Assembly (NCBI GenBank): GCA_964016885.1
Contig: OZ024741.1
Location: 237,212,001 to 237,276,000 of the forward strand
From: Eledone cirrhosa
Lineage: Eukaryota
DNA length: 64,000 nt
Direction: 5' to 3'
The notes beneath the pieces are model-generated. The model was given only the letters and a program-made list of their open reading frames with translations, ran no database searches and was not told the origin of the DNA. The stretch's first letter is position 1. Each line of letters starts with the position of its first letter. Positions 1 through 64,000 of this stretch are shown here, in pieces. The position numbers and the translations under genes are program-made.

Positions 1-49
1 GCAGGGAAAAGCGGACGTAAAATGATGATGACGTGTGTGTGTATATATA

Positions 50-1330
50 CAGGGTGTGGACGATATTTGTTCGCAATTTTCAACTGCTAATTTTATGCAA
101 TTTTTTTTTACTTCTGCTGTCACTCTTGTCTTCATAAAAACAGTGACTATATTCCATTATATTCCATTATTTATTTTCAGAATAATGGATTATGAATAAT
201 TTTGAACCTCCAATTTCTTCTTGGAATCCGTGCCGGGAGGACAAATAAGGAAATTTCAGACTTTCTCAGCGTCAACAGGAGAATGGCGGAAAAGGTCAGA
301 AAGGAATTGGAAGATTCAGGATTCGACTACGAAGCAACATCAGAGAGGAAAACACATGATCGACGATCTGACGCCTTCAGAACACCCGAGTTCATCCCTG
401 AAGTTCAGGATATCATCAACAATGACCTAGCAAGTCGATGCGTGCCATTGCAAGGGAGAAAGGCGTAGATGAAAAGCTCATTAGGCTGGTGGTAAATGAA
501 GACATTCGCTACGTTTCATACAAGATGAGGAAAGGACAATTTCTGTCAAAGGCGATGCAAGAAAAGCGACTGAAGCACGCAAAGAAGCTAATCAATAAGT
601 TGAAACACCCACTGGAGCCAGACATGCTGTGGTTTTTCTCCGACGAGAAAAACTTCTGCCAAGACCAGAAGATCAACTCCCAAAACAACAGGTGGCCCGC
701 TGTCTCATCCAAAGACATGCCCAGAGTCATGCAGACAAAGTTTCCAGCGACAACATTGATCTTAGGTGTCATCAGCAGTCAAGGTGACGTCATGCCACCT
801 CACTTCTTCCCTGAGGGCCTCAAGCTGAACACCGATGGCTACATCCGCGTTCTGAGCGAGGTAGTAAAGCCCTGGATCGACCAGGTAGCTGCAGGTAGGC
901 CGTACGTGTGGCAGCAAGACTCAGCGCCCTGCCATACCAGCCGAAAGACCCAAGCCTGGCTGTCAGAGAACTTCGTCGACCACACTTCACCTGACATCTG
1001 GCCTCTCAGCTCGCCTGTCTGCAACCCCCTCAACTTCTTTGTATGGGGTGCAGTGGAACGAGACACCAACAGATCTAGCTGCAATACGAAAGGTGATCAC
1101 AAGTGCCTTTACGGGCTTAAGTCGGAGGACAGTGACGAAGGCCTGTAGCCGGTTCCAAGGCCGCCTTCAGGCCGTCATCAAAGCTCATGGCGGGTTTATC
1201 GAGTGAGATCGAAAGAACAAGTCATGAAGACAAACTGACCCAAGTTTGATAAATATATCTTAAAAAATAAAACTACTGTGTTAATTTTTCCTAGACAGTA
1301 ATCTTGCGAACAAATATCGTCCGCACCCTG
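50..1330 (+). mobile_element. Tc1/mariner superfamily DNA transposon, maT/DD37D type, full length but degenerate
   Basis: 27-bp TIRs CAGGGTG(T/C)GGACGATATTTGTTCGCAA at 50-76 and 1304-1330 (1 mismatch), TA on both flanks, transposase ORFs inside. Confidence 0.93.
202..1205 (+). pseudogene. DD37D transposase, frameshifted
   Basis: ORFs 202-468 and 438-1148. Motifs WFFSDEK, QQDSAPCH, WPLSSPVCNPLNFFVW. 37 residues lie between the second D and the third catalytic position, which is N instead of D. Confidence 0.88.
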
Positions 1331-1670
1331 TATATATATATATGTATGCACATTCACCACCACCCCCACCCTACCCCACCCTATATACATAATATATCTA
1401 TATAATATATATACTATACATATATATATAAACTATATGTATGATATATATATACTATATATGTATGATATATATATATATATATACTCTATATATAAAA
1501 TATATATATACTATATATATATATAATATATATATATTATATATATAATATATATACTATATATATTATATATATATATACTATATATATAAAATATATA
1601 TACTATACATATACTATATATATATATATATACTCTCTCTCTCTATATATATATACATACTATAAATATA

Positions 1671-1861
1671 TAATTGTTTCTACATTTGGCACAAGGCCAG
1701 CAATTACCCAGTGCATTACTGGTACTTTATTTTATCGACCCCCGTAAGGATGAAAGGCAAAGCTAACCTCGGCGGGATTTGAACCCAGACCGTAAAGGGA
1801 CGTAACTATGCTGGAAAGCATGGCGTCCGACCCTCTATCGATACTGCCAATTCACCGCCCT
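1671..1861 (-). mobile_element. tRNA-derived SINE family A copy
   Basis: Dispersed ~190-bp repeat (TTGTTTCTAC...TTTATCGACCCCGTAAGGATGAAAGGCAAAG...GATTTGAAC) with a B-box-like GTTCAAATCC on the minus strand; more than 12 copies in the window. Confidence 0.85.
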
Positions 1862-1896
1862 CATATATATATATACTATATATATATACTATATAT

Positions 1897-1941
<45 letters not shown>

Positions 1942-1965
1942 TACTATATATATACTATATATATA

Positions 1966-2153
1966 TAATTGTTTCTACTATTGGCACAAGGCCAGCAATT
2001 ACCAAGTACATTACTGGTACTTTATTTTATCGGCCCCGTAAGGATGAAAGGCAAAGTTAACCTCGGCAGGATCTGAAGCCAGAATGCAAGGCCCGTAATT
2101 CTATGCTGGAAAGCAAGGCGTCCGACCCTCCACCGATACTTCCAATTCACCCA
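1966..2153 (-). mobile_element. SINE family A copy
   Basis: Homologous to 1671-1861. Confidence 0.85.
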
Positions 2154-3891
2154 ACCATTACTATATATATATAATATATATATACTATATATATATACTA
2201 TATATAATATATATATACTATATCATATATACTATATATAATATATATATACTATATATACTTTATATATACTATATCATTTATACTATATATAATATAT
2301 ATATACTATATCATATATCAAATAATATATATAAATACTATATTTATATAAAATAATATATATAAATACTATATATATATATAATATAGAAATATAGAAA
2401 TACTATATATATATATAATATATAAATATATAAATACTATATATATACTATATATATAAATACTATATATATATATATAAATACTATACATATATATAAT
2501 ATATATATACTATATATATAAATAATATATATATACTATATTTATATAAATACAATATATATATATAATACATATATAATATATATATATATATATACTA
2601 TATATATATAATAAATATACTATATATATATATATATATATATAATAAATATACTATATATATATATAATAAATATACTATATATATATATAATAAATAT
2701 ACTATATATATATATAATAAATATACTATATATATAATTTATATACTATATATATACACATATATATACTATATATATATATATACTATATGTATATATA
2801 ATATATATACTATATATATACTATATATATATAATAAATATACTATATATAAATATATATACTATATATATATATATATACTATATATATATATACTATA
2901 TATATACACATATATATATTATATATATATACTATATATATATATACTATATATATATATACTATATATATATATATATACTATATATATATATATACTA
3001 TATATATACACATATATATATACTATATATATATATACTATATATATATATATATATATATACTATATGTATATATAATATATATACTATATATATATAT
3101 ACTATATATATAAACTATATGTATATATAATATATATACTATATATATATATAATATATATATATATAAATACTATATATATATAAACACTATACATATA
3201 TATACTATATATATATATATATACTACATTTATATAAATACAATATATATATATATAATATAAATACTATATATATATATATATATATATAAACTGTTTA
3301 TATATAATATATATACATACTACATATATAATATATATATATATAATATATAATATATATATACTATATATATACTATATATATAATATATATACTATAT
3401 ATATATATACTATATATATACTATATATATACTATATATATAATATATATACTATATATATATATATACTATATATATACTATATATATAATATATATAC
3501 TATATATATATTATATATACTATATAGATATAATATATACTATATATATATATTATATATACTATATAGATATAACATATACTATATATATATACATATA
3601 TACTATATATACATATATATATATACTATATATATATATATAATATATATATACTACATATATATATAATATATATATACTACATATATATATAATATAT
3701 ATATACTACATATATATATAATATATATATACTACATATATATATATATATATATATAATATATATATACTATATAAATATATAATATATATATACTATA
3801 TATATATATAATATATATATACTATATATATAATATATATACTATATATATATATACTATATATTATATATATAATATATATATATACTAT

Positions 3892-4226
3892 CATCATTCA
3901 TCATTTCACATCTGCTTTTTCCTGCTTGCAAGGGTGGGACAGGAACTGATTCTGGGTTGATTTCTACAGCTGGATACCCTTCCTAACACCAACCTCATTT
4001 ACAGTGAGTGCTGGGCGCTTTTTTGCCGTGGCACTTCCACGACCACTTTGCAGTGGAATGATATGAACCCGAGTCCCTATCATCTCATTTCTACAGCTGA
4101 GTAAACTGGAGCAATCTTAAATAAAGTGTCTTGCTCAAGGAAACAACACATCACCCAGTCTGAGAATTGAACTCACAACCTTTCTATTGAAAGGCCAATG
4201 CTCCAACCACTAAACCATGTGCCTCT
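3892..4226 (-). mobile_element. tRNA-derived SINE family B copy ((ATG)n tail)
   Basis: Reverse complement of 4752-5086; the tail of the same family is at 1-31. Confidence 0.85.
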
Positions 4227-4229
4227 AAA

Positions 4230-4296
<67 letters not shown>

Positions 4297-4462
4297 TATA
4301 TTTTGCTGGCCTTGTGCCTAAAATAGTAACAATTATATATAATATATATATACTAAATATATATATATAATATATACATATAATATATATATACTATATA
4401 TATATATATTATATATATAATATATATATATTATATATATATATATACTATATATATATATA

Positions 4463-4645
4463 TAATTGTTTCTACTTTTGGCACAAGGCCACCAGTGCAT
4501 TACTGGTACCTTATTCTATCGACCCCGTAAGGATGAAAGGCAAAGTTAACCTCGGCGGGATTCGAACTCAGACCATAAAGGGGCGTAACTCTATGCTGCA
4601 AAGCATGGCGTCCAACCATCTACCGATACTGCCAATCCACCGCCT
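4463..4645 (-). mobile_element. SINE family A copy
   Basis: Homologous to 1671-1861. Confidence 0.85.
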
Positions 4646-4687
4646 ATATATATATATATACATATATATTATATATATATATTATAT

Positions 4688-4721
<34 letters not shown>

Positions 4722-4751
4722 GGGCGGTGGATTATATATATTATATATATA

Positions 4752-5083
4752 GGCACATGGCTTAGTGGTAAGAGCATTGGCCTTGCAATCGAAATGTTGT
4801 GAGTTCAATTCTCAGACCCGTTGATGTGTTGTTTCCTTGAGCAAGACACTTTATTTAAGATTGCTCCAGTTTACTCAGCTGTAGAAATGAGATGATAGGG
4901 ACTGGGGTCCATATCATTCCACTGCAAAGTGGTCGTGGGGGTGCCACGGCAAAAAAGCACCCAGCACTCACTGTAAATGAGGTTGGTGTTAGGAAGGGTA
5001 TCCAGCTGTAGAAATCAAGCCAGAATCAGTTCCCGTCCCACCCTTGCAAGCAGGGAAAACCGGACGTAAAATGATGATGAGGA

Positions 5084-5086
<3 letters not shown>
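4752..5086 (+). mobile_element. tRNA-derived SINE family B copy
   Basis: A-box TGGCTTAGTGG, B-box GAGTTCAATTCTC, ends in (ATG)n. Confidence 0.85.
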
Positions 5087-5125
<39 letters not shown>

Positions 5126-5155
5126 TATATATAATATATATATATATATATAAAT

Positions 5156-5188
<33 letters not shown>

Positions 5189-5190
5189 AT

Positions 5191-5221
<31 letters not shown>

Positions 5222-5235
5222 AATAATATATATAT

Positions 5236-5318
<83 letters not shown>

Positions 5319-5343
5319 TATATACTATATATATACTATATAT

Positions 5344-5377
<34 letters not shown>

Positions 5378-5618
5378 ATATATATATACTATATATATAT
5401 ATAATATATATATACTATATATATATATATATATACTATATATATATATATAATATATATATATATACTATATATATATATATAATATATATATACTATA
5501 TATGTAGATAAATCTACCAAGAGTTTACGGTAGTGTCCAATCCGTATGAAGAACTCAATGTATTCCGGATATCATGGAAAGAAGAGATATATATTATATC
5601 TACTATATTTATATATAC

Positions 5619-5653
<35 letters not shown>

Positions 5654-5784
5654 CTATATATATATATATATTATATATATACATATATATATATATATAT
5701 AAAATATATCAGACAGTGTATGGTAAAAACCAGGTAGACCATAACCCACCAGAGTACTCAATATGTGGAGTAGTAGTGTGGGTA

Positions 5785-5888
5785 ATATGAAAAGATTGAG
5801 AACCCCGATGGCTGAGCTCTGGCCATTTCAACAGCTAGATCCGAGTTTGGCCAGATCTCAGCCGTCGGGTTTCTGAATCTTTTCATAT
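5785..5888. repeat. Foldback hairpin related to the Penelope-associated repeat at 17080-17430
   Basis: ~40-bp inverted arms ATATGAAAAGATT..GGCTGAGCTCTGGCCA / TGGCCAGATCTCAGCC..AATCTTTTCATAT; shares TTTCAACAGCTAG with ~17093-17105. Confidence 0.7.
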
Positions 5889-6509
5889 ATATGATATATA
5901 TATATACTCATTTTATGTCCACTTTTCCCTTATATATAATATATATATAAGATATATATATGATATATATATATGATATATATATATGATATATATATAA
6001 GATATATATATATATATATATAAGATATATATACTATATGTATATATTTATATATATATATATATACTATATATATATGTTATATATAGTATATATATAA
6101 TATACACTATATATATATAAACACACACACATCAACTGATCAAACTGTGGTGGGTAAAGTGTAATTATAAATGTATATACATCTATATATACATGTTTAT
6201 GTTTACATATACAAACAAAAACACACACACACATATATATATATATACATACAAACATACATATATTCTTATATATATATATATATTTATGTATATATAT
6301 ATATATATACATATATTTATGTATATATATATACATCTATATATACATGTTTATGTTTACATATACAAACAAAAACACACACACATATATATATACATAC
6401 AAACATACATATATTCTTATATATATATATATATATATTTATGTATATATATATATACATATATTTATGTATATATATATACATATACATACAAACATAC
6501 ATATAATCT

Positions 6510-6552
<43 letters not shown>

Positions 6553-6593
6553 CATACAAACATACATATTATCTTATTATATATATATATATT

Positions 6594-6645
<52 letters not shown>

Positions 6646-7740
6646 TTTATGTATAAACAAATATATACCTGTATATATTCATACACATATATAATGAAAT
6701 ATAAACATTGATATATATATATATATATAATTACACATATGCATACACAAATATATAAATATATACATATATACATATATATATATATACATACATATAT
6801 ATATAAGCGTACATACATAAGTGCGTGTGTACTTTAACTCTGTAAAAATATGTATACATAGAGAAATATGCTCACATTTTCGAACATATATATATATATA
6901 AACGCATACACACACACATGCCTAGAAACCAATCCCACTTGCTCGTAGTGAACATATTTCAGCCAGTGCCATTATGGCATGGCTCTGGTCAACAATATTT
7001 CAATATAATATGTAACACGTGACATTATGGCCACACCAACCGTCTTAACATAATTGACCCAACTGCTTTTTAGCTTTGCCTTCCACTCCTCCATCTCTCT
7101 CTCCCCTCCTTCACCATAGACTGACCAATGGAGAGTGAAGGCCGAAGTCTGCCGATTAAAGGCTAACCTTAAAAGTTGATGGCGAAACACGCCTTTTTTC
7201 TTGTATTTTTACTTTCTGTTTCGTCCACATATTTGTGGTCAGTTCACATTTGACAGACGAAGTGGATGAAGTTGGGAGAAGGAAGGAAAAGGATTAGTTT
7301 TAAAATACCCACCCATGTCTTTGACGACTGACCATTGGCTCAAGACTGCTTTGATAACTTGATATGAAGGAAAATAATACAATAATATAAACCAGACAGA
7401 CACTTGAGATAGAGACACGCGGCTGGACCCATTTACATAAGTGTCAACCATATTAAAGTGGCCAGTCGCGTAAGGAGCGTGTCTGACTGCCTCTGCTACT
7501 TGGCATGGCACGCGTTGTTAGCAGCTAGCCACAGACATTCCTGTAAACATACAAATACCTAGAACGACCAATAACAGCTCTTGGATGCTGACATCTTCCA
7601 CTTCATCATCATATTTAGGTATATATTAGCAAACCGAAGAATTTTTTTGTATGGCCAAAGAGAAAGGAGCTTGGGCTGAACAGATTTTTAAAGAACTAGG
7701 ACATTTTGTTTCCAAAATCAGATCATTTATATACACACAT

Positions 7741-7800
<60 letters not shown>

Positions 7801-7978
7801 GTGTGTATATATATATATAACGAAAAATGAATTAAGAATTTGGATGGTCCAGATAATCGTTAATCGACAATATTTCAAAGAAAATACTAGTTTTTATGAA
7901 GTTTTTTTTTTTTTTTACATTCTCATTTCATTAACTTTGAAAATAAAAACGAAACTATGTAATTACTACACATACATA

Positions 7979-8029
<51 letters not shown>

Positions 8030-9000
8030 GAATTCATACACAGACTTTCAAGAATTAAATAACTTCACGTTTCAATAGAGAAAGGAGGGAGATGTGACGG
8101 TATGAATTAGATGGGAGGCTAGGATGGGACTGTTAATGTGAGATATCTTTGCTAAGACTTTTTAGAAAACGGTTGAGGAAAAGCTATTGAAATAGATGGA
8201 GAAGGAAAACATAGGCGGGGGGATAAAAAAAAGTGAGGTATAAAGAGAAAGAAGTGTAATGGGAGAGAGGGAGAGAAAATTATTAAAATAGAGTTGAGAA
8301 AGAGAGAGGGGGAGTATGGAATTGGAGCTGGCCCGAAAAAATAAATTAAAATAAATATATAAACCCCACCACCACAGCCATCAAATTACTGACTAAAATT
8401 GAGACTTTCTCTTGCCTCCCCCGTCCCTCTTAGCTAGAGCCACCGCCGCACACCACCCTTGTTGTAATTATAGAAGATAGGAAATTGCTGCTTGTGTTTT
8501 TTTTAGGAGTTGGGGAGGGAGTACTGTTATTTATCTTTCCGGTTGTTGTTGAGAGGTGACGAAAGAGCAATACAGACCTGCAGAGAGTCTCTTTCGGCAG
8601 ACGCACTATTGCTAAAAAACAAAACAAATTAATAGTTTAGTGTTGTTGTTTTGTTTTGCTTTTTGTTTGATTTTTTTATAAGTCTTTCTGTTGCCGGAGT
8701 GGAGGACTACGTACGTACATGGAGATTATTGCCTGGTAAAAAGTTAAAAAAACATCGTCTTGCAGTGAGCAGGGGAGATAATGTGACACACAGACAGACT
8801 GTTTCTGCAGTTGTTTTATTTACAGAATTTTTTTACAAGAAAGTTGAGTGACTCAGATGTCAAGAGGGGAGGGAGAAAGTAAACAAAGGGAAGTAATAGC
8901 ACACACGCACACGCTCACACACTATATAGTCCTGCACTGAATATATTTCTATCATATAAATTTCTAACATCTACCATTGCTTTGCTGTCTCTTTCTTCAT

Positions 9001-9650
9001 GTTGTGGTAGGTAGAGTAGATAGAATCATAGTAGGAGGAGAACGTAAAAAATAAGTTGTGTATTTTCATGTTGAAATTCTATCGTTTGTAAAAAAATCCC
9101 CAAAGCGCATTAAATTGTGGATTTATATTTTTGAAAAAATAAATAAATAAGAAAACAGCTGTTGATTTATTAAATACTAAATCGGTTGAGTTGTAACACC
9201 TTTAATTTAATGCATATTTCTCGAGCATGTTGTCGATATTGTAGTAGGTAGAGTAAAAGGAAGCATAGTGGGAGGAGAGAGTTAAAAACATTTTTTTGAC
9301 AAAATTCAATCTCATTTTTAAAACAAATTACTGAAGCGTGAATTTATATTTAGATATAAATTTTAGATGGGGAAAAGGTCTTAATTTATTAAATATAATA
9401 CCTCTAATATAATACATATTTCATTAGTCTCGTAGTAATAGGCAGAGTAGAAGAAAGCATTGTGGGAGAAAAACGTAAAAAACACGTTGTATTTTCATGA
9501 GAAAATTGAATCATGTTTTACAAATTAGAAATGCAAATTTATATTACTCTCGTCCAAGTTTATTTTTAGGAAAAGAAACGATAAAAAGCTGTCGATTTAT
9601 TAAATACTAAATTGGTTGAGTGTAACATTTCCAATATAATATCTAATTAG
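9001..9650. repeat. Three diverged ~200-240-bp tandem units
   Basis: TAGG(T/C)AGAGTA...GGAG...AAAAA motif recurs at ~9005, ~9241 and ~9435; GATTTATTAAATACTAAA at ~9164 and ~9595. Confidence 0.65.
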
Positions 9651-10394
9651 GCTTGTTACGCCTCCATACACTTGTGTTTTACGCTTCAATGTGTATAAAA
9701 AACAAGGCACGTAAAAAACTGATTGGATAAACTATTTATTTTTGCCGCGCTCTAAAAATTTTTCATATTTTTATTAAATATTTTTGCGTGTTATTTTTTC
9801 TTCTACAATCGGAGTTGATATTCGATATATTTTTTAAAACCTTGTTCGTGTCAATGCAGAACTAGTCTATCCAAAAGCATGTTTTGATTAATTGAAGTGG
9901 AAGAAATTATGTTTTTTTTTACTTTAAATTATTTTTAATAAGCAACTTAAATGATATTATAATTGAACTTGGTAAACAATAATGATATTTAAAAAACATG
10001 TGGATGAAATTCTAACATTGCAACGGTACATACTAGGCTTGAGTAGTTTTTTTTACTGCCTTCTATCTTCCATCTTTGTTAAATTCCACTTAGACATTTT
10101 GGTAAAAGCATGAACGTCACAGTATCACGTTTTCCTCTACTCATCCAAAGTATAGGCTAGGGTGACCGTGAAAAAATTTAATATTAAAACATTTATCTAG
10201 TTGTTCGATTGCAATATTATTTCATATAAAACTGGTGCAATTAATAAAAAAAAAGCTCCTTTATCAACTACCTTAGACTATTCCTTTATGCACCCCTACC
10301 CAAACAGAACATTGTTTTGTTTTTGTAAGATTCTTATGAATTCCTCTCCTTGGTGACTACTTTTACGACTGGCAAAAAAAAAAAAAAGATTTAG

Positions 10395-10597
10395 CCCTTT
10401 GGCATTTACATTACTCTATATTTACTATTGTATTTTCACAGTAAACACTTTACCTCACATAATATCGAATCTATGACATTTTGATATTATTTAAGAACAA
10501 TACCTGAAAGTCGGTATGAGGAGCCGGTTATGGCCAGTTTGAACAGAGAGAGATGAGAGAATTCTGGCCGGATATGGCTGGTTTAAATGCTAAAGGG
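10395..10597. mobile_element. piggyBac-like MITE
   Basis: TIRs CCCTTTGGCATTTA / TAAATGCTAAAGGG; identical 4-bp flanks TTAG at 10391-10394 and 10598-10601. Confidence 0.75.
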
Positions 10598-12183
10598 TTA
10601 GGCCTTGTTTAATTCTGTCTCAGAGGATCTATAGTACCACGATAACCTCTAGTCAATTCTACTCTAGTATATCAATGTTACAGAGATAACTTAATTTATA
10701 CACAAAAAACTATAGTGTAGAGGTAACCTAATCATTTCTGTCCCAGTAAATCTGTTACAAAGCTCTTTAGTTCCTTTTGCTCCCCATGAAGCATTGAGCA
10801 ACAAGAAGTTTTCAATCTCCTCAGTTACAAGCTTTGTCACAGGCTTACTCCCAATATATCTGCTTGTCGTTTCTGTAGCAATTTTGATTAATGGAGCTAA
10901 TGTTGCCTCTAGTTATTTCTACTCCAGCCGAATTAAATATGGATGAATTCTTCATTATATTTATAGAACAAGTAGATTCATCCATTCTGTCCCAACAAAG
11001 TTCTTTGCCTTTAGTCAGGTCTGCCCCAAAACGGATTGTAGCTTCCAGTTTTGCCAAAGTAAATATATGGTACAAGATAACCAGTAACAGTTTTACCTCA
11101 TTACCTAGGGAACTCCTGAGTACTGATGACTTACTCCCCATTACTGAATCTGGTAAACACCTTGGGTGCTACAGAAAAGGTGAAGGTCACTGCATCCACA
11201 ATTGAATGGAATAAAATTCTAAAACACCAGGAATTATTGGTAAACTATGGCATTCAAGAATGTTTTGAGGAGCTGGGCCACTGACAATGAAGTTCTTGTT
11301 ATTTGTTTGGCAGTTTGTGTTACTGAAATATCAGGTGGTACCTGCAAAGGCTGCTTGGTTCTTATTTGCCTCAAAAATTATTAGAGGGAAGCGCCAGTGT
11401 CCCTTGTGGTGTGTGGTTGAATATGCTGGTTTAACTGCCCGCCCATTTTTTCTTCTTTTTTTAGTACTGTATATATATATATGTGTAAAGTCTTATTCAT
11501 TCTATAATGAATAAACTAATACAGAGTTTAAGGAAGAAATTTCAAACATGAAGGCAAAAGAAAGAATCAAGAGACCACAAAGTAGACTTAGCAAAGAAAT
11601 GACTATACTTATCAGAAAAAGAATTAGTAAAAATACCATATGTCTACCATTTTTTAGTTGATCACAAAGTTGTCGTTAGCAACAAACTAAATACATGTTT
11701 CCTAATTATCAACCATTAAATTGTCACTAGAAATATATTTATCTAAAAGCAACAATAAGAATTTCAAAAGTATAGCAAAATAATTTGGAGTGTGGAATTT
11801 AAAACTTTGCTAAATACAGTGAAGGGTGAGGGACTGAATGTGAGTGGGTTAGGTTTGGTGAAATAGTGAACAGGAATTACATCAGTGTTATAAAAACATT
11901 ATGTAATTTTTCAGACAGTGCAGATTTTTTTTTTTTGTGTGGTGGTGGGGCTGTAATATGAAGCATTACTTTGATGATGTGACAAATAATTTTCTCAGCT
12001 GAAGAAATAATAAAAATAAAACATAGAAAAAATATATTCTGAGGGTCAAACAAGTATACTGTTGAGAGATTAGAATATAGTTTTGATATAGATTTTTACA
12101 TTTCCTAGTTTATAGATGTTTACAATGGTGGATGGAACAATTTATTGTGTTATATATTTCATTTTTGGCAGTATCTGTAGACC

Positions 12184-12610
12184 ATCAGACACCATGCTTT
12201 GCAGCATAGAGTTATGGCCCTTTATGTTCTGAGTTAAAATCCTGCTGAGGTTAACTTTGCCTTTCATCCTAACGGGCTCGATAAAATAAAGCACCAGTAA
12301 TGTACTGGCGTAATTGCTGGCCTTGTGCCAAAATTAGAAACATTATTATTATTATTATTGAGTTCAAATCCCGCTGAGGTTTGCCTTGCCTTTCATCCTT
12401 ACAGGGTCGATAAAATAAAGCACCAGTAATGTACTGGGGTAATTTCTGACCTTGTGCCAAAAGTAGAAACAATTATTATCGAGGTTTGCTTTACCGTTCA
12501 TCCTTACAGGGTTAATAAAATAAAGCACCAGTAATGCACTGGGGCTGATTTAATCGACTTTCCCCTCCCCTTCCAATTGCTGGCCTTTGCCTAAAGTAGA
12601 AACAATTATT
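12184..12610 (+). mobile_element. Cluster of three head-to-tail SINE family A copies or fragments
   Basis: Three repeats of CATCC..GTCGATAAAATAAAGCACCAGTAATG..GTAGAAACAATTATT. Confidence 0.8.
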
Positions 12611-13064
12611 ATTATTATTATCATTATTATGCCTGCTTCTGGTACCATGTAATCTAGTACAACCTGCTTCATAGTCGGGTTGTCGGTGACTAAACCGGCT
12701 CCCCCAACAGTATGGTGAGGAGGGTAAGTGGAACCTTAGCAGCATGAAAAAACAATGGTTGGATGAACTCTTTAACGTCAATGGCCATCCACCCCAACTA
12801 TTGGTTAAATAACCTGGGCATGAGGGCCCAATAGCCAGGTATGGTGGTCCCTTAGTGTTAGTGACACAAATAAATCATTATGGTATGGCGATCTGTCTCA
12901 TATAGGATAGTCTGAACAAAGTTACATCCTTAAGGAACTCCCAAGCTACCAGCCTAGTGATGGTGTCCCATAAAAAACACTGGGAAATGGAAAATTGCTT
13001 AAACCATCCAGGCATAGAAAAATACCCTTTTACCCATTTCAAAAATATGGAGAGACATAATAAT

Positions 13065-13250
13065 TGTTTCTACTTTTGGCACAAGGCCAGCAATTACCCA
13101 GTGCAATACTGGTACTTTATTTTATCGACCCCGTAAGGATGAAAGGCAAAATCAACCTCGGCAGGATTTGAACTCAGATCGTAAAGGGACGTAACTATGC
13201 TGGAAAGCATGGTGTCCGACCCTCTACCGATACTGCCAATCCACCACCCT
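13065..13250 (-). mobile_element. SINE family A copy with 20-bp TSD
   Basis: ATATGGAGAGACATAATAAT at 13045-13064 and 13251-13270. Confidence 0.9.
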
Positions 13251-13799
13251 ATATGGAGAGACATAATAATAATTGCAGACTGGGGATTGTGGTGCAGGAA
13301 AATGCTAAGCAGTCCCAGTCCCCTGGCTCAGGAGCACAGAGCAACACTCCTGGTGTTGGGTAAAGAAATTGCCAAAAAGACAATGTAGAATTGGAAAATC
13401 TAAATCTAAGTGGACCCAGGCTGAGAATAAGGTATTATGGGAATGTTATGTTAGGAGTTATCCATCAGGAAAAGGATGCACAAATTGTGGATGGAAAGAG
13501 GGATGAAAGAACTCTCTTCTTAAAGGCTGGCTGTTCAGGTTAGAAACATCAGAACCAAGAATGTATTGTCCAAGTAGAACTAGTAGGGAATAAAGAAGTA
13601 AACAAAGAAGATCTGAAAGTTAATTCAGTTAACAAGCCTGAAGAACTTGCTATTAAAGAGAACATCATTGGAGTTGAAGAAGTACGAGACACCATGCGAT
13701 CTCATCCAACTGAACCAGTAGTGAAACTCCAGAAAATGACAATGGTAACATCAGGGTGTTGGCTGAACATGTAAGGAATTTATTAGCAAGTTTAAGAGA

Positions 13800-15138
13800 T
13801 ATCTATCAAGGTGACTTACTACCAGTGATCCCATCTTTCAAAAAACATCAAATAGGATCAGATCAAGGCTGAAATAGAATCAGTCAACAGCATTATTGGT
13901 AATGTAAAAACCAACGAGATTACTGAAACACATAAGCTGCTTACCAGTGCAGCATTATTAGTTGTTGACAGTCTGGGAGTTTAAGCTTCCAAAAAGGGCA
14001 AACAGGGGAAAATAGAAGCTCTATTCTGGAAACAGAATTGAGAGAAACAACATTGACTGGAGAAAACATCTTAGTCTCCTGGAAGAATTAAAAGATGGAA
14101 ATCATAATCTAACCTCTAAAGAAAAAAAAAATATGAACTTGAAGCTGTAGGCTGTATTTGTGTTAACTAAAGACAAAAATACACTGTGGCAGTCTGAAGA
14201 TTCGGAATTTTGAAAATCAACAACAGCAATTCTATCAAAATAAACGTTTTCAATCAAACCCTTCTCAGTGTTATAAAGAACTCGAAGGTAAATACAACAT
14301 GGAGAATGTGCTTCCTGATCCAGTTGAGATAACTGAGTTTTGGAACAACATCTGTGGAATACCTTCTTATAATAATGAGACAGAGTGGCTTCAGAGAGTA
14401 AACATCAACTAAATTAGAATGAAAAACAAGATAACATCAGCATTTATTCCAGTCATGTCAAGCAGTTTGTTACAAGAATGGCAAGCTGGAAGACACCTGG
14501 CCCTGACGGCCTCCAAGTATTCTGGTATAAGAAAATGGGCAACATGCATGATAGAATAGACAAGCACTTAAACGAGTGCTTGCAGCTAGAAGTCCCAAAT
14601 TGGATGACCAAGGGTTGAACAGTCCTTATAGTGAAGGACAAAGCGAAGGGAAATGTGACTAATAGGGTGCCTTCCAATCATTTGGAAATTGTTGACTGGG
14701 ATTATTGGGAATAAGATATACAAACATCTTGAAGAAGTGAATCTCCTCCTAAATGAGCAGAAAGAGTGTCATAGAGGGTCCTGGAGAACAAAGGACCAGT
14801 TATTAATCGATAAGGCGATTCTAAAGAACTGCAAAAAAATGAAAAAGAACTTGGCAATAGCTTTTATAGATTACAAGAAAGCCTACAACACAGTCCCCCA
14901 CTCTTGGTTAAAGAAAGCCTTCAATCTTGTAGGTGTAGCAGATAACATCAAGGAAATTCTGTTCAACAGCGTGGAGCAATGGAGAACAGAATTGTCATCT
15001 GGTAATGAAGTTCTAGGAGAAGTTTGCATCAGACGAGGCATTTTCCAAGGGGACTCATTATCACCTTTGTTATTTATTATTATACTGATTGCTCTTACTC
15101 TTATTCTTAGAGAAACAAATAGTGGATTTTACCTGTGA
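13800..15138 (+). pseudogene. R4/Dong-like non-LTR retrotransposon RT fragment, degenerate
   Basis: [54 protein letters not shown]; many stops; truncated before YMDD. Confidence 0.8.
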
Positions 15139-15470
15139 AACAAGTCCACCACATTTCCAACAAAGAGCTGTGTGCGCACATGCATCAGCCTGCAGCCTCC
15201 CTATGGATATGTCCTCCACCTGCTGCCAAATAATCCTACCAGGGCTTTTTTGGTGCAGCAGCTACAGGCTGGAAGAGGCTTCACATCAGATGGCTGGGTA
15301 TCATTAATGAAGATCTCTAGAGGCTCGATGCCACCTTGGAGGTGCAGAGGGGCTGGCATGGGAGTGCCAGCGATGGAGGGCACGGGTGGACCTGGTCAGC
15401 TCTACACATGATGATGCCTCTGGGATCACTGGCCTAGGGTAACCCCAGTCATCGAGCAAGAGCAAGAAGA
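15139..15470 (+). mobile_element. GC-richer 3' fragment of a different LINE (RTE-like?) ending in a CAAGAG/CAAGAA tail
   Basis: Abrupt composition change at the R4 truncation point and a short repeat tail; family call is tentative. Confidence 0.35.
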
Positions 15471-15567
15471 ATATATATATATATCAGCTCTCTTCCGATC
15501 GAGCATTGTTTTCCTCTTACTTTTTCACTCCTACGGATATTTCTACCCACATACACGCACGTATATA

Positions 15568-15790
15568 TCATCATCATCATTTAACGTCCATTTTCCATGC
15601 TAGTATGTATTAGACAGGTCAGGCGACCATGTCTTGCTCATAAAGGACCGTTTCTGACCAGATTTCTACAGCTGGATGCTCTTTCTAATGCCATCCACAT
15701 TTACAGTGTGGGCTGGGTGCTTTTAGTCATGACATCTACATGACCACCTTACAGTGTGGTCGGGGTGCTTTTTGTCACGACACATTTATG
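15568..15790 (-). mobile_element. SINE family B-related 3' fragment
   Basis: (CAT)n-TTTAACGTCC..TTTCTACAGCTGGATG; similar pieces at 19072-19330 and 25780-25846. Confidence 0.65.
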
Positions 15791-17079
15791 TATATTATAC
15801 ATGGTCCTTTTGTGTTCATCAATCAATAACCGTTTTTCAGTTGTACACATTGGTCATCTAACACTTGTGTAAAGATTAAGCACTCAACTTAGTAAATATC
15901 CTTTCCAGACTGTGATGTAATCGCTACGGTAATTTTTTGACAAAAAGTTAAAAGTCATCAAATGCTTTTTTACGATTAATCATCGTAATTAATCACTTTT
16001 TAAAGTTAACAAAGTTAAAACCATGCACTCAAATTAAAATAAGGTTTAAAAAATGAAATTTCAATTTAAAATAATATCTTTAAAAAAAATGAATAGATAC
16101 TGAAAAAGAATAAATAAATAAATTCGTTGGAAAAAATATAAAATAAAAAAAATTATAGAATGTTGTTAAAGTTAACTGATATGTAAATTTAAATTAAAAT
16201 CTTCCAACGAAAGAACATTTTGTTATTTTACAAATATCATATTAATGAAATCATAATTTTAGTAAATATTTTCCAAGTTCTTCATTAATACTTAAAATAC
16301 ACAGTAATTCATGAGAAATACGATAACATAAAGATTAATCAATGAAGCTATTATAGACAAGGAGAGTAGCCTCTCTTGGACCAGTGACTGCAATATTATG
16401 TGGCAAACCAACAACGAGAGAGAGAGGTTGGGGGCACTGAATTAATATATTCATTAAATTGGTATTTCAGTGGTGGATGGATAGTATTTTTTTGTGACTA
16501 TTTAGACTACACCTGGCATAACCCTAAGAATACGGCTGTCACTGCAATTTAATCAAATCCTTATTGGCATATGTGCATGTACATTATAGAAATGGCTTTT
16601 ACAGGACTAGAACTGTTTCATTCGAAGGAAATCATCAGGAAAGTGTCATAACATATATGATATGTATGATGATTATGTTTCTCAGTAAAAAAACTCAATG
16701 AACGTTTGTCCAGAGCATCAATAATTCAAAATTCAAAATATATGTATATAGTGATATATCCTTAGAGAAACATAGTATTTTGTACATATATTTAGAAAGC
16801 ATACAGTACTTATGAAATAGTATATACTTTAAGGTGGAAAAGTTATTATATTCCTTATGGCCGTTGTTTCATAGTCCCTAGAGCCAAATTGAAAATCAAT
16901 TGCGGTCTTTAGTCATTTCTGTTGTAAGGTTTAACTTTTTAAGGCCAGCCTTCACAACCTCATCCCAAGATCTATATATATATATCAGAATAGAACCAGT
17001 TAGAACATTACTCAACAAAGTACTTGGTATTTGGGGTAGTACAGTATGGCGATGTTAATAAGAGTCGGGACTCCATGGT

Positions 17080-17430
17080 TGAGCTCTTGCCGTTTCAACA
17101 GCTAGTTCTGGACTGTTAGCCAAAAGGCTAACTTGCTATATCATCAGGGGCATAGTTTGTCCATATAAGGGTATAAACTGTCCATCCAATTGTAAATTCT
17201 CTTTATAGGATGTTGCAGAAACGTTTTAGAAGGAATTGATTGTATTTTATATATAAGATACACATATACTTTTTTATATATATATTTTTATATATTTTGG
17301 GACAGCATATACCCTTATATGGACAGACCATGCCCCTGATGATATGGCCAGTCAACTGTAAGGCCCTTTGGCTTACAGTCCGGAACTAGCTGTTGAAATG
17401 GTTAGAGCTCAGCCATCAGATCCCGATTCT
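17080..17430. repeat. Inverted pair of Penelope pLTR-like segments containing hammerhead core motifs
   Basis: 17080-17183 is the diverged reverse complement of 17299-17410; each has CTGATGA...GAAA. Confidence 0.65.
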
Positions 17431-17584
17431 TTGTAATATATATATATATATATAACCGCGTCGGCAGAATGACTGTCCATCGGAGCACAGAGGGCCCCTC
17501 GCAGACCGGTCTTCCAACCACGACCCAGCCCTCGCGGCGGCCGCCACGCTCGGGGAAGACCATATAATCCAACACCGTGCGGGA

Positions 17585-18136
17585 ATGACTGGCAGAGGAG
17601 AGACCACCATGTCGGTGGAACAACACCCTGAGAATCGGGAAAGGGCTCTAGCAGATCAAGGGCCAGGCGTCCAAAATGAACAACATAACGACAAAACGTG
17701 CAACTGCAGAGCGAGCACGCAGTGCCCCCTGCAGGGAAGATGCCTGACGAAGGGCCTGGTATATAAATGTGTGGTTAACACACACAATATAAAGCGCACC
17801 TACATTGGCGCAACATCCACGACCTTTAAATCGCGGATGTATAACCACACAAACTCTTTCAAGGACTGGAGTAAGAGGCACTCTACTAGGCTGGCGGACC
17901 TGGTGTGGGACTTGAAGGACAAAGGCACCCCGTATGCCCTTAACTGGAGTATCGTTTGGCACGCGCATGCATACTCGGCTGGAAACAGAAAGTGTAGGCT
18001 ATGCCTATACGAGGCCATGGAGATAGTCAGACTGAAGGATGATGCGGTCAACCTGAAATTAGAAATAATCATGACATGCAGACACCAGAGAAGGTGCACA
18101 CTCTCCGCATGGAGTTCACCGGGAAGCCCAGGCTAA
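17585..18136 (+). CDS. Penelope-like element GIY-YIG endonuclease (C-terminal fragment, 5'-truncated)
   Basis: CNCR-x4-CPLQGRC, LVYKC...TYIGATSTTFKSRMYNH, CRLCLYE, CRH: typical Penelope EN domain; no RT upstream. Confidence 0.88.
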   Translation: MTGRGETTMSVEQHPENRERALADQGPGVQNEQHNDKTCNCRASTQCPLQGRCLTKGLVYKCVVNTHNIKRTYIGATSTTFKSRMYNHTNSFKDWSKRHSTRLADLVWDLKDKGTPYALNWSIVWHAHAYSAGNRKCRLCLYEAMEIVRLKDDAVNLKLEIIMTCRHQRRCTLSAWSSPGSPG

Positions 18137-18606
18137 AGGCATGCAGCGGAGCATGCACCGACCAGAGTGGCGAAACGGGTTCAAGGGATCAGACACCATA
18201 CCCTGATGACTATATATGCCCCGTGGGGTAAACTGAAATAACCCAGGATGCATACCCGACTCTGCACGTCACCCTAGGCAAGAACATCGCCTGAGCCGCG
18301 ACAGGTTGACCCGGATTCCACTGACTTTCAGTCAAATACATTACACCTATAGGACAATATACCTCAACCACAGTGACATACTCCAGTATGGCCGGTCCAC
18401 CACTCCCATGCATGTGTATCTTTTCAATAGAGAGTCCATACTCTCCACGTATTCCATCCTGTAACACATATATGTTCTGTATATCCCATGCTTCTCCTGT
18501 GTACTATCTCATACGCATAAACGTTCCTCCTTTTTTATATATCCCTATGTGACGTTATATGTATATTTTTAATATATTGCATATTTCTTTTATATATGTG
18601 TATATA

Positions 18607-18647
<41 letters not shown>

Positions 18648-18934
18648 GTATGTGTATATATGTATGTGTATGATTATATTGTTTATATAGGTGCATGCTT
18701 ATAACAAAATGCATCATTTCATGTATGACCCATTCTATGACCCATTGTGTGTCTTTATATGACGTTGTGTATATATCCTATTTGTGTATATATATATATG
18801 TATATATCTTTGTAGGCATGCGTGGGCCTGTATGTGAATATGCGCATATTTGTAAAAGTGTATATGAGCCAGTGTGTGTGTGTACAAGCACCCAATGTAG
18901 GGAAAGGGCTTGTTTGTGTGTGTGTATATATATA

Positions 18935-18974
<40 letters not shown>

Positions 18975-19439
18975 ATAATAATAAATTTGAACACTAAAAT
19001 CCAACGTCATATAAAATTAAGGGTGAAAGCAGCGATTCTTTGCTTAATCTGTTATTTTAATAAATATATATATCATCATCATCATCATCATCGTTTAACG
19101 TCCATCTTCCACGCTTGCATGGGTTTGGACGGGAGTTTTCCCACTTGAGGCAAGATTGGTTGTCCTGCTCGTATAGGACTGTCTGGGGGGGTTTTCTACG
19201 GCTGGATGCCCTTCCTAACACCAACCACGTTTACAGTGTGGACTGGGAGGTTTTTACCATGTTACCTACATGGCCACATTACAGCGTGGACTGTGTGTTT
19301 TTTTTTTCGTGACACCTGCACGACCTCATTTGTTTCGGACTGGATGTTGTGGTACCAACATAACTTCACATTGGAAGGGGTGGTGTGGATGGGGTGGGGG
19401 TAGTGGGACGGGGGTGTATTTTGTTAGAGGTGCCTACTG

Positions 19440-19604
19440 ACTGTAGGTTTCGCTTTGTACTTAGGCAAGGCGGGTCTTCTGTATAACTGTGTAGCGCCAA
19501 AGATCTCGGTCCAATGACATTGTCTTGGAGAGGTGTAAGTGTGTGAGGTCGGAATTTATCAAGTCGTCCCAGGTTTTTCTGGGTCTGCCTACTCCGTGGA
19601 TACA

Positions 19605-19605
<1 letters not shown>
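19440..19605 (-). mobile_element. RTE LINE 3' end fragment
   Basis: Encodes GVGRPRKTWDDLINSDL...DRDLWR. Confidence 0.7.
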
Positions 19606-19694
<89 letters not shown>

Positions 19695-20559
19695 GAGCGA
19701 GTCTGTATCTGTGCCTGTATATATGGACACGTGTGTATATGTGCGTGTGCATGTGGGAAAAAGGAAAAAAAAGGGTGGGGGGTCTATGTATATGTCTGAA
19801 CGTGTTTGTGTATACGAGTATATATACGTGTATGCATGTGTGTGCGCCTGTGTGTGTGTGTGTTGATGTATATGGGCATGTAGGCAGGCGTCTGTGTATG
19901 TTTATAGTTTTATATATTCTCCTTAAGTGTGTGTGTATAGCGAGAGTCTATGCGTACGGATGTTGTTATCTATGTAATTCTGTGTGATTCTGTGTGTGCG
20001 TGTGTATGTATATGTGTGCGTGAGTGCGCGCGTGGACGTGTGAACTACCAAACCCAGTAGTAATTCATCGAAGTGTGGCAGAAACGCGACAGCTGATCAT
20101 GGTCAGTCGAATGACACCTGTTGCTCAAAATTACGATGACGTAGAAAAACAGCAACCAATAACAGGACGTGCGAAGGTGATGTTTTTGACGCTAACACCC
20201 CGATGAGAGAATTTGCTCCGACATCGTTAGAGGTGTCCGTCTAACCTGCGGATCCAGAATCAGACAGACCCACATAATAATCGTGTCTCGAGCTGTCCGC
20301 CGGCGAAACAGTTGTAACACACAATAAATTGAGTTCAGATGCATCACTGATTTTTCGTTTTATATTATATGTATATATATATATATATATAATTAAAAAA
20401 ACGAAGTATATATATATATATATTTCGTTTTTTTAATTTGTTTTGCAAAATTTCTTATCTGAAAATGTGTGTTGAAACAGATATTGTTATACTTTGGGAG
20501 GGTCATGCTGCCAAAAAAAAACACATGCACCTGTTGGTTTTCACTTCAATTTATTATAA

Positions 20560-21506
20560 ACTAGCAGCAGTACCCAGCGTTGCCTGGGTAGGTAAAATAA
20601 TATCTGCTTTGATGAAAAGGTGTTGATCTTAGCGACTGCGAGTTTCTTGAAAATCGGTCGTAAGGTGTAGCAAATGGCGAAATGTTGAGTGAAATCGTAT
20701 GGAATATGTGGGAGGTGGAAAAATCATATTTTGAAGAGTTAAACGGCTGCCACGCCGTCCCCGAACAAAATATGCAAAGTGTAAAGCTACTATAAGATGT
20801 GCAATGATAGGTTCTCTCGTAGTATAAAAGTTGAACCAAATAAATTGATTTATGTGTGAGGTGGAGCCGAAGTTTCGAATTTGAACGAAATCGGTTGAAA
20901 AATGTGGGAGTTAGAGCCGAGAAGGCGGAAATTTGAGCGAAAAGGTGGTATTTTCGAATATTTAAGCGGGCTGCCACGCCGTTCCTGAACCAAAAATCCA
21001 AAATGTAAAGCTACTTTAAGACGTGAAATAATTAGACAGATCTAGCGTAGTGTAAAATTTGAACAAAGTAGGTTGATTAATGTGGGAGCTAGAGCCGAAA
21101 AAGTGGAACTTTGAGTCTAAAAGTGGTATTTTTGAATATTTAAGCGGCTGCCACGCCGTCCCTGAACAACAAATGCAAAATATAAAGCCATTACAGGATG
21201 TGCAATGATAAATTCTATTTTGCTTTAAAATTTGAACGAAATCGGTAGCAAAATGTGGGAGCTAGAGCCAAAAATCTTATTTTTCGATACCTAAAAAAAG
21301 GTGACCCCCCCCCCCCCCCCCCCTATCGATTTTTATCTGCAGAATGACCCCGGAATAAAAAAAAACGATACGCTGATATATAGAAAACACTCCCTGATGA
21401 CTAATCTATGAGCCTGTAAAGTTTCATGAAAATCGGTCGTAAGATGTAAGCCCTTATAGGTAATACACAGACACACACACATACTTAATTTTATATATAT
21501 ACAGAT
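20560..21506. mobile_element. Non-autonomous Helentron/HINE (DINE-1-like) element
   Basis: Begins ACTAG followed by hairpin TACCCAGCGTTGCCTGGGTA, ends TATATATATACAGAT; internal subrepeats GGCTGCCACGCCGT at ~20745, ~20969, ~21146. Confidence 0.65.
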
Positions 21507-21635
21507 TTCCAGTCGGTTGGTTGGTTGGTTTGATAACCGGATGGTTGTATATATATTGTCAAAGCTCTTTCATCGCATATTCTGTGACCTCCTCAGTGAC
21601 TGGGTTTTTATTTTGTGTCTCTCCTTTGTTCTGTC

Positions 21636-23410
21636 CTATACCATCTTGTTTTTGCCGGTCTTAAACTCCTCTGTTATAGCCTGCAAAACAATAATAAACA
21701 GGAGCGGGCTAAGGACGGAGCCCTGGTGGACGCCAACTTGTACACTAAATTCCTCGCTATAGTCATTGTTAATCCTGACTTTGCTGACTGCTCCTCTATA
21801 TATAGCTTGTACAGCCTTCACAAGCCACTCATCTACTCCTAGTTTTCTAAGAGCCCACCAAATTATGTTACGGAGCACTTTGGCGAAAGCTTTCTCCAGA
21901 TCAACAAATGTTAGGTAGAGTGGCTTACTTTTAGCTAGGTTCTTTTCCTGTAACTGTCTCACAAGGAAGAGGGCATCAGTGGTGCTTTTGCCTGACACAA
22001 ATCCAAACTGCATCTCATCTAGATTTACCCTGTCGCTAATCAATTGTGCTATAACTCTTTCTGTTACTTTGATTGCCTGGTCCACCAGTTTTATACCTCT
22101 ATAGTTACCTCTATCTAGCGCATCCTCTTTACCCTTATAGCAATTGACAATGATGCTGCTGCACTACTCATATGGTATGACGCCATCTAGTATTACTTGG
22201 TTTACAATACGCGTGGTTATGGTGTGTCATACTGATCCAGATGCTTTCAGCATCTCAACAACTATTCCTGATGGACCGGCTGCTTTCCCAGTTTTTATAT
22301 CTTTAATTGCCTTACTAACTACATTGCTACTGACTTGTACTGCTAGGCCTTCAATGGGGTCTGCTTGGGGTAGGGTCTCTTTCTCCTATGCATTCTCTTC
22401 ATCCAGTAATCTTTCATATTGGCTCTTGCACGCTTCTTTCTTCTCAGCATATGAGGGCAAGTGCATCATTATCATCCCGGTCACACTTCTCACCGATGAC
22501 ATTACAATTTTCACTAACACACTGTCTACCAATCCTGAACACCTCCCGTTTCTGGTCCTCCCGCTGCAAAATATGCTTGAATTTTTTATCCTCCACTTCC
22601 CTTCTAGCAAAGTATACTTATCTCCTAGCTTCTCTCCTGGTTTCTATGTAATGTATCCTGCTCCCCCCATTCTCCCATGCTTGTCTCGTGGCTTTAATTG
22701 CTTCATCTACCATATTGTTCCACCACCAAGTCACTCTCCTTCTCCCTGTAGTCTTGCCCCAACCACAAATCTCGTCTGCCGCTTTTAGTAGGTTATTTTT
22801 TAGGAACTCCCAATGCTCTTTTATTTAAATGTCTCTATCTGTTCTTAGGTGTCAAGTAAAATATCTCTGAATTTGTTACTGGCTGAGGGATCTTTCAGCT
22901 TCCAGATCTTTCTTCTGCAGGTTGCCTTTTGTTTCAAAGCTCGTCTAACTCTGACAGTGTGGTCGCTGACTACGAGGCTGTGTTGGGAGGCACATTCCTT
23001 GCCGAGAAGGCTTTTGTGTTTATAACCATCCATCTATCTTGTCCTTTGGTAAGGATAAAATCTATCTGGCTAGTAAGCTCTCCGGATCTATAGGTGATCA
23101 GGTGGTTGTTGGATTTTTTGAAGTTTGTGTTACGTATCGTCAGGTCATTGGCATCGCAGAATTCTAGAAGCCTGTAACCTTCATGTTTTATGCCAATCCC
23201 ATCACCTCCATGGACTCTGTAGAAGCCATCACTATGTTTCCCAACGTGTCTGTTAAGGTCCCCCGCAATGAGTAGGAAGTCATTGTCATTTGTTAGAATG
23301 GTAGTATGCATTAGGGACTCGTAAAACCTATCTTTAAGTTCATATGGCAACCCAAATTGGAGTGCGTAAGCGGATGTAATTGTAGCTATTGTTTTATTTA
23401 GGACTAGTCT
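21636..23410 (-). pseudogene. RTE-clade LINE fragment (APE endonuclease plus N-terminal RT)
   Basis: APE motifs AGDLNRHVG, SQIDFIL, SQHSLVV; RT motifs QFGFVSGKSTTDA, DLEKAF, GVHQGSVLSPLLF; stops and frameshifts. Confidence 0.9.
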
Positions 23411-23936
23411 GAATATATAGTATCATATATACTATGGCCATTCCTAACTTTGGACTTATCAACCTGGAATTGAAAACACATTTCGGACCATACTAGATAC
23501 AAAGACCCAACTTACTCCTTCCATATACACACACATGCACACGGGCCTGTGCATGTGTGTGTGTGTGAACACACACGTGCAGGTGCATGTGTACACACAT
23601 TCACACACAACACCCACACATGTATCATAATATGCACACAACCACCCACTACATGTCTGCACCACTCACCCCGACGCCCACACCCGCACACTGGACCACT
23701 TCCCAACCGACCACTGCTACCCCTCCCCACTCTCCTTTTTATTTATATATTTTCTTTCTAATTTTATTTCAACAACTTTTTTTTTATTTTCTTTGCGTTT
23801 TTCCTTTTGTGTTTTTCCTGAGGAAGGGCAAATTCCCAATACCTTGATTATGTAACTCACTCTTCTTCTTTCAAGCGTGAAACTAATACACTTCATATTA
23901 TTGCATCCTACTTGTTTGTTGATTTTTTTGTTTCCT

Positions 23937-23970
<34 letters not shown>

Positions 23971-24209
23971 GTAAGTATGCATGTATACGTACATACATAT
24001 ATGTATACAGACGTACAGTAGCATGCACATATATATATATATATACATATATACATACATATGCATACAGGTACACATACATATATGCACGTATCAGTTT
24101 AGCGGCGCTAACGTCGCTTTGTTCGTTTGTAAACAAACTGAACAGCCTGAATTTATGCCATACGGTGTTAAGGCAACCACGTCACCTTTTTGTTCAACAC
24201 TGACACAGG

Positions 24210-24254
24210 AACGATGTACTAGTTTCAAGCTTGTTAGCTATCATCAGCACCGTT
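24210..24254 (-). ncRNA. Minimal type I hammerhead ribozyme
   Basis: Reverse complement of AACGGTG-CTGATGA-TAGCTAACAAGCTT-GAAA-CTAGTA-CATCGTT. Confidence 0.85.
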
Positions 24255-24424
24255 TACCCATCTGCCAGATAGTTGAACGTTCGAAAGTATATACTTTCCT
24301 TATGAAAATTAACGGCTGAGCAGCCTAATTTGCATATTGAGTGAGTTAAATCGGTCAGGCATACCGAAAACGATAAATTGGAAAGTATATACTTTCGAAC
24401 GTTCAACTATCTGGCAGATGGGTA

Positions 24425-24469
24425 AACGGTGCTGATGATAGCTAACAAGCTTGAAACTAGTACATCGTT
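24425..24469 (+). ncRNA. Minimal type I hammerhead ribozyme (predicted cleavage after 24462)
   Basis: Stem I AACGGUG/CAUCGUU, core CUGAUGA, stem II AGCU/AGCU, GAAA, palindromic stem III ACUAGU, GUA cleavage triplet. Confidence 0.88.
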
Positions 24470-24809
24470 CCTGTGTCAGTGTTGAACAAAAAGGTGACGT
24501 GGTTGCCTTAACACCGTATGGCATAAATTCAGGCTGTTCAGTTTGTTTACAAACGAACAAAGCGACGTTAGCGCCGCTAAACTGATACGTGCATATATGT
24601 ATGTGTACCTGTATGCATATGTATGTATATATGTATATATATATATATATGTGCATGCTACTGTACGTCTGTATACATATATGTATGTACGTATACATGC
24701 ATACTTACATTTAAGTAAGTGCCATACTAAGAGTGAGAAATGAAATTTCGTTTTCATTTTGTTTCAATTTATCGTTTTCGGTATGCCTGACCGATTTAAC
24801 TCACTCAAT

Positions 24810-24862
24810 ATGCAAATTAGGCTGCTCAGCCGTTAATTTTCATAAGGAAAGTATATACTTTC
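24810..24862 (+). promoter_or_regulatory. Octamer motif plus TATA-containing palindrome upstream of the ribozyme (also 25276-25328)
   Basis: ATGCAAAT at 24810-24817; GAAAGTATATACTTTC palindrome at 24847-24862; promoter role is inferred. Confidence 0.4.
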
Positions 24863-24890
24863 GAACGTTCAACTATCTGGCAGATGGGTA

Positions 24891-24935
24891 AACGGTGCTG
24901 ATGATAGCTAACAAGCTTGAAACTAGTACATCGTT
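24891..24935 (+). ncRNA. Minimal type I hammerhead ribozyme (predicted cleavage after 24928)
   Basis: Identical to 24425-24469. Confidence 0.88.
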
Positions 24936-25356
24936 CCTGTGTCAGTGTTGAACAAAAAGGTGACGTGGTTGCCTTAACACCGTATGGCATAAATTCAGGC
25001 TGTTCAGTTTGTTTACAAACGAACAAAGCGACGTTAGCGCCGCTAAACTGATACGTGCATATATGTATGTGTACCTGTATGCATATGTATGTATATATGT
25101 ATATATATATATATATGTGCATGCTACTGTACGTCTGTATACATATATGTATGTACGTATACATGCATACTTACATTTAAGTAAGTGCCATACTAAGAGT
25201 GAGAAATGAAATTTCGTTTTCATTTTGTTTCAATTTATCGTTTTCGGTATGCCTGACCGATTTAACTCACTCAATATGCAAATTAGGCTGCTCAGCCGTT
25301 AATTTTCATAAGGAAAGTATATACTTTCGAACGTTCAACTATCTGGCAGATGGGTA

Positions 25357-25401
25357 AACGGTGCTGATGATAGCTAACAAGCTTGAAACTAGTACATCGT
25401 T
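25357..25401 (+). ncRNA. Minimal type I hammerhead ribozyme (predicted cleavage after 25394)
   Basis: Identical to 24425-24469. Confidence 0.88.
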
Positions 25402-25698
25402 CCTGTGTCAGTGTTGAACAAAAAGGTGACGTGGTTGCCTTAACACCGTATGGCATAAATTCAGGCTGTTCAGTTTGTTTACAAACGAACAAAGCGACGT
25501 TAGCGCCGCTAAACTGATACGTGCATATATGTATGTGTACCTGTATGCATATGTATGTATATATGTATATATATATATATATGTGCATGCTACTGTACGT
25601 CTGTATACATATATGTATGTACGTATACATGCATACTTACATTTAAGTAAGTGCCATACTAAGAGTGAGAAATGAAATTTCGTTTTCATTTTGTTTCA

Positions 25699-25734
<36 letters not shown>

Positions 25735-26026
25735 AGTCCTATATGAGCGAGACACAGTCACCCGACCCAACTTACCTCAAATGGGACAAACCCGTCTAAC
25801 CCATGCTAGTGTGGAAAGTAGGCGTTAAACGATGATGATGATGATGTATTTTTATATATATATCTGCACTAATAGAAATTTCAAAACGAAAACATTAGTT
25901 GCATTTCTCCAATGGATCTGATTATTTAGACGTATTTTCGTCTTGAAACTGCTGGCAATGTAGAGTTAAGTTAACTCAAATACTCAACTTCCACATGTGT
26001 TGATTGCTCTCACACACACACATATA

Positions 26027-26202
26027 TGAGGGTCAGCTGAAAAGTTCATGGAATGACCAAATGAGGTTTATTTTTTAACATAGTCCCTGGAAAGAAACAA
26101 TGCAGTTAGTAATAAGAAGAGTTTAAATGAATGCATGCAAGATTTCACAGCTCTAGCATCACTCCTCCATAGTTAGCCTATGAACGTTTCAGCTGACCCT
26201 TG
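26027..26202. mobile_element. Mariner-derived MITE
   Basis: TIRs TGAGGGTCAGCTGAAAAGTTCAT / ATGAACGTTTCAGCTGACCCTTG, TA flanks. Confidence 0.8.
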
Positions 26203-26950
26203 TATATATATGTATGTATTTGTATATAAGGACGTTGGAAGGCCAAAATGAAAAACAATATTTAATGAGATAGTTACTCTCTCCTACATACATGCTAACT
26301 ATACTGGACTGATGTGTTCACACACACAACTACCACCACCACTGCACCACACCTCACCATCATCATCATTATAAACCACCACTAATATCACTATCACTAA
26401 CACCATTTTCACCTAAACCACCACCACCACCACCAAGACCACACACCACCACTGCCACTGTCGTCACCATCACCACATTCCATAATTCAACTCTACCACC
26501 ATCATCATCACCGCCAACAAAGAAGCCTTTATGAGGCCGCTATGATCTCGGGTTTCCCATACATAGTGAAAAAAACGAGATGGTTACAGATGGAATATCT
26601 TTGATAATCGGTTTGCTGGATCAAGAATTTGGGCTAAAGAACAACAGCACCAAGGTATCATTGAGAATAGATCTTTTTTGAAGAAAATGGAAATATCCCG
26701 CCCGATTCACACGAAGGAACCCAACTTTAACCCCAACTAAGCCTTACCTGAACATATATACACGCAATGAATTAGCAGTAGCACTAACATAAAATGTTTC
26801 ATATTTGGGGTGTATGTGAAAGCAAATACGATATGTTTATGCATATGAACATATATAAGTCTCGCTATGAGAGTTTTAAGCTGTGATTGTGTCCCACCTA
26901 CTTCAACGGCTACTGAGATGGTTGTGACAGGATAGCAGCTTAAAACCCTC

Positions 26951-27190
26951 ATATATGCTTATTATACACAAACTTATAAGATATCTCACTTTCCATTATC
27001 ACCTTCAAATTAAATACCTCTCCAGAAAAATGCAATTACTTTCAAAGCCCCCTCCCCTATATATATATATAATGCGAGAGGGGGGGGGGGGAGAATTGAA
27101 AGTAATTGCATGTTTCTGGAGAGGTATTTAATTTGAAGGTGATAATGGAAAGTGAAATATCTTATACGTTTGTGTATAATGAGAATATAT
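26951..27190. repeat. Long foldback (~90-bp arms)
   Basis: ...CACTTTCCATTATCACCTTCAAATTAAATACCTCTCCAGAAA... pairs with ...TTTCTGGAGAGGTATTTAATTTGAAGGTGATAATGGAAAGTG... Confidence 0.85.
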
Positions 27191-27224
27191 ATATACGCAG
27201 GGAATGTAACGCGGAGTTACTGTG

Positions 27225-27268
<44 letters not shown>

Positions 27269-27271
<3 letters not shown>

Positions 27272-28730
27272 TGGGTCCTCGATATACGGTAGTTCTTTAT
27301 CCGGTAAATTCACAGATACGGTTTTGGGTAATTACTACCATCAATTCTATTTACGGTAAAAAAAAATTCACAGATACGGTTTTTGATCGTGTTTTGTTTA
27401 TATTGTACCGTAGCGCCACCTGTAGTAAGCAATACATCCCCCTTGAATTCGTGGAAACTGACTGCTATTCGAATTCTAGGAAAATTGTGTTAGTACTGCT
27501 ATCGTACTAACTGACCTTACCAAGAAACTGGCCAATCACGAGCGAGTTCAGATATCGATCGATGACGTCATAACTCTTAGCTGATTACTTCAGTTCGGCA
27601 AACTAGCGTGTCCTCTCAGTGAGAGAATTTTTGCCGAACTGAAGTGATCAGTTAAGAGTTATGACGTTATTCAAAGTAAGAGAAAACCCGACGGCGTGTT
27701 TTTGAAGCATAATTATCACGGCATATCTTATAACCCCATATCTCATGGCCCCAAAACGCCCTGTGAATATTGCTGATGCAGATGGAAAGGCCAAACGCAT
27801 GAGGAAGAGCCTGACTTTGGAGATAAAGCTGGACATTTTGAAAAGGAAGGAGCAGGGGCAAGGTACGTCCGCCATAAGTCGTAACTTAGGCCTAGCCCAG
27901 TCTACAGTCTGGACTGTTTTAAAAAATAGTGAGGCTGTCAAAAAAAGCTGGGGAGAATACTACGAGTCTACAGAGTAAATTGTTGACCAAACATCGTGAG
28001 CCGATTATGGATAGAATGGAAAGGTTGCTCAAAATTTGGATCGACGACCAAAATCGTCAAAATATGCCTCTGTCTTTAAATGTAATCAGTGAGAAAGCAT
28101 TGTCCATTATTGACAGGCTCAAGACTGAAATGGGGGTGGAGGACATTGTATTCAAGGCAAGCAAAGGCTGGTTTGATAAGTTCAAACAATGTTCGAGTCT
28201 TTACAACATAAAAGTTACAGGTGAGGCTGCCAGTTCCAACAAAGAGAGTGCTGAAAAATTCAAGGCAGAGTTAGAGAAATGCTTTGCAGAGAAGGAGTAC
28301 AGAAAAAAGCAGGTTATTAATTATGATGAAACAGGACTTTATTGGAAAAAGATGACCAGTAATACCAGTAATTGACAAGGGGGAGAAAAGTGCGAAGGGT
28401 TTCAAAGCCTCAAAGGACTGCGTTACTCTGTTACTTGGAGGGAATGCAGAAGGAGATTTAAAGCTAAAACCACTCATTATCTACCATTCTGAAACCCCAA
28501 GAGCACTCAAGGGGTTACTTAAGCAATACCTACCAGTGATATGGAAGTCTAATAAGAAGGCATGTCTGATCACTTCAATTCACCAGGATTTTTTCACCTC
28601 ATATCTGTCACCAACCCTTAAGGAATATGCATTAGCTAACAACATTGCCAACCGTTTTCTGCTATTAGTGAACAACGCCCCCAGCCACCCACGGGCAATG
28701 GAAGACTGGTCAGAAAATATTGAGGTTTTG

Positions 28731-28761
<31 letters not shown>

Positions 28762-29797
28762 CACACACACACACCACAGCTCTCATTCAGCCGATGGATC
28801 AAACAGTCATCAAAACATTTAAGGCATACTACCAGCGGAGAACCATGCAGCAGCTGATAAAGGGCACAGATGGGCCTGACAAGCCCACGATCAGGGAATG
28901 GTGAAAATTGTACAACATCAAGCACGGCTTAGACAACATCAAGGCATCTTGGGAAGAAGTGAAGCAGTCTACCATGACCTGGAAGAAATTATGGCCAGCA
29001 TGTGTGAATGACTTCCAAGGCTTTGCTTAGGACATTGGTGCGATAAAAAAAGATATTGTAAATCTCTGCCATAGAGCTGGCTTCGATGGTGTTAATGATG
29101 ATGATGTGCAAGACTTTTTGGAAAGCCACGCTGAACCACTCTCCAATGATGAACTCATAGAACTAGACAAGGCGATACAGGAGACAGAAAAAGAAGAAGA
29201 GGAGGACGAAGAACCTGTGCGTGGCTTGGACATAAAATTCTAAGAGAATGTCTCGGGAGTATCGAAACAATCTTAAAAACCCTGAAGGAGCGTGACCCCA
29301 GCCCTGCTAGGAGCAGCAAAGTGGCTCAAGACGTCGAGAAAAGTGTCAAGATTTACCAAGAAATGTATGAAGCCAAAAGAAACACCGCCAAACAGTCCTC
29401 CATCTACTCTTTCTTCAAGCCAGTCACACCTGCCAACCGTGCTACAGCTGGCCCTTCAACATCCACTGCAGTCAACGAGTTTGTTGGTTTTGAGCCTCCC
29501 ACATCACCTTCATCCTCCCCTGCCAATTCAGCCCAAGATGAGTAAGGGCTGAAACCCATACTGTCCCTTAGCCTTGGGAGGGACAAATGAAGTGGCACAT
29601 CATCTGATGGACTACGCGGCATGTGTAAGGTACAGTAAATAAAAAAAAAACATTATTTCTTTTCTGTAGGATGACTTTTTCGATGTGCTGGAACGCATCC
29701 CTATTTATTTCATGTTACAATGAATTCTTTATACGGTAATTCGATATACGGTAAGGGTTTCAGGAACGCATATATACCGTATATCGAGGACTCACTG
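27269..29797 (+). mobile_element. Tigger/pogo DNA transposon, full length but degenerate
   Basis: 23-bp TIRs CAGTG(G/A)GTCCTCGATATACGGTA at 27269-27291 and 29775-29797; TA on the left, TG on the right. Confidence 0.92.
27745..29545 (+). pseudogene. TIGD1-like pogo transposase, disrupted
   Basis: psq HTH (RKSLTLEIKL), CENP-B HTH (FKASKGWFDKFK), NYDETGLYWK, LLLVNNAPSHP, TTALIQPMDQ; several frameshifts and stops. Confidence 0.9.
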
Positions 29798-29800
29798 TGT

Positions 29801-30447
29801 ATATATATATATAAAGTTGTATTCCTGCCTGTTTGTTTGTTCACGAACTCCTCCTATGGTTTTGGAGGTAGACCCCCATAACCATATATATATTCTGAAA
29901 CTACATTGCCCAGGGTACTTGGATAAGTAAATTTCATTTTAATCAAAGGGTTCCCCCGCTGAAAATGTTTTCCCTTTGATTTATATGAAATTTAAAGCAT
30001 AGGTAAATGACAAGATATGATGCCTATTCACAAAATTTCAGCAAATTTCAATAATATTAAGACATCCTATTGGGGGTTAAACCCCCTATTAGGGTTCCCC
30101 GGAGGCACAACACCCCACTGAAAATGTTTTCCCTTCAATTTATATGAAATTTAAACCATAGGTAAATGACAAGATATGATGCCTATTCACAAAAGTTTTG
30201 AATTGATATTTTGAAAAAAATTATTTACAAGAAACAAAATAAGAATAAGATTTAATAGTGTAATTTTGATTGATATATATTAAAAAAATATTGTTTTCCA
30301 AGTTTTCATGCATTACATTTTACATTGAGTAATATTGAAATGCAAAGTTTTTCTCCATAAACTATATCACTGATTTGAAATCAATCATCATTTTCTTACA
30401 AAAAAAAATGTAGGGAAACGCAGCAAGGTGCGGGTAATTCGGCTAGT
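29801..30447. mobile_element. Second HINE/Helentron-like non-autonomous element (opposite orientation)
   Basis: Starts TATATATAAAG with a (GTTT)n/(GCCT) tract, ends GCGGGTAATTCGGCTAGT; internal ~160-bp duplication. Confidence 0.5.
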
Positions 30448-30482
30448 ATATATATATATATACAGAGCGAGAGAGAGAGAGG

Positions 30483-30513
<31 letters not shown>

Positions 30514-30731
30514 CTTAAAATAATACACAGATACAATTTATCAGTCTTATTAATTTAACGCTTGTTGGAAAATTATTGCTTCAACGTATCGGGCATTGCC
30601 AGGATGGCTGCAGAGCGCCCGGGTTTATCATTGTTAGTCGTATGTGCACGAATATAAAGGATATTGTGAGTGTGTTGGTATTTTTATTTTTTGCTTGTGT
30701 GGGTGGTGGTTCGGCCTGTGTGTATTGCGTG

Positions 30732-30867
<136 letters not shown>

Positions 30868-30963
30868 AGCAACAAGGGCGGTGCCCCAGCATGGCCTCAG
30901 CCGGATGGCTGAAACAGGTAAAAGAGTAAAAGAGAACATATATATAAATGAATATAGAGAAAT

Positions 30964-31072
30964 TAATTGTTTCTACTTTAGGCACAAGGCCAGCAATTAC
31001 CCAGTGCATTACTGGTACTTTATTTTATCGACCCCGTGAGGATGAAAGGCAAAGTCAACCTTGGCGGGATTT
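30964..31072 (-). mobile_element. SINE family A, 5'-truncated
   Basis: Homologous to 1671-1780. Confidence 0.8.
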
Positions 31073-31846
31073 GTGAGCAAGAAGCCAACAGTATTTCATA
31101 ATATAATATATATATCCTCTCTTTTTCTATGTCTCTCTTATTTTATCTATCTATCTACATGTCTGTCTGTCTGTCTGTCTACTCACCGAATTACTAGCCT
31201 ACATATAAACATTTGACGTATACAAACAATTATAGCCGTGTCCTCCACCTGCATTTTCTCTAATAACAACAACCACTAATACTTCTATCAATACTACTAC
31301 CACTATTACAACTATTTCTGCTGCGAAAACATCAGCAATAACTTTTTCCACCACTAAATAACTTGTTGAACAACAATAGCTGTAATAAGCAACAAAAAGA
31401 GTTGCTGTAAAGATTGTAAATACTGTTAACAATATGAACAGCAACAATAACAACAGAGAAAATGTCACATAAACTCTTGCTGAGGTCAAAATGAACATTC
31501 TCCGCCGCCATCCTCACTAACACCCAGTGGCGTAACTAGCTTTTAAAGCCGGGGGGGGGGGGCAAATTCGATCTAAAGGGGGCCCACCAATTCCATACGC
31601 TCATTTCCATCGGCTGCAAGGAAATATGTTCATACACGCATATAGAGTAGACAGCATCATAGATTACAAAGTTAGCATGTTCCGTGAAAACTTTATTAAC
31701 TGCGAAGACGGTGGTCTATCTTCAGAAAAACAAAACAACATCCAATAAAACTAGTTTTGCAATCGATTATTCACCAACAAAAATTCGTATGTACAACAAA
31801 TCGTCCATCTAAAACTTTACTTTCACATTCGAGCACATCACTTGTT

Positions 31847-34560
31847 CTACATTTCTAATTTGCAATGTTTTACTTTAGAAAATTTTTCAATCACGATGCT
31901 GAAGTCAATTTTTTCAGCCAGTTCTCGATCTATGTACATCATTGCCAGAGCATCCAACCGCTCTTCACTCATGGTACTACGCAAATAATTCTTTATCAGT
32001 TTGAGCCTGCTGAAGGTTCGCTCAGCCTGCGTCGAGCTAACCGGATTAGTTATGAACATTTTGTATAAGGCAAACACGTTCGGATAGGCTCTATCTAAGT
32101 CATTAGAAATCATAAACGGAACGATCTCAGAACTCGATATGGATTTATCTAAACACACTTCCTTGTAAAAATCTTTGAATGATAAATACTCGTCGAAGAT
32201 AGTGTCATTTTCGATGTCACCCTCGTAGAATTTCACAAGATTATCGATTCTCTCTCTATTGCATGTGTCGTCGTCGTCGAAGTGCGCCGGTATCAAGCAC
32301 GAAAAATCCTTCAGTAGATCGTGCAAGTCGGCAAAACGTTCGTTAAAGCTACTAATGATTCTATCTAAGATAGTGAAATAAATGTCCCGTTTAAAATGCT
32401 GACTCATCGTCTCATGAGGTTCGTCACTGGCATTTTCGTAATGAAAACGCCTCTTTTTTCTTTTTCGTTTTTCTGTTGTAAACTCTGGTTCAACTTGACA
32501 TTGCTCGGCGAGATTTTTAGTGTCTGATAATGTTCGGTCAAAATATTCATTTGAGCGGATGTCGTCAATTTCTTTTACTACATTTTTAATCATGACGTCC
32601 GCGGAATATAAGTCGATAGCCTCCTTCTGCAAATATTGTGAAACAGCTTTTTAGGTAAATTCTGAAAAAACTTCAACATGAAAATGAATTCAAACTTGCT
32701 CACATTTAGTAGCAAACCTCTGGCCTCGGCTAATACTTTCGGAGCAGTGTTGTGAACATCCCCACTTATTATCCTCTCTAGTGCTCTTATTACTGCCGGT
32801 AAGTTGTTAATGGTAGCCTCTACAGCCTGAATGTGACTAAACCAGCGCGTATCTGAGAGTCTTTTTAATGTTAATACCGTTGAAGTCAATAGTTTTTCTT
32901 GTTCTTCTTCGAGGATTTTCAGCCTTGGCAAGCTTGATGTTAAGAAAACATACAGGCTCTCCAATACACCAAAAAATAATTTACCATCCACTGACGATTG
33001 GCTAGCATCGATTAACACCAGGTTCAAGTTATAAGCGCAACAATGGACGTAAACAGCTTTCGAAGAGCATCTCTCTTTAACTCTAGCCTGAAGCCCAGAA
33101 ATATGGTCGGACATATTCGACGCTCCGTCGTAAGCTTGTCTCCTAATATATTGAGCATCCAAGGATAGATCCTGGAAAAGAACTTTCACAAGCGTATCGT
33201 AAAATGATTCAGTGGCTGCTGATTTTAGTTCACAAAACGACAGGAAATGCTCCTCTGCGTGGCCACTTTTCGATACATATCGCAGTGACACGGAGCATTG
33301 ATCCTGATGCGAAATGTCTATTGTGGAATCGACGATGACTGAATAGTATTTTGCCGCTTTCACTTCCGTGATTATTTGTTGAGTACATTCGTTTGCCAGG
33401 CATTCTATGAATTCGTTTTGTAATTTTGGACTTAAGTACATAGGCTGTCTTTTAGTGCGCCCAGGCGAGAATAAATGGCTTTCCAAGATCGTATCATATT
33501 TGGCCATCAATTTCAACAATTCAATAAAGTTTCCTTCATTTTCTGATTTGGCGCCAAGTCCAGCATATTCCCTGTGACCTCTGAATGCCAGGCCTTGTTT
33601 TGCGAGAAATAACGTACAATCAAGCAATCGCCGCAATATCTGGCGATTTCGTTCAATTCGCTTCTTCTCTTCATGGATGAGGTTATCGATCACTGTTTTA
33701 TCTGCGTCCAAACGATATTTTGTCATGAATTATTGCTTTTGTGCATTGATGTGAATGGCACTTTTCTCACGCTTGGCAATTTTTTCGATTCCCTTTTTGA
33801 AGTTTGCCATCCCACACTCTGAATTACCCCAAGGCTTCGAGTAAGATTCGGCATTTTTATCATCAAACAGCCAACAACAAAAGCAATATAGTCTGTTGGA
33901 TTCAGGAGAGTATACTAACCAGTGTCGGTCAACTTTATGGATTCCAGCACACTTTCTCTTGTACCAACTGATGTTGAATTTTCTGTGGTTCGAGTCGAGA
34001 GGGAAATCAGCAAAATTATCTTTCAATCCTGGCTGACAAGGACCAACAGCCATGAGGGCGCGAATTAGAGGTGTCGTCAATGGTCTGTCCTCGAAATGTT
34101 TCGGGTCGCTTGGATACTTCTCTTGTAAATTCAACATGCATTCTACTGGCTCATACTCTGGGATTAGTTTTGCCAATGTAGTTTCCTCTGAATCATTTTC
34201 ATTTTCAGATTCCGATACAGCCATTTTCCCCTCTATTGAGTTCGGATCCCCAGTTGGAACTACATCTTCAGTGTCTACGACGGTTATTGAGATAGTCGAT
34301 GGCCCTGAGGCATCTTCGACGTCAGGTTCTCGTGACTCTCCAGTGCTTTTCTGTTTCTCCAGTTCATCTGACCAGACTGACTCGCCGGAAATTCCGGCAG
34401 TTACGTTGCTTTGGGATGCGTCACTACTTGTTAACGAAGACTGTTGACTTTTCAGAAAACTTGTGATTAGATGACATTTCTTTGCAGATTCTTCCGTGGC
34501 AGCTTGTGTAGCTTCTCTCCTCTTTGTTGCTCCAGTTTTGTAAGTTTTTTTAGGCAGCAT
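31847..34560 (-). pseudogene. hAT transposase (TTF-type Zn finger, DUF4371, hATC dimerisation domain), one stop plus one frameshift
   Basis: WLVYS..LYCFCCWLF, LAFRGHRE, VDSTID, QAYDGA, VHCCAYNLNL, SDTRW, AERTFSRLKLIKNYLRSTM. Confidence 0.92.
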
Positions 34561-35337
34561 TGCTAATGAGCACTATATTGACACTGTTTTCCAGTGGCTT
34601 TGTCTTTAAAAAAAATTCTTCCTTTTTCTTTTTTTTTCTATAAGTCTTTAAGTGCCGAAATAGCTTGTGATTAGAAAGCCACTTCACTTACCGCATTTCT
34701 CTGGTCCTGGCAAAGTCGTTGGCTGGTTTTCCTCTCTTCCAAGTGTGTACAATCCAGCTCGCCGATCGCAGCCTCAAATCGCACGTCTGTCTCAGTCCGA
34801 TGACCGCCGTAGAAGAGAAAGGGGCCTCTCAAGCTGACGTCACATCTGCTCGCCCTTCCGGTCGAGCACGCTTCCGGTTAAGCACGCCCAGCCTCCGGCC
34901 ACTACACACCACACCATCCCACAATGAGCACTATATTGACACACTTGGAATAATGCAATTTGCTTGATTTGATATTCAACACCGAAGAATGTAAAACACG
35001 TCAAATAATCGACGAAAAACAAAACATAGAGCAAAAGTTCAGGAAATGTCGCAAATACCAAATTGTTCTAAGATGTGACTAATGATAAAAAGTAACAACA
35101 TAAATAAAAATATTATATATATTTTTTTCTGTATATACACACAATATATAGATATATATATTTGTGTGTATATACTCATGCATAATTATACTTTTAATTA
35201 AATATTAGGTTAAAAACCTGAGTATCGAGAATAACATAAGCATGTATTACAACATTTCAAACAAATAGAATAATATAGAATTTAGATATCAAATCATTTA
35301 TTTATATTTACAAATCAAAGAATATAATAATCGGTTT

Positions 35338-35560
35338 TTAATGAGATCCCTGTGATTGATGCAAGGCTACTAATTTGTCAATGTTTGGTGTGAAAGCCGT
35401 TAGAGATAGTCGTAAATCACCTCTTCTTTCTATATCAAGGCGATTTTGACTTTTTGAAAGCAGATGCATCACCTGACTGAAACCTGATTCAACTAAATAA
35501 GATGTGGGGAAAGCAAGTAAAAAAAATTTAACGTTTTTATTCGACGGAATATTGTCTACA
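35338..35560 (-). pseudogene. C-terminal fragment of a second, Charlie/Buster-type hAT transposase
   Basis: LLAFPTSYLVESGFSQVMHLLSKSQNRLDIERRGDLRLSLT...HQSQGSH-stop. Confidence 0.8.
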
Positions 35561-36653
35561 CTTTTTTTTAGATGCAGTTGCCATTTCATCCGAAATATTA
35601 TATTTTTGAAATAAACAAGAGATTGGTCTTAACTTCTAGTCTTATTAGAGATTAAGCGTTTTCTTTACGTTGTTAAGTTATGTGTTTAGAATTATAGCCT
35701 AGGGGGCCCACCTAGACCGACAGGAAAGCCGGGGTTAGTTACGCCACTGCTAACACCACCACCATTATTGCTAACATCACCATCAATATCACCACTATCG
35801 CCACCACCACCGTCACTATTACTCTCAGTATCGCCACCATCGCTAACACCATCGTTATCACCGCTATCACATTAACTAATACCACATGTAAAACAACAGC
35901 TTCTTGAGTCCAGCTGAATTGCTCAACAGTCAGATTGTGAGAACTAACCTTGTTGCAAAAATACAAACTCTACGGTCTCCCACAAACCTGGGCTCTGCCG
36001 CCCTTAACTCAAAGAAACAGAAGATATCCAAATCCCAGGACCGACCGATTCCTTTTCGTGCCTGTCGCCGTCAAGACATCCAGCTTCCTCGGTCTTCGAA
36101 CTGCCGTTTTCCCTCACAAATTCGGGATGAGTGCATCTCGCCTAAAGAAAGAGCCTACATGAGGTGGAATTGCTGGTGCAGCGGGTGTCTCTGGTTCTCT
36201 GTGGCGATGCTTTCGCTATCTTGTCCACTTGACGCTGCTGAGATATACTGTTTAGCCAGGGGTGTTGAGTTTGCTCTTCTTTTCCTCTTTCCCGCTTTTT
36301 TCAATATTTAATTTTTCTTCCATCATTTAGCTTCTTTTTTCCTTTTTCCTCTTTGATATTTTAATCCTAAAAAAACTTATTGTATACTGATCAGCAAATA
36401 AAGATAACCAAATTTATAAATATTTATGATGAATTCCAGTACCGTCAAGAACAGCACCTACCCTGGCGGGAATCAGCCTCCAGGTCAACTCGGCCAAGTC
36501 GGGGGTGGTGAATGTCAGCCACGATGCTGAGAGCTTTGCAGCCTCCGTCTCGGACGTGCGGTCCATTCTCCACCAGGTACAGGTGACCCCCAAAGAAGAT
36601 GTCCTTTTAACGAAGGGTATTTTTAATTGTTAGATGAATGATTATAACAAAGT

Positions 36654-37265
36654 TGTTGAAATAACAAAAATAATAAGAATAAATGATTTTAGTTTATATA
36701 TGGTTTACTTCACGTGAATCAATTAAAAAGTACAATAAAATAACTACCAAGAGTTGCGAAGGTTAACAATGTAATGTGTTGTTGGTATGAAAACAGCGAG
36801 CGACGAGATAAAGTTTGTTGGTGGTTAAAGTTTGTTGCAGTCGTCATAGTAGTTTTCGTCGTGAGTCTGAGACCATAGTGAGTGAGAGATAGTAATGGTC
36901 TGTAATTGATTGTAGACCACTGTGGCTTGTAGATAGCGGAATATCTTTAACATAGCGGGTCTGTAGTAGTAGGGCTCTGATCTCTCTGTATCTCTGTAGA
37001 CTTCTAGGTCTGTTGATAGCGGTGAATCTTTACATAGTTTGTTGTGTATCGTAGAGCTCCGATCTATCAGTGTTTCTGTAGACCATTGGGGTCTGTTGAT
37101 AGTGATGAATCTTTACATAGTTTGTTCTGTAGTAGGGTGCTCCGATGCTTCTGACTAAAGTAGGATGATACAGACTTTATATACCTGTCGCTTCCTGTCT
37201 CCCACCCTGAACCTGTTCACACCAAAAGGGTGGTGACCTAGAATTTGACCTCTAGGTGTCACCCA
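36654..37265 (-). mobile_element. Probable solo LTR
   Basis: TG...CA ends, AAGT on both sides (36650-36653, 37266-37269), TATA-like TTTATATA near 37176. Confidence 0.5.
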
Positions 37266-37289
37266 AAGTTCAAGGCGCGGACAGATTTC

Positions 37290-38590
37290 GCTACATCCTC
37301 ATCCTCGGGTCACCGATCCACCCGCCGGCCATCTGCTCCACCATCAGGTCCAGGCTTCAACAACTCCAGAGCCTCACGAGTCAACTGGGCTTGATCGACG
37401 GCCACCCAGCTCTCTTTCTGTTGAAGAACTGCTTCGCCATGCCGAAGTTTTCTACATCCTTCGCAGCGCTCCGTGCTACACCCACGCATCTCTCCTCGCT
37501 GACCTCGATACTTGTATCCGAGCAGCAGCCGAGGAGATATGCAATGTCAGGTTTGACGATATTGGATGGCAACAGGCCACTTTACCTGTCAGGTATGGCG
37601 GCCTTGGCCTCCGGTCCCCGATCTCACTGGCTTTGCCGGCGTTTCTTTCGTCGGTAACCTCGTGCCGCGTCCTCGTCAGCAGGGTTCTCCAAAACACAAT
37701 AGAACCTTCTGTATTCAGGGAACGTGAGGCCGCCTGTGAGACGTGAGACCGGCTGGGACTTAGCCCAGTAGACGTCCTTCCTCCTTCTCCCCCTGATGAC
37801 GTCAAGTCCCCCCCAAAGCATTTGGGTAGCCATCCAGTGCAGCCTGGCTTCAGACAGGCTCACGCGCCAGCTCTGCCTTGCCTGTTTTCGTGCGGCCTCC
37901 AAACCCCACAGTGGTGCCTGGTTCCATGCCCTGCCTTCCTTCTCCACTGGCACGCAGCTAGACAACCATAGCCTGCGCATCGGCGTTTCCTTGGGGCTCG
38001 ACCTCCGGATCTGCGAGCCACACCAATGTCGCTGTGGATCCACTGTGGACTCTTTCGGCCTCCACCCGCTTTCCTGTCGCCACAGTGCCAGCCGCATTCC
38101 ACGCCATGCTGCTCTCAACGAGGTCATAAAGCATGGCTTGGGCGCTGCAAGCTTCTCTTCCCAGCTCGAGCCGGTGGGGCTGGACCGAGGGGACGGCAAA
38201 AGACCAGATGGCATGACCATCTTCCCGTTCCGCGGGGGCAAACCCCTCGTCTGGGATGCCACTTGCACCGACACTTTCTGCAACAGCAACCTGGTGCAGT
38301 CTGCGACTAATCCAGGTTCTGCTGTACGTCGGGCTGAGGAGGCCAAACTCTTCAAATACCGGTCGTTCTCCGATAGGTTTGCGGTTATACCCTTGACAGT
38401 GGAGACTTCTGGTGTCCTCGGCCCTAGGGCTACCTCCCTACTCACCACCATAGGCGCTGAGCTGGCCAGCCGCAGGTGTGAGCCCCGCGAGTTGGAGTGG
38501 CTTTTCCAGCGCGTCTCCCTTACTGTGTTCCGGGGAAACGCCTTCTCTATTCTGTCCGCCGTGGCTGTGGGGAGACAACAATATGATTGA
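37290..38590 (+). pseudogene. CRE-like (RLE-type) non-LTR retrotransposon 3' fragment
   Basis: GGLG, SGAWFHALP, CRCG..GLHPLSC zinc motif, RHAALN, RPDG..WDAT..EEAK..KY restriction-like endonuclease, VETSG. Confidence 0.85.
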
Positions 38591-38829
38591 CTGACTTGTC
38601 ATTTTATCAGTTACGCCTATGGTGGATATATTAGGAGACTAAACTTGTGACCTCACGCTCCCTGTCACACTCAACGTAAACTTTTGAATGTAGAGATGGT
38701 GTATATTTTTTCCGCCCATTTCTTCTTCAGAAGATTAAACCACACTCTGCTATCTACCAACGGTCTGTCAACTATATCTGAACAGACGGCTACAATAACA
38801 AATGTTCGTAAAATACACAGGCCACTGTT

Positions 38830-41085
38830 GTTGTTGGACCTCCGTCGTTTTTCATGATGAGTGATCCAGTTGTTCTAACAACGGAATAGCCTGCTCGTGA
38901 AATTGACGTGTAGGTGGCTGGGCATCCCACAAAAACGCTCACTTAACGCAATTCTCGAGGAGATTCAGTGTGACACTGTGACAGAATTGGTCTTTGGAAT
39001 TTACAGTTATCGCTCTTTTTTGCCAGCTGAGGCGACTGGAGCAACTTGAAATGAAGTTATAACAGGACACTGGGTTGTATGTACAATATTTATTTAACAA
39101 GGTTGAGCTATGTAGAGCAGAATAGTTGACATGCCAAGAGAGATGAAAGAATGAATTAAAGTTATTTATTTACCGTTGTGAAGTCATCGCGCAAGAGACC
39201 AAGAGGTCTTTACATTACCATGTTCAGGTTGCCAGAGAGTATACCCTCGGCGGAACGCGCCTGGCCGAAGGGCCAGGCAGGTTAAAAGAGAGGGAGATAG
39301 CTTTCAGCTCTCTCCTTTATAGGGTCCCTGGACGGAAGTTACAAAGAAGGTTCTGCCATCTCAACGGGAAGTAACTCCAGCCACTTCCTGTCTAGAGAGT
39401 GCTACTGGTGATGTGATCGTCATAACAAGGGAGGCATCTCTTGCTACATTATCTCCCGCCAGATTTTTAAAACATAAAACCATGTATGAAGTAAGATGGC
39501 GAGCATGTAACACCAAAGTGCAGGCATGAAAATTACAAAAAAATAATGTTTGCAATAAAAGCAAAACAGCAAAATATAAGCATGCAAAAATCAATGATAG
39601 ATATCAAGGTAGCCAACCGCTCTTGGCCAGAGAACGACTGGACATCTATCTATCCATCACACAAAATACAGTGTAATCAACCTAAAAGAAGAGGTCAAAG
39701 GAGCAAAGAAACGTGCTCGAACATAGTTATTTAAAAAAAGGTTCAAATGTTCAATATACAGTTCACAGGTGACAGCAGGAAAGAAAGTGTGTCCTCCAGA
39801 GAATGTATGCAGGTGGTTTCTGGACTGTGGTACAACGTGAAATTCCCAACCTCCGAAGGTGGGATTTTCTCACAGGAAGAGTGCTGCAAAAATAAATTCT
39901 CTGTTTTGTTCTGCTGGTTTTGGTTGTTGATAAAGCAAAGATGAAGCTGTGTTGTTTTCTCGCGGAGTGAGCTTATTCGATGTTGTTTCCGTTCACAGTA
40001 AAAAGTTTCCCAGAAAAAATGAGTTGCGCAAAGTGCTAGAAATAACAGCCAAAGTTGATGGTTGAGGTTGAGAAAGCGTTGACCTGGAAGGGTCAAGAGG
40101 CCAGTGACCAAAGAAATAATCACTCTGAATAAATGCACAGTTTTCAAAGGCAAATTTACGTGGTAAATGTTTAAACCGGCAAATATGAGAATATAGCTTA
40201 AGGCTGGAGAATCCTTGTCAAGAAACATTATCTATGGCGTGTGTTATCTCAGTGAGTCGAGATGTGTGCTCCCACACGTGTCGAAACAAGGTTAAAGTCA
40301 AGTTGAACAAAAACAAATTTCTATTGCGCGAAAATTTGGCAGCCAAAATTTAAATGTAAACACGTAAGGTGAAAAGCAAAAATTTTTCTTATTTGTTTGC
40401 TGCTGAGGAAAAGATTACTTATATTTTTCGTTGTAGACAAAATCCATGTGGAATGTTGTAGAAAAAAATCCATGTGGAATGATGTTAGAGGATTTTTTTC
40501 TTTTTGAAATACTGCTAATTAATTTTCTTTTTTTCATATTCACACAACACCAGATCCTATTCTTTTTTTCTCGGGGTCACCACTTATAACAGCGACACTG
40601 GGTTGTATGAATATAACAAGACACTGGGTTGTATGTACAATATTTATTTAACAAGGTTGAGCTATGTAGAGCAGAATAGTTGACATGCCAAGAGAGATGA
40701 AAGAATGAATTAAAGTTAATTGTTTACCGTTTTGAAGTCATCGCGCAAGAGACCAAGAGGTCTTTACATTACCATGTTCAGGTTGCCAGAGAGTATACCC
40801 TCGGCGGAACGCGCCTGGCCGAAGGGCCAGGCAGGCTAAAAGAGAGGGAGATAGCTTTCAGCTCTCTCCTTTATAGGATCCCTGGACGGAAGTTACAAAG
40901 AAGGTTCTGCCACCTCAACAGGAAGTGACTCCAGCTACTTCCTGTCTAGAGAGCGCTACTGGTGACCTGATCGTCATAACAAGGGAGGCAACTCTTGCTA
41001 CAAAGTGTTCAAGGACACAACGCGCCGCCCGGAATGAAACTCACGATCCTGAGCCGAACACCTTCCACACACTCAAGCCACTAAG
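38830..41085 (-). mobile_element. SINE split by the LTR-element insertion
   Basis: GACTGGAGCAAC..GAAATGAAGT (to 39057) continues as GTTCAAGGACACAACGCGCCGCCCGG (from 41007). Confidence 0.65.
39058..41002 (-). mobile_element. Non-autonomous LTR retrotransposon (TRIM-like), CsRn1-related
   Basis: ~390-420-bp LTRs at 39058-39448 and 40585-41002; 4-bp TSD AAGT; PBS TGGTGACCCCGA (minus strand, 40571-40582, tRNA-Trp type); PPT next to 39449; ~1.1-kb interior with no recognisable ORF. Confidence 0.88.
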
Positions 41086-41105
41086 ATACAGATGATTAAC
41101 TCTAT

Positions 41106-41296
41106 AATAATTGTTTCTACTTTTGGTACAAGACCAGCAATTACCCTAGTGCATTACTAGTGCTTTATTTTATCGACCCCGTAAGGATGAAAGGCAAAGT
41201 TAACCTCGGCGTGATTTGAACTCAGAACGCAATGGGACATAGCTCTATGCTGCAAAGCATGGGGTCTGACGTTCTACCGATACTGTCAATCCACCG
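41106..41296 (-). mobile_element. SINE family A copy
   Basis: Homologous to 1671-1861. Confidence 0.85.
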
Positions 41297-42453
41297 GATG
41301 TTTTGTTATGTCTTTTTCTTGCATCCCGTAATGATAGTTTCTTTTCTAGTGAACAGATTATTGTAAAAATGTGCAGTATTGAAGTAAAAACTTTAATTTT
41401 TAATGTGATGCAGTTTTTATACTTTTCATCCATGTCTTGCTCATGTGGTACAGGGCATTATGAATTAATCATATTACACATAAACATACATACCATAATA
41501 TTTTTAACAAATAACTTTTACACTACGAAGGCAATCCAATGATGAACTATAATACCATTATTAGAATTTATTCTTGAAATCCAGTGTAATTATAATCCTT
41601 TCATTGGCAAGCGGGAGAGGGTGTGGTAATATTAGAACTATTTATACAACCCACCCATTTCCTTTTGGCTTTGATCTGCTGTCAGCCAGGACTGTCACCA
41701 TGTTTTGGTTCTCGGGTGGGATCAGAACATTCTGGGTAGGCACTGTAATTCGCAATAATTCTAAGGTAGAGTTTCAGAATAAGCATATCTCCGTAATTTT
41801 TTTCTCTAAATTTGAGGGTTTACCATTGAAAAGTAGGGAGTCTTACGCCTTTCTTCGTGACGACTCCGCTGTCTGCAACTGTTTACACATTTCTTCACAA
41901 CCAAAATAAAAAAAAAATGTTTGTGAATAAACTAAAGGATTTATTTGAATAATTCGTCCCCCCCCCCCCCCCCGAAATTATTTGTTTGTGATATGTTTTA
42001 ATACCAACCTTTTTCTTTACAACAATAAGGTGTAGCACTTATGAATTCGAGAAACAAAAGTATCTTACCTAAAGCTTTGACAGGACTTGCAGGTTTCATT
42101 GTTTCATTTTATTGACGGGATTTTCATTTCATTTTAATTCATTTTCATTTTATTGTCTGTCATGTTACACCTCAAATGACCCCCCACCCCCCCACACACT
42201 CCATTAATTATATATTGTTTGATTTTTAATTGTAAAATCTTTGATTAACAACTTTTAGTTGAGGTTGCTCTGCCGTGTGACAGTTCCCAGATTCCAAATT
42301 TGTTGTATTCTCAAGTATAGAATATATTAATTGACTTTTTCAAGACTATAAAATAACGATTTATAATTTAGGAAGAAGGTAGTGGTGGTGGGGAGCGATG
42401 AAATTTTAGAAGTAACATTAATAGTAATAGTTACCAGTAGTAGGATTGCAATG

Positions 42454-45400
42454 TGTTGTATTATTTTGTACCAAATCAAAGGTTTTTATTCAATCTAAGA
42501 ATAATATAGAAAGAGTCAATAACAGAAGAAATTAGTATGGGTCAACAATACAACAAACAAGAACAGAACGAATGCAACGAATAAGAATAAAAAGGAATCA
42601 AATCAAAGAGAAGAAAGTGATGCTATATAACAAAGCATATCATCACATTCTTTCCCTCTAGCGTTAGTCGTTGTATCGCATTGGCCTCACTACTAAGCGT
42701 CCTCGGCGTGTTCTTTGTTGTTGGGGTGTGTTATTCGAGGTTAAGAATGTGTCAGAAGATTCATCGTCGTCGAATTCAGCACTCTCTGTAGGATTGTCAT
42801 CGGCGGTAGATGTCATACTTTCGTTCCCAACTGCCACAGGTGGAGATATTGCTGTTGGTTGAGTTAAATTGGCGCCTTTTGGGGAGTTATTATTCTGACA
42901 CTCCGATGTTGTTGAATTTCCATTGTTTTGTGGTGATGCTGGTGGTGCGAGATTTGTAGTTAAGACTGTGTCTATTCTTCCACTATTAAATTGTACCTTG
43001 GCAAAGTGGGGTAAGATCGTCTCGATGAGTTGAACGTTTTCCGTGAGATCATCACCTTTATTCCTTATGTGACGTCGATGTAGCACGATTGTGCCCGGTT
43101 TATTTAGAAACTCTGGTATTTCTGTGCCGTTGTTTGTCGATCTGGTGAATGAAAATACTCTTTCATGTGGTGTGGCGTTTGTAGCAGTGCAAAGCAATCC
43201 TCGGATAGACGACAGATCGATTGGAATCATGTTTCTCCATTTTTATTGAGATTATTTGTCTTCAATGCCAGACTTATCGCTTTGCATATTGTGCCGTTAA
43301 CTCTTTCGCATTGGCCGTTGGCTTGGGGTCGATATGGCGTAATGTGGCTTTTTATAATGTTATTACTTCATAAGAAATCTTCGAGTTTTTGTGATTCAAA
43401 TTGACGTCCCCTATCTGTATGAATCGAACTGGGTTTTCCAAATATAGAGAATATCTCCAATAGATGTTTAATTACTACGTCCGTTGTTATCTCTTTACAG
43501 GGAATGGCGAATGGAAAACGTGAGTACTCGTCAACTATAGTCAATATAAATCGAAAACTGTTTGAGATAGCCATGGGACCCACAAAGTCCATTGATAGTC
43601 TTTCCCAGGGTCTTGTGGCATGTATTAATCTTCCTTTGGGTGGTTTATAGAATTGTGGTTTACATTCACGACATACTTTGCAATTGGCGATAACTTCTCT
43701 TATTTCATTAATAGAATATGTCAAGTTCATTGATTTACAATAATGTAGAAGTCTGGTGACCCCCAGATGACATAGACGTGAGTGATTATTGTATAATTCG
43801 TGTTCCGTCTTAGTAGAGCAGCAGCGCGATAGGGCGTCTGCGGCTTGGTTTAATGAACCAGGTCTATATGAGAAGGTAAGGTTAAAATCGCTTAACTCCA
43901 GTCGCCAGCGGGCTACCTTCTCGTTTTTAATCTTGGAAGTGTGTTTTTGTTGAACGCAAATGTAACCGATCGTTGGTCTGTTATGATATTACAATGTGGA
44001 ACAGCGCTGATCATATGCCTCCATTTTCTACAACATTCTATAATTGCGCAAGCTTCCTTTTCGATGATGGAATGTCCTTTTTCTGACTTATTTAGGGTTC
44101 TACTAAGAAAAGCAATTGGACGACCATTTTGTGATAGAGTTCCACCAATGGCAATATTTGATGCGTCGGTTTCGATTATAAATGGTGCAGTGAAATCGGG
44201 TGAACACAGTGATGCCTTTATGAGTTCTTCCTTCATCTTATTAATAGTAGATTTTTCTTCGTTTGATAGACCTTGTTTATCAATGGTGTTTCTTGCCTTT
44301 GTAAGAACGACTGAGAGCCCTTAATACATTTAGCATAGTATGCAAAAAGACCGATTACCTGGTTCAACTCTTTTAACGTCTTTGGGAACGGCATGTCAAT
44401 AAGGGCTTTATACCTTTCAGGGTCCGGTCTTAATTTACCTTTTTCTATGACATGTCCAAGGAAATATATTCTAATTTGATTAAAGCTGCATTGTCTCGAT
44501 TCAATTGCATATCTGCATTGTTAGCTGCATTCATGAATTGCTTTAGGTTATGGTTATGTTCTTCGACTGTGTCTCCTCCTATAATAATTGTTTCTACTTT
44601 TGGCACAAGGCCAGCAATTACCCAGTGTATTACTGGTACTTTATTTTATCGACCCCGTAAGGATGAAAGGCAAAGTTAACCTCTGCGGGATTTGAACGCA
44701 GATCATAAAGGGACGTAATTCTATGCTTCAAAGCATGGTGTCCGACACTCTACCGATACTGCCAATCCATCTTCTCCTATAATAATGTCGTCAAGGTATG
44801 AGTAGGTATTTTGTAAGTTGTAATTGTCTATGAAAGTGTCCATTATTCGTTGGAAAATTGGAACGGCATTTCTGCATCCAAGACGGGTAAATTCGTATAG
44901 TCGGCCACAGGCCACGAATGCAGTCAACTTAAAGTCGGAAGATTTGATGGGTATTTGGTGATAAGCCGCCTTTAGATCTATTTTCGAGAAATACGTGTGT
45001 TTTGAAATTTTGTTGAGTAGGTCTTCGATTATGGCATTAGGGTATGAATCTAATGGTGTGTAACGATTTATAGTGCCTGAGTAGTCTATGACAAGACGTT
45101 TTTTTTGTTTTCTTGATCTATTACGAAGCACTGCGCTCTCCATGGGCTTCTGCTCTGTTGAATTATTCCAGCTTTAAGCATTCTGTCGATTTCCGTTTTA
45201 ATGAATTGCTGGTCTTTGTTGTATTTTTGAGGAGGTATAGATAATGGTTTTAATTTTGTAGTATCGATACCAGGCATTAAATCATATTCTTCACAATTCA
45301 GAGTTTGCATTGACATACATATCGTGACTGGTCTCATGTCCCCCGCATATTTTATTGTTAAAGACTTATGCCTTTTAAATATATCAAGACCCATAACTAC

Positions 45401-46617
45401 TGGAGCAATGAGTTTGTCAACCACCATTAGATCGATGTGGTATTCTCAGCCCTCCCATTCTAATGTTGTTTCAAACGTACCTCGTATTATTAGTTTTCTT
45501 GAATTTACTTTGCCATTTCGACAAGAGGTTCATGTCAATGAAAGACTTGACTGAGCCTGTGTCAAGTAAACCTTCTGTTTTATGTGAATTGACATAAATT
45601 GTTAAAAGGTTTGTATTATGATTCACGGAAGCAAGTTTATAACAGGCAGCAAGATTACTGCCATCATAAGCTTCATCGGGCCCTCGTTAATATTCAAGAC
45701 TGCTGCGTGTTTTATCTTCTTTAGTACCTTCTTATTTATAACAAAACATACTTTTGCCCAGTGGCCTTTCTTGTGGCAGAAATTGCAAGTTGAATTTTTT
45801 GCAGGGCACTCTGATTTTTGGTGATATGAACCACCACACCATTTTGATGAAGAAGCAGCGAATACAGGTTGTGACGGCGGTTGTATTGTTGTTGTTGGTT
45901 GACAGATTTTATGCGTCTTCTATTGTCAGTTCTAATGTGAGAGCGGTTTGGAATATTTTATCTAGATTTTCGTCAGGTGATTCCAGAAGTCGTTGTTTTA
46001 TGGTGGCGGATTGAACACCCGACACGAACGCATCACAAATCAACAATTGTCTATGTTGTTCCCCTGTTAGGGGTTTAGTGGGGCATTTCTTTGGAAGGGC
46101 TTTTAATTCAGTCATGTAGGCCTCCAATGTGTGCCCTTCTTGTTGACGATTGTTGCGTAGTTTATATCGGGTCATTATTGATGAGCCTTTCTTTTGAAAT
46201 TTATTATCAAGAATGGATAACCTCATCGAATGATGTTGCTTCTTCAATGAGAGTAGAAGCACTGGCTCCGCAAAGAAGCAGAAGGACTGACAGCTTACTT
46301 TCGTCAGGAACAGACAAGTTTTCCAAATAGATCGCCAACATTCTCTTCCAGTAGGCATAATCGGATTCACTAGGATCATCCGGAAGAATTTTTTTGAATA
46401 TTTTCGGATTCATGATTGAATAAAATTGTTGTATTATTTTGTACCAAATCAAAGGTTTTTATTCAATCTAAGAATAATATAGAAAGAGTCAATGAGAGAA
46501 GAAATTAGTATGGGTCAACAATACAACAAACAAGAACAGAACGAATGCAACGAATAAGAATAAAAAGGAATCAAATCAAAGAGAAGAAAGTGATGCTATA
46601 AAACAAATCATATCACA
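42454..46617 (-). mobile_element. Gypsy LTR retrotransposon (Mag-like gag), full length but degenerate
   Basis: ~190-bp LTRs at 42454-42647 and 46427-46617 (TG..CA); PPT TAGAGGGAAAGAA; domain order gag (CNFCHKKGHWAKVC)-PR (LLDTG)-RT (YLDD)-RH (ETDAS)-IN (SMDF, TDRG); no clear TSD. Confidence 0.92.
44589..44773 (-). mobile_element. SINE family A inserted in the Gypsy RT
   Basis: 13-bp TSD CTCCTATAATAAT at 44576-44588 and 44774-44786. Confidence 0.9.
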
Positions 46618-47379
46618 TTGGTGAATATGTATATATTTTGTTTTCATTTATTGTGGTGGTGGTGGTGGTAGGTTTGATTTTTAAACCTGGCGGACTTCAT
46701 CTCCTCACCATATCTAAACAACCGACTTCTCCCAGAGAAAGAGAGAAAGGAGTGTAAAAAACACACAGCGGAAGAATTGACCCCAGTAATGAACTGATAC
46801 TTTCTTATTGACATCGGAAGGATGAAAGGAAAATTTTGACCTCGGCAGAATTTGAGCTCAGGGCGTAAAGAGCCGGAACGAATACCGCGAAGCATTCTAT
46901 TTGACGTTCTAACGACTCCGCCAATTCGCTGTCATCTGTATTATGTCAATATTGATTGAAGTGACCAACAGCGATCAGATTAGTAAATATTGATAAATAT
47001 ACGCACGTGTTCCCTACACACAGAGCAAAAAAAACCACAACCTCCTTCCCCATGATTGTTGACCAACAAAGACCGCGACGCTGCTGCTGCTTCCTGCTTC
47101 CCATTCCGTGATGTCACATGTCCCTGCTTCTTCTCGCAAGGCTCTCCGGCCCCATGAAGTCATTGGCCCTTATACTTCTGGCAAGGCTCCAGCCCCCCCC
47201 CCCCCTCCTACTCCCATTAATCTCAAAGATCACCCCCATCACCTCACTTCATGTGGAAATCCGCAATCTACCCCAGTGCCCTACCCTCCCGCTGTAACCT
47301 CAGTAAAACTAAGGCGTTGCTTGCATCCTCTTTTTCTTCGTTGCCGTCCGACAAATTGCCGATCCTGCGGGCATCCAAG

Positions 47380-48565
47380 AGATGATGTGGAATTCCACCT
47401 ACGGACGCGTTGTTTCGGGAATTACGGCTGCTACTGTTCCTTTCCTCATTGAGACGTGTAGCGTGCATTTGGAGGCTTGACCTAGATTTCGTCTCCGACC
47501 AGTACGAATGTGGTCTTTCTCCCTTCGGATGTCGCCATTCATATTTAAATATCGCTCTGTGTGGTACTGACTCCTCAGTCTGACCTGACCGCGGTGACAT
47601 ATACCAAAAACACCGACTCAATTGGTGACATATGTCTCCTCTCCGCCATGGCCTTGATTATGTCTCCCCACGACCCCATTTCCACTTGGCCTATACGCCG
47701 CTCTAAAGAAGAGATTCAATTTCCCCTTTTCAAGCATTTCCATCAGCATCTCTGAGTGAAATGCAATGAATGCCATTATCCATCACTAGTTCATTCACAG
47801 GGCTCCCCTCCAGGAATATTTCCTTCAGCATTTGTGTAATTTCACCACCCACGTCTTTAGTTCCGTCTATATTGTCATTCACCCCGATCTACAGTCGACC
47901 ATTGAGCGATACCTCTCCTGTCGGTAGTGCATCATATCCACTGCCAGTCGTTTCCAGTTATGCTCAACTGGGATGTTTCTCGTCTCGTGCGCACCCGGGG
48001 AGGGGTCGATGTACTGATACCTGTCACAACTCCTGACCACTTTCTGCATGCTCTTTCTGGTAACATCGGAGTCAATTTTCCTGGCTAGGAACAAGGTCTT
48101 GTCCACTCCAATGTGATGCATGGTATGCAGTCTCTTTAGCTCCGAGCCATTCAGCCAATACATTGCAGTTACGCTCCGCTCTGAACCCTCTGGGACGTCT
48201 AGCTAGGCTTTCTTCGCCCAGGTTAAAACGTCCACTTTATTCTTTTCCGAGGGCACAAAAATCACGTTCAGATTGAGGCCGAACTCAGCGACTAGCTCTC
48301 CCAGAATTCCCAAGCGTCACTTTATTAACATCTCTGCTGCCCCTTTTGCTCGTCCCCTCCTCTCATCGGTAATTACTGATCTCACCCATCTGAGTACAGT
48401 GGCTGAATCGGTTCCGATTTCGATGGTACTTAGTCCCCATCTCATGGTTAGATTCATTCCCTTCAGTACGGCGTCCAATTCGGCCACATTGATGTGGTTG
48501 CAGTCGTCCTTCTTCCTGGGCCAGGCTGTGTGCTCCACCTCGACACCTCCTATTTACAGAATGGC
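47380..48565 (-). pseudogene. Degenerate LTR-retroelement RH-integrase fragment
   Basis: HINVAELDAVLKG, TDSATV, HHIGVDKTL..CDRYQ; paralogous to 50040-51250. Confidence 0.75.
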
Positions 48566-48579
48566 CCCTACCACTACGG

Positions 48580-48745
48580 CGAATTTTTAAACGAATGGGT
48601 ATGCACATACCATATTTTCTTTTAAAAATTGGTTGTGGACCCCACATATCTCAATAACCCATGGCTTGTCACTCATGCATTTACCCAATGGGGGAAAACT
48701 ATCGGGTTTTCTACAGTTAAAATTTACCAGTGCATGTCGATTAAA
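48580..48745 (-). pseudogene. Internally deleted Penelope GIY-YIG fragment
   Basis: FNCRKPDSFPPLGKC (compare CNCR..CPL.G.C), then YVGSTT and HTHSFKN across frameshifts. Confidence 0.55.
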
Positions 48746-48929
48746 ATCTGTATTTGTTCTGTCGTTTAGGGTAGATGCGTTGGTGTTATAGGAATGTCCA
48801 CTTGCTATAGTTGATTTGGTGTGGTACAGTGGGTTGAGATGGAGATGAAAATGAGAACGGATTATTATAGAATATAAACTATCGTGGTCCATTTTACGAT
48901 TCGCCCACGACGTGAAAGAAATGCGATTG

Positions 48930-51400
48930 GCCGCTTAGGAGGCGTTACAATGAGTGAGGATGGAGTAACGTTTAGTAGCGCAGGAAAACCATGCACCGTG
49001 AATGCACAAGGGGGGAACATGGAGAACCATAAAGAAAAATGTGTTGTTCATACCATTCAAGACAAGTATTTCTGGGCTGTGTTCGACGGTCAACGGGGGA
49101 TAGTTGAGTGGTACTGGAAATAGGAGCACCCGACGTTGAAGAACAGAGTGAACTGCTATCAGCATACCCTGAAAGGGAATGTTAGGAGCGAGTTTGAGGG
49201 GGAGGTGCAAAGATGGATCTAGGAAGGCATATTAATCCATTTGAAAGGGGAGATAAAGAGCTGCTAATGGCAGTAGTGCAGCCAACGAAGAAGACGATTT
49301 GGCTGGTGCTAGACTTTCGTGAACTGAACGAATACGTGTCGTGTCACACAGACGGCGAGGTTACAGATGTCTGCGGAGAAACCTTGCAAGAATGGAGACA
49401 AATGACGGAGCCTCCACGATTGTTGACTGAAAGTCGGCATATCTGCAGCTACATGTAACTAACCAACTGGTAGTATCGTTTGGTTAGGTATAAGGGCCGG
49501 ACATACTGCCTGACCTAGCTGGGATTCGAGTTGAATTCGGCACCAAAGATCATGGCGACGGTCCTCAAGACCATTCTGGGAAAGGTGAACAAGGTGAAGA
49601 GGGCCACTAATTCCTACATTGACGATATCTTGGTAGACGAGACCGTGGTGGGAGCAATAGAGCTCTCAAGCCACCTAGAAAGGTTAGGGTTAACAGTGAA
49701 ACCACCAGAGGCGACGGGAGGAGAAGCTGCACTGGGACTCAGGCTGCGAAGAGACAAGACGAGCACATTGGTAATTCGGAGGGGGTTATGAGATCCCAGA
49801 AGTGAGTACCGGCATTGACGGACGAGAACTTTTCTCGATGTGTGGGAAATTGGTGGGCCACTATCCAATCGCGGGGTGGTTCTGAACAGAATGCTATGTC
49901 AAGAGGTGAGCTGGGGAGACAGTGGGAGAGAGGACGGTGGCGATGATGCGGGACCCGTGGGGAGGGTAAATGTGGTGGACCCAGTAAGAGGAAGCTGGTG
50001 TGTACCCAAATTGGAGAACGGGACCGTATGGTGTGATACCAGCAGCATAGCGCTGGGGGTCGTTCTGGAAATAGAAGGTGTCGAGGTCGAGGAAACAGCT
50101 TGGATCAGGAAGGACGACTGCAGCCATATCTATGTGGCCGAATTGGACGCCATGCTGAAGGGAGTGAATCTCGCCCTGAGATGGATGCTGCATACTATTG
50201 AGATTCGTACTGATTCTGCCACTGTATACGGATAGGTGAGATCAGTGCTTACCAGCGAGAGGAGGGTGCGAACAAAAGAGGCGTCAAAGGTGCCAATAAA
50301 GCGCTGCTTGGGAATTATGGGAGAACTAGCTGCTGAGTTCGGCCTAAAGTTGTGTGTGGTCATTGTTCCCTCAGAAAGAATTAAGTGGACATCTTAACCA
50401 GAGGGAAGAAAGTCTGGTTGAAAGTGCCTGAGGATTCGGAAAAGGGGATAGCTGCAGTGTGTCGGCTGAGTAACTCGCAGTTGAGGAGGTCGCATACTAT
50501 GCATTATATGGGAGTGGATATGATCCTGTTCCTAGCGAGAAAAGTCGACTCCGACGTTACCAGACAGAGTGTGCAGAAAGTGGTCGGGAGTTGTGACAGA
50601 TGTCAATTTATCGGCTCCGTCTCGGGCGTGAACGAGACGGGTAACATCCCAGTGGAGCACAACTGGAAGCGATTGAAAGTGGGTGTGATACTACCGACAG
50701 GGTACGTATCTCTCGATGGTCGATTGCGATCCGGGGCGGATGGCAGTATGGAGGGAGATGAAGACGGGGACTGTGGAGGAAATCGCACCAACGCTGAAAG
50801 AGATATTATTGGAACGGGGCCCTGTGGATGAACAGATGATGGATAAAAGTGTGTGTGTATGTGTGTGTGTGTGTGTGATGTTTCATGGGTGGAATGTGAG
50901 CTGCTTCTTCAGAGCGGCGAACTTCAAGCCGAGTGGAAATGGAATCGTGGAGAGACACCGTGACACGATCAAGGAAATGGCAGAGAGGGGACACATTTCA
51001 CCAATGGAGGCGGTATTTTGGTACAATATATCGCCTCGGTTGGGACAGTCCCAGGAGTCGGTGTCACACAGGGTGATATATTGATATGAATGGGGACACC
51101 CATGCCCGTTATTACAACGACCTGTGGAAGAGAGAGAGAGAGCATACTTTCGTGCAAGTGAGCGAGGAAGTCTGGGTCAAGCCCCCAAATGCGCGCTGCA
51201 CATCTCAATGGGGAAAGGGAACAGCAACGGCTGTAAATACCCAAGACAACGTGTATGTGGATGAAATGCCGTGTCACATCTTGGATGTCAGCAGAATCGT
51301 TGATTTGATGGATTTCAAAGAAGAGGAGAATGAAAGCGCTCGACTTTGCAGAGATCACAACGGGAACGCCGCTCACCCAAGTGGACGGCGGATTTAACAT
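48930..51400 (+). pseudogene. Degenerate LTR-retroelement pol (RT-RH-IN)
   Basis: VLDFRELN, NSAPKIM, SYIDDIL, WCDTSSIALG, HIYVAELDA, SGNGIVERH; many stops. Confidence 0.8.
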
Positions 51401-51922
51401 GAGTACGATGATGAGGTGATTGATCCTTGACATCAGAGAGCCTGTGGAGCTAGGGAGCCGGAAGTACAGAGGAGGTCTTGCCGAAAGTGAGGTATCAGGG
51501 ACGTTACATGGGAAGTGCGGGTCGGTTCTCTCTCGTGGCACATGGGCTTGGACATGTGATGACTAGTGCGAATGAGAGTGTGAATTTTGCTGTTCTCTGG
51601 CCAGACTCAAAATAGGTGAGCCTCACGCATGGAGATTCAGTCCGGCACGGGTGGAAACGCAAAGGTAGGACCCTTCGCCTTTTATGACAAATTCTTTTTG
51701 CTTCAGTTGAACTGCTGAGGTAATGTTTGAATGTAAACTTGAAAGCATTGGGATTTTGAGGCATTATCTGCATTAAATAACAACAATTCAATAAGAAAAA
51801 AAAGACCCTGCAAAATACTTCAGACCAATAATCGCTGTTAGTAATTCGATTGTCAAATACTTTAAATCCGGTAAAAAAATAAATGCCAAGTCTTATCTTA
51901 ATTTCTCTATTTTGTATACCCT

Positions 51923-52297
51923 TGTAGTAAGACGCCTCACGCCTCCTGGCTGATAATGGAACAACCCTAGTTGTCTCCCCCTGGTTGAGAACACCAGAGG
52001 TAAACAGAGACAGCCACGGGAAAGCAGACTAAATACACGCCACAGAAAACAACCTCTGTACCACGAAACGATAAACAGCCAAGGGAACAGCAAACAGCAA
52101 ACCCCACAATACCTTTGTAATTGTAATTCACCACAACTGACCGCGTCTATATTTGGTATGTTTCATTTGTAATATAATAAACACATATAAACAAAATAAA
52201 CATCACCATTATTTACATTTGTTGAATATAACTCTCGTTGTGGTTATTGTCTTGTTTACGCACACACCCACTCACTTTGTCATAATTCTCAGTTACA
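51923..52297 (+). mobile_element. LTR (copy 1) of the CsRn1-clade Gypsy
   Basis: TGTAGTAAG...CAGTTACA, 375 bp, near-identical to 59378-59752. Confidence 0.9.
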
Positions 52298-53276
52298 AAA
52301 ATGGTAAATAGACGAGGGACCTTCCCTCACGTCTATGTCGATAAACAATCTAACTAGGATACATCCTTTTACCACACCCTTAATGTAATTTATTTTAATA
52401 CACTGGTATAATTTATTCTTTTTTTTTTTCTCAATGATAAAACGATAATTTTTTTTTTACTTAAAATACTGTGCATTTCGGAAATTTAGAAGGCTGTTAT
52501 TATTGTATTGTTGTCAGAGCTACCTCATCAGACGGGCACACTAGGCATTTTTCTATTTTTTGTTTGGTAGATCTAGATAGAAGTTCAGTACCCATGGTTT
52601 TCATATGGTCTCCGAAACCAGGGACATGTGGACAAGAAGGAGGGAGTGTAGAGTGGGGTTAAGGGGTTCGCTTCTCAACCATGTGGGTTCGGGTTCAGTC
52701 CCACTGCGTGGCACTTTGGGCAAATATCGTCTATAATATTTGGTGGATTGATATCCTGCATACATACACAGACACACACATATATATATACAATACATTA
52801 GGGTGGGGGTGGGGGCAACAAGGAAAAAGAATAACCGAGAACAATACAGTATAATGATATATATGTATATATATATATATAAATGAAATAGAATGAAACG
52901 AAATTTCATTTCTCACTCTTAGTACGGCACTTACTTAAATGTAAGTATGTATGTATACAGACGTACAGTAGTATCTATATATATACATACATGCACACAT
53001 ATATATATATATGCACGTATCGGTTTACCGAACATTTATTATAATTGTTTCTACTTTAAGCACAAGGCCAGCAATTACCCAGTGCATTATTGGTACTTTA
53101 TTTTATCGACCCCGTAAGGATGAAAGGCAAAGTCAACCTCGGCGGGATTAATGCTCGGTTTGTTTGTTTGTAAATAAACAAACAGCCCGAATTACGCCGT
53201 ACAGTGTTTAGGCAACCACGTCACCTTTTTGGAAAGTATATACTTTCAGACGTTCAACCATCTGGCAGGAAGGTAT

Positions 53277-53319
53277 ACGATGCTGACGATAGCTAATAAG
53301 CTTGAAACTAGTACATCGT
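53277..53319 (+). ncRNA. Minimal type I hammerhead ribozyme (predicted cleavage after 53313)
   Basis: ACGATG-CTGACGA-TAGCTAATAAGCTT-GAAA-CTAGTA-CATCGT; perfect 6-bp stem I. Confidence 0.87.
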
Positions 53320-53532
53320 TCCTGTGTCAGTGTTGAACAAAAAGGTGACGTAGTTGCCTAAACACTGTACGGTGTAATTCGGGCTGTTTGTTTGTTTACA
53401 AACAAACAAAACGAGCATTATAATAAATGTTCGGTAAACCGATACGTGCATATATATGTGTGCATGTATGTTTATATATACATACTACTGTACGTCTGTA
53501 TACATATATGTATGTACTTATACATACATACA

Positions 53533-53639
<107 letters not shown>

Positions 53640-53900
53640 GGAAAAAATGAAACGAAATTTCATTTCCCACTCTTAGTACGGCTGTTACTTAAATATAAGT
53701 ATGTACACGTACATACATATATTTATACAGACGTACAGTAGTATGTATATATATATACATACATGCACACATATATATATATGTACGCATGGATTCACCG
53801 AACATTTATTATAATGCTCGGTGTTTGTAAACAAACATCCCGTATTAAGCCGTAGTCTCTAGCAACCATCGTTGCTCGTTTGTTCATCACTGACAAAGGA

Positions 53901-53943
53901 ACACTGTACTAGTTTCAAGCTTATTAGCTATCGTCAGCAACGT
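53901..53943 (-). ncRNA. Minimal type I hammerhead ribozyme
   Basis: ACGTTG-CTGACGA-...-GAAA-CTAGTA-CAGTGT; stem I kept through two G-U pairs. Confidence 0.82.
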
Positions 53944-54565
53944 ATACCTTCCTGCCAGATTGTTGAACGTATATACTTACCTTATGCATATTAACGGCTG
54001 AGTAGCACAATTTGCATATCGAGTGGGTTAATCGGCCGGGTGCACCGAAATCGATAAACGGAAAAAATGAAATGAAATGAAATTTCCCACTCTTAGTACG
54101 GCTGTTACTTAAATATAAGTATGTACACGTACATACATATATGTATACAGTCGTACAGTAGTATGTATATATATATATATACATACATGCACACATATAT
54201 ATATATGTACGTATGGATTCACCGAACATTTATTATAATGCTCGGTCTGTTTGTAAACAAACATCCCGTATTAAGCCATAGTGTCTAGCAACCACCGTTG
54301 CTCGTTTGTTCAACGCTGACAAAGGAACGCTGTACTAGTTTCAAGCTTATTAGCTATCGTCATATATAGCTATTTGTAAAACTGTTATATATTGTATTTT
54401 GTCTGATGAAGGCATACCATAATTTAATATGGTATCCCTGAAATATGTATAAATATAGTTTCCATTTATTAATATCGTATATCTACTCCAAAAACTTGTC
54501 GAGTGCTTTATATAAGTTATACAAATATTTACTTGTTGTATCCCAACAACTTTAAATAGAACTTT

Positions 54566-54612
<47 letters not shown>

Positions 54613-54619
54613 TAATCAA

Positions 54620-54938
54620 ATCCCCCGAGGTCAACTTTACCTTTTATCCTTCCGTGGTCGATAGAATAAAGTACCAGTTAATTATTGGGGTTGATCTAAT
54701 CGACTTTTCCATTCCTCAGTCATAACTGCCCTTGTGCCTAAAGTAGAAATCAGTGGATTGGCAGTATCGGTAGAGGGTCTGACGCTATGCTTTGCAGCAA
54801 AGAGTTACGCCCCTTTATGGTTTGAGTTCAAATCCCGCCGAGGTTAACTTTGCCTTTCATCCTTACGGGGTCGATAAAATAAAGTACCAGTAATGCACTG
54901 GATAATTGCTGGCCTTGTGCCAAAAGTAGAAACAATTA
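54620..54938 (+). mobile_element. Two adjacent SINE family A-related copies (duplicated at ~62025-62343)
   Basis: GAGTTCAAATCCCGCCGAGGTTAACTTTGCC...GTAGAAACAATT. Confidence 0.8.
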
Positions 54939-55290
54939 TATGTATGTGCGTGTATTTGTGTTGACGTTTACTATTGTCTGTATATATCTCATAACTTAGA
55001 GGTTCGACAAAAAGAGATCAATAAATTAAATATAAAACTTTTTTAACTGGGGTTGACGTAATCTACTACATCCTTTGAAGACGTTGCCCCAGCATCTCAG
55101 CGATCAAATGACTAAAACTAATAGAAGGATAAACGATTATATATATATAAATTAGATATATATATATATATATATATAAATTAATATATATATATATCTA
55201 TAAATTAACTTTGTTAAATAATCAACAAATTATATAACCCACTGTTTATATATATATATATATATATGAATACATATGAATGTAGGTGCT

Positions 55291-55430
55291 TAATAAAGAA
55301 GTGGGGTGCGTAATAAAGAAGTGGGGTACGTAATAAAGAAGTGGGGTACGTAATAAAGAAGTGGGGTACGTAATAAAGAAGTGGGGTACGTAATAAAGAA
55401 GTGGGGTGCGTAATAAAGAAGTGGGGTACG
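55291..55430. repeat. 20-bp minisatellite x7 (TAATAAAGAAGTGGGGT[A/G]CG)
   Basis: Contiguous units with no spacers; second copy at 62696-62835. Confidence 0.95.
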
Positions 55431-55457
55431 TAATATGAGTCTTTAAAAGGCGAGATA

Positions 55458-56018
55458 TTGAGAAGGAACTGTAAGTCGGTAGAGAGTCGTTTTCGGTCAT
55501 TGATCGAGGACGAACGATTAGGTGACAGGACCCCTACCGCTTTTCTCCGGCATTTGCGGGAATTGAGCGATTCCCAAGATCAGGATAGCCCTTTCCTGAA
55601 GCAATTGTTCTTCTCTCGCCTACCTCAAGAGGTACAGGCGATCCTAGCCCATATGCTAGAAGTAAATACCCTCGACCACATTGCTGTCTCTGCTGACAAA
55701 ATTGTAGAAGTGACGAAGAGAGACACTTCGAAGCAAAAGTACGTTGCTTCCTCTTCTCTTCCTGAATCACGCTCATCAGCGAGTGATGAGAAATTAGTCA
55801 AAACAATGGAGGCCATGACTCGTCGGGTGGCGGAGTTGTGCCAGGAATTCAGGTCTTTTGGGCGGCAGAGGAGCCGCTCACGAACATATTCAACTCCTCG
55901 CTACCGTAGCCCTTCCAAAACACCAAAACCACCATATTACCATGACAAATATGGTGACAAAGCCGCCCATTGTAGGCCTCCTTGTGCTTACGAGGGAAAC
56001 GACGACCAGAGTCACTAA
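55458..56018 (+). CDS. gag: 5'-truncated gag of the CsRn1-clade Gypsy
   Basis: [20 protein letters not shown], degenerate CHCC motif [17 protein letters not shown]. Confidence 0.85.
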
Positions 56019-58879
56019 CGGCGGATAGTGCGCTCTGCGAAACATCATCCAACCGCCACTTTTTCATTGAGGACCTGCTATCAGGTAGAGCCTTTCTGGT
56101 TGACACAGGTGCAGTTTGTTCAATATGGCCTGTGTGTTATATGAAGGAGACTCCCCTTGAGTCACCTATCGAGTTGCAGGCAGTAAATTGTTCGCCGATT
56201 CGAACCTTCGGACAAATCTCGCTACCTTTGCAGTTCCGTAATCTGCGGCGTGAATTTAAATGGATATTTACTGTCGCTGCCTTGCCGTATCCGATTCTAG
56301 GCGCGGATTTTCTCCACCATTTTTCATTGACGGTGGACCTCCGTCGTAAACGCCTAATTGATGGCATCACTGGTTTAACTGTTGTTGGCAAGGCAGCAGG
56401 AGTTCCAACGGTTAGCCCAACCTTTTTTCTTGCTAACACCGGTGATACTTACCATGCGTTGTTGAACTCGTTCCCGCAACTGACTCAGGGAAATTTTCGA
56501 GTTGATGAGCCAACTCATACCACGGAGCACTTCATAACTACAACTGGTGCTCCCGTTTTTTCTCGTCCTCGTCGCTTGCCTCCGGACAAACTCAAAGCAG
56601 CACGATCAGAGTTTGATCATATGCTACAGTTGGGGATTATTCGTCCGTCCACGAGCCCGTGGGCGTCCCCATTACACATGGTACCGAAAGCGACTGGCGA
56701 TTGGAGACCTACTGGAGATTATCGACGCTTAAATTCGATAACGGAACCGGACCGTTATCCTATCCCTCATCTGCAAGACTTTGCGTCTTCGTTGCAGGGA
56801 TGCAAGATATTCTCCAAACTGGATTTAATTCGTGCGTACCATCAAATTCCTGTCCATAAAAATGACATTCCCAAAACGGCTATAGTTACGCCATTTGGGT
56901 CATTTGAATTTTTGACCATGCCGTTCGGATTAAGGAATGCCGCTAGTACGTTTCAGCGGTTTATGGATGAGGTTACTCGTGGCCTCGATTTCGTCTATAC
57001 CTATATTGACGACCTGCTCATTGCTAGTTCTTCTCAAGAGCAACATACGCACCATTTGAATCTTCTTTTCCGCCGATTGAAGGCGTATAACGTGCAGATT
57101 AATGCACCCAAATGTGTTTTTGGTGCTGAGTCACTGACTTTCTTGGGTCACGTCATCGATGCTGACGGTATTCGACCCCGGCCTGAGCGAGTTAAGGTCA
57201 TAGAGGATTTGCCTCCACCGACCTCACTACGTCAGTTACGCCAGTTCTTAGGCCTGATTAACTTTTATAGGCGTTTCGTGCCAAATTGTGCAAGATTGCT
57301 TTTCTCCCTGACGGATATTTTAAAAAATTGTCGGAAGAAGAACAAAGACATTTCTTTGACCGAGGCTCAACTTGCTGATTTTCAGCACGCCAAAACTGCT
57401 TTGGCTAATGCCTCTTTACTGGCTCACCCGGTACCCGGTGCAAAGCTAACGCTTTGTGTTGATGCATCGGATATCGCTGTGGGCGCAGTGCTACAGCAAA
57501 ACATCAATGGTTACCAGCAACCGCTGGAGTTTTTTTCCAGAAAGCTGAAACCTGCTGAGACGCGCTACAGCACCTTTGGAAGAGAGCTTTCGGCCATCTA
57601 TTTAGCCGTGAAACATTTTTCACATATGCTAGAGGGTAGACTGTTTGCTATCCTCACCGACCACAAACCATTGACTTTTGCGTTGAGAGCGAAGGCTGAT
57701 AAATACTCGCCCAGAGAGACAAGACACCTTGATTTCATCTCGCAATATACGAATGATATCCAACACATTCCGAGTTCACTGAATACAGCGGCCGATGCTT
57801 TGTCCCGCTTACCCGTGACAGCGATCTCGTCACCCTCTGACATAGATCTGACTCGTTTGGCTGCGGATCAGCCTCCCCTTGGGTCATTGGATGTTACATC
57901 GCCCGAGTTTGCGAATTGCGAGATGAAATACTTGCCTCTGTCGACTGCAGTTGGCCAAATTCTCTGCGACGTCTCTTTGGACGTGCCTAGGCCCTTCGTT
58001 CCAGAGAATCATCGTCGGACCGTGTTTCTGGTATTACATGGTTTCTCGCATCCAGGATCTTCTGCCACAGCAAAGCTCATATCAACTAGATTTTTCTGGC
58101 CAAATATGAGGCGTGAAATTGCTGCTTGGTGCCGTTCCTGCGTCGCTTGCCAGAAATCAAAGGTCCATCGACACGTCAAGGCTCCCCTGGGTACCTTTAC
58201 TAACCCAGATGCACGTTTTTCGCACATTCATATTGATATAGTGGGACCTTGGCCTGTCAGCGATGGTTATTCTTATCTGCTGACCATAATTGACCGTTTT
58301 TCGAGATGGTCTGAAGCCATCCCCTTGAAAAACATCACCGCTGAGACAACAGCGCGTGCTCTTAGGTCTGGATGGATCTCTCATAATGGAGTTCCATCCA
58401 TAGTAACTACCGACCGTGGACGACAGTTCGAGTCGAGCCTTTTCCTCGAACTGTCAAAATTAATTGGTGCTAAACGCATTAGAACTACGGCGTACCATCC
58501 CGCTTCGAATGGTATGGTGGAGCGTTTTCACCGACAACTGAAGGCCTCCTTAATGGCCTCAATGGACTCGGCGCATTGGAGCGAGTACCTCCCTATTGTG
58601 TTACTAGGGATTCGGTCAACAGTGAAGGTCGACTTTGGATTTTCACCGGCCGAAGTACTGTACGGTGCCCCTCTGACGTTGCCCAGGCAAATGCTTGCCC
58701 TTATCGATCTCGATGCCCAAGATCACGCTTCCTACGTGTCCCATTTGCGCTCCTATTTCCAGGATTTGCCGCCAATGGACACTAGGAAACAAACTGTCAA
58801 GACTGCTGTCCCGAGGGATGTTGCCTCGTGGACGCATGTCTTTGTAAGGAAAGATTCTGTGAAGCCCCCGCTCACATAG
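55982..58879 (+). CDS. pol: Gypsy Pol polyprotein (PR-RT-RH-IN), open for 965 aa
   Basis: LVDTGA, YIDD, CVDAS, HPG..CVAC, HIDIVG..TTDRG..MVERFH; the TAG at 58877 looks premature because the frame continues as PYTEPYRV (GPY/F-like) to ~59150. Confidence 0.95.
55994..56000 (+). promoter_or_regulatory. -1 ribosomal frameshift slippery heptamer G GGA AAC
   Basis: In register with gag codons; pol is in the -1 frame; repeated in unit 2 at ~63405-63411. Confidence 0.75.
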
Positions 58880-59377
58880 CCTTACACTGAACCTTACCGT
58901 GTCTTAGCGCGCTCGGCTAAGCATTTCACTTTAGATATTAAAGGGTCCAGAGAGACAGTTACAATAGACAGGCTTAAGCAGGCACACCTTGACACGGACG
59001 CTGTGGTTCCTGATCCACGAACCCCTTCGTATTTGCCTGTTGAGCGATCGCTTGTCCCTACACCACCACCATCGCCACGTTACAAGACCACGACCCGTTC
59101 AGGTCGTAGGATCCACTGGCCCAAAAAATTTTGCAGCACTGTCTATGTTTAGACTGTGTCAGCTGCACCTTTTTCTTTTGCTTCTGTGTTTCTGCTTTTT
59201 TCTTTGCCTGTTTTTTATGCATGCATGTTGTTGTTTTTTTACATTTTTCAAATCCTTATTTTGGATTTAATGATTGGTAGAGCGAATAGCTCCCCCTTGT
59301 TGCATTGTTCGCCATCTTACTCCACGTGTGAGTAATAACATCGATTTTCGATGATTTGAAAATCTGGAAGGGGATAC

Positions 59378-59752
59378 TGCAGTAAGACGCCTCACGCCTC
59401 CTGGCGGATAATGGAACAACCCTAGTTGTCTCCCCCTGGTTGAGAACACCAGAGGTAAACAGAGACAGCCACGGGAAAGCAGACTAAATACACGCCACAG
59501 AAAACAACCTCTGTACCACGAAACGATAAACAGCCAAGGGAACAGCAAACAGCAAACCCCACAATACCTTTGTAATTGTAATTCACCACAACTGACCGCG
59601 TCTATATTTGGTATGTTTCATTTGTAATATAATAAACACATATAAACAAAATAAACATCACCATTATTTACATTTGTTGAATATAACTCTCGTTGTGGTT
59701 ATTGTCTTGTTTACGCACACACCCACTCACTTTGTCATAATTCTCAGTTACA
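59378..59752 (+). mobile_element. LTR (copy 2), preceded by a PPT
   Basis: GGAAGGGGATAC directly upstream. Confidence 0.9.
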
Positions 59753-60729
59753 AAAATGGTAAATAGACGAGGGACCTTCCCTCACGTCTATGTCGATAAA
59801 CAATCTAACTAGGATACATCCTTTTACCACACCCTTAATGTAATTTATTTTAATACACTGGTATAATTTATTCTTTTTTTTTTTCTCAATGATAAAACGA
59901 TAATTTTTTTTTTACTTAAAATACTGTGCATTTCGGAAATTTAGAAGGCTGTTATTATTGTATCGTTGTCAGAGCTACCTTATCAGACGGGCACACTAGG
60001 CATTTTTCTATTTTTTGTTTGGTAGATCTAGATAGAAGTTCAGTACCCATGGTTTTCATATGGTCTCCGAAACCAGGGACATGTGGACAAGAAGGAGGGA
60101 GTGTAGAGTGGGGTTAAGGGGTTCGCTTCTCAACCATGTGGGTTCGGGTTCAGTCCCACTGCGTGGCACTTTGGGCAAATATCGTCTATAATATTTGGTG
60201 GATTGATATCCTGCATACATACACAGACACACACATATATATATACAATACATTAGGGTGGGGGTGGGGGCAACAAGGAAAAAGAATAACCGAGAACAAT
60301 ACAGTATAATGATATATATGTATATATATATATATAAATGAAATAGAATGAAACGAAATTTCATTTCTCACTCTTAGTACGGCACTTACTTAAATGTAAG
60401 TATGTATGTATACAGACGTACAGTAGTATCTATATATATACATACATGCACACATATATATATATGCACGTATCGGTTTACCGAACATTTATTATAATTG
60501 TTTCTACTTTAACCACAAGGCCAGCAATTACCCAGTGCATTATTGGTACTTTATTTTATCGACCCCGTAAGGATGAAAGGCAAAGTCAACCTCGGCGGGA
60601 TTAATGCTCGGTTTGTTTGTTTGTAAATAAACAAACAGCCCGAATTACGCCGTACAGTGTTTAGGCAACCACGTCACCTTTTTGGAAAGTATATACTTTC
60701 AGACGTTCAACCATCTGGCAGGAAGGTAT

Positions 60730-60772
60730 ACGATGCTGACGATAGCTAATAAGCTTGAAACTAGTACATCGT
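60730..60772 (+). ncRNA. Minimal type I hammerhead ribozyme (duplicate of 53277-53319)
   Basis: Identical core and stems. Confidence 0.87.
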
Positions 60773-60985
60773 TCCTGTGTCAGTGTTGAACAAAAAGGTG
60801 ACGTAGTTGCCTAAACACTGTACGGTGTAATTCGGGCTGTTTGTTTGTTTACAAACAAACAAAACGAGCATTATAATAAATGTTCGGTAAACCGATACGT
60901 GCATATATATGTGTGCATGTATGTTTATATATACATACTACTGTACGTCTGTATACATATATGTATGTACGTATACATACATACA

Positions 60986-61064
<79 letters not shown>

Positions 61065-61325
61065 GGAAAAAATGAAACGAAATTTCATTTCCCACTCTTA
61101 GTACGGCTGTTACTTAAATATAAGTATGTACACGTACATACATATATTTATACAGACGTACAGTAGTATGTATATATATATACATACATGCACACATATA
61201 TATATATGTACGTATGGATTCACCGAACATTTATTATAATGCTCGGTGTTTGTAAACAAACATCCCGTATTAAGCCGTAGTCTCTAGCAACCATCGTTGC
61301 TCGTTTGTTCATCACTGACAAAGGA

Positions 61326-61368
61326 ACACTGTACTAGTTCCAAGCTTATTAGCTATCGTCAGCAACGT
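61326..61368 (-). ncRNA. Hammerhead copy with core mutation GAAA>GGAA (probably inactive)
   Basis: AGTTCCAAGC here versus AGTTTCAAGC at 53911. Confidence 0.7.
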
Positions 61369-62862
61369 ATACCTTCCTGCCAGATTGTTGAACGTATATA
61401 CTTACCTTATGCATATTAACGGCTGAGTAGCACAATTTGCATATCGAGTGGATTAATCGGCCGGGTGCACCGAAATCGATAAACGGAAAAAATGAAATGA
61501 AATGAAATTTCCCACTCTTAGTACGGCTGTTACTTAAATATAAGTATGTACACGTACATACATATATGTATACAGTCGTACAGTAGTATGTATATATATA
61601 TATACATACATGCACACATATATATATATGTACGTATGGATTCACCGAACATTTATTATAATGCTCGGTCTGTTTGTAAACAAACATCCCGTATTAAGCC
61701 ATAGTGTCTAGCAACCACCGTTGCTCGTTTGTTCAACGCTGACAAAGGAACGCTGTACTAGTTTCAAGCTTATTAGCTATCGTCATATATAGCTATTTGT
61801 AAAACTGTTATATATTGTATTTTGTCTGATGAAGGCATACCATAATTTAATATGGTATCCCTGAAATATGTATAAATATAGTTTCCATTTATTAATATCG
61901 TATATCTACTCCAAAAACTTGTCGAGTGCTTTATATAAGTTATACAAATATTTACTTGTTGTATCCCAACAACTTTAAATAGAACTTTTGCATATATATA
62001 TATATATATATATATTCTAATCAAATCCCCCGAGGTCAACTTTACCTTTTATCCTTCCGTGGTCGATAGAATAAAGTACCAGTTAATTATTGGGGTTGAT
62101 CTAATCGACTTTTCCATTCCTCAGTCATAACTGCCCTTGTGCCTAAAGTAGAAATCAGTGGATTGGCAGTATCGGTAGAGGGTCTGACGCTATGCTTTGC
62201 AGCAAAGAGTTACGCCCCTTTATGGTTTGAGTTCAAATCCCGCCGAGGTTAACTTTGCCTTTCATCCTTACGGGGTCGATAAAATAAAGTACCAGTAATG
62301 CACTGGATAATTGCTGGCCTTGTGCCAAAAGTAGAAACAATTATATGTATGTGCGTGTATTTGTGTTGACGTTTACTATTGTCTGTATATATCTCATAAC
62401 TTAGAGGTTCGACAAAAAGAGATCAATAAATTAAATATAAAACTTTTTTAACTGGGGTTGACGTAATCTACTACATCCTTTCAAGACGCTGCCCCAGCAT
62501 CTCAGCGATCAAATGACTAAAACTAATAGAAGGATAAACGATTATATATATATAAATTAGATATATATATATATATAAATATAAATTAATATATATATAT
62601 ATCTATAAATTAACTTTGTTAAATAATCAACAAATTATATAACCCACTGTTTATATATATATATATATATATGAATACATATGAATGTAGGTGCGTAATA
62701 AAGAAGTGGGGTGCGTAATAAAGAAGTGGGGTGCGTAATAAAGAAGTGGGGTACGTAATAAAGAAGTGGGGTACGTAATAAAGAAGTGGGGTACGTAATA
62801 AAGAAGTGGGGTGCGTAATAAAGAAGTGGGGTACGTAATATGAGTCTTTAAAAGGCGAGATA

Positions 62863-63429
62863 TTGAGAAGGAACTGTAAGTCGGTAGAGAGTCGTTTTCG
62901 GTCATTGATCGAGGACGAACGATTAGGTGACAGGACCCCTACCGCTTTTCTCCGGCATTTGCGGGAATTGAGCGATTCCCAAGATCAGGATAGCCCTTTC
63001 CTGAAGCAATTGTTCTTCTCTCGCCTACCTCAAGAGGTACAGGCGATCCTAGCCCATATGCTAGAAGTAAATACCCTCGACCACATTGCTGTCTCTGCTG
63101 ACAAAATTGTAGAAGTGACGAAGAGAGACACTTCGAAGCAAAAGTACGTTGCTTCCTCTTCTCTTCCTGAATCACGCTCATCAGCGAGTGATGAGAAATT
63201 AGTCAAAACAATGGAGGCCATGACTCGTCGGGTGGCGGAGTTGTGCCAGGAATTCAGGTCTTTTGGGCGGCAGAGGAGCCGCTCACGAACATATTCAACT
63301 CCTCGCTACCGTAGCCCTTCCAAAACACCAAAACCACCATATTGTTATTACCATGACAAATATGGTGACAAAGCCGCCCATTGTAGGCCTCCTTGTGCTT
63401 ACGAGGGAAACGACGACCAGAGTCACTAA
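62863..63429 (+). CDS. gag: 5'-truncated gag, second unit, CHCC motif intact
   Basis: [18 protein letters not shown]. Confidence 0.85.
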   Translation: MRRNCKSVESRFRSLIEDERLGDRTPTAFLRHLRELSDSQDQDSPFLKQLFFSRLPQEVQAILAHMLEVNTLDHIAVSADKIVEVTKRDTSKQKYVASSSLPESRSSASDEKLVKTMEAMTRRVAELCQEFRSFGRQRSRSRTYSTPRYRSPSKTPKPPYCYYHDKYGDKAAHCRPPCAYEGNDDQSH

Positions 63430-64000
63430 CGGCGGATAGTGCGCTCTGCGAAACATCATCCAACCGCCACTTTTTCATTGAGGACCTCCTATCAGGTAGA
63501 GCCTTTCTGGTTGACACAGGTGCAGTTTGTTCAGTATGGCCTGTGTGTTGTATGAAGGAGACTCCCCCTGAGACACCTATTGAGTTGCAGGCAGTAAATT
63601 GTTCGCCGATTCGAACCTTCGGACAAATCTCGCTACCTTTGCAGTTCCGTAATCTGCGGCGTGAATTTAAATGGATATTTACTGTCGCTGCCTTGCCGTA
63701 TCCGATTCTAGGCGCTGATTTTCTCCACCATTTTTCATTGACGGTGGACCTCCGTCGTAAACGCCTAATTGATGGCATCACTGGTTTAACTGTTGTTGGC
63801 AAGGCAGCAGGAGTTCCAACGGTTAGCCCGACCTTTTTTCTTGCTAACACCGGTGATACTTACCATGCGTTGTTGAACTCGTTCCCGCAACTGACTCAGG
63901 GAAATTTTCGAGTTGATGAGCCAACTCATACCACGGAGCACTTCATAACTACAACTGGTGCTCCCGTTTTTTCTCGTCCTCGTCGCTTGCCTCCGGACAA
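63393..64000 (+). CDS. pol: Pol (protease region), second unit, runs off the window
   Basis: Near-identical to 55982-56590. Confidence 0.9.
   Translation, partial: MCLRGKRRPESLTADSALCETSSNRHFFIEDLLSGRAFLVDTGAVCSVWPVCCMKETPPETPIELQAVNCSPIRTFGQISLPLQFRNLRREFKWIFTVAALPYPILGADFLHHFSLTVDLRRKRLIDGITGLTVVGKAAGVPTVSPTFFLANTGDTYHALLNSFPQLTQGNFRVDEPTHTTEHFITTTGAPVFSRPRRLPPD

What the first reader, a model, noticed from the sequence alone, without database searches (positions are those of the whole stretch)
24290..24400. Two independent insertions invert at the same palindrome GAAAGTATATACTTTC
Seen: at 24380/24381 and at 53231 an inverted partial copy is joined to a forward copy that begins exactly at GGAAAGTATATACTTTC, about 45 nt upstream of the ribozyme, although the inverted arms end at different points. 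The first case creates a ~330-bp-arm palindrome. Established: inverted-plus-tandem pLTR arrangements are characteristic of Penelope-like element insertions. Inference: this site marks a defined transcript 5' end or RT template-switch point, implicating Penelope RT/GIY-YIG machinery in mobilisation.
Basis: partly seen in the sequence, partly recalled or inferred. Interest (0 to 1): 0.7.

Follow-up and report, generated by a model that had tools for sequence, protein, structure and literature searches.

The report
Two-armed hammerhead retroelement; shared breakpoint coincidental
Two copies of an abundant 466-base mobile repeat with a predicted self-cutting RNA motif join their back-to-back arms at the same short palindrome, but other copies break all along the repeat, so the match is likely chance; what is fixed is the two outer ends, which suggests a Penelope-type enzyme likely copies one RNA from both ends of the cut DNA.

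Summary
At 24380 and 53231 an inverted arm joins a forward arm that starts at the palindrome, in two independent insertions (78% alike). The copy at 60684 duplicates the second. The inference that the palindrome is a defined 5' end or switch point fails. In 100 insertions picked by their far end, 2 of 173 inner breakpoints lie at the palindrome start (2.2 expected). Genome-wide, junctions there are at most 1.6 times a control site (p 0.11). Perfect fold-backs on it exist but are rare (11 loci; 14,180 units). The fixed points are the outer ends: when one arm ends at unit base 393, the other ends near base 334 (69 of 71, never 393), leaving a 59-base Penelope-type tail. The arms share private variants (6 vs 0.11 expected), join by microhomology, and in 18 of 69 neither arm can be a copy of the other. 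This fits priming from both target ends on one RNA, not fold-back. Intact Penelope-like elements here show the same geometry; no partner sharing sequence was found. It is a new non-LTR retrozyme family. The scan noted this architecture before on other DNA of this genome.

The parts
23966..24380 (-). Inverted arm of insertion 1 (inner end about u387, outer 'short' end u334 of the next unit, abutting (TA)n)
24380..24381 (.). Head-to-head junction of insertion 1; one G shared by both arms
24380..25704 (+). Forward arm of insertion 1: two full 466-nt units plus 393 nt, 100% identical, ending at the 'long' end u393 in (TA)n
24381..24396 (.). 16-nt palindrome (u2-17); also at 24283-24298, 24847-24862, 25313-25328, 53232-53247, 60685-60700. 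A normal internal part of every unit; 13,005 of 14,180 genomic copies keep the normal upstream bases
24427..24467 (+). Predicted type I hammerhead with a short palindromic helix III (core 24432-24462, predicted cut after 24462); repeated at 24893-24933, 25359-25399 and, inverted, 24212-24252
   Evidence: sequence read by eye; Rfam HH9 only 18.5 bits, below gathering 52
25646..25704 (+). [quoted passage not shown]
23939..23965 (.). (TA)n target, left side; (TA)n also follows 25704
52879..53231 (-). Inverted arm of insertion 2 (older subfamily; inner end u108/109, outer end u393 with tail), interrupted by a dispersed repeat at about 53034-53151
53231..53534 (+). Forward arm of insertion 2, u1 to about u325-331, then (TA)n
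60334..60987 (.). Segmental-duplication copy of insertion 2 (junction at 60684); not independent

Best explanation
This is a protein-free 466-base repeat with a predicted hammerhead, inserted as two back-to-back arms with fixed outer ends and scattered inner ends, likely because a Penelope-type enzyme primes reverse transcription from both ends of cut (TA)n DNA on one RNA, so the palindrome junction shared by the two window copies is likely chance. Shown: (TA)n flanks, outer ends at u334 and u393 (one per arm), dispersed inner breakpoints, microhomology joins, and variants shared between arms. Inferred steps: (1) A Penelope-like RT-GIY-YIG protein, probably a dimer, cuts both strands of (TA)n. 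(2) One end primes at u393 and the other at u334 of the same RNA. (3) The u393 cDNA often stalls on reaching the u334 primer, leaving a tail-only arm; otherwise it reads on through multimeric or circular RNA. (4) The two cDNA 3' ends stop at variable places and are joined by 1-7 nt of microhomology. The palindrome acts only as occasional long microhomology, giving rare perfect fold-backs.
For: Sample: the first 100 of 845 tail+TA matches; 78 inverted, 17 without a detected inverted arm, 5 unresolved. Palindrome start 2 of 173 breakpoints, expected 2.2. Opposite outer end at u326-338 in 69 of 71 visible, none at u393. In a set picked by an internal site, 20 of 63 clusters could be read at both ends by eye, and all 20 were short+long (2 of them overlap the first sample). 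Tail-arm breakpoints at u325-345: 15 of 95, scan p about 0.01. Genome-wide at u336/337: 39 hits in 15,153; 29 of 30 examined are junctions and 22 are tail-only arms. Microhomology in 54 of 59 non-filler junctions against 46.5% by chance. Six variants are shared by both arms, 4 of them private to the insertion, against 0.11 expected. The hypervariable block is identical in both arms in 24 of 45 insertions, against 5.1% between insertions. In 18 of 69 neither arm can be copied from the other, and 5 share no sequence. RT+GIY-YIG ORFs of 636-1096 aa are present. Three loci of one such family have head-to-head arms in (TA)n with a one-sided tail of about 64 nt (L253, L257, L259). In vitro, an anole Penelope-like protein extends both strands from two RNA sites flanking the tail (PMC11167929).
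Against: No autonomous element sharing this segment was found in 50 GIY-YIG loci out of 10,597 candidates, so the driver is inferred. 51 of 69 insertions are also compatible with fold-back by length. Variants shared between arms could come from gene conversion after insertion or from a uniform source array; 27 variants sit in one arm only. The genome-wide excess at u336/337 is only about 2-fold over the u70/71 control and not far above the palindrome's upper bound (about 0.25%, 0.11% and at most 0.18%). A mild preference for the palindrome start (up to 1.6-fold) is not excluded, and 29 of the 59 palindrome hits were not fetched. Two such junctions 29 kb apart have p about 0.01 for this site alone. 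The main sample is one young subfamily on one chromosome, and breakpoints are accurate to about 1-2 nt, less within u200-335.
Confidence: 0.72

Rival explanations
1. One reading: the palindrome marks a defined transcript 5' end or obligatory RT switch point, so inversions recur there.
For: Both window insertions start at u1/2. At least 11 junction events at u1/2 were seen among 30 fetched hits. The upper-bound rate is 1.6 times the control. There are 11 perfect fold-backs. Some rotifer Penelope pLTRs carry a palindrome at the 5' end (PMC3846280, passages).
Against: 2 of 173 breakpoints against 2.2 expected. At most 25 non-fold-back events in 14,180 units. 13,005 units keep intact upstream sequence. 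The control comparison gives p 0.11.
Confidence: 0.07
2. Fold-back or self-priming: one cDNA is made, folds back or switches onto itself, and the endonuclease resolves the second arm at the tail boundary (the self-priming model of PMC3846280).
For: It explains variants shared between arms. 51 of 69 insertions fit by length. Perfect fold-backs exist at 11 and 3 loci.
Against: In 18 of 69 neither arm is contained in the other, and 5 share no sequence. Tail-only arms next to long arms are common. Inner ends are not matched (7 within 15 nt, 4.6 expected) and arm lengths are not correlated (rho 0.15, p 0.21).
Confidence: 0.1
3. Both target ends prime, but on two separate RNA molecules; similarity between arms comes from later gene conversion or a few dominant source loci.
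For: Arms often overlap in sequence. 21 of 45 insertions do not share the hypervariable block, and 27 variants lie in one arm only.
Against: 4 private variants occur in every unit of both arms and in no other sampled arm. The strict short+long pairing and the pile-up of tail-only arms at the second priming site are simplest on one RNA.
Confidence: 0.11

Closest known systems
Animal non-LTR retrozymes (PMC7229834, passages seen; bioRxiv 10.64898/2026.07.22.740005, part 1 of 5 and passages)
   Same: Non-coding tandem monomers, each with a type I hammerhead; low GC; thousands of dispersed copies; proposed to be non-autonomous Penelope derivatives.
   Different: The unit is 466 nt (about 170-450 reported). 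'Inverted' occurs 0 times in PMC7229834 and only in a reference title in the preprint, whereas 78 of 100 insertions here are head-to-head. Cleavage, expression and circles are untested here.
EN+ Penelope-like elements with inverted pLTR and one-sided tail (PMC8557442, passages; PMC3846280, passages; PMC11167929, parts 1-2 of 4)
   Same: Adjacent inverted 5'-truncated copy, tail at one end only, AT-rich or (TA)n targets, hammerhead with short palindromic helix III (PMC4209133, passages), two initiation sites flanking the tail.
   Different: No ORF. The tail is 59 nt rather than 30-40. No pLTR sharing sequence was found. Junction data argue against the published self-priming model for this family.
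L1 twin priming
   Same: Two target ends prime on one RNA; inverted plus forward segments joined by short microhomology.
   Different: Both priming sites are fixed and internal, 59 nt apart. Arms often overlap and run over several units, which needs a multimeric or circular template or strand displacement.

Membership tests
Animal non-LTR retrozyme | Tandem monomers of a few hundred bases, each with a type I hammerhead motif | tested here: met
   466-nt units, motif in each; Rfam match only sub-threshold, so the motif rests on reading the sequence
Animal non-LTR retrozyme | Non-autonomous, no coding capacity | tested here: inconclusive
   No ORF scan was run on the unit; it is 466 nt with an internal microsatellite of variable length, too short for RT-EN
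Animal non-LTR retrozyme | High dispersed copy number | tested here: met
   14,180-30,858 exact matches to short motifs; these count units, not insertions
Animal non-LTR retrozyme | Self-cleavage and accumulation as linear or circular RNA | not testable with these tools
   Needs RNA. Indirect hint only: 22 breakpoints just after vs 8 just before the predicted cut, uncorrected p 0.008
Penelope-like element (insertion signature) | Adjacent inverted 5'-truncated copy, head-to-head | tested here: met
   78 of 100 sampled insertions
Penelope-like element (insertion signature) | Tail at one end only, between two initiation sites | tested here: met
   69 of 71; 20 of 20 readable pairs among 63 clusters
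Penelope-like element (insertion signature) | AT-rich or (TA)n targets | tested here: met
   TA repeats at the unselected short end in most rows; the tail end was selected for TA
Penelope-like element (autonomous) | ORF with RT and GIY-YIG | tested here: not met
   The arms consist wholly of the 466-nt unit; such ORFs lie elsewhere in the genome
Penelope-like element (partner) | Autonomous element whose pLTR shares this segment | tested here: inconclusive
   None in 50 loci of 10,597 candidates; three nearby hits (L242, L258, L259) look like separate insertions, L259 examined in detail

The most novel reading that the evidence does not exclude
A Penelope-type RT dimer primes both ends of a double-strand break at two fixed sites 59 nt apart on one circular hammerhead RNA and copies it round and round in both directions of the target. 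Thousands of genomic copies then record rolling-circle twin priming, which would explain Penelope's inverted repeats, tandems and one-sided tail in one mechanism and replace the self-priming model. The palindrome is at most a minor annealing aid.
Probability: 0.4. Interest if true: 0.65.

Novelty: new member of a known kind. Interest (0 to 1): 0.36.

Why it matters
The specific claim, a defined inversion site, is not supported and adds little. The family matters more. How Penelope-like elements make their tandem and inverted ends is named as an open task in PMC8557442, and PMC11167929 leaves the steps after initiation unvalidated. These young copies give countable footprints (one arm from each of two fixed sites, shared private variants, non-overlapping arms, microhomology joins) that separate twin priming from self-priming. 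They also supply a short RNA for a direct in vitro test. My searches found no paper applying twin priming to Penelope insertions (open-access library only; supplements not read, so such data there would have been missed).

Tried and rejected
Defined 5' end at the palindrome: rejected. Single origin of the two window loci: rejected (78% identity, different arms). 60684 as a third case: rejected, it is a duplication. Breakpoints exactly at the predicted cut (u81-87): 1 of 173, expected 2.6. A cluster of inverted-arm ends at u88-116 (14 of 78) is not significant after a scan correction (p about 0.3). Matched inner ends and arm-length correlation: none. Fold-back excess at the long palindrome: 11 vs 3, p 0.023 at equal rates but p 0.23 after allowing 17 vs 9 breakpoint combinations. 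Raw upstream-mismatch counts were misleading until loci were read: of 30 palindrome hits, 11 were point variants (9 in one array), 2 were duplications and 6 were three fold-backs counted twice; of 21 control hits, 7 were point variants. Rfam gathering search: no hit. The microRNA-family hits merely reflect the long inverted repeat and TA tracts. Sequencing runs: no RNA holder listed. Partner search: none in 50 loci. A 12-base T-rich match between this tail and one autonomous family's tail was judged too weak. One search stopped on an error because the subfamily had no common polymorphic sites; it was redone.

Full report
Observation. The window lies in a 3.0-Gb animal genome. Positions 24380-25704 hold 2.84 identical copies of a 466-nt unit, preceded by an inverted arm at 23966-24380. 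I number the unit from the first G of the palindrome junction (u1 = 24380). The 334-nt perfect arms and 80-nt spacer are as described. At 53231 an older subfamily (78% identical) shows the same layout, with its forward arm starting at u1. The inverted arms stop near u387 and u109, and each junction shares one G. The copy at 60684 lies in a 98.3% identical duplication. The two insertions are independent: the tail (below) is on the forward arm in the first and on the inverted arm in the second.

The unit. Read by eye, it carries a type I hammerhead: helix I at u48-52 with u84-88, the CUGAUGA core at u53, a 4-bp helix II, GAAAC, a short palindromic helix III, and a predicted cut after u83. Rfam gives no gathering hit and only a weak HH9 match on each unit (18.5 bits). 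A short palindromic helix III is typical of metazoan hammerheads that work as dimers (PMC4209133, passages). Short motifs from the unit match 14,180 to 30,858 times.

Test 1, unbiased sample. I took the first 100 of 845 places where the long end meets (TA)n and segmented each against the cyclic unit. 78 have an adjacent inverted arm, 17 do not, and 5 were unresolved because the array ran off the region or into a gap. That gives 173 inner breakpoints. Two lie at u465-u4 (2.2 expected under uniform spread) and seven within u1-18 (6.7 expected). The palindrome is not a hotspot in this sample.

Test 2, genome-wide. 13,005 of 14,180 palindrome copies keep the normal six upstream bases. Requiring two mismatches just upstream leaves 59 hits. 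Of the 30 fetched, 11 are junction events (including both window loci and one local duplication), 6 are three perfect fold-backs counted twice, 11 are point variants and 2 are duplications. Of the 29 not fetched, 15 have fold-back-type letters, so non-fold-back events number at most 25. The same design at u70/71 gives 25 of 14,933; 14 of 21 examined are junctions. The ratio is at most 1.6, p 0.11. Perfect fold-backs centred on the palindrome occur at 11 loci, against 3 on a 6-8-nt palindrome. This is what longer microhomology would give (p 0.23 after allowing for the number of breakpoint combinations). The two window junctions lying 29 kb apart has an expectation of 0.006-0.014 for this site alone and 1.4-3.3 for any site. 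I read it as a coincidence selected after the fact, and a mild local preference cannot be excluded.

What is fixed. With one arm ending at u393, the other ends at u326-338 in 69 of 71 visible cases, never at u393; 2 end elsewhere and 7 ran off the region. In loci picked by an internal motif, 20 of 63 clusters could be read at both ends by eye and all were short+long; 3 were ambiguous and the rest too diverged. The 59 nt between the two ends is the one-sided Penelope tail (PMC8557442, passages). In vitro, an anole Penelope-like protein cuts and extends both target strands and initiates at two RNA sites flanking the tail (PMC11167929, parts 1-2).

How the arms are made. Tail-arm breakpoints pile up at u325-345 (15 of 95; scan p about 0.01). 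At u336/337 there are 39 hits in 15,153; 29 of 30 examined are junctions and 22 are tail-only arms. That is about twice the control rate, so the excess is modest. Of 71 junctions with short gaps, 54 show microhomology, 5 are blunt and 12 have 1-5 filler bases; 7 with longer inserts were left out. Chance microhomology is 46.5%. Both arms share 6 variants (0.11 expected), 4 of them private and present in every unit, while 27 variants lie in one arm only. The hypervariable block is identical in both arms in 24 of 45 insertions, against 5.1% between insertions. In 18 of 69 insertions neither arm could be a copy of the other, and 5 share no sequence. Together these fit priming from both target ends on one RNA better than fold-back self-priming, the model proposed for rotifer Penelope elements (PMC3846280, passages). 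Whether the template is a circle or a uniform multimer is not decided; later gene conversion could also homogenise arms.

The driver. A GIY-YIG search found 10,597 candidates, of which 150 were scored. [quoted passage not shown] Three loci of one family show head-to-head arms in (TA)n with a one-sided tail of about 64 nt (15 loci examined). None of 50 loci has a pLTR sharing sequence with the unit. Penelope machinery is therefore inferred from geometry.

Comparison and verdict. The element is best filed as a new animal non-LTR retrozyme family (PMC7229834, passages; bioRxiv 10.64898/2026.07.22.740005, part 1 and passages) with Penelope-type insertions; RNA behaviour is untested. Earlier notes of this scan describe the same two-ended architecture for this or similar families elsewhere in the genome. 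My reading was written down before those look-ups, and they are not independent support. One note prompted a check: 22 breakpoints fall in the 33 nt after the predicted cut against 8 before it (uncorrected p 0.008), which could reflect cleavage or RT pausing at the base of the long stem ending near u108. The finding as stated is not supported; the family's insertion footprints are of moderate specialist interest.

Noticed in passing
window 53634-54362 (-) and 61059-61785 (-): An older, about 75% identical 1.8-unit copy of the same family directly after insertion 2, with a near-palindrome variant (2 mismatches) at 53965.
   Followed up: partly
window 51923-56589 vs 59378-64000: Tandem segmental duplication with a period of about 7.45 kb, 98.3% identical; a third copy lies about 4 kb beyond the window end (G000:C2:237280234).
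   Followed up: partly
window 53034-53151 and 8 other places (family D20): A dispersed repeat of about 120 nt, SINE-like by my recollection only, inserted into the inverted arm of insertion 2.
   Followed up: no
window 3898-5077 and 47931-50689: Other long inverted-repeat pairs (345 nt at 92%; about 580 nt at 76-77%), possibly further two-armed insertions or DNA transposons.
   Followed up: no
L302 (G000:C3:189092584): A tail-only arm is joined to an inverted arm whose inner end is u394, exactly where the tail primer would sit on a circular template; a single case.
   Followed up: no
L108-L116 (G000:C2:383.00-383.03 Mb): A long satellite-like array of about 442-nt units of the family, spanning at least 22 kb by the hit positions, with point variants recurring among units.
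   Followed up: partly
L248, L249, L250, L251: Open Penelope-like frames of 636-1096 aa with RT and/or C-terminal GIY-YIG matches; several such families carry their own minimal hammerhead motifs.
   Followed up: partly
L127, L137, L195, L206: Young arrays running at least 5 kb (10 or more units) at about 100% identity to the unit.
   Followed up: no
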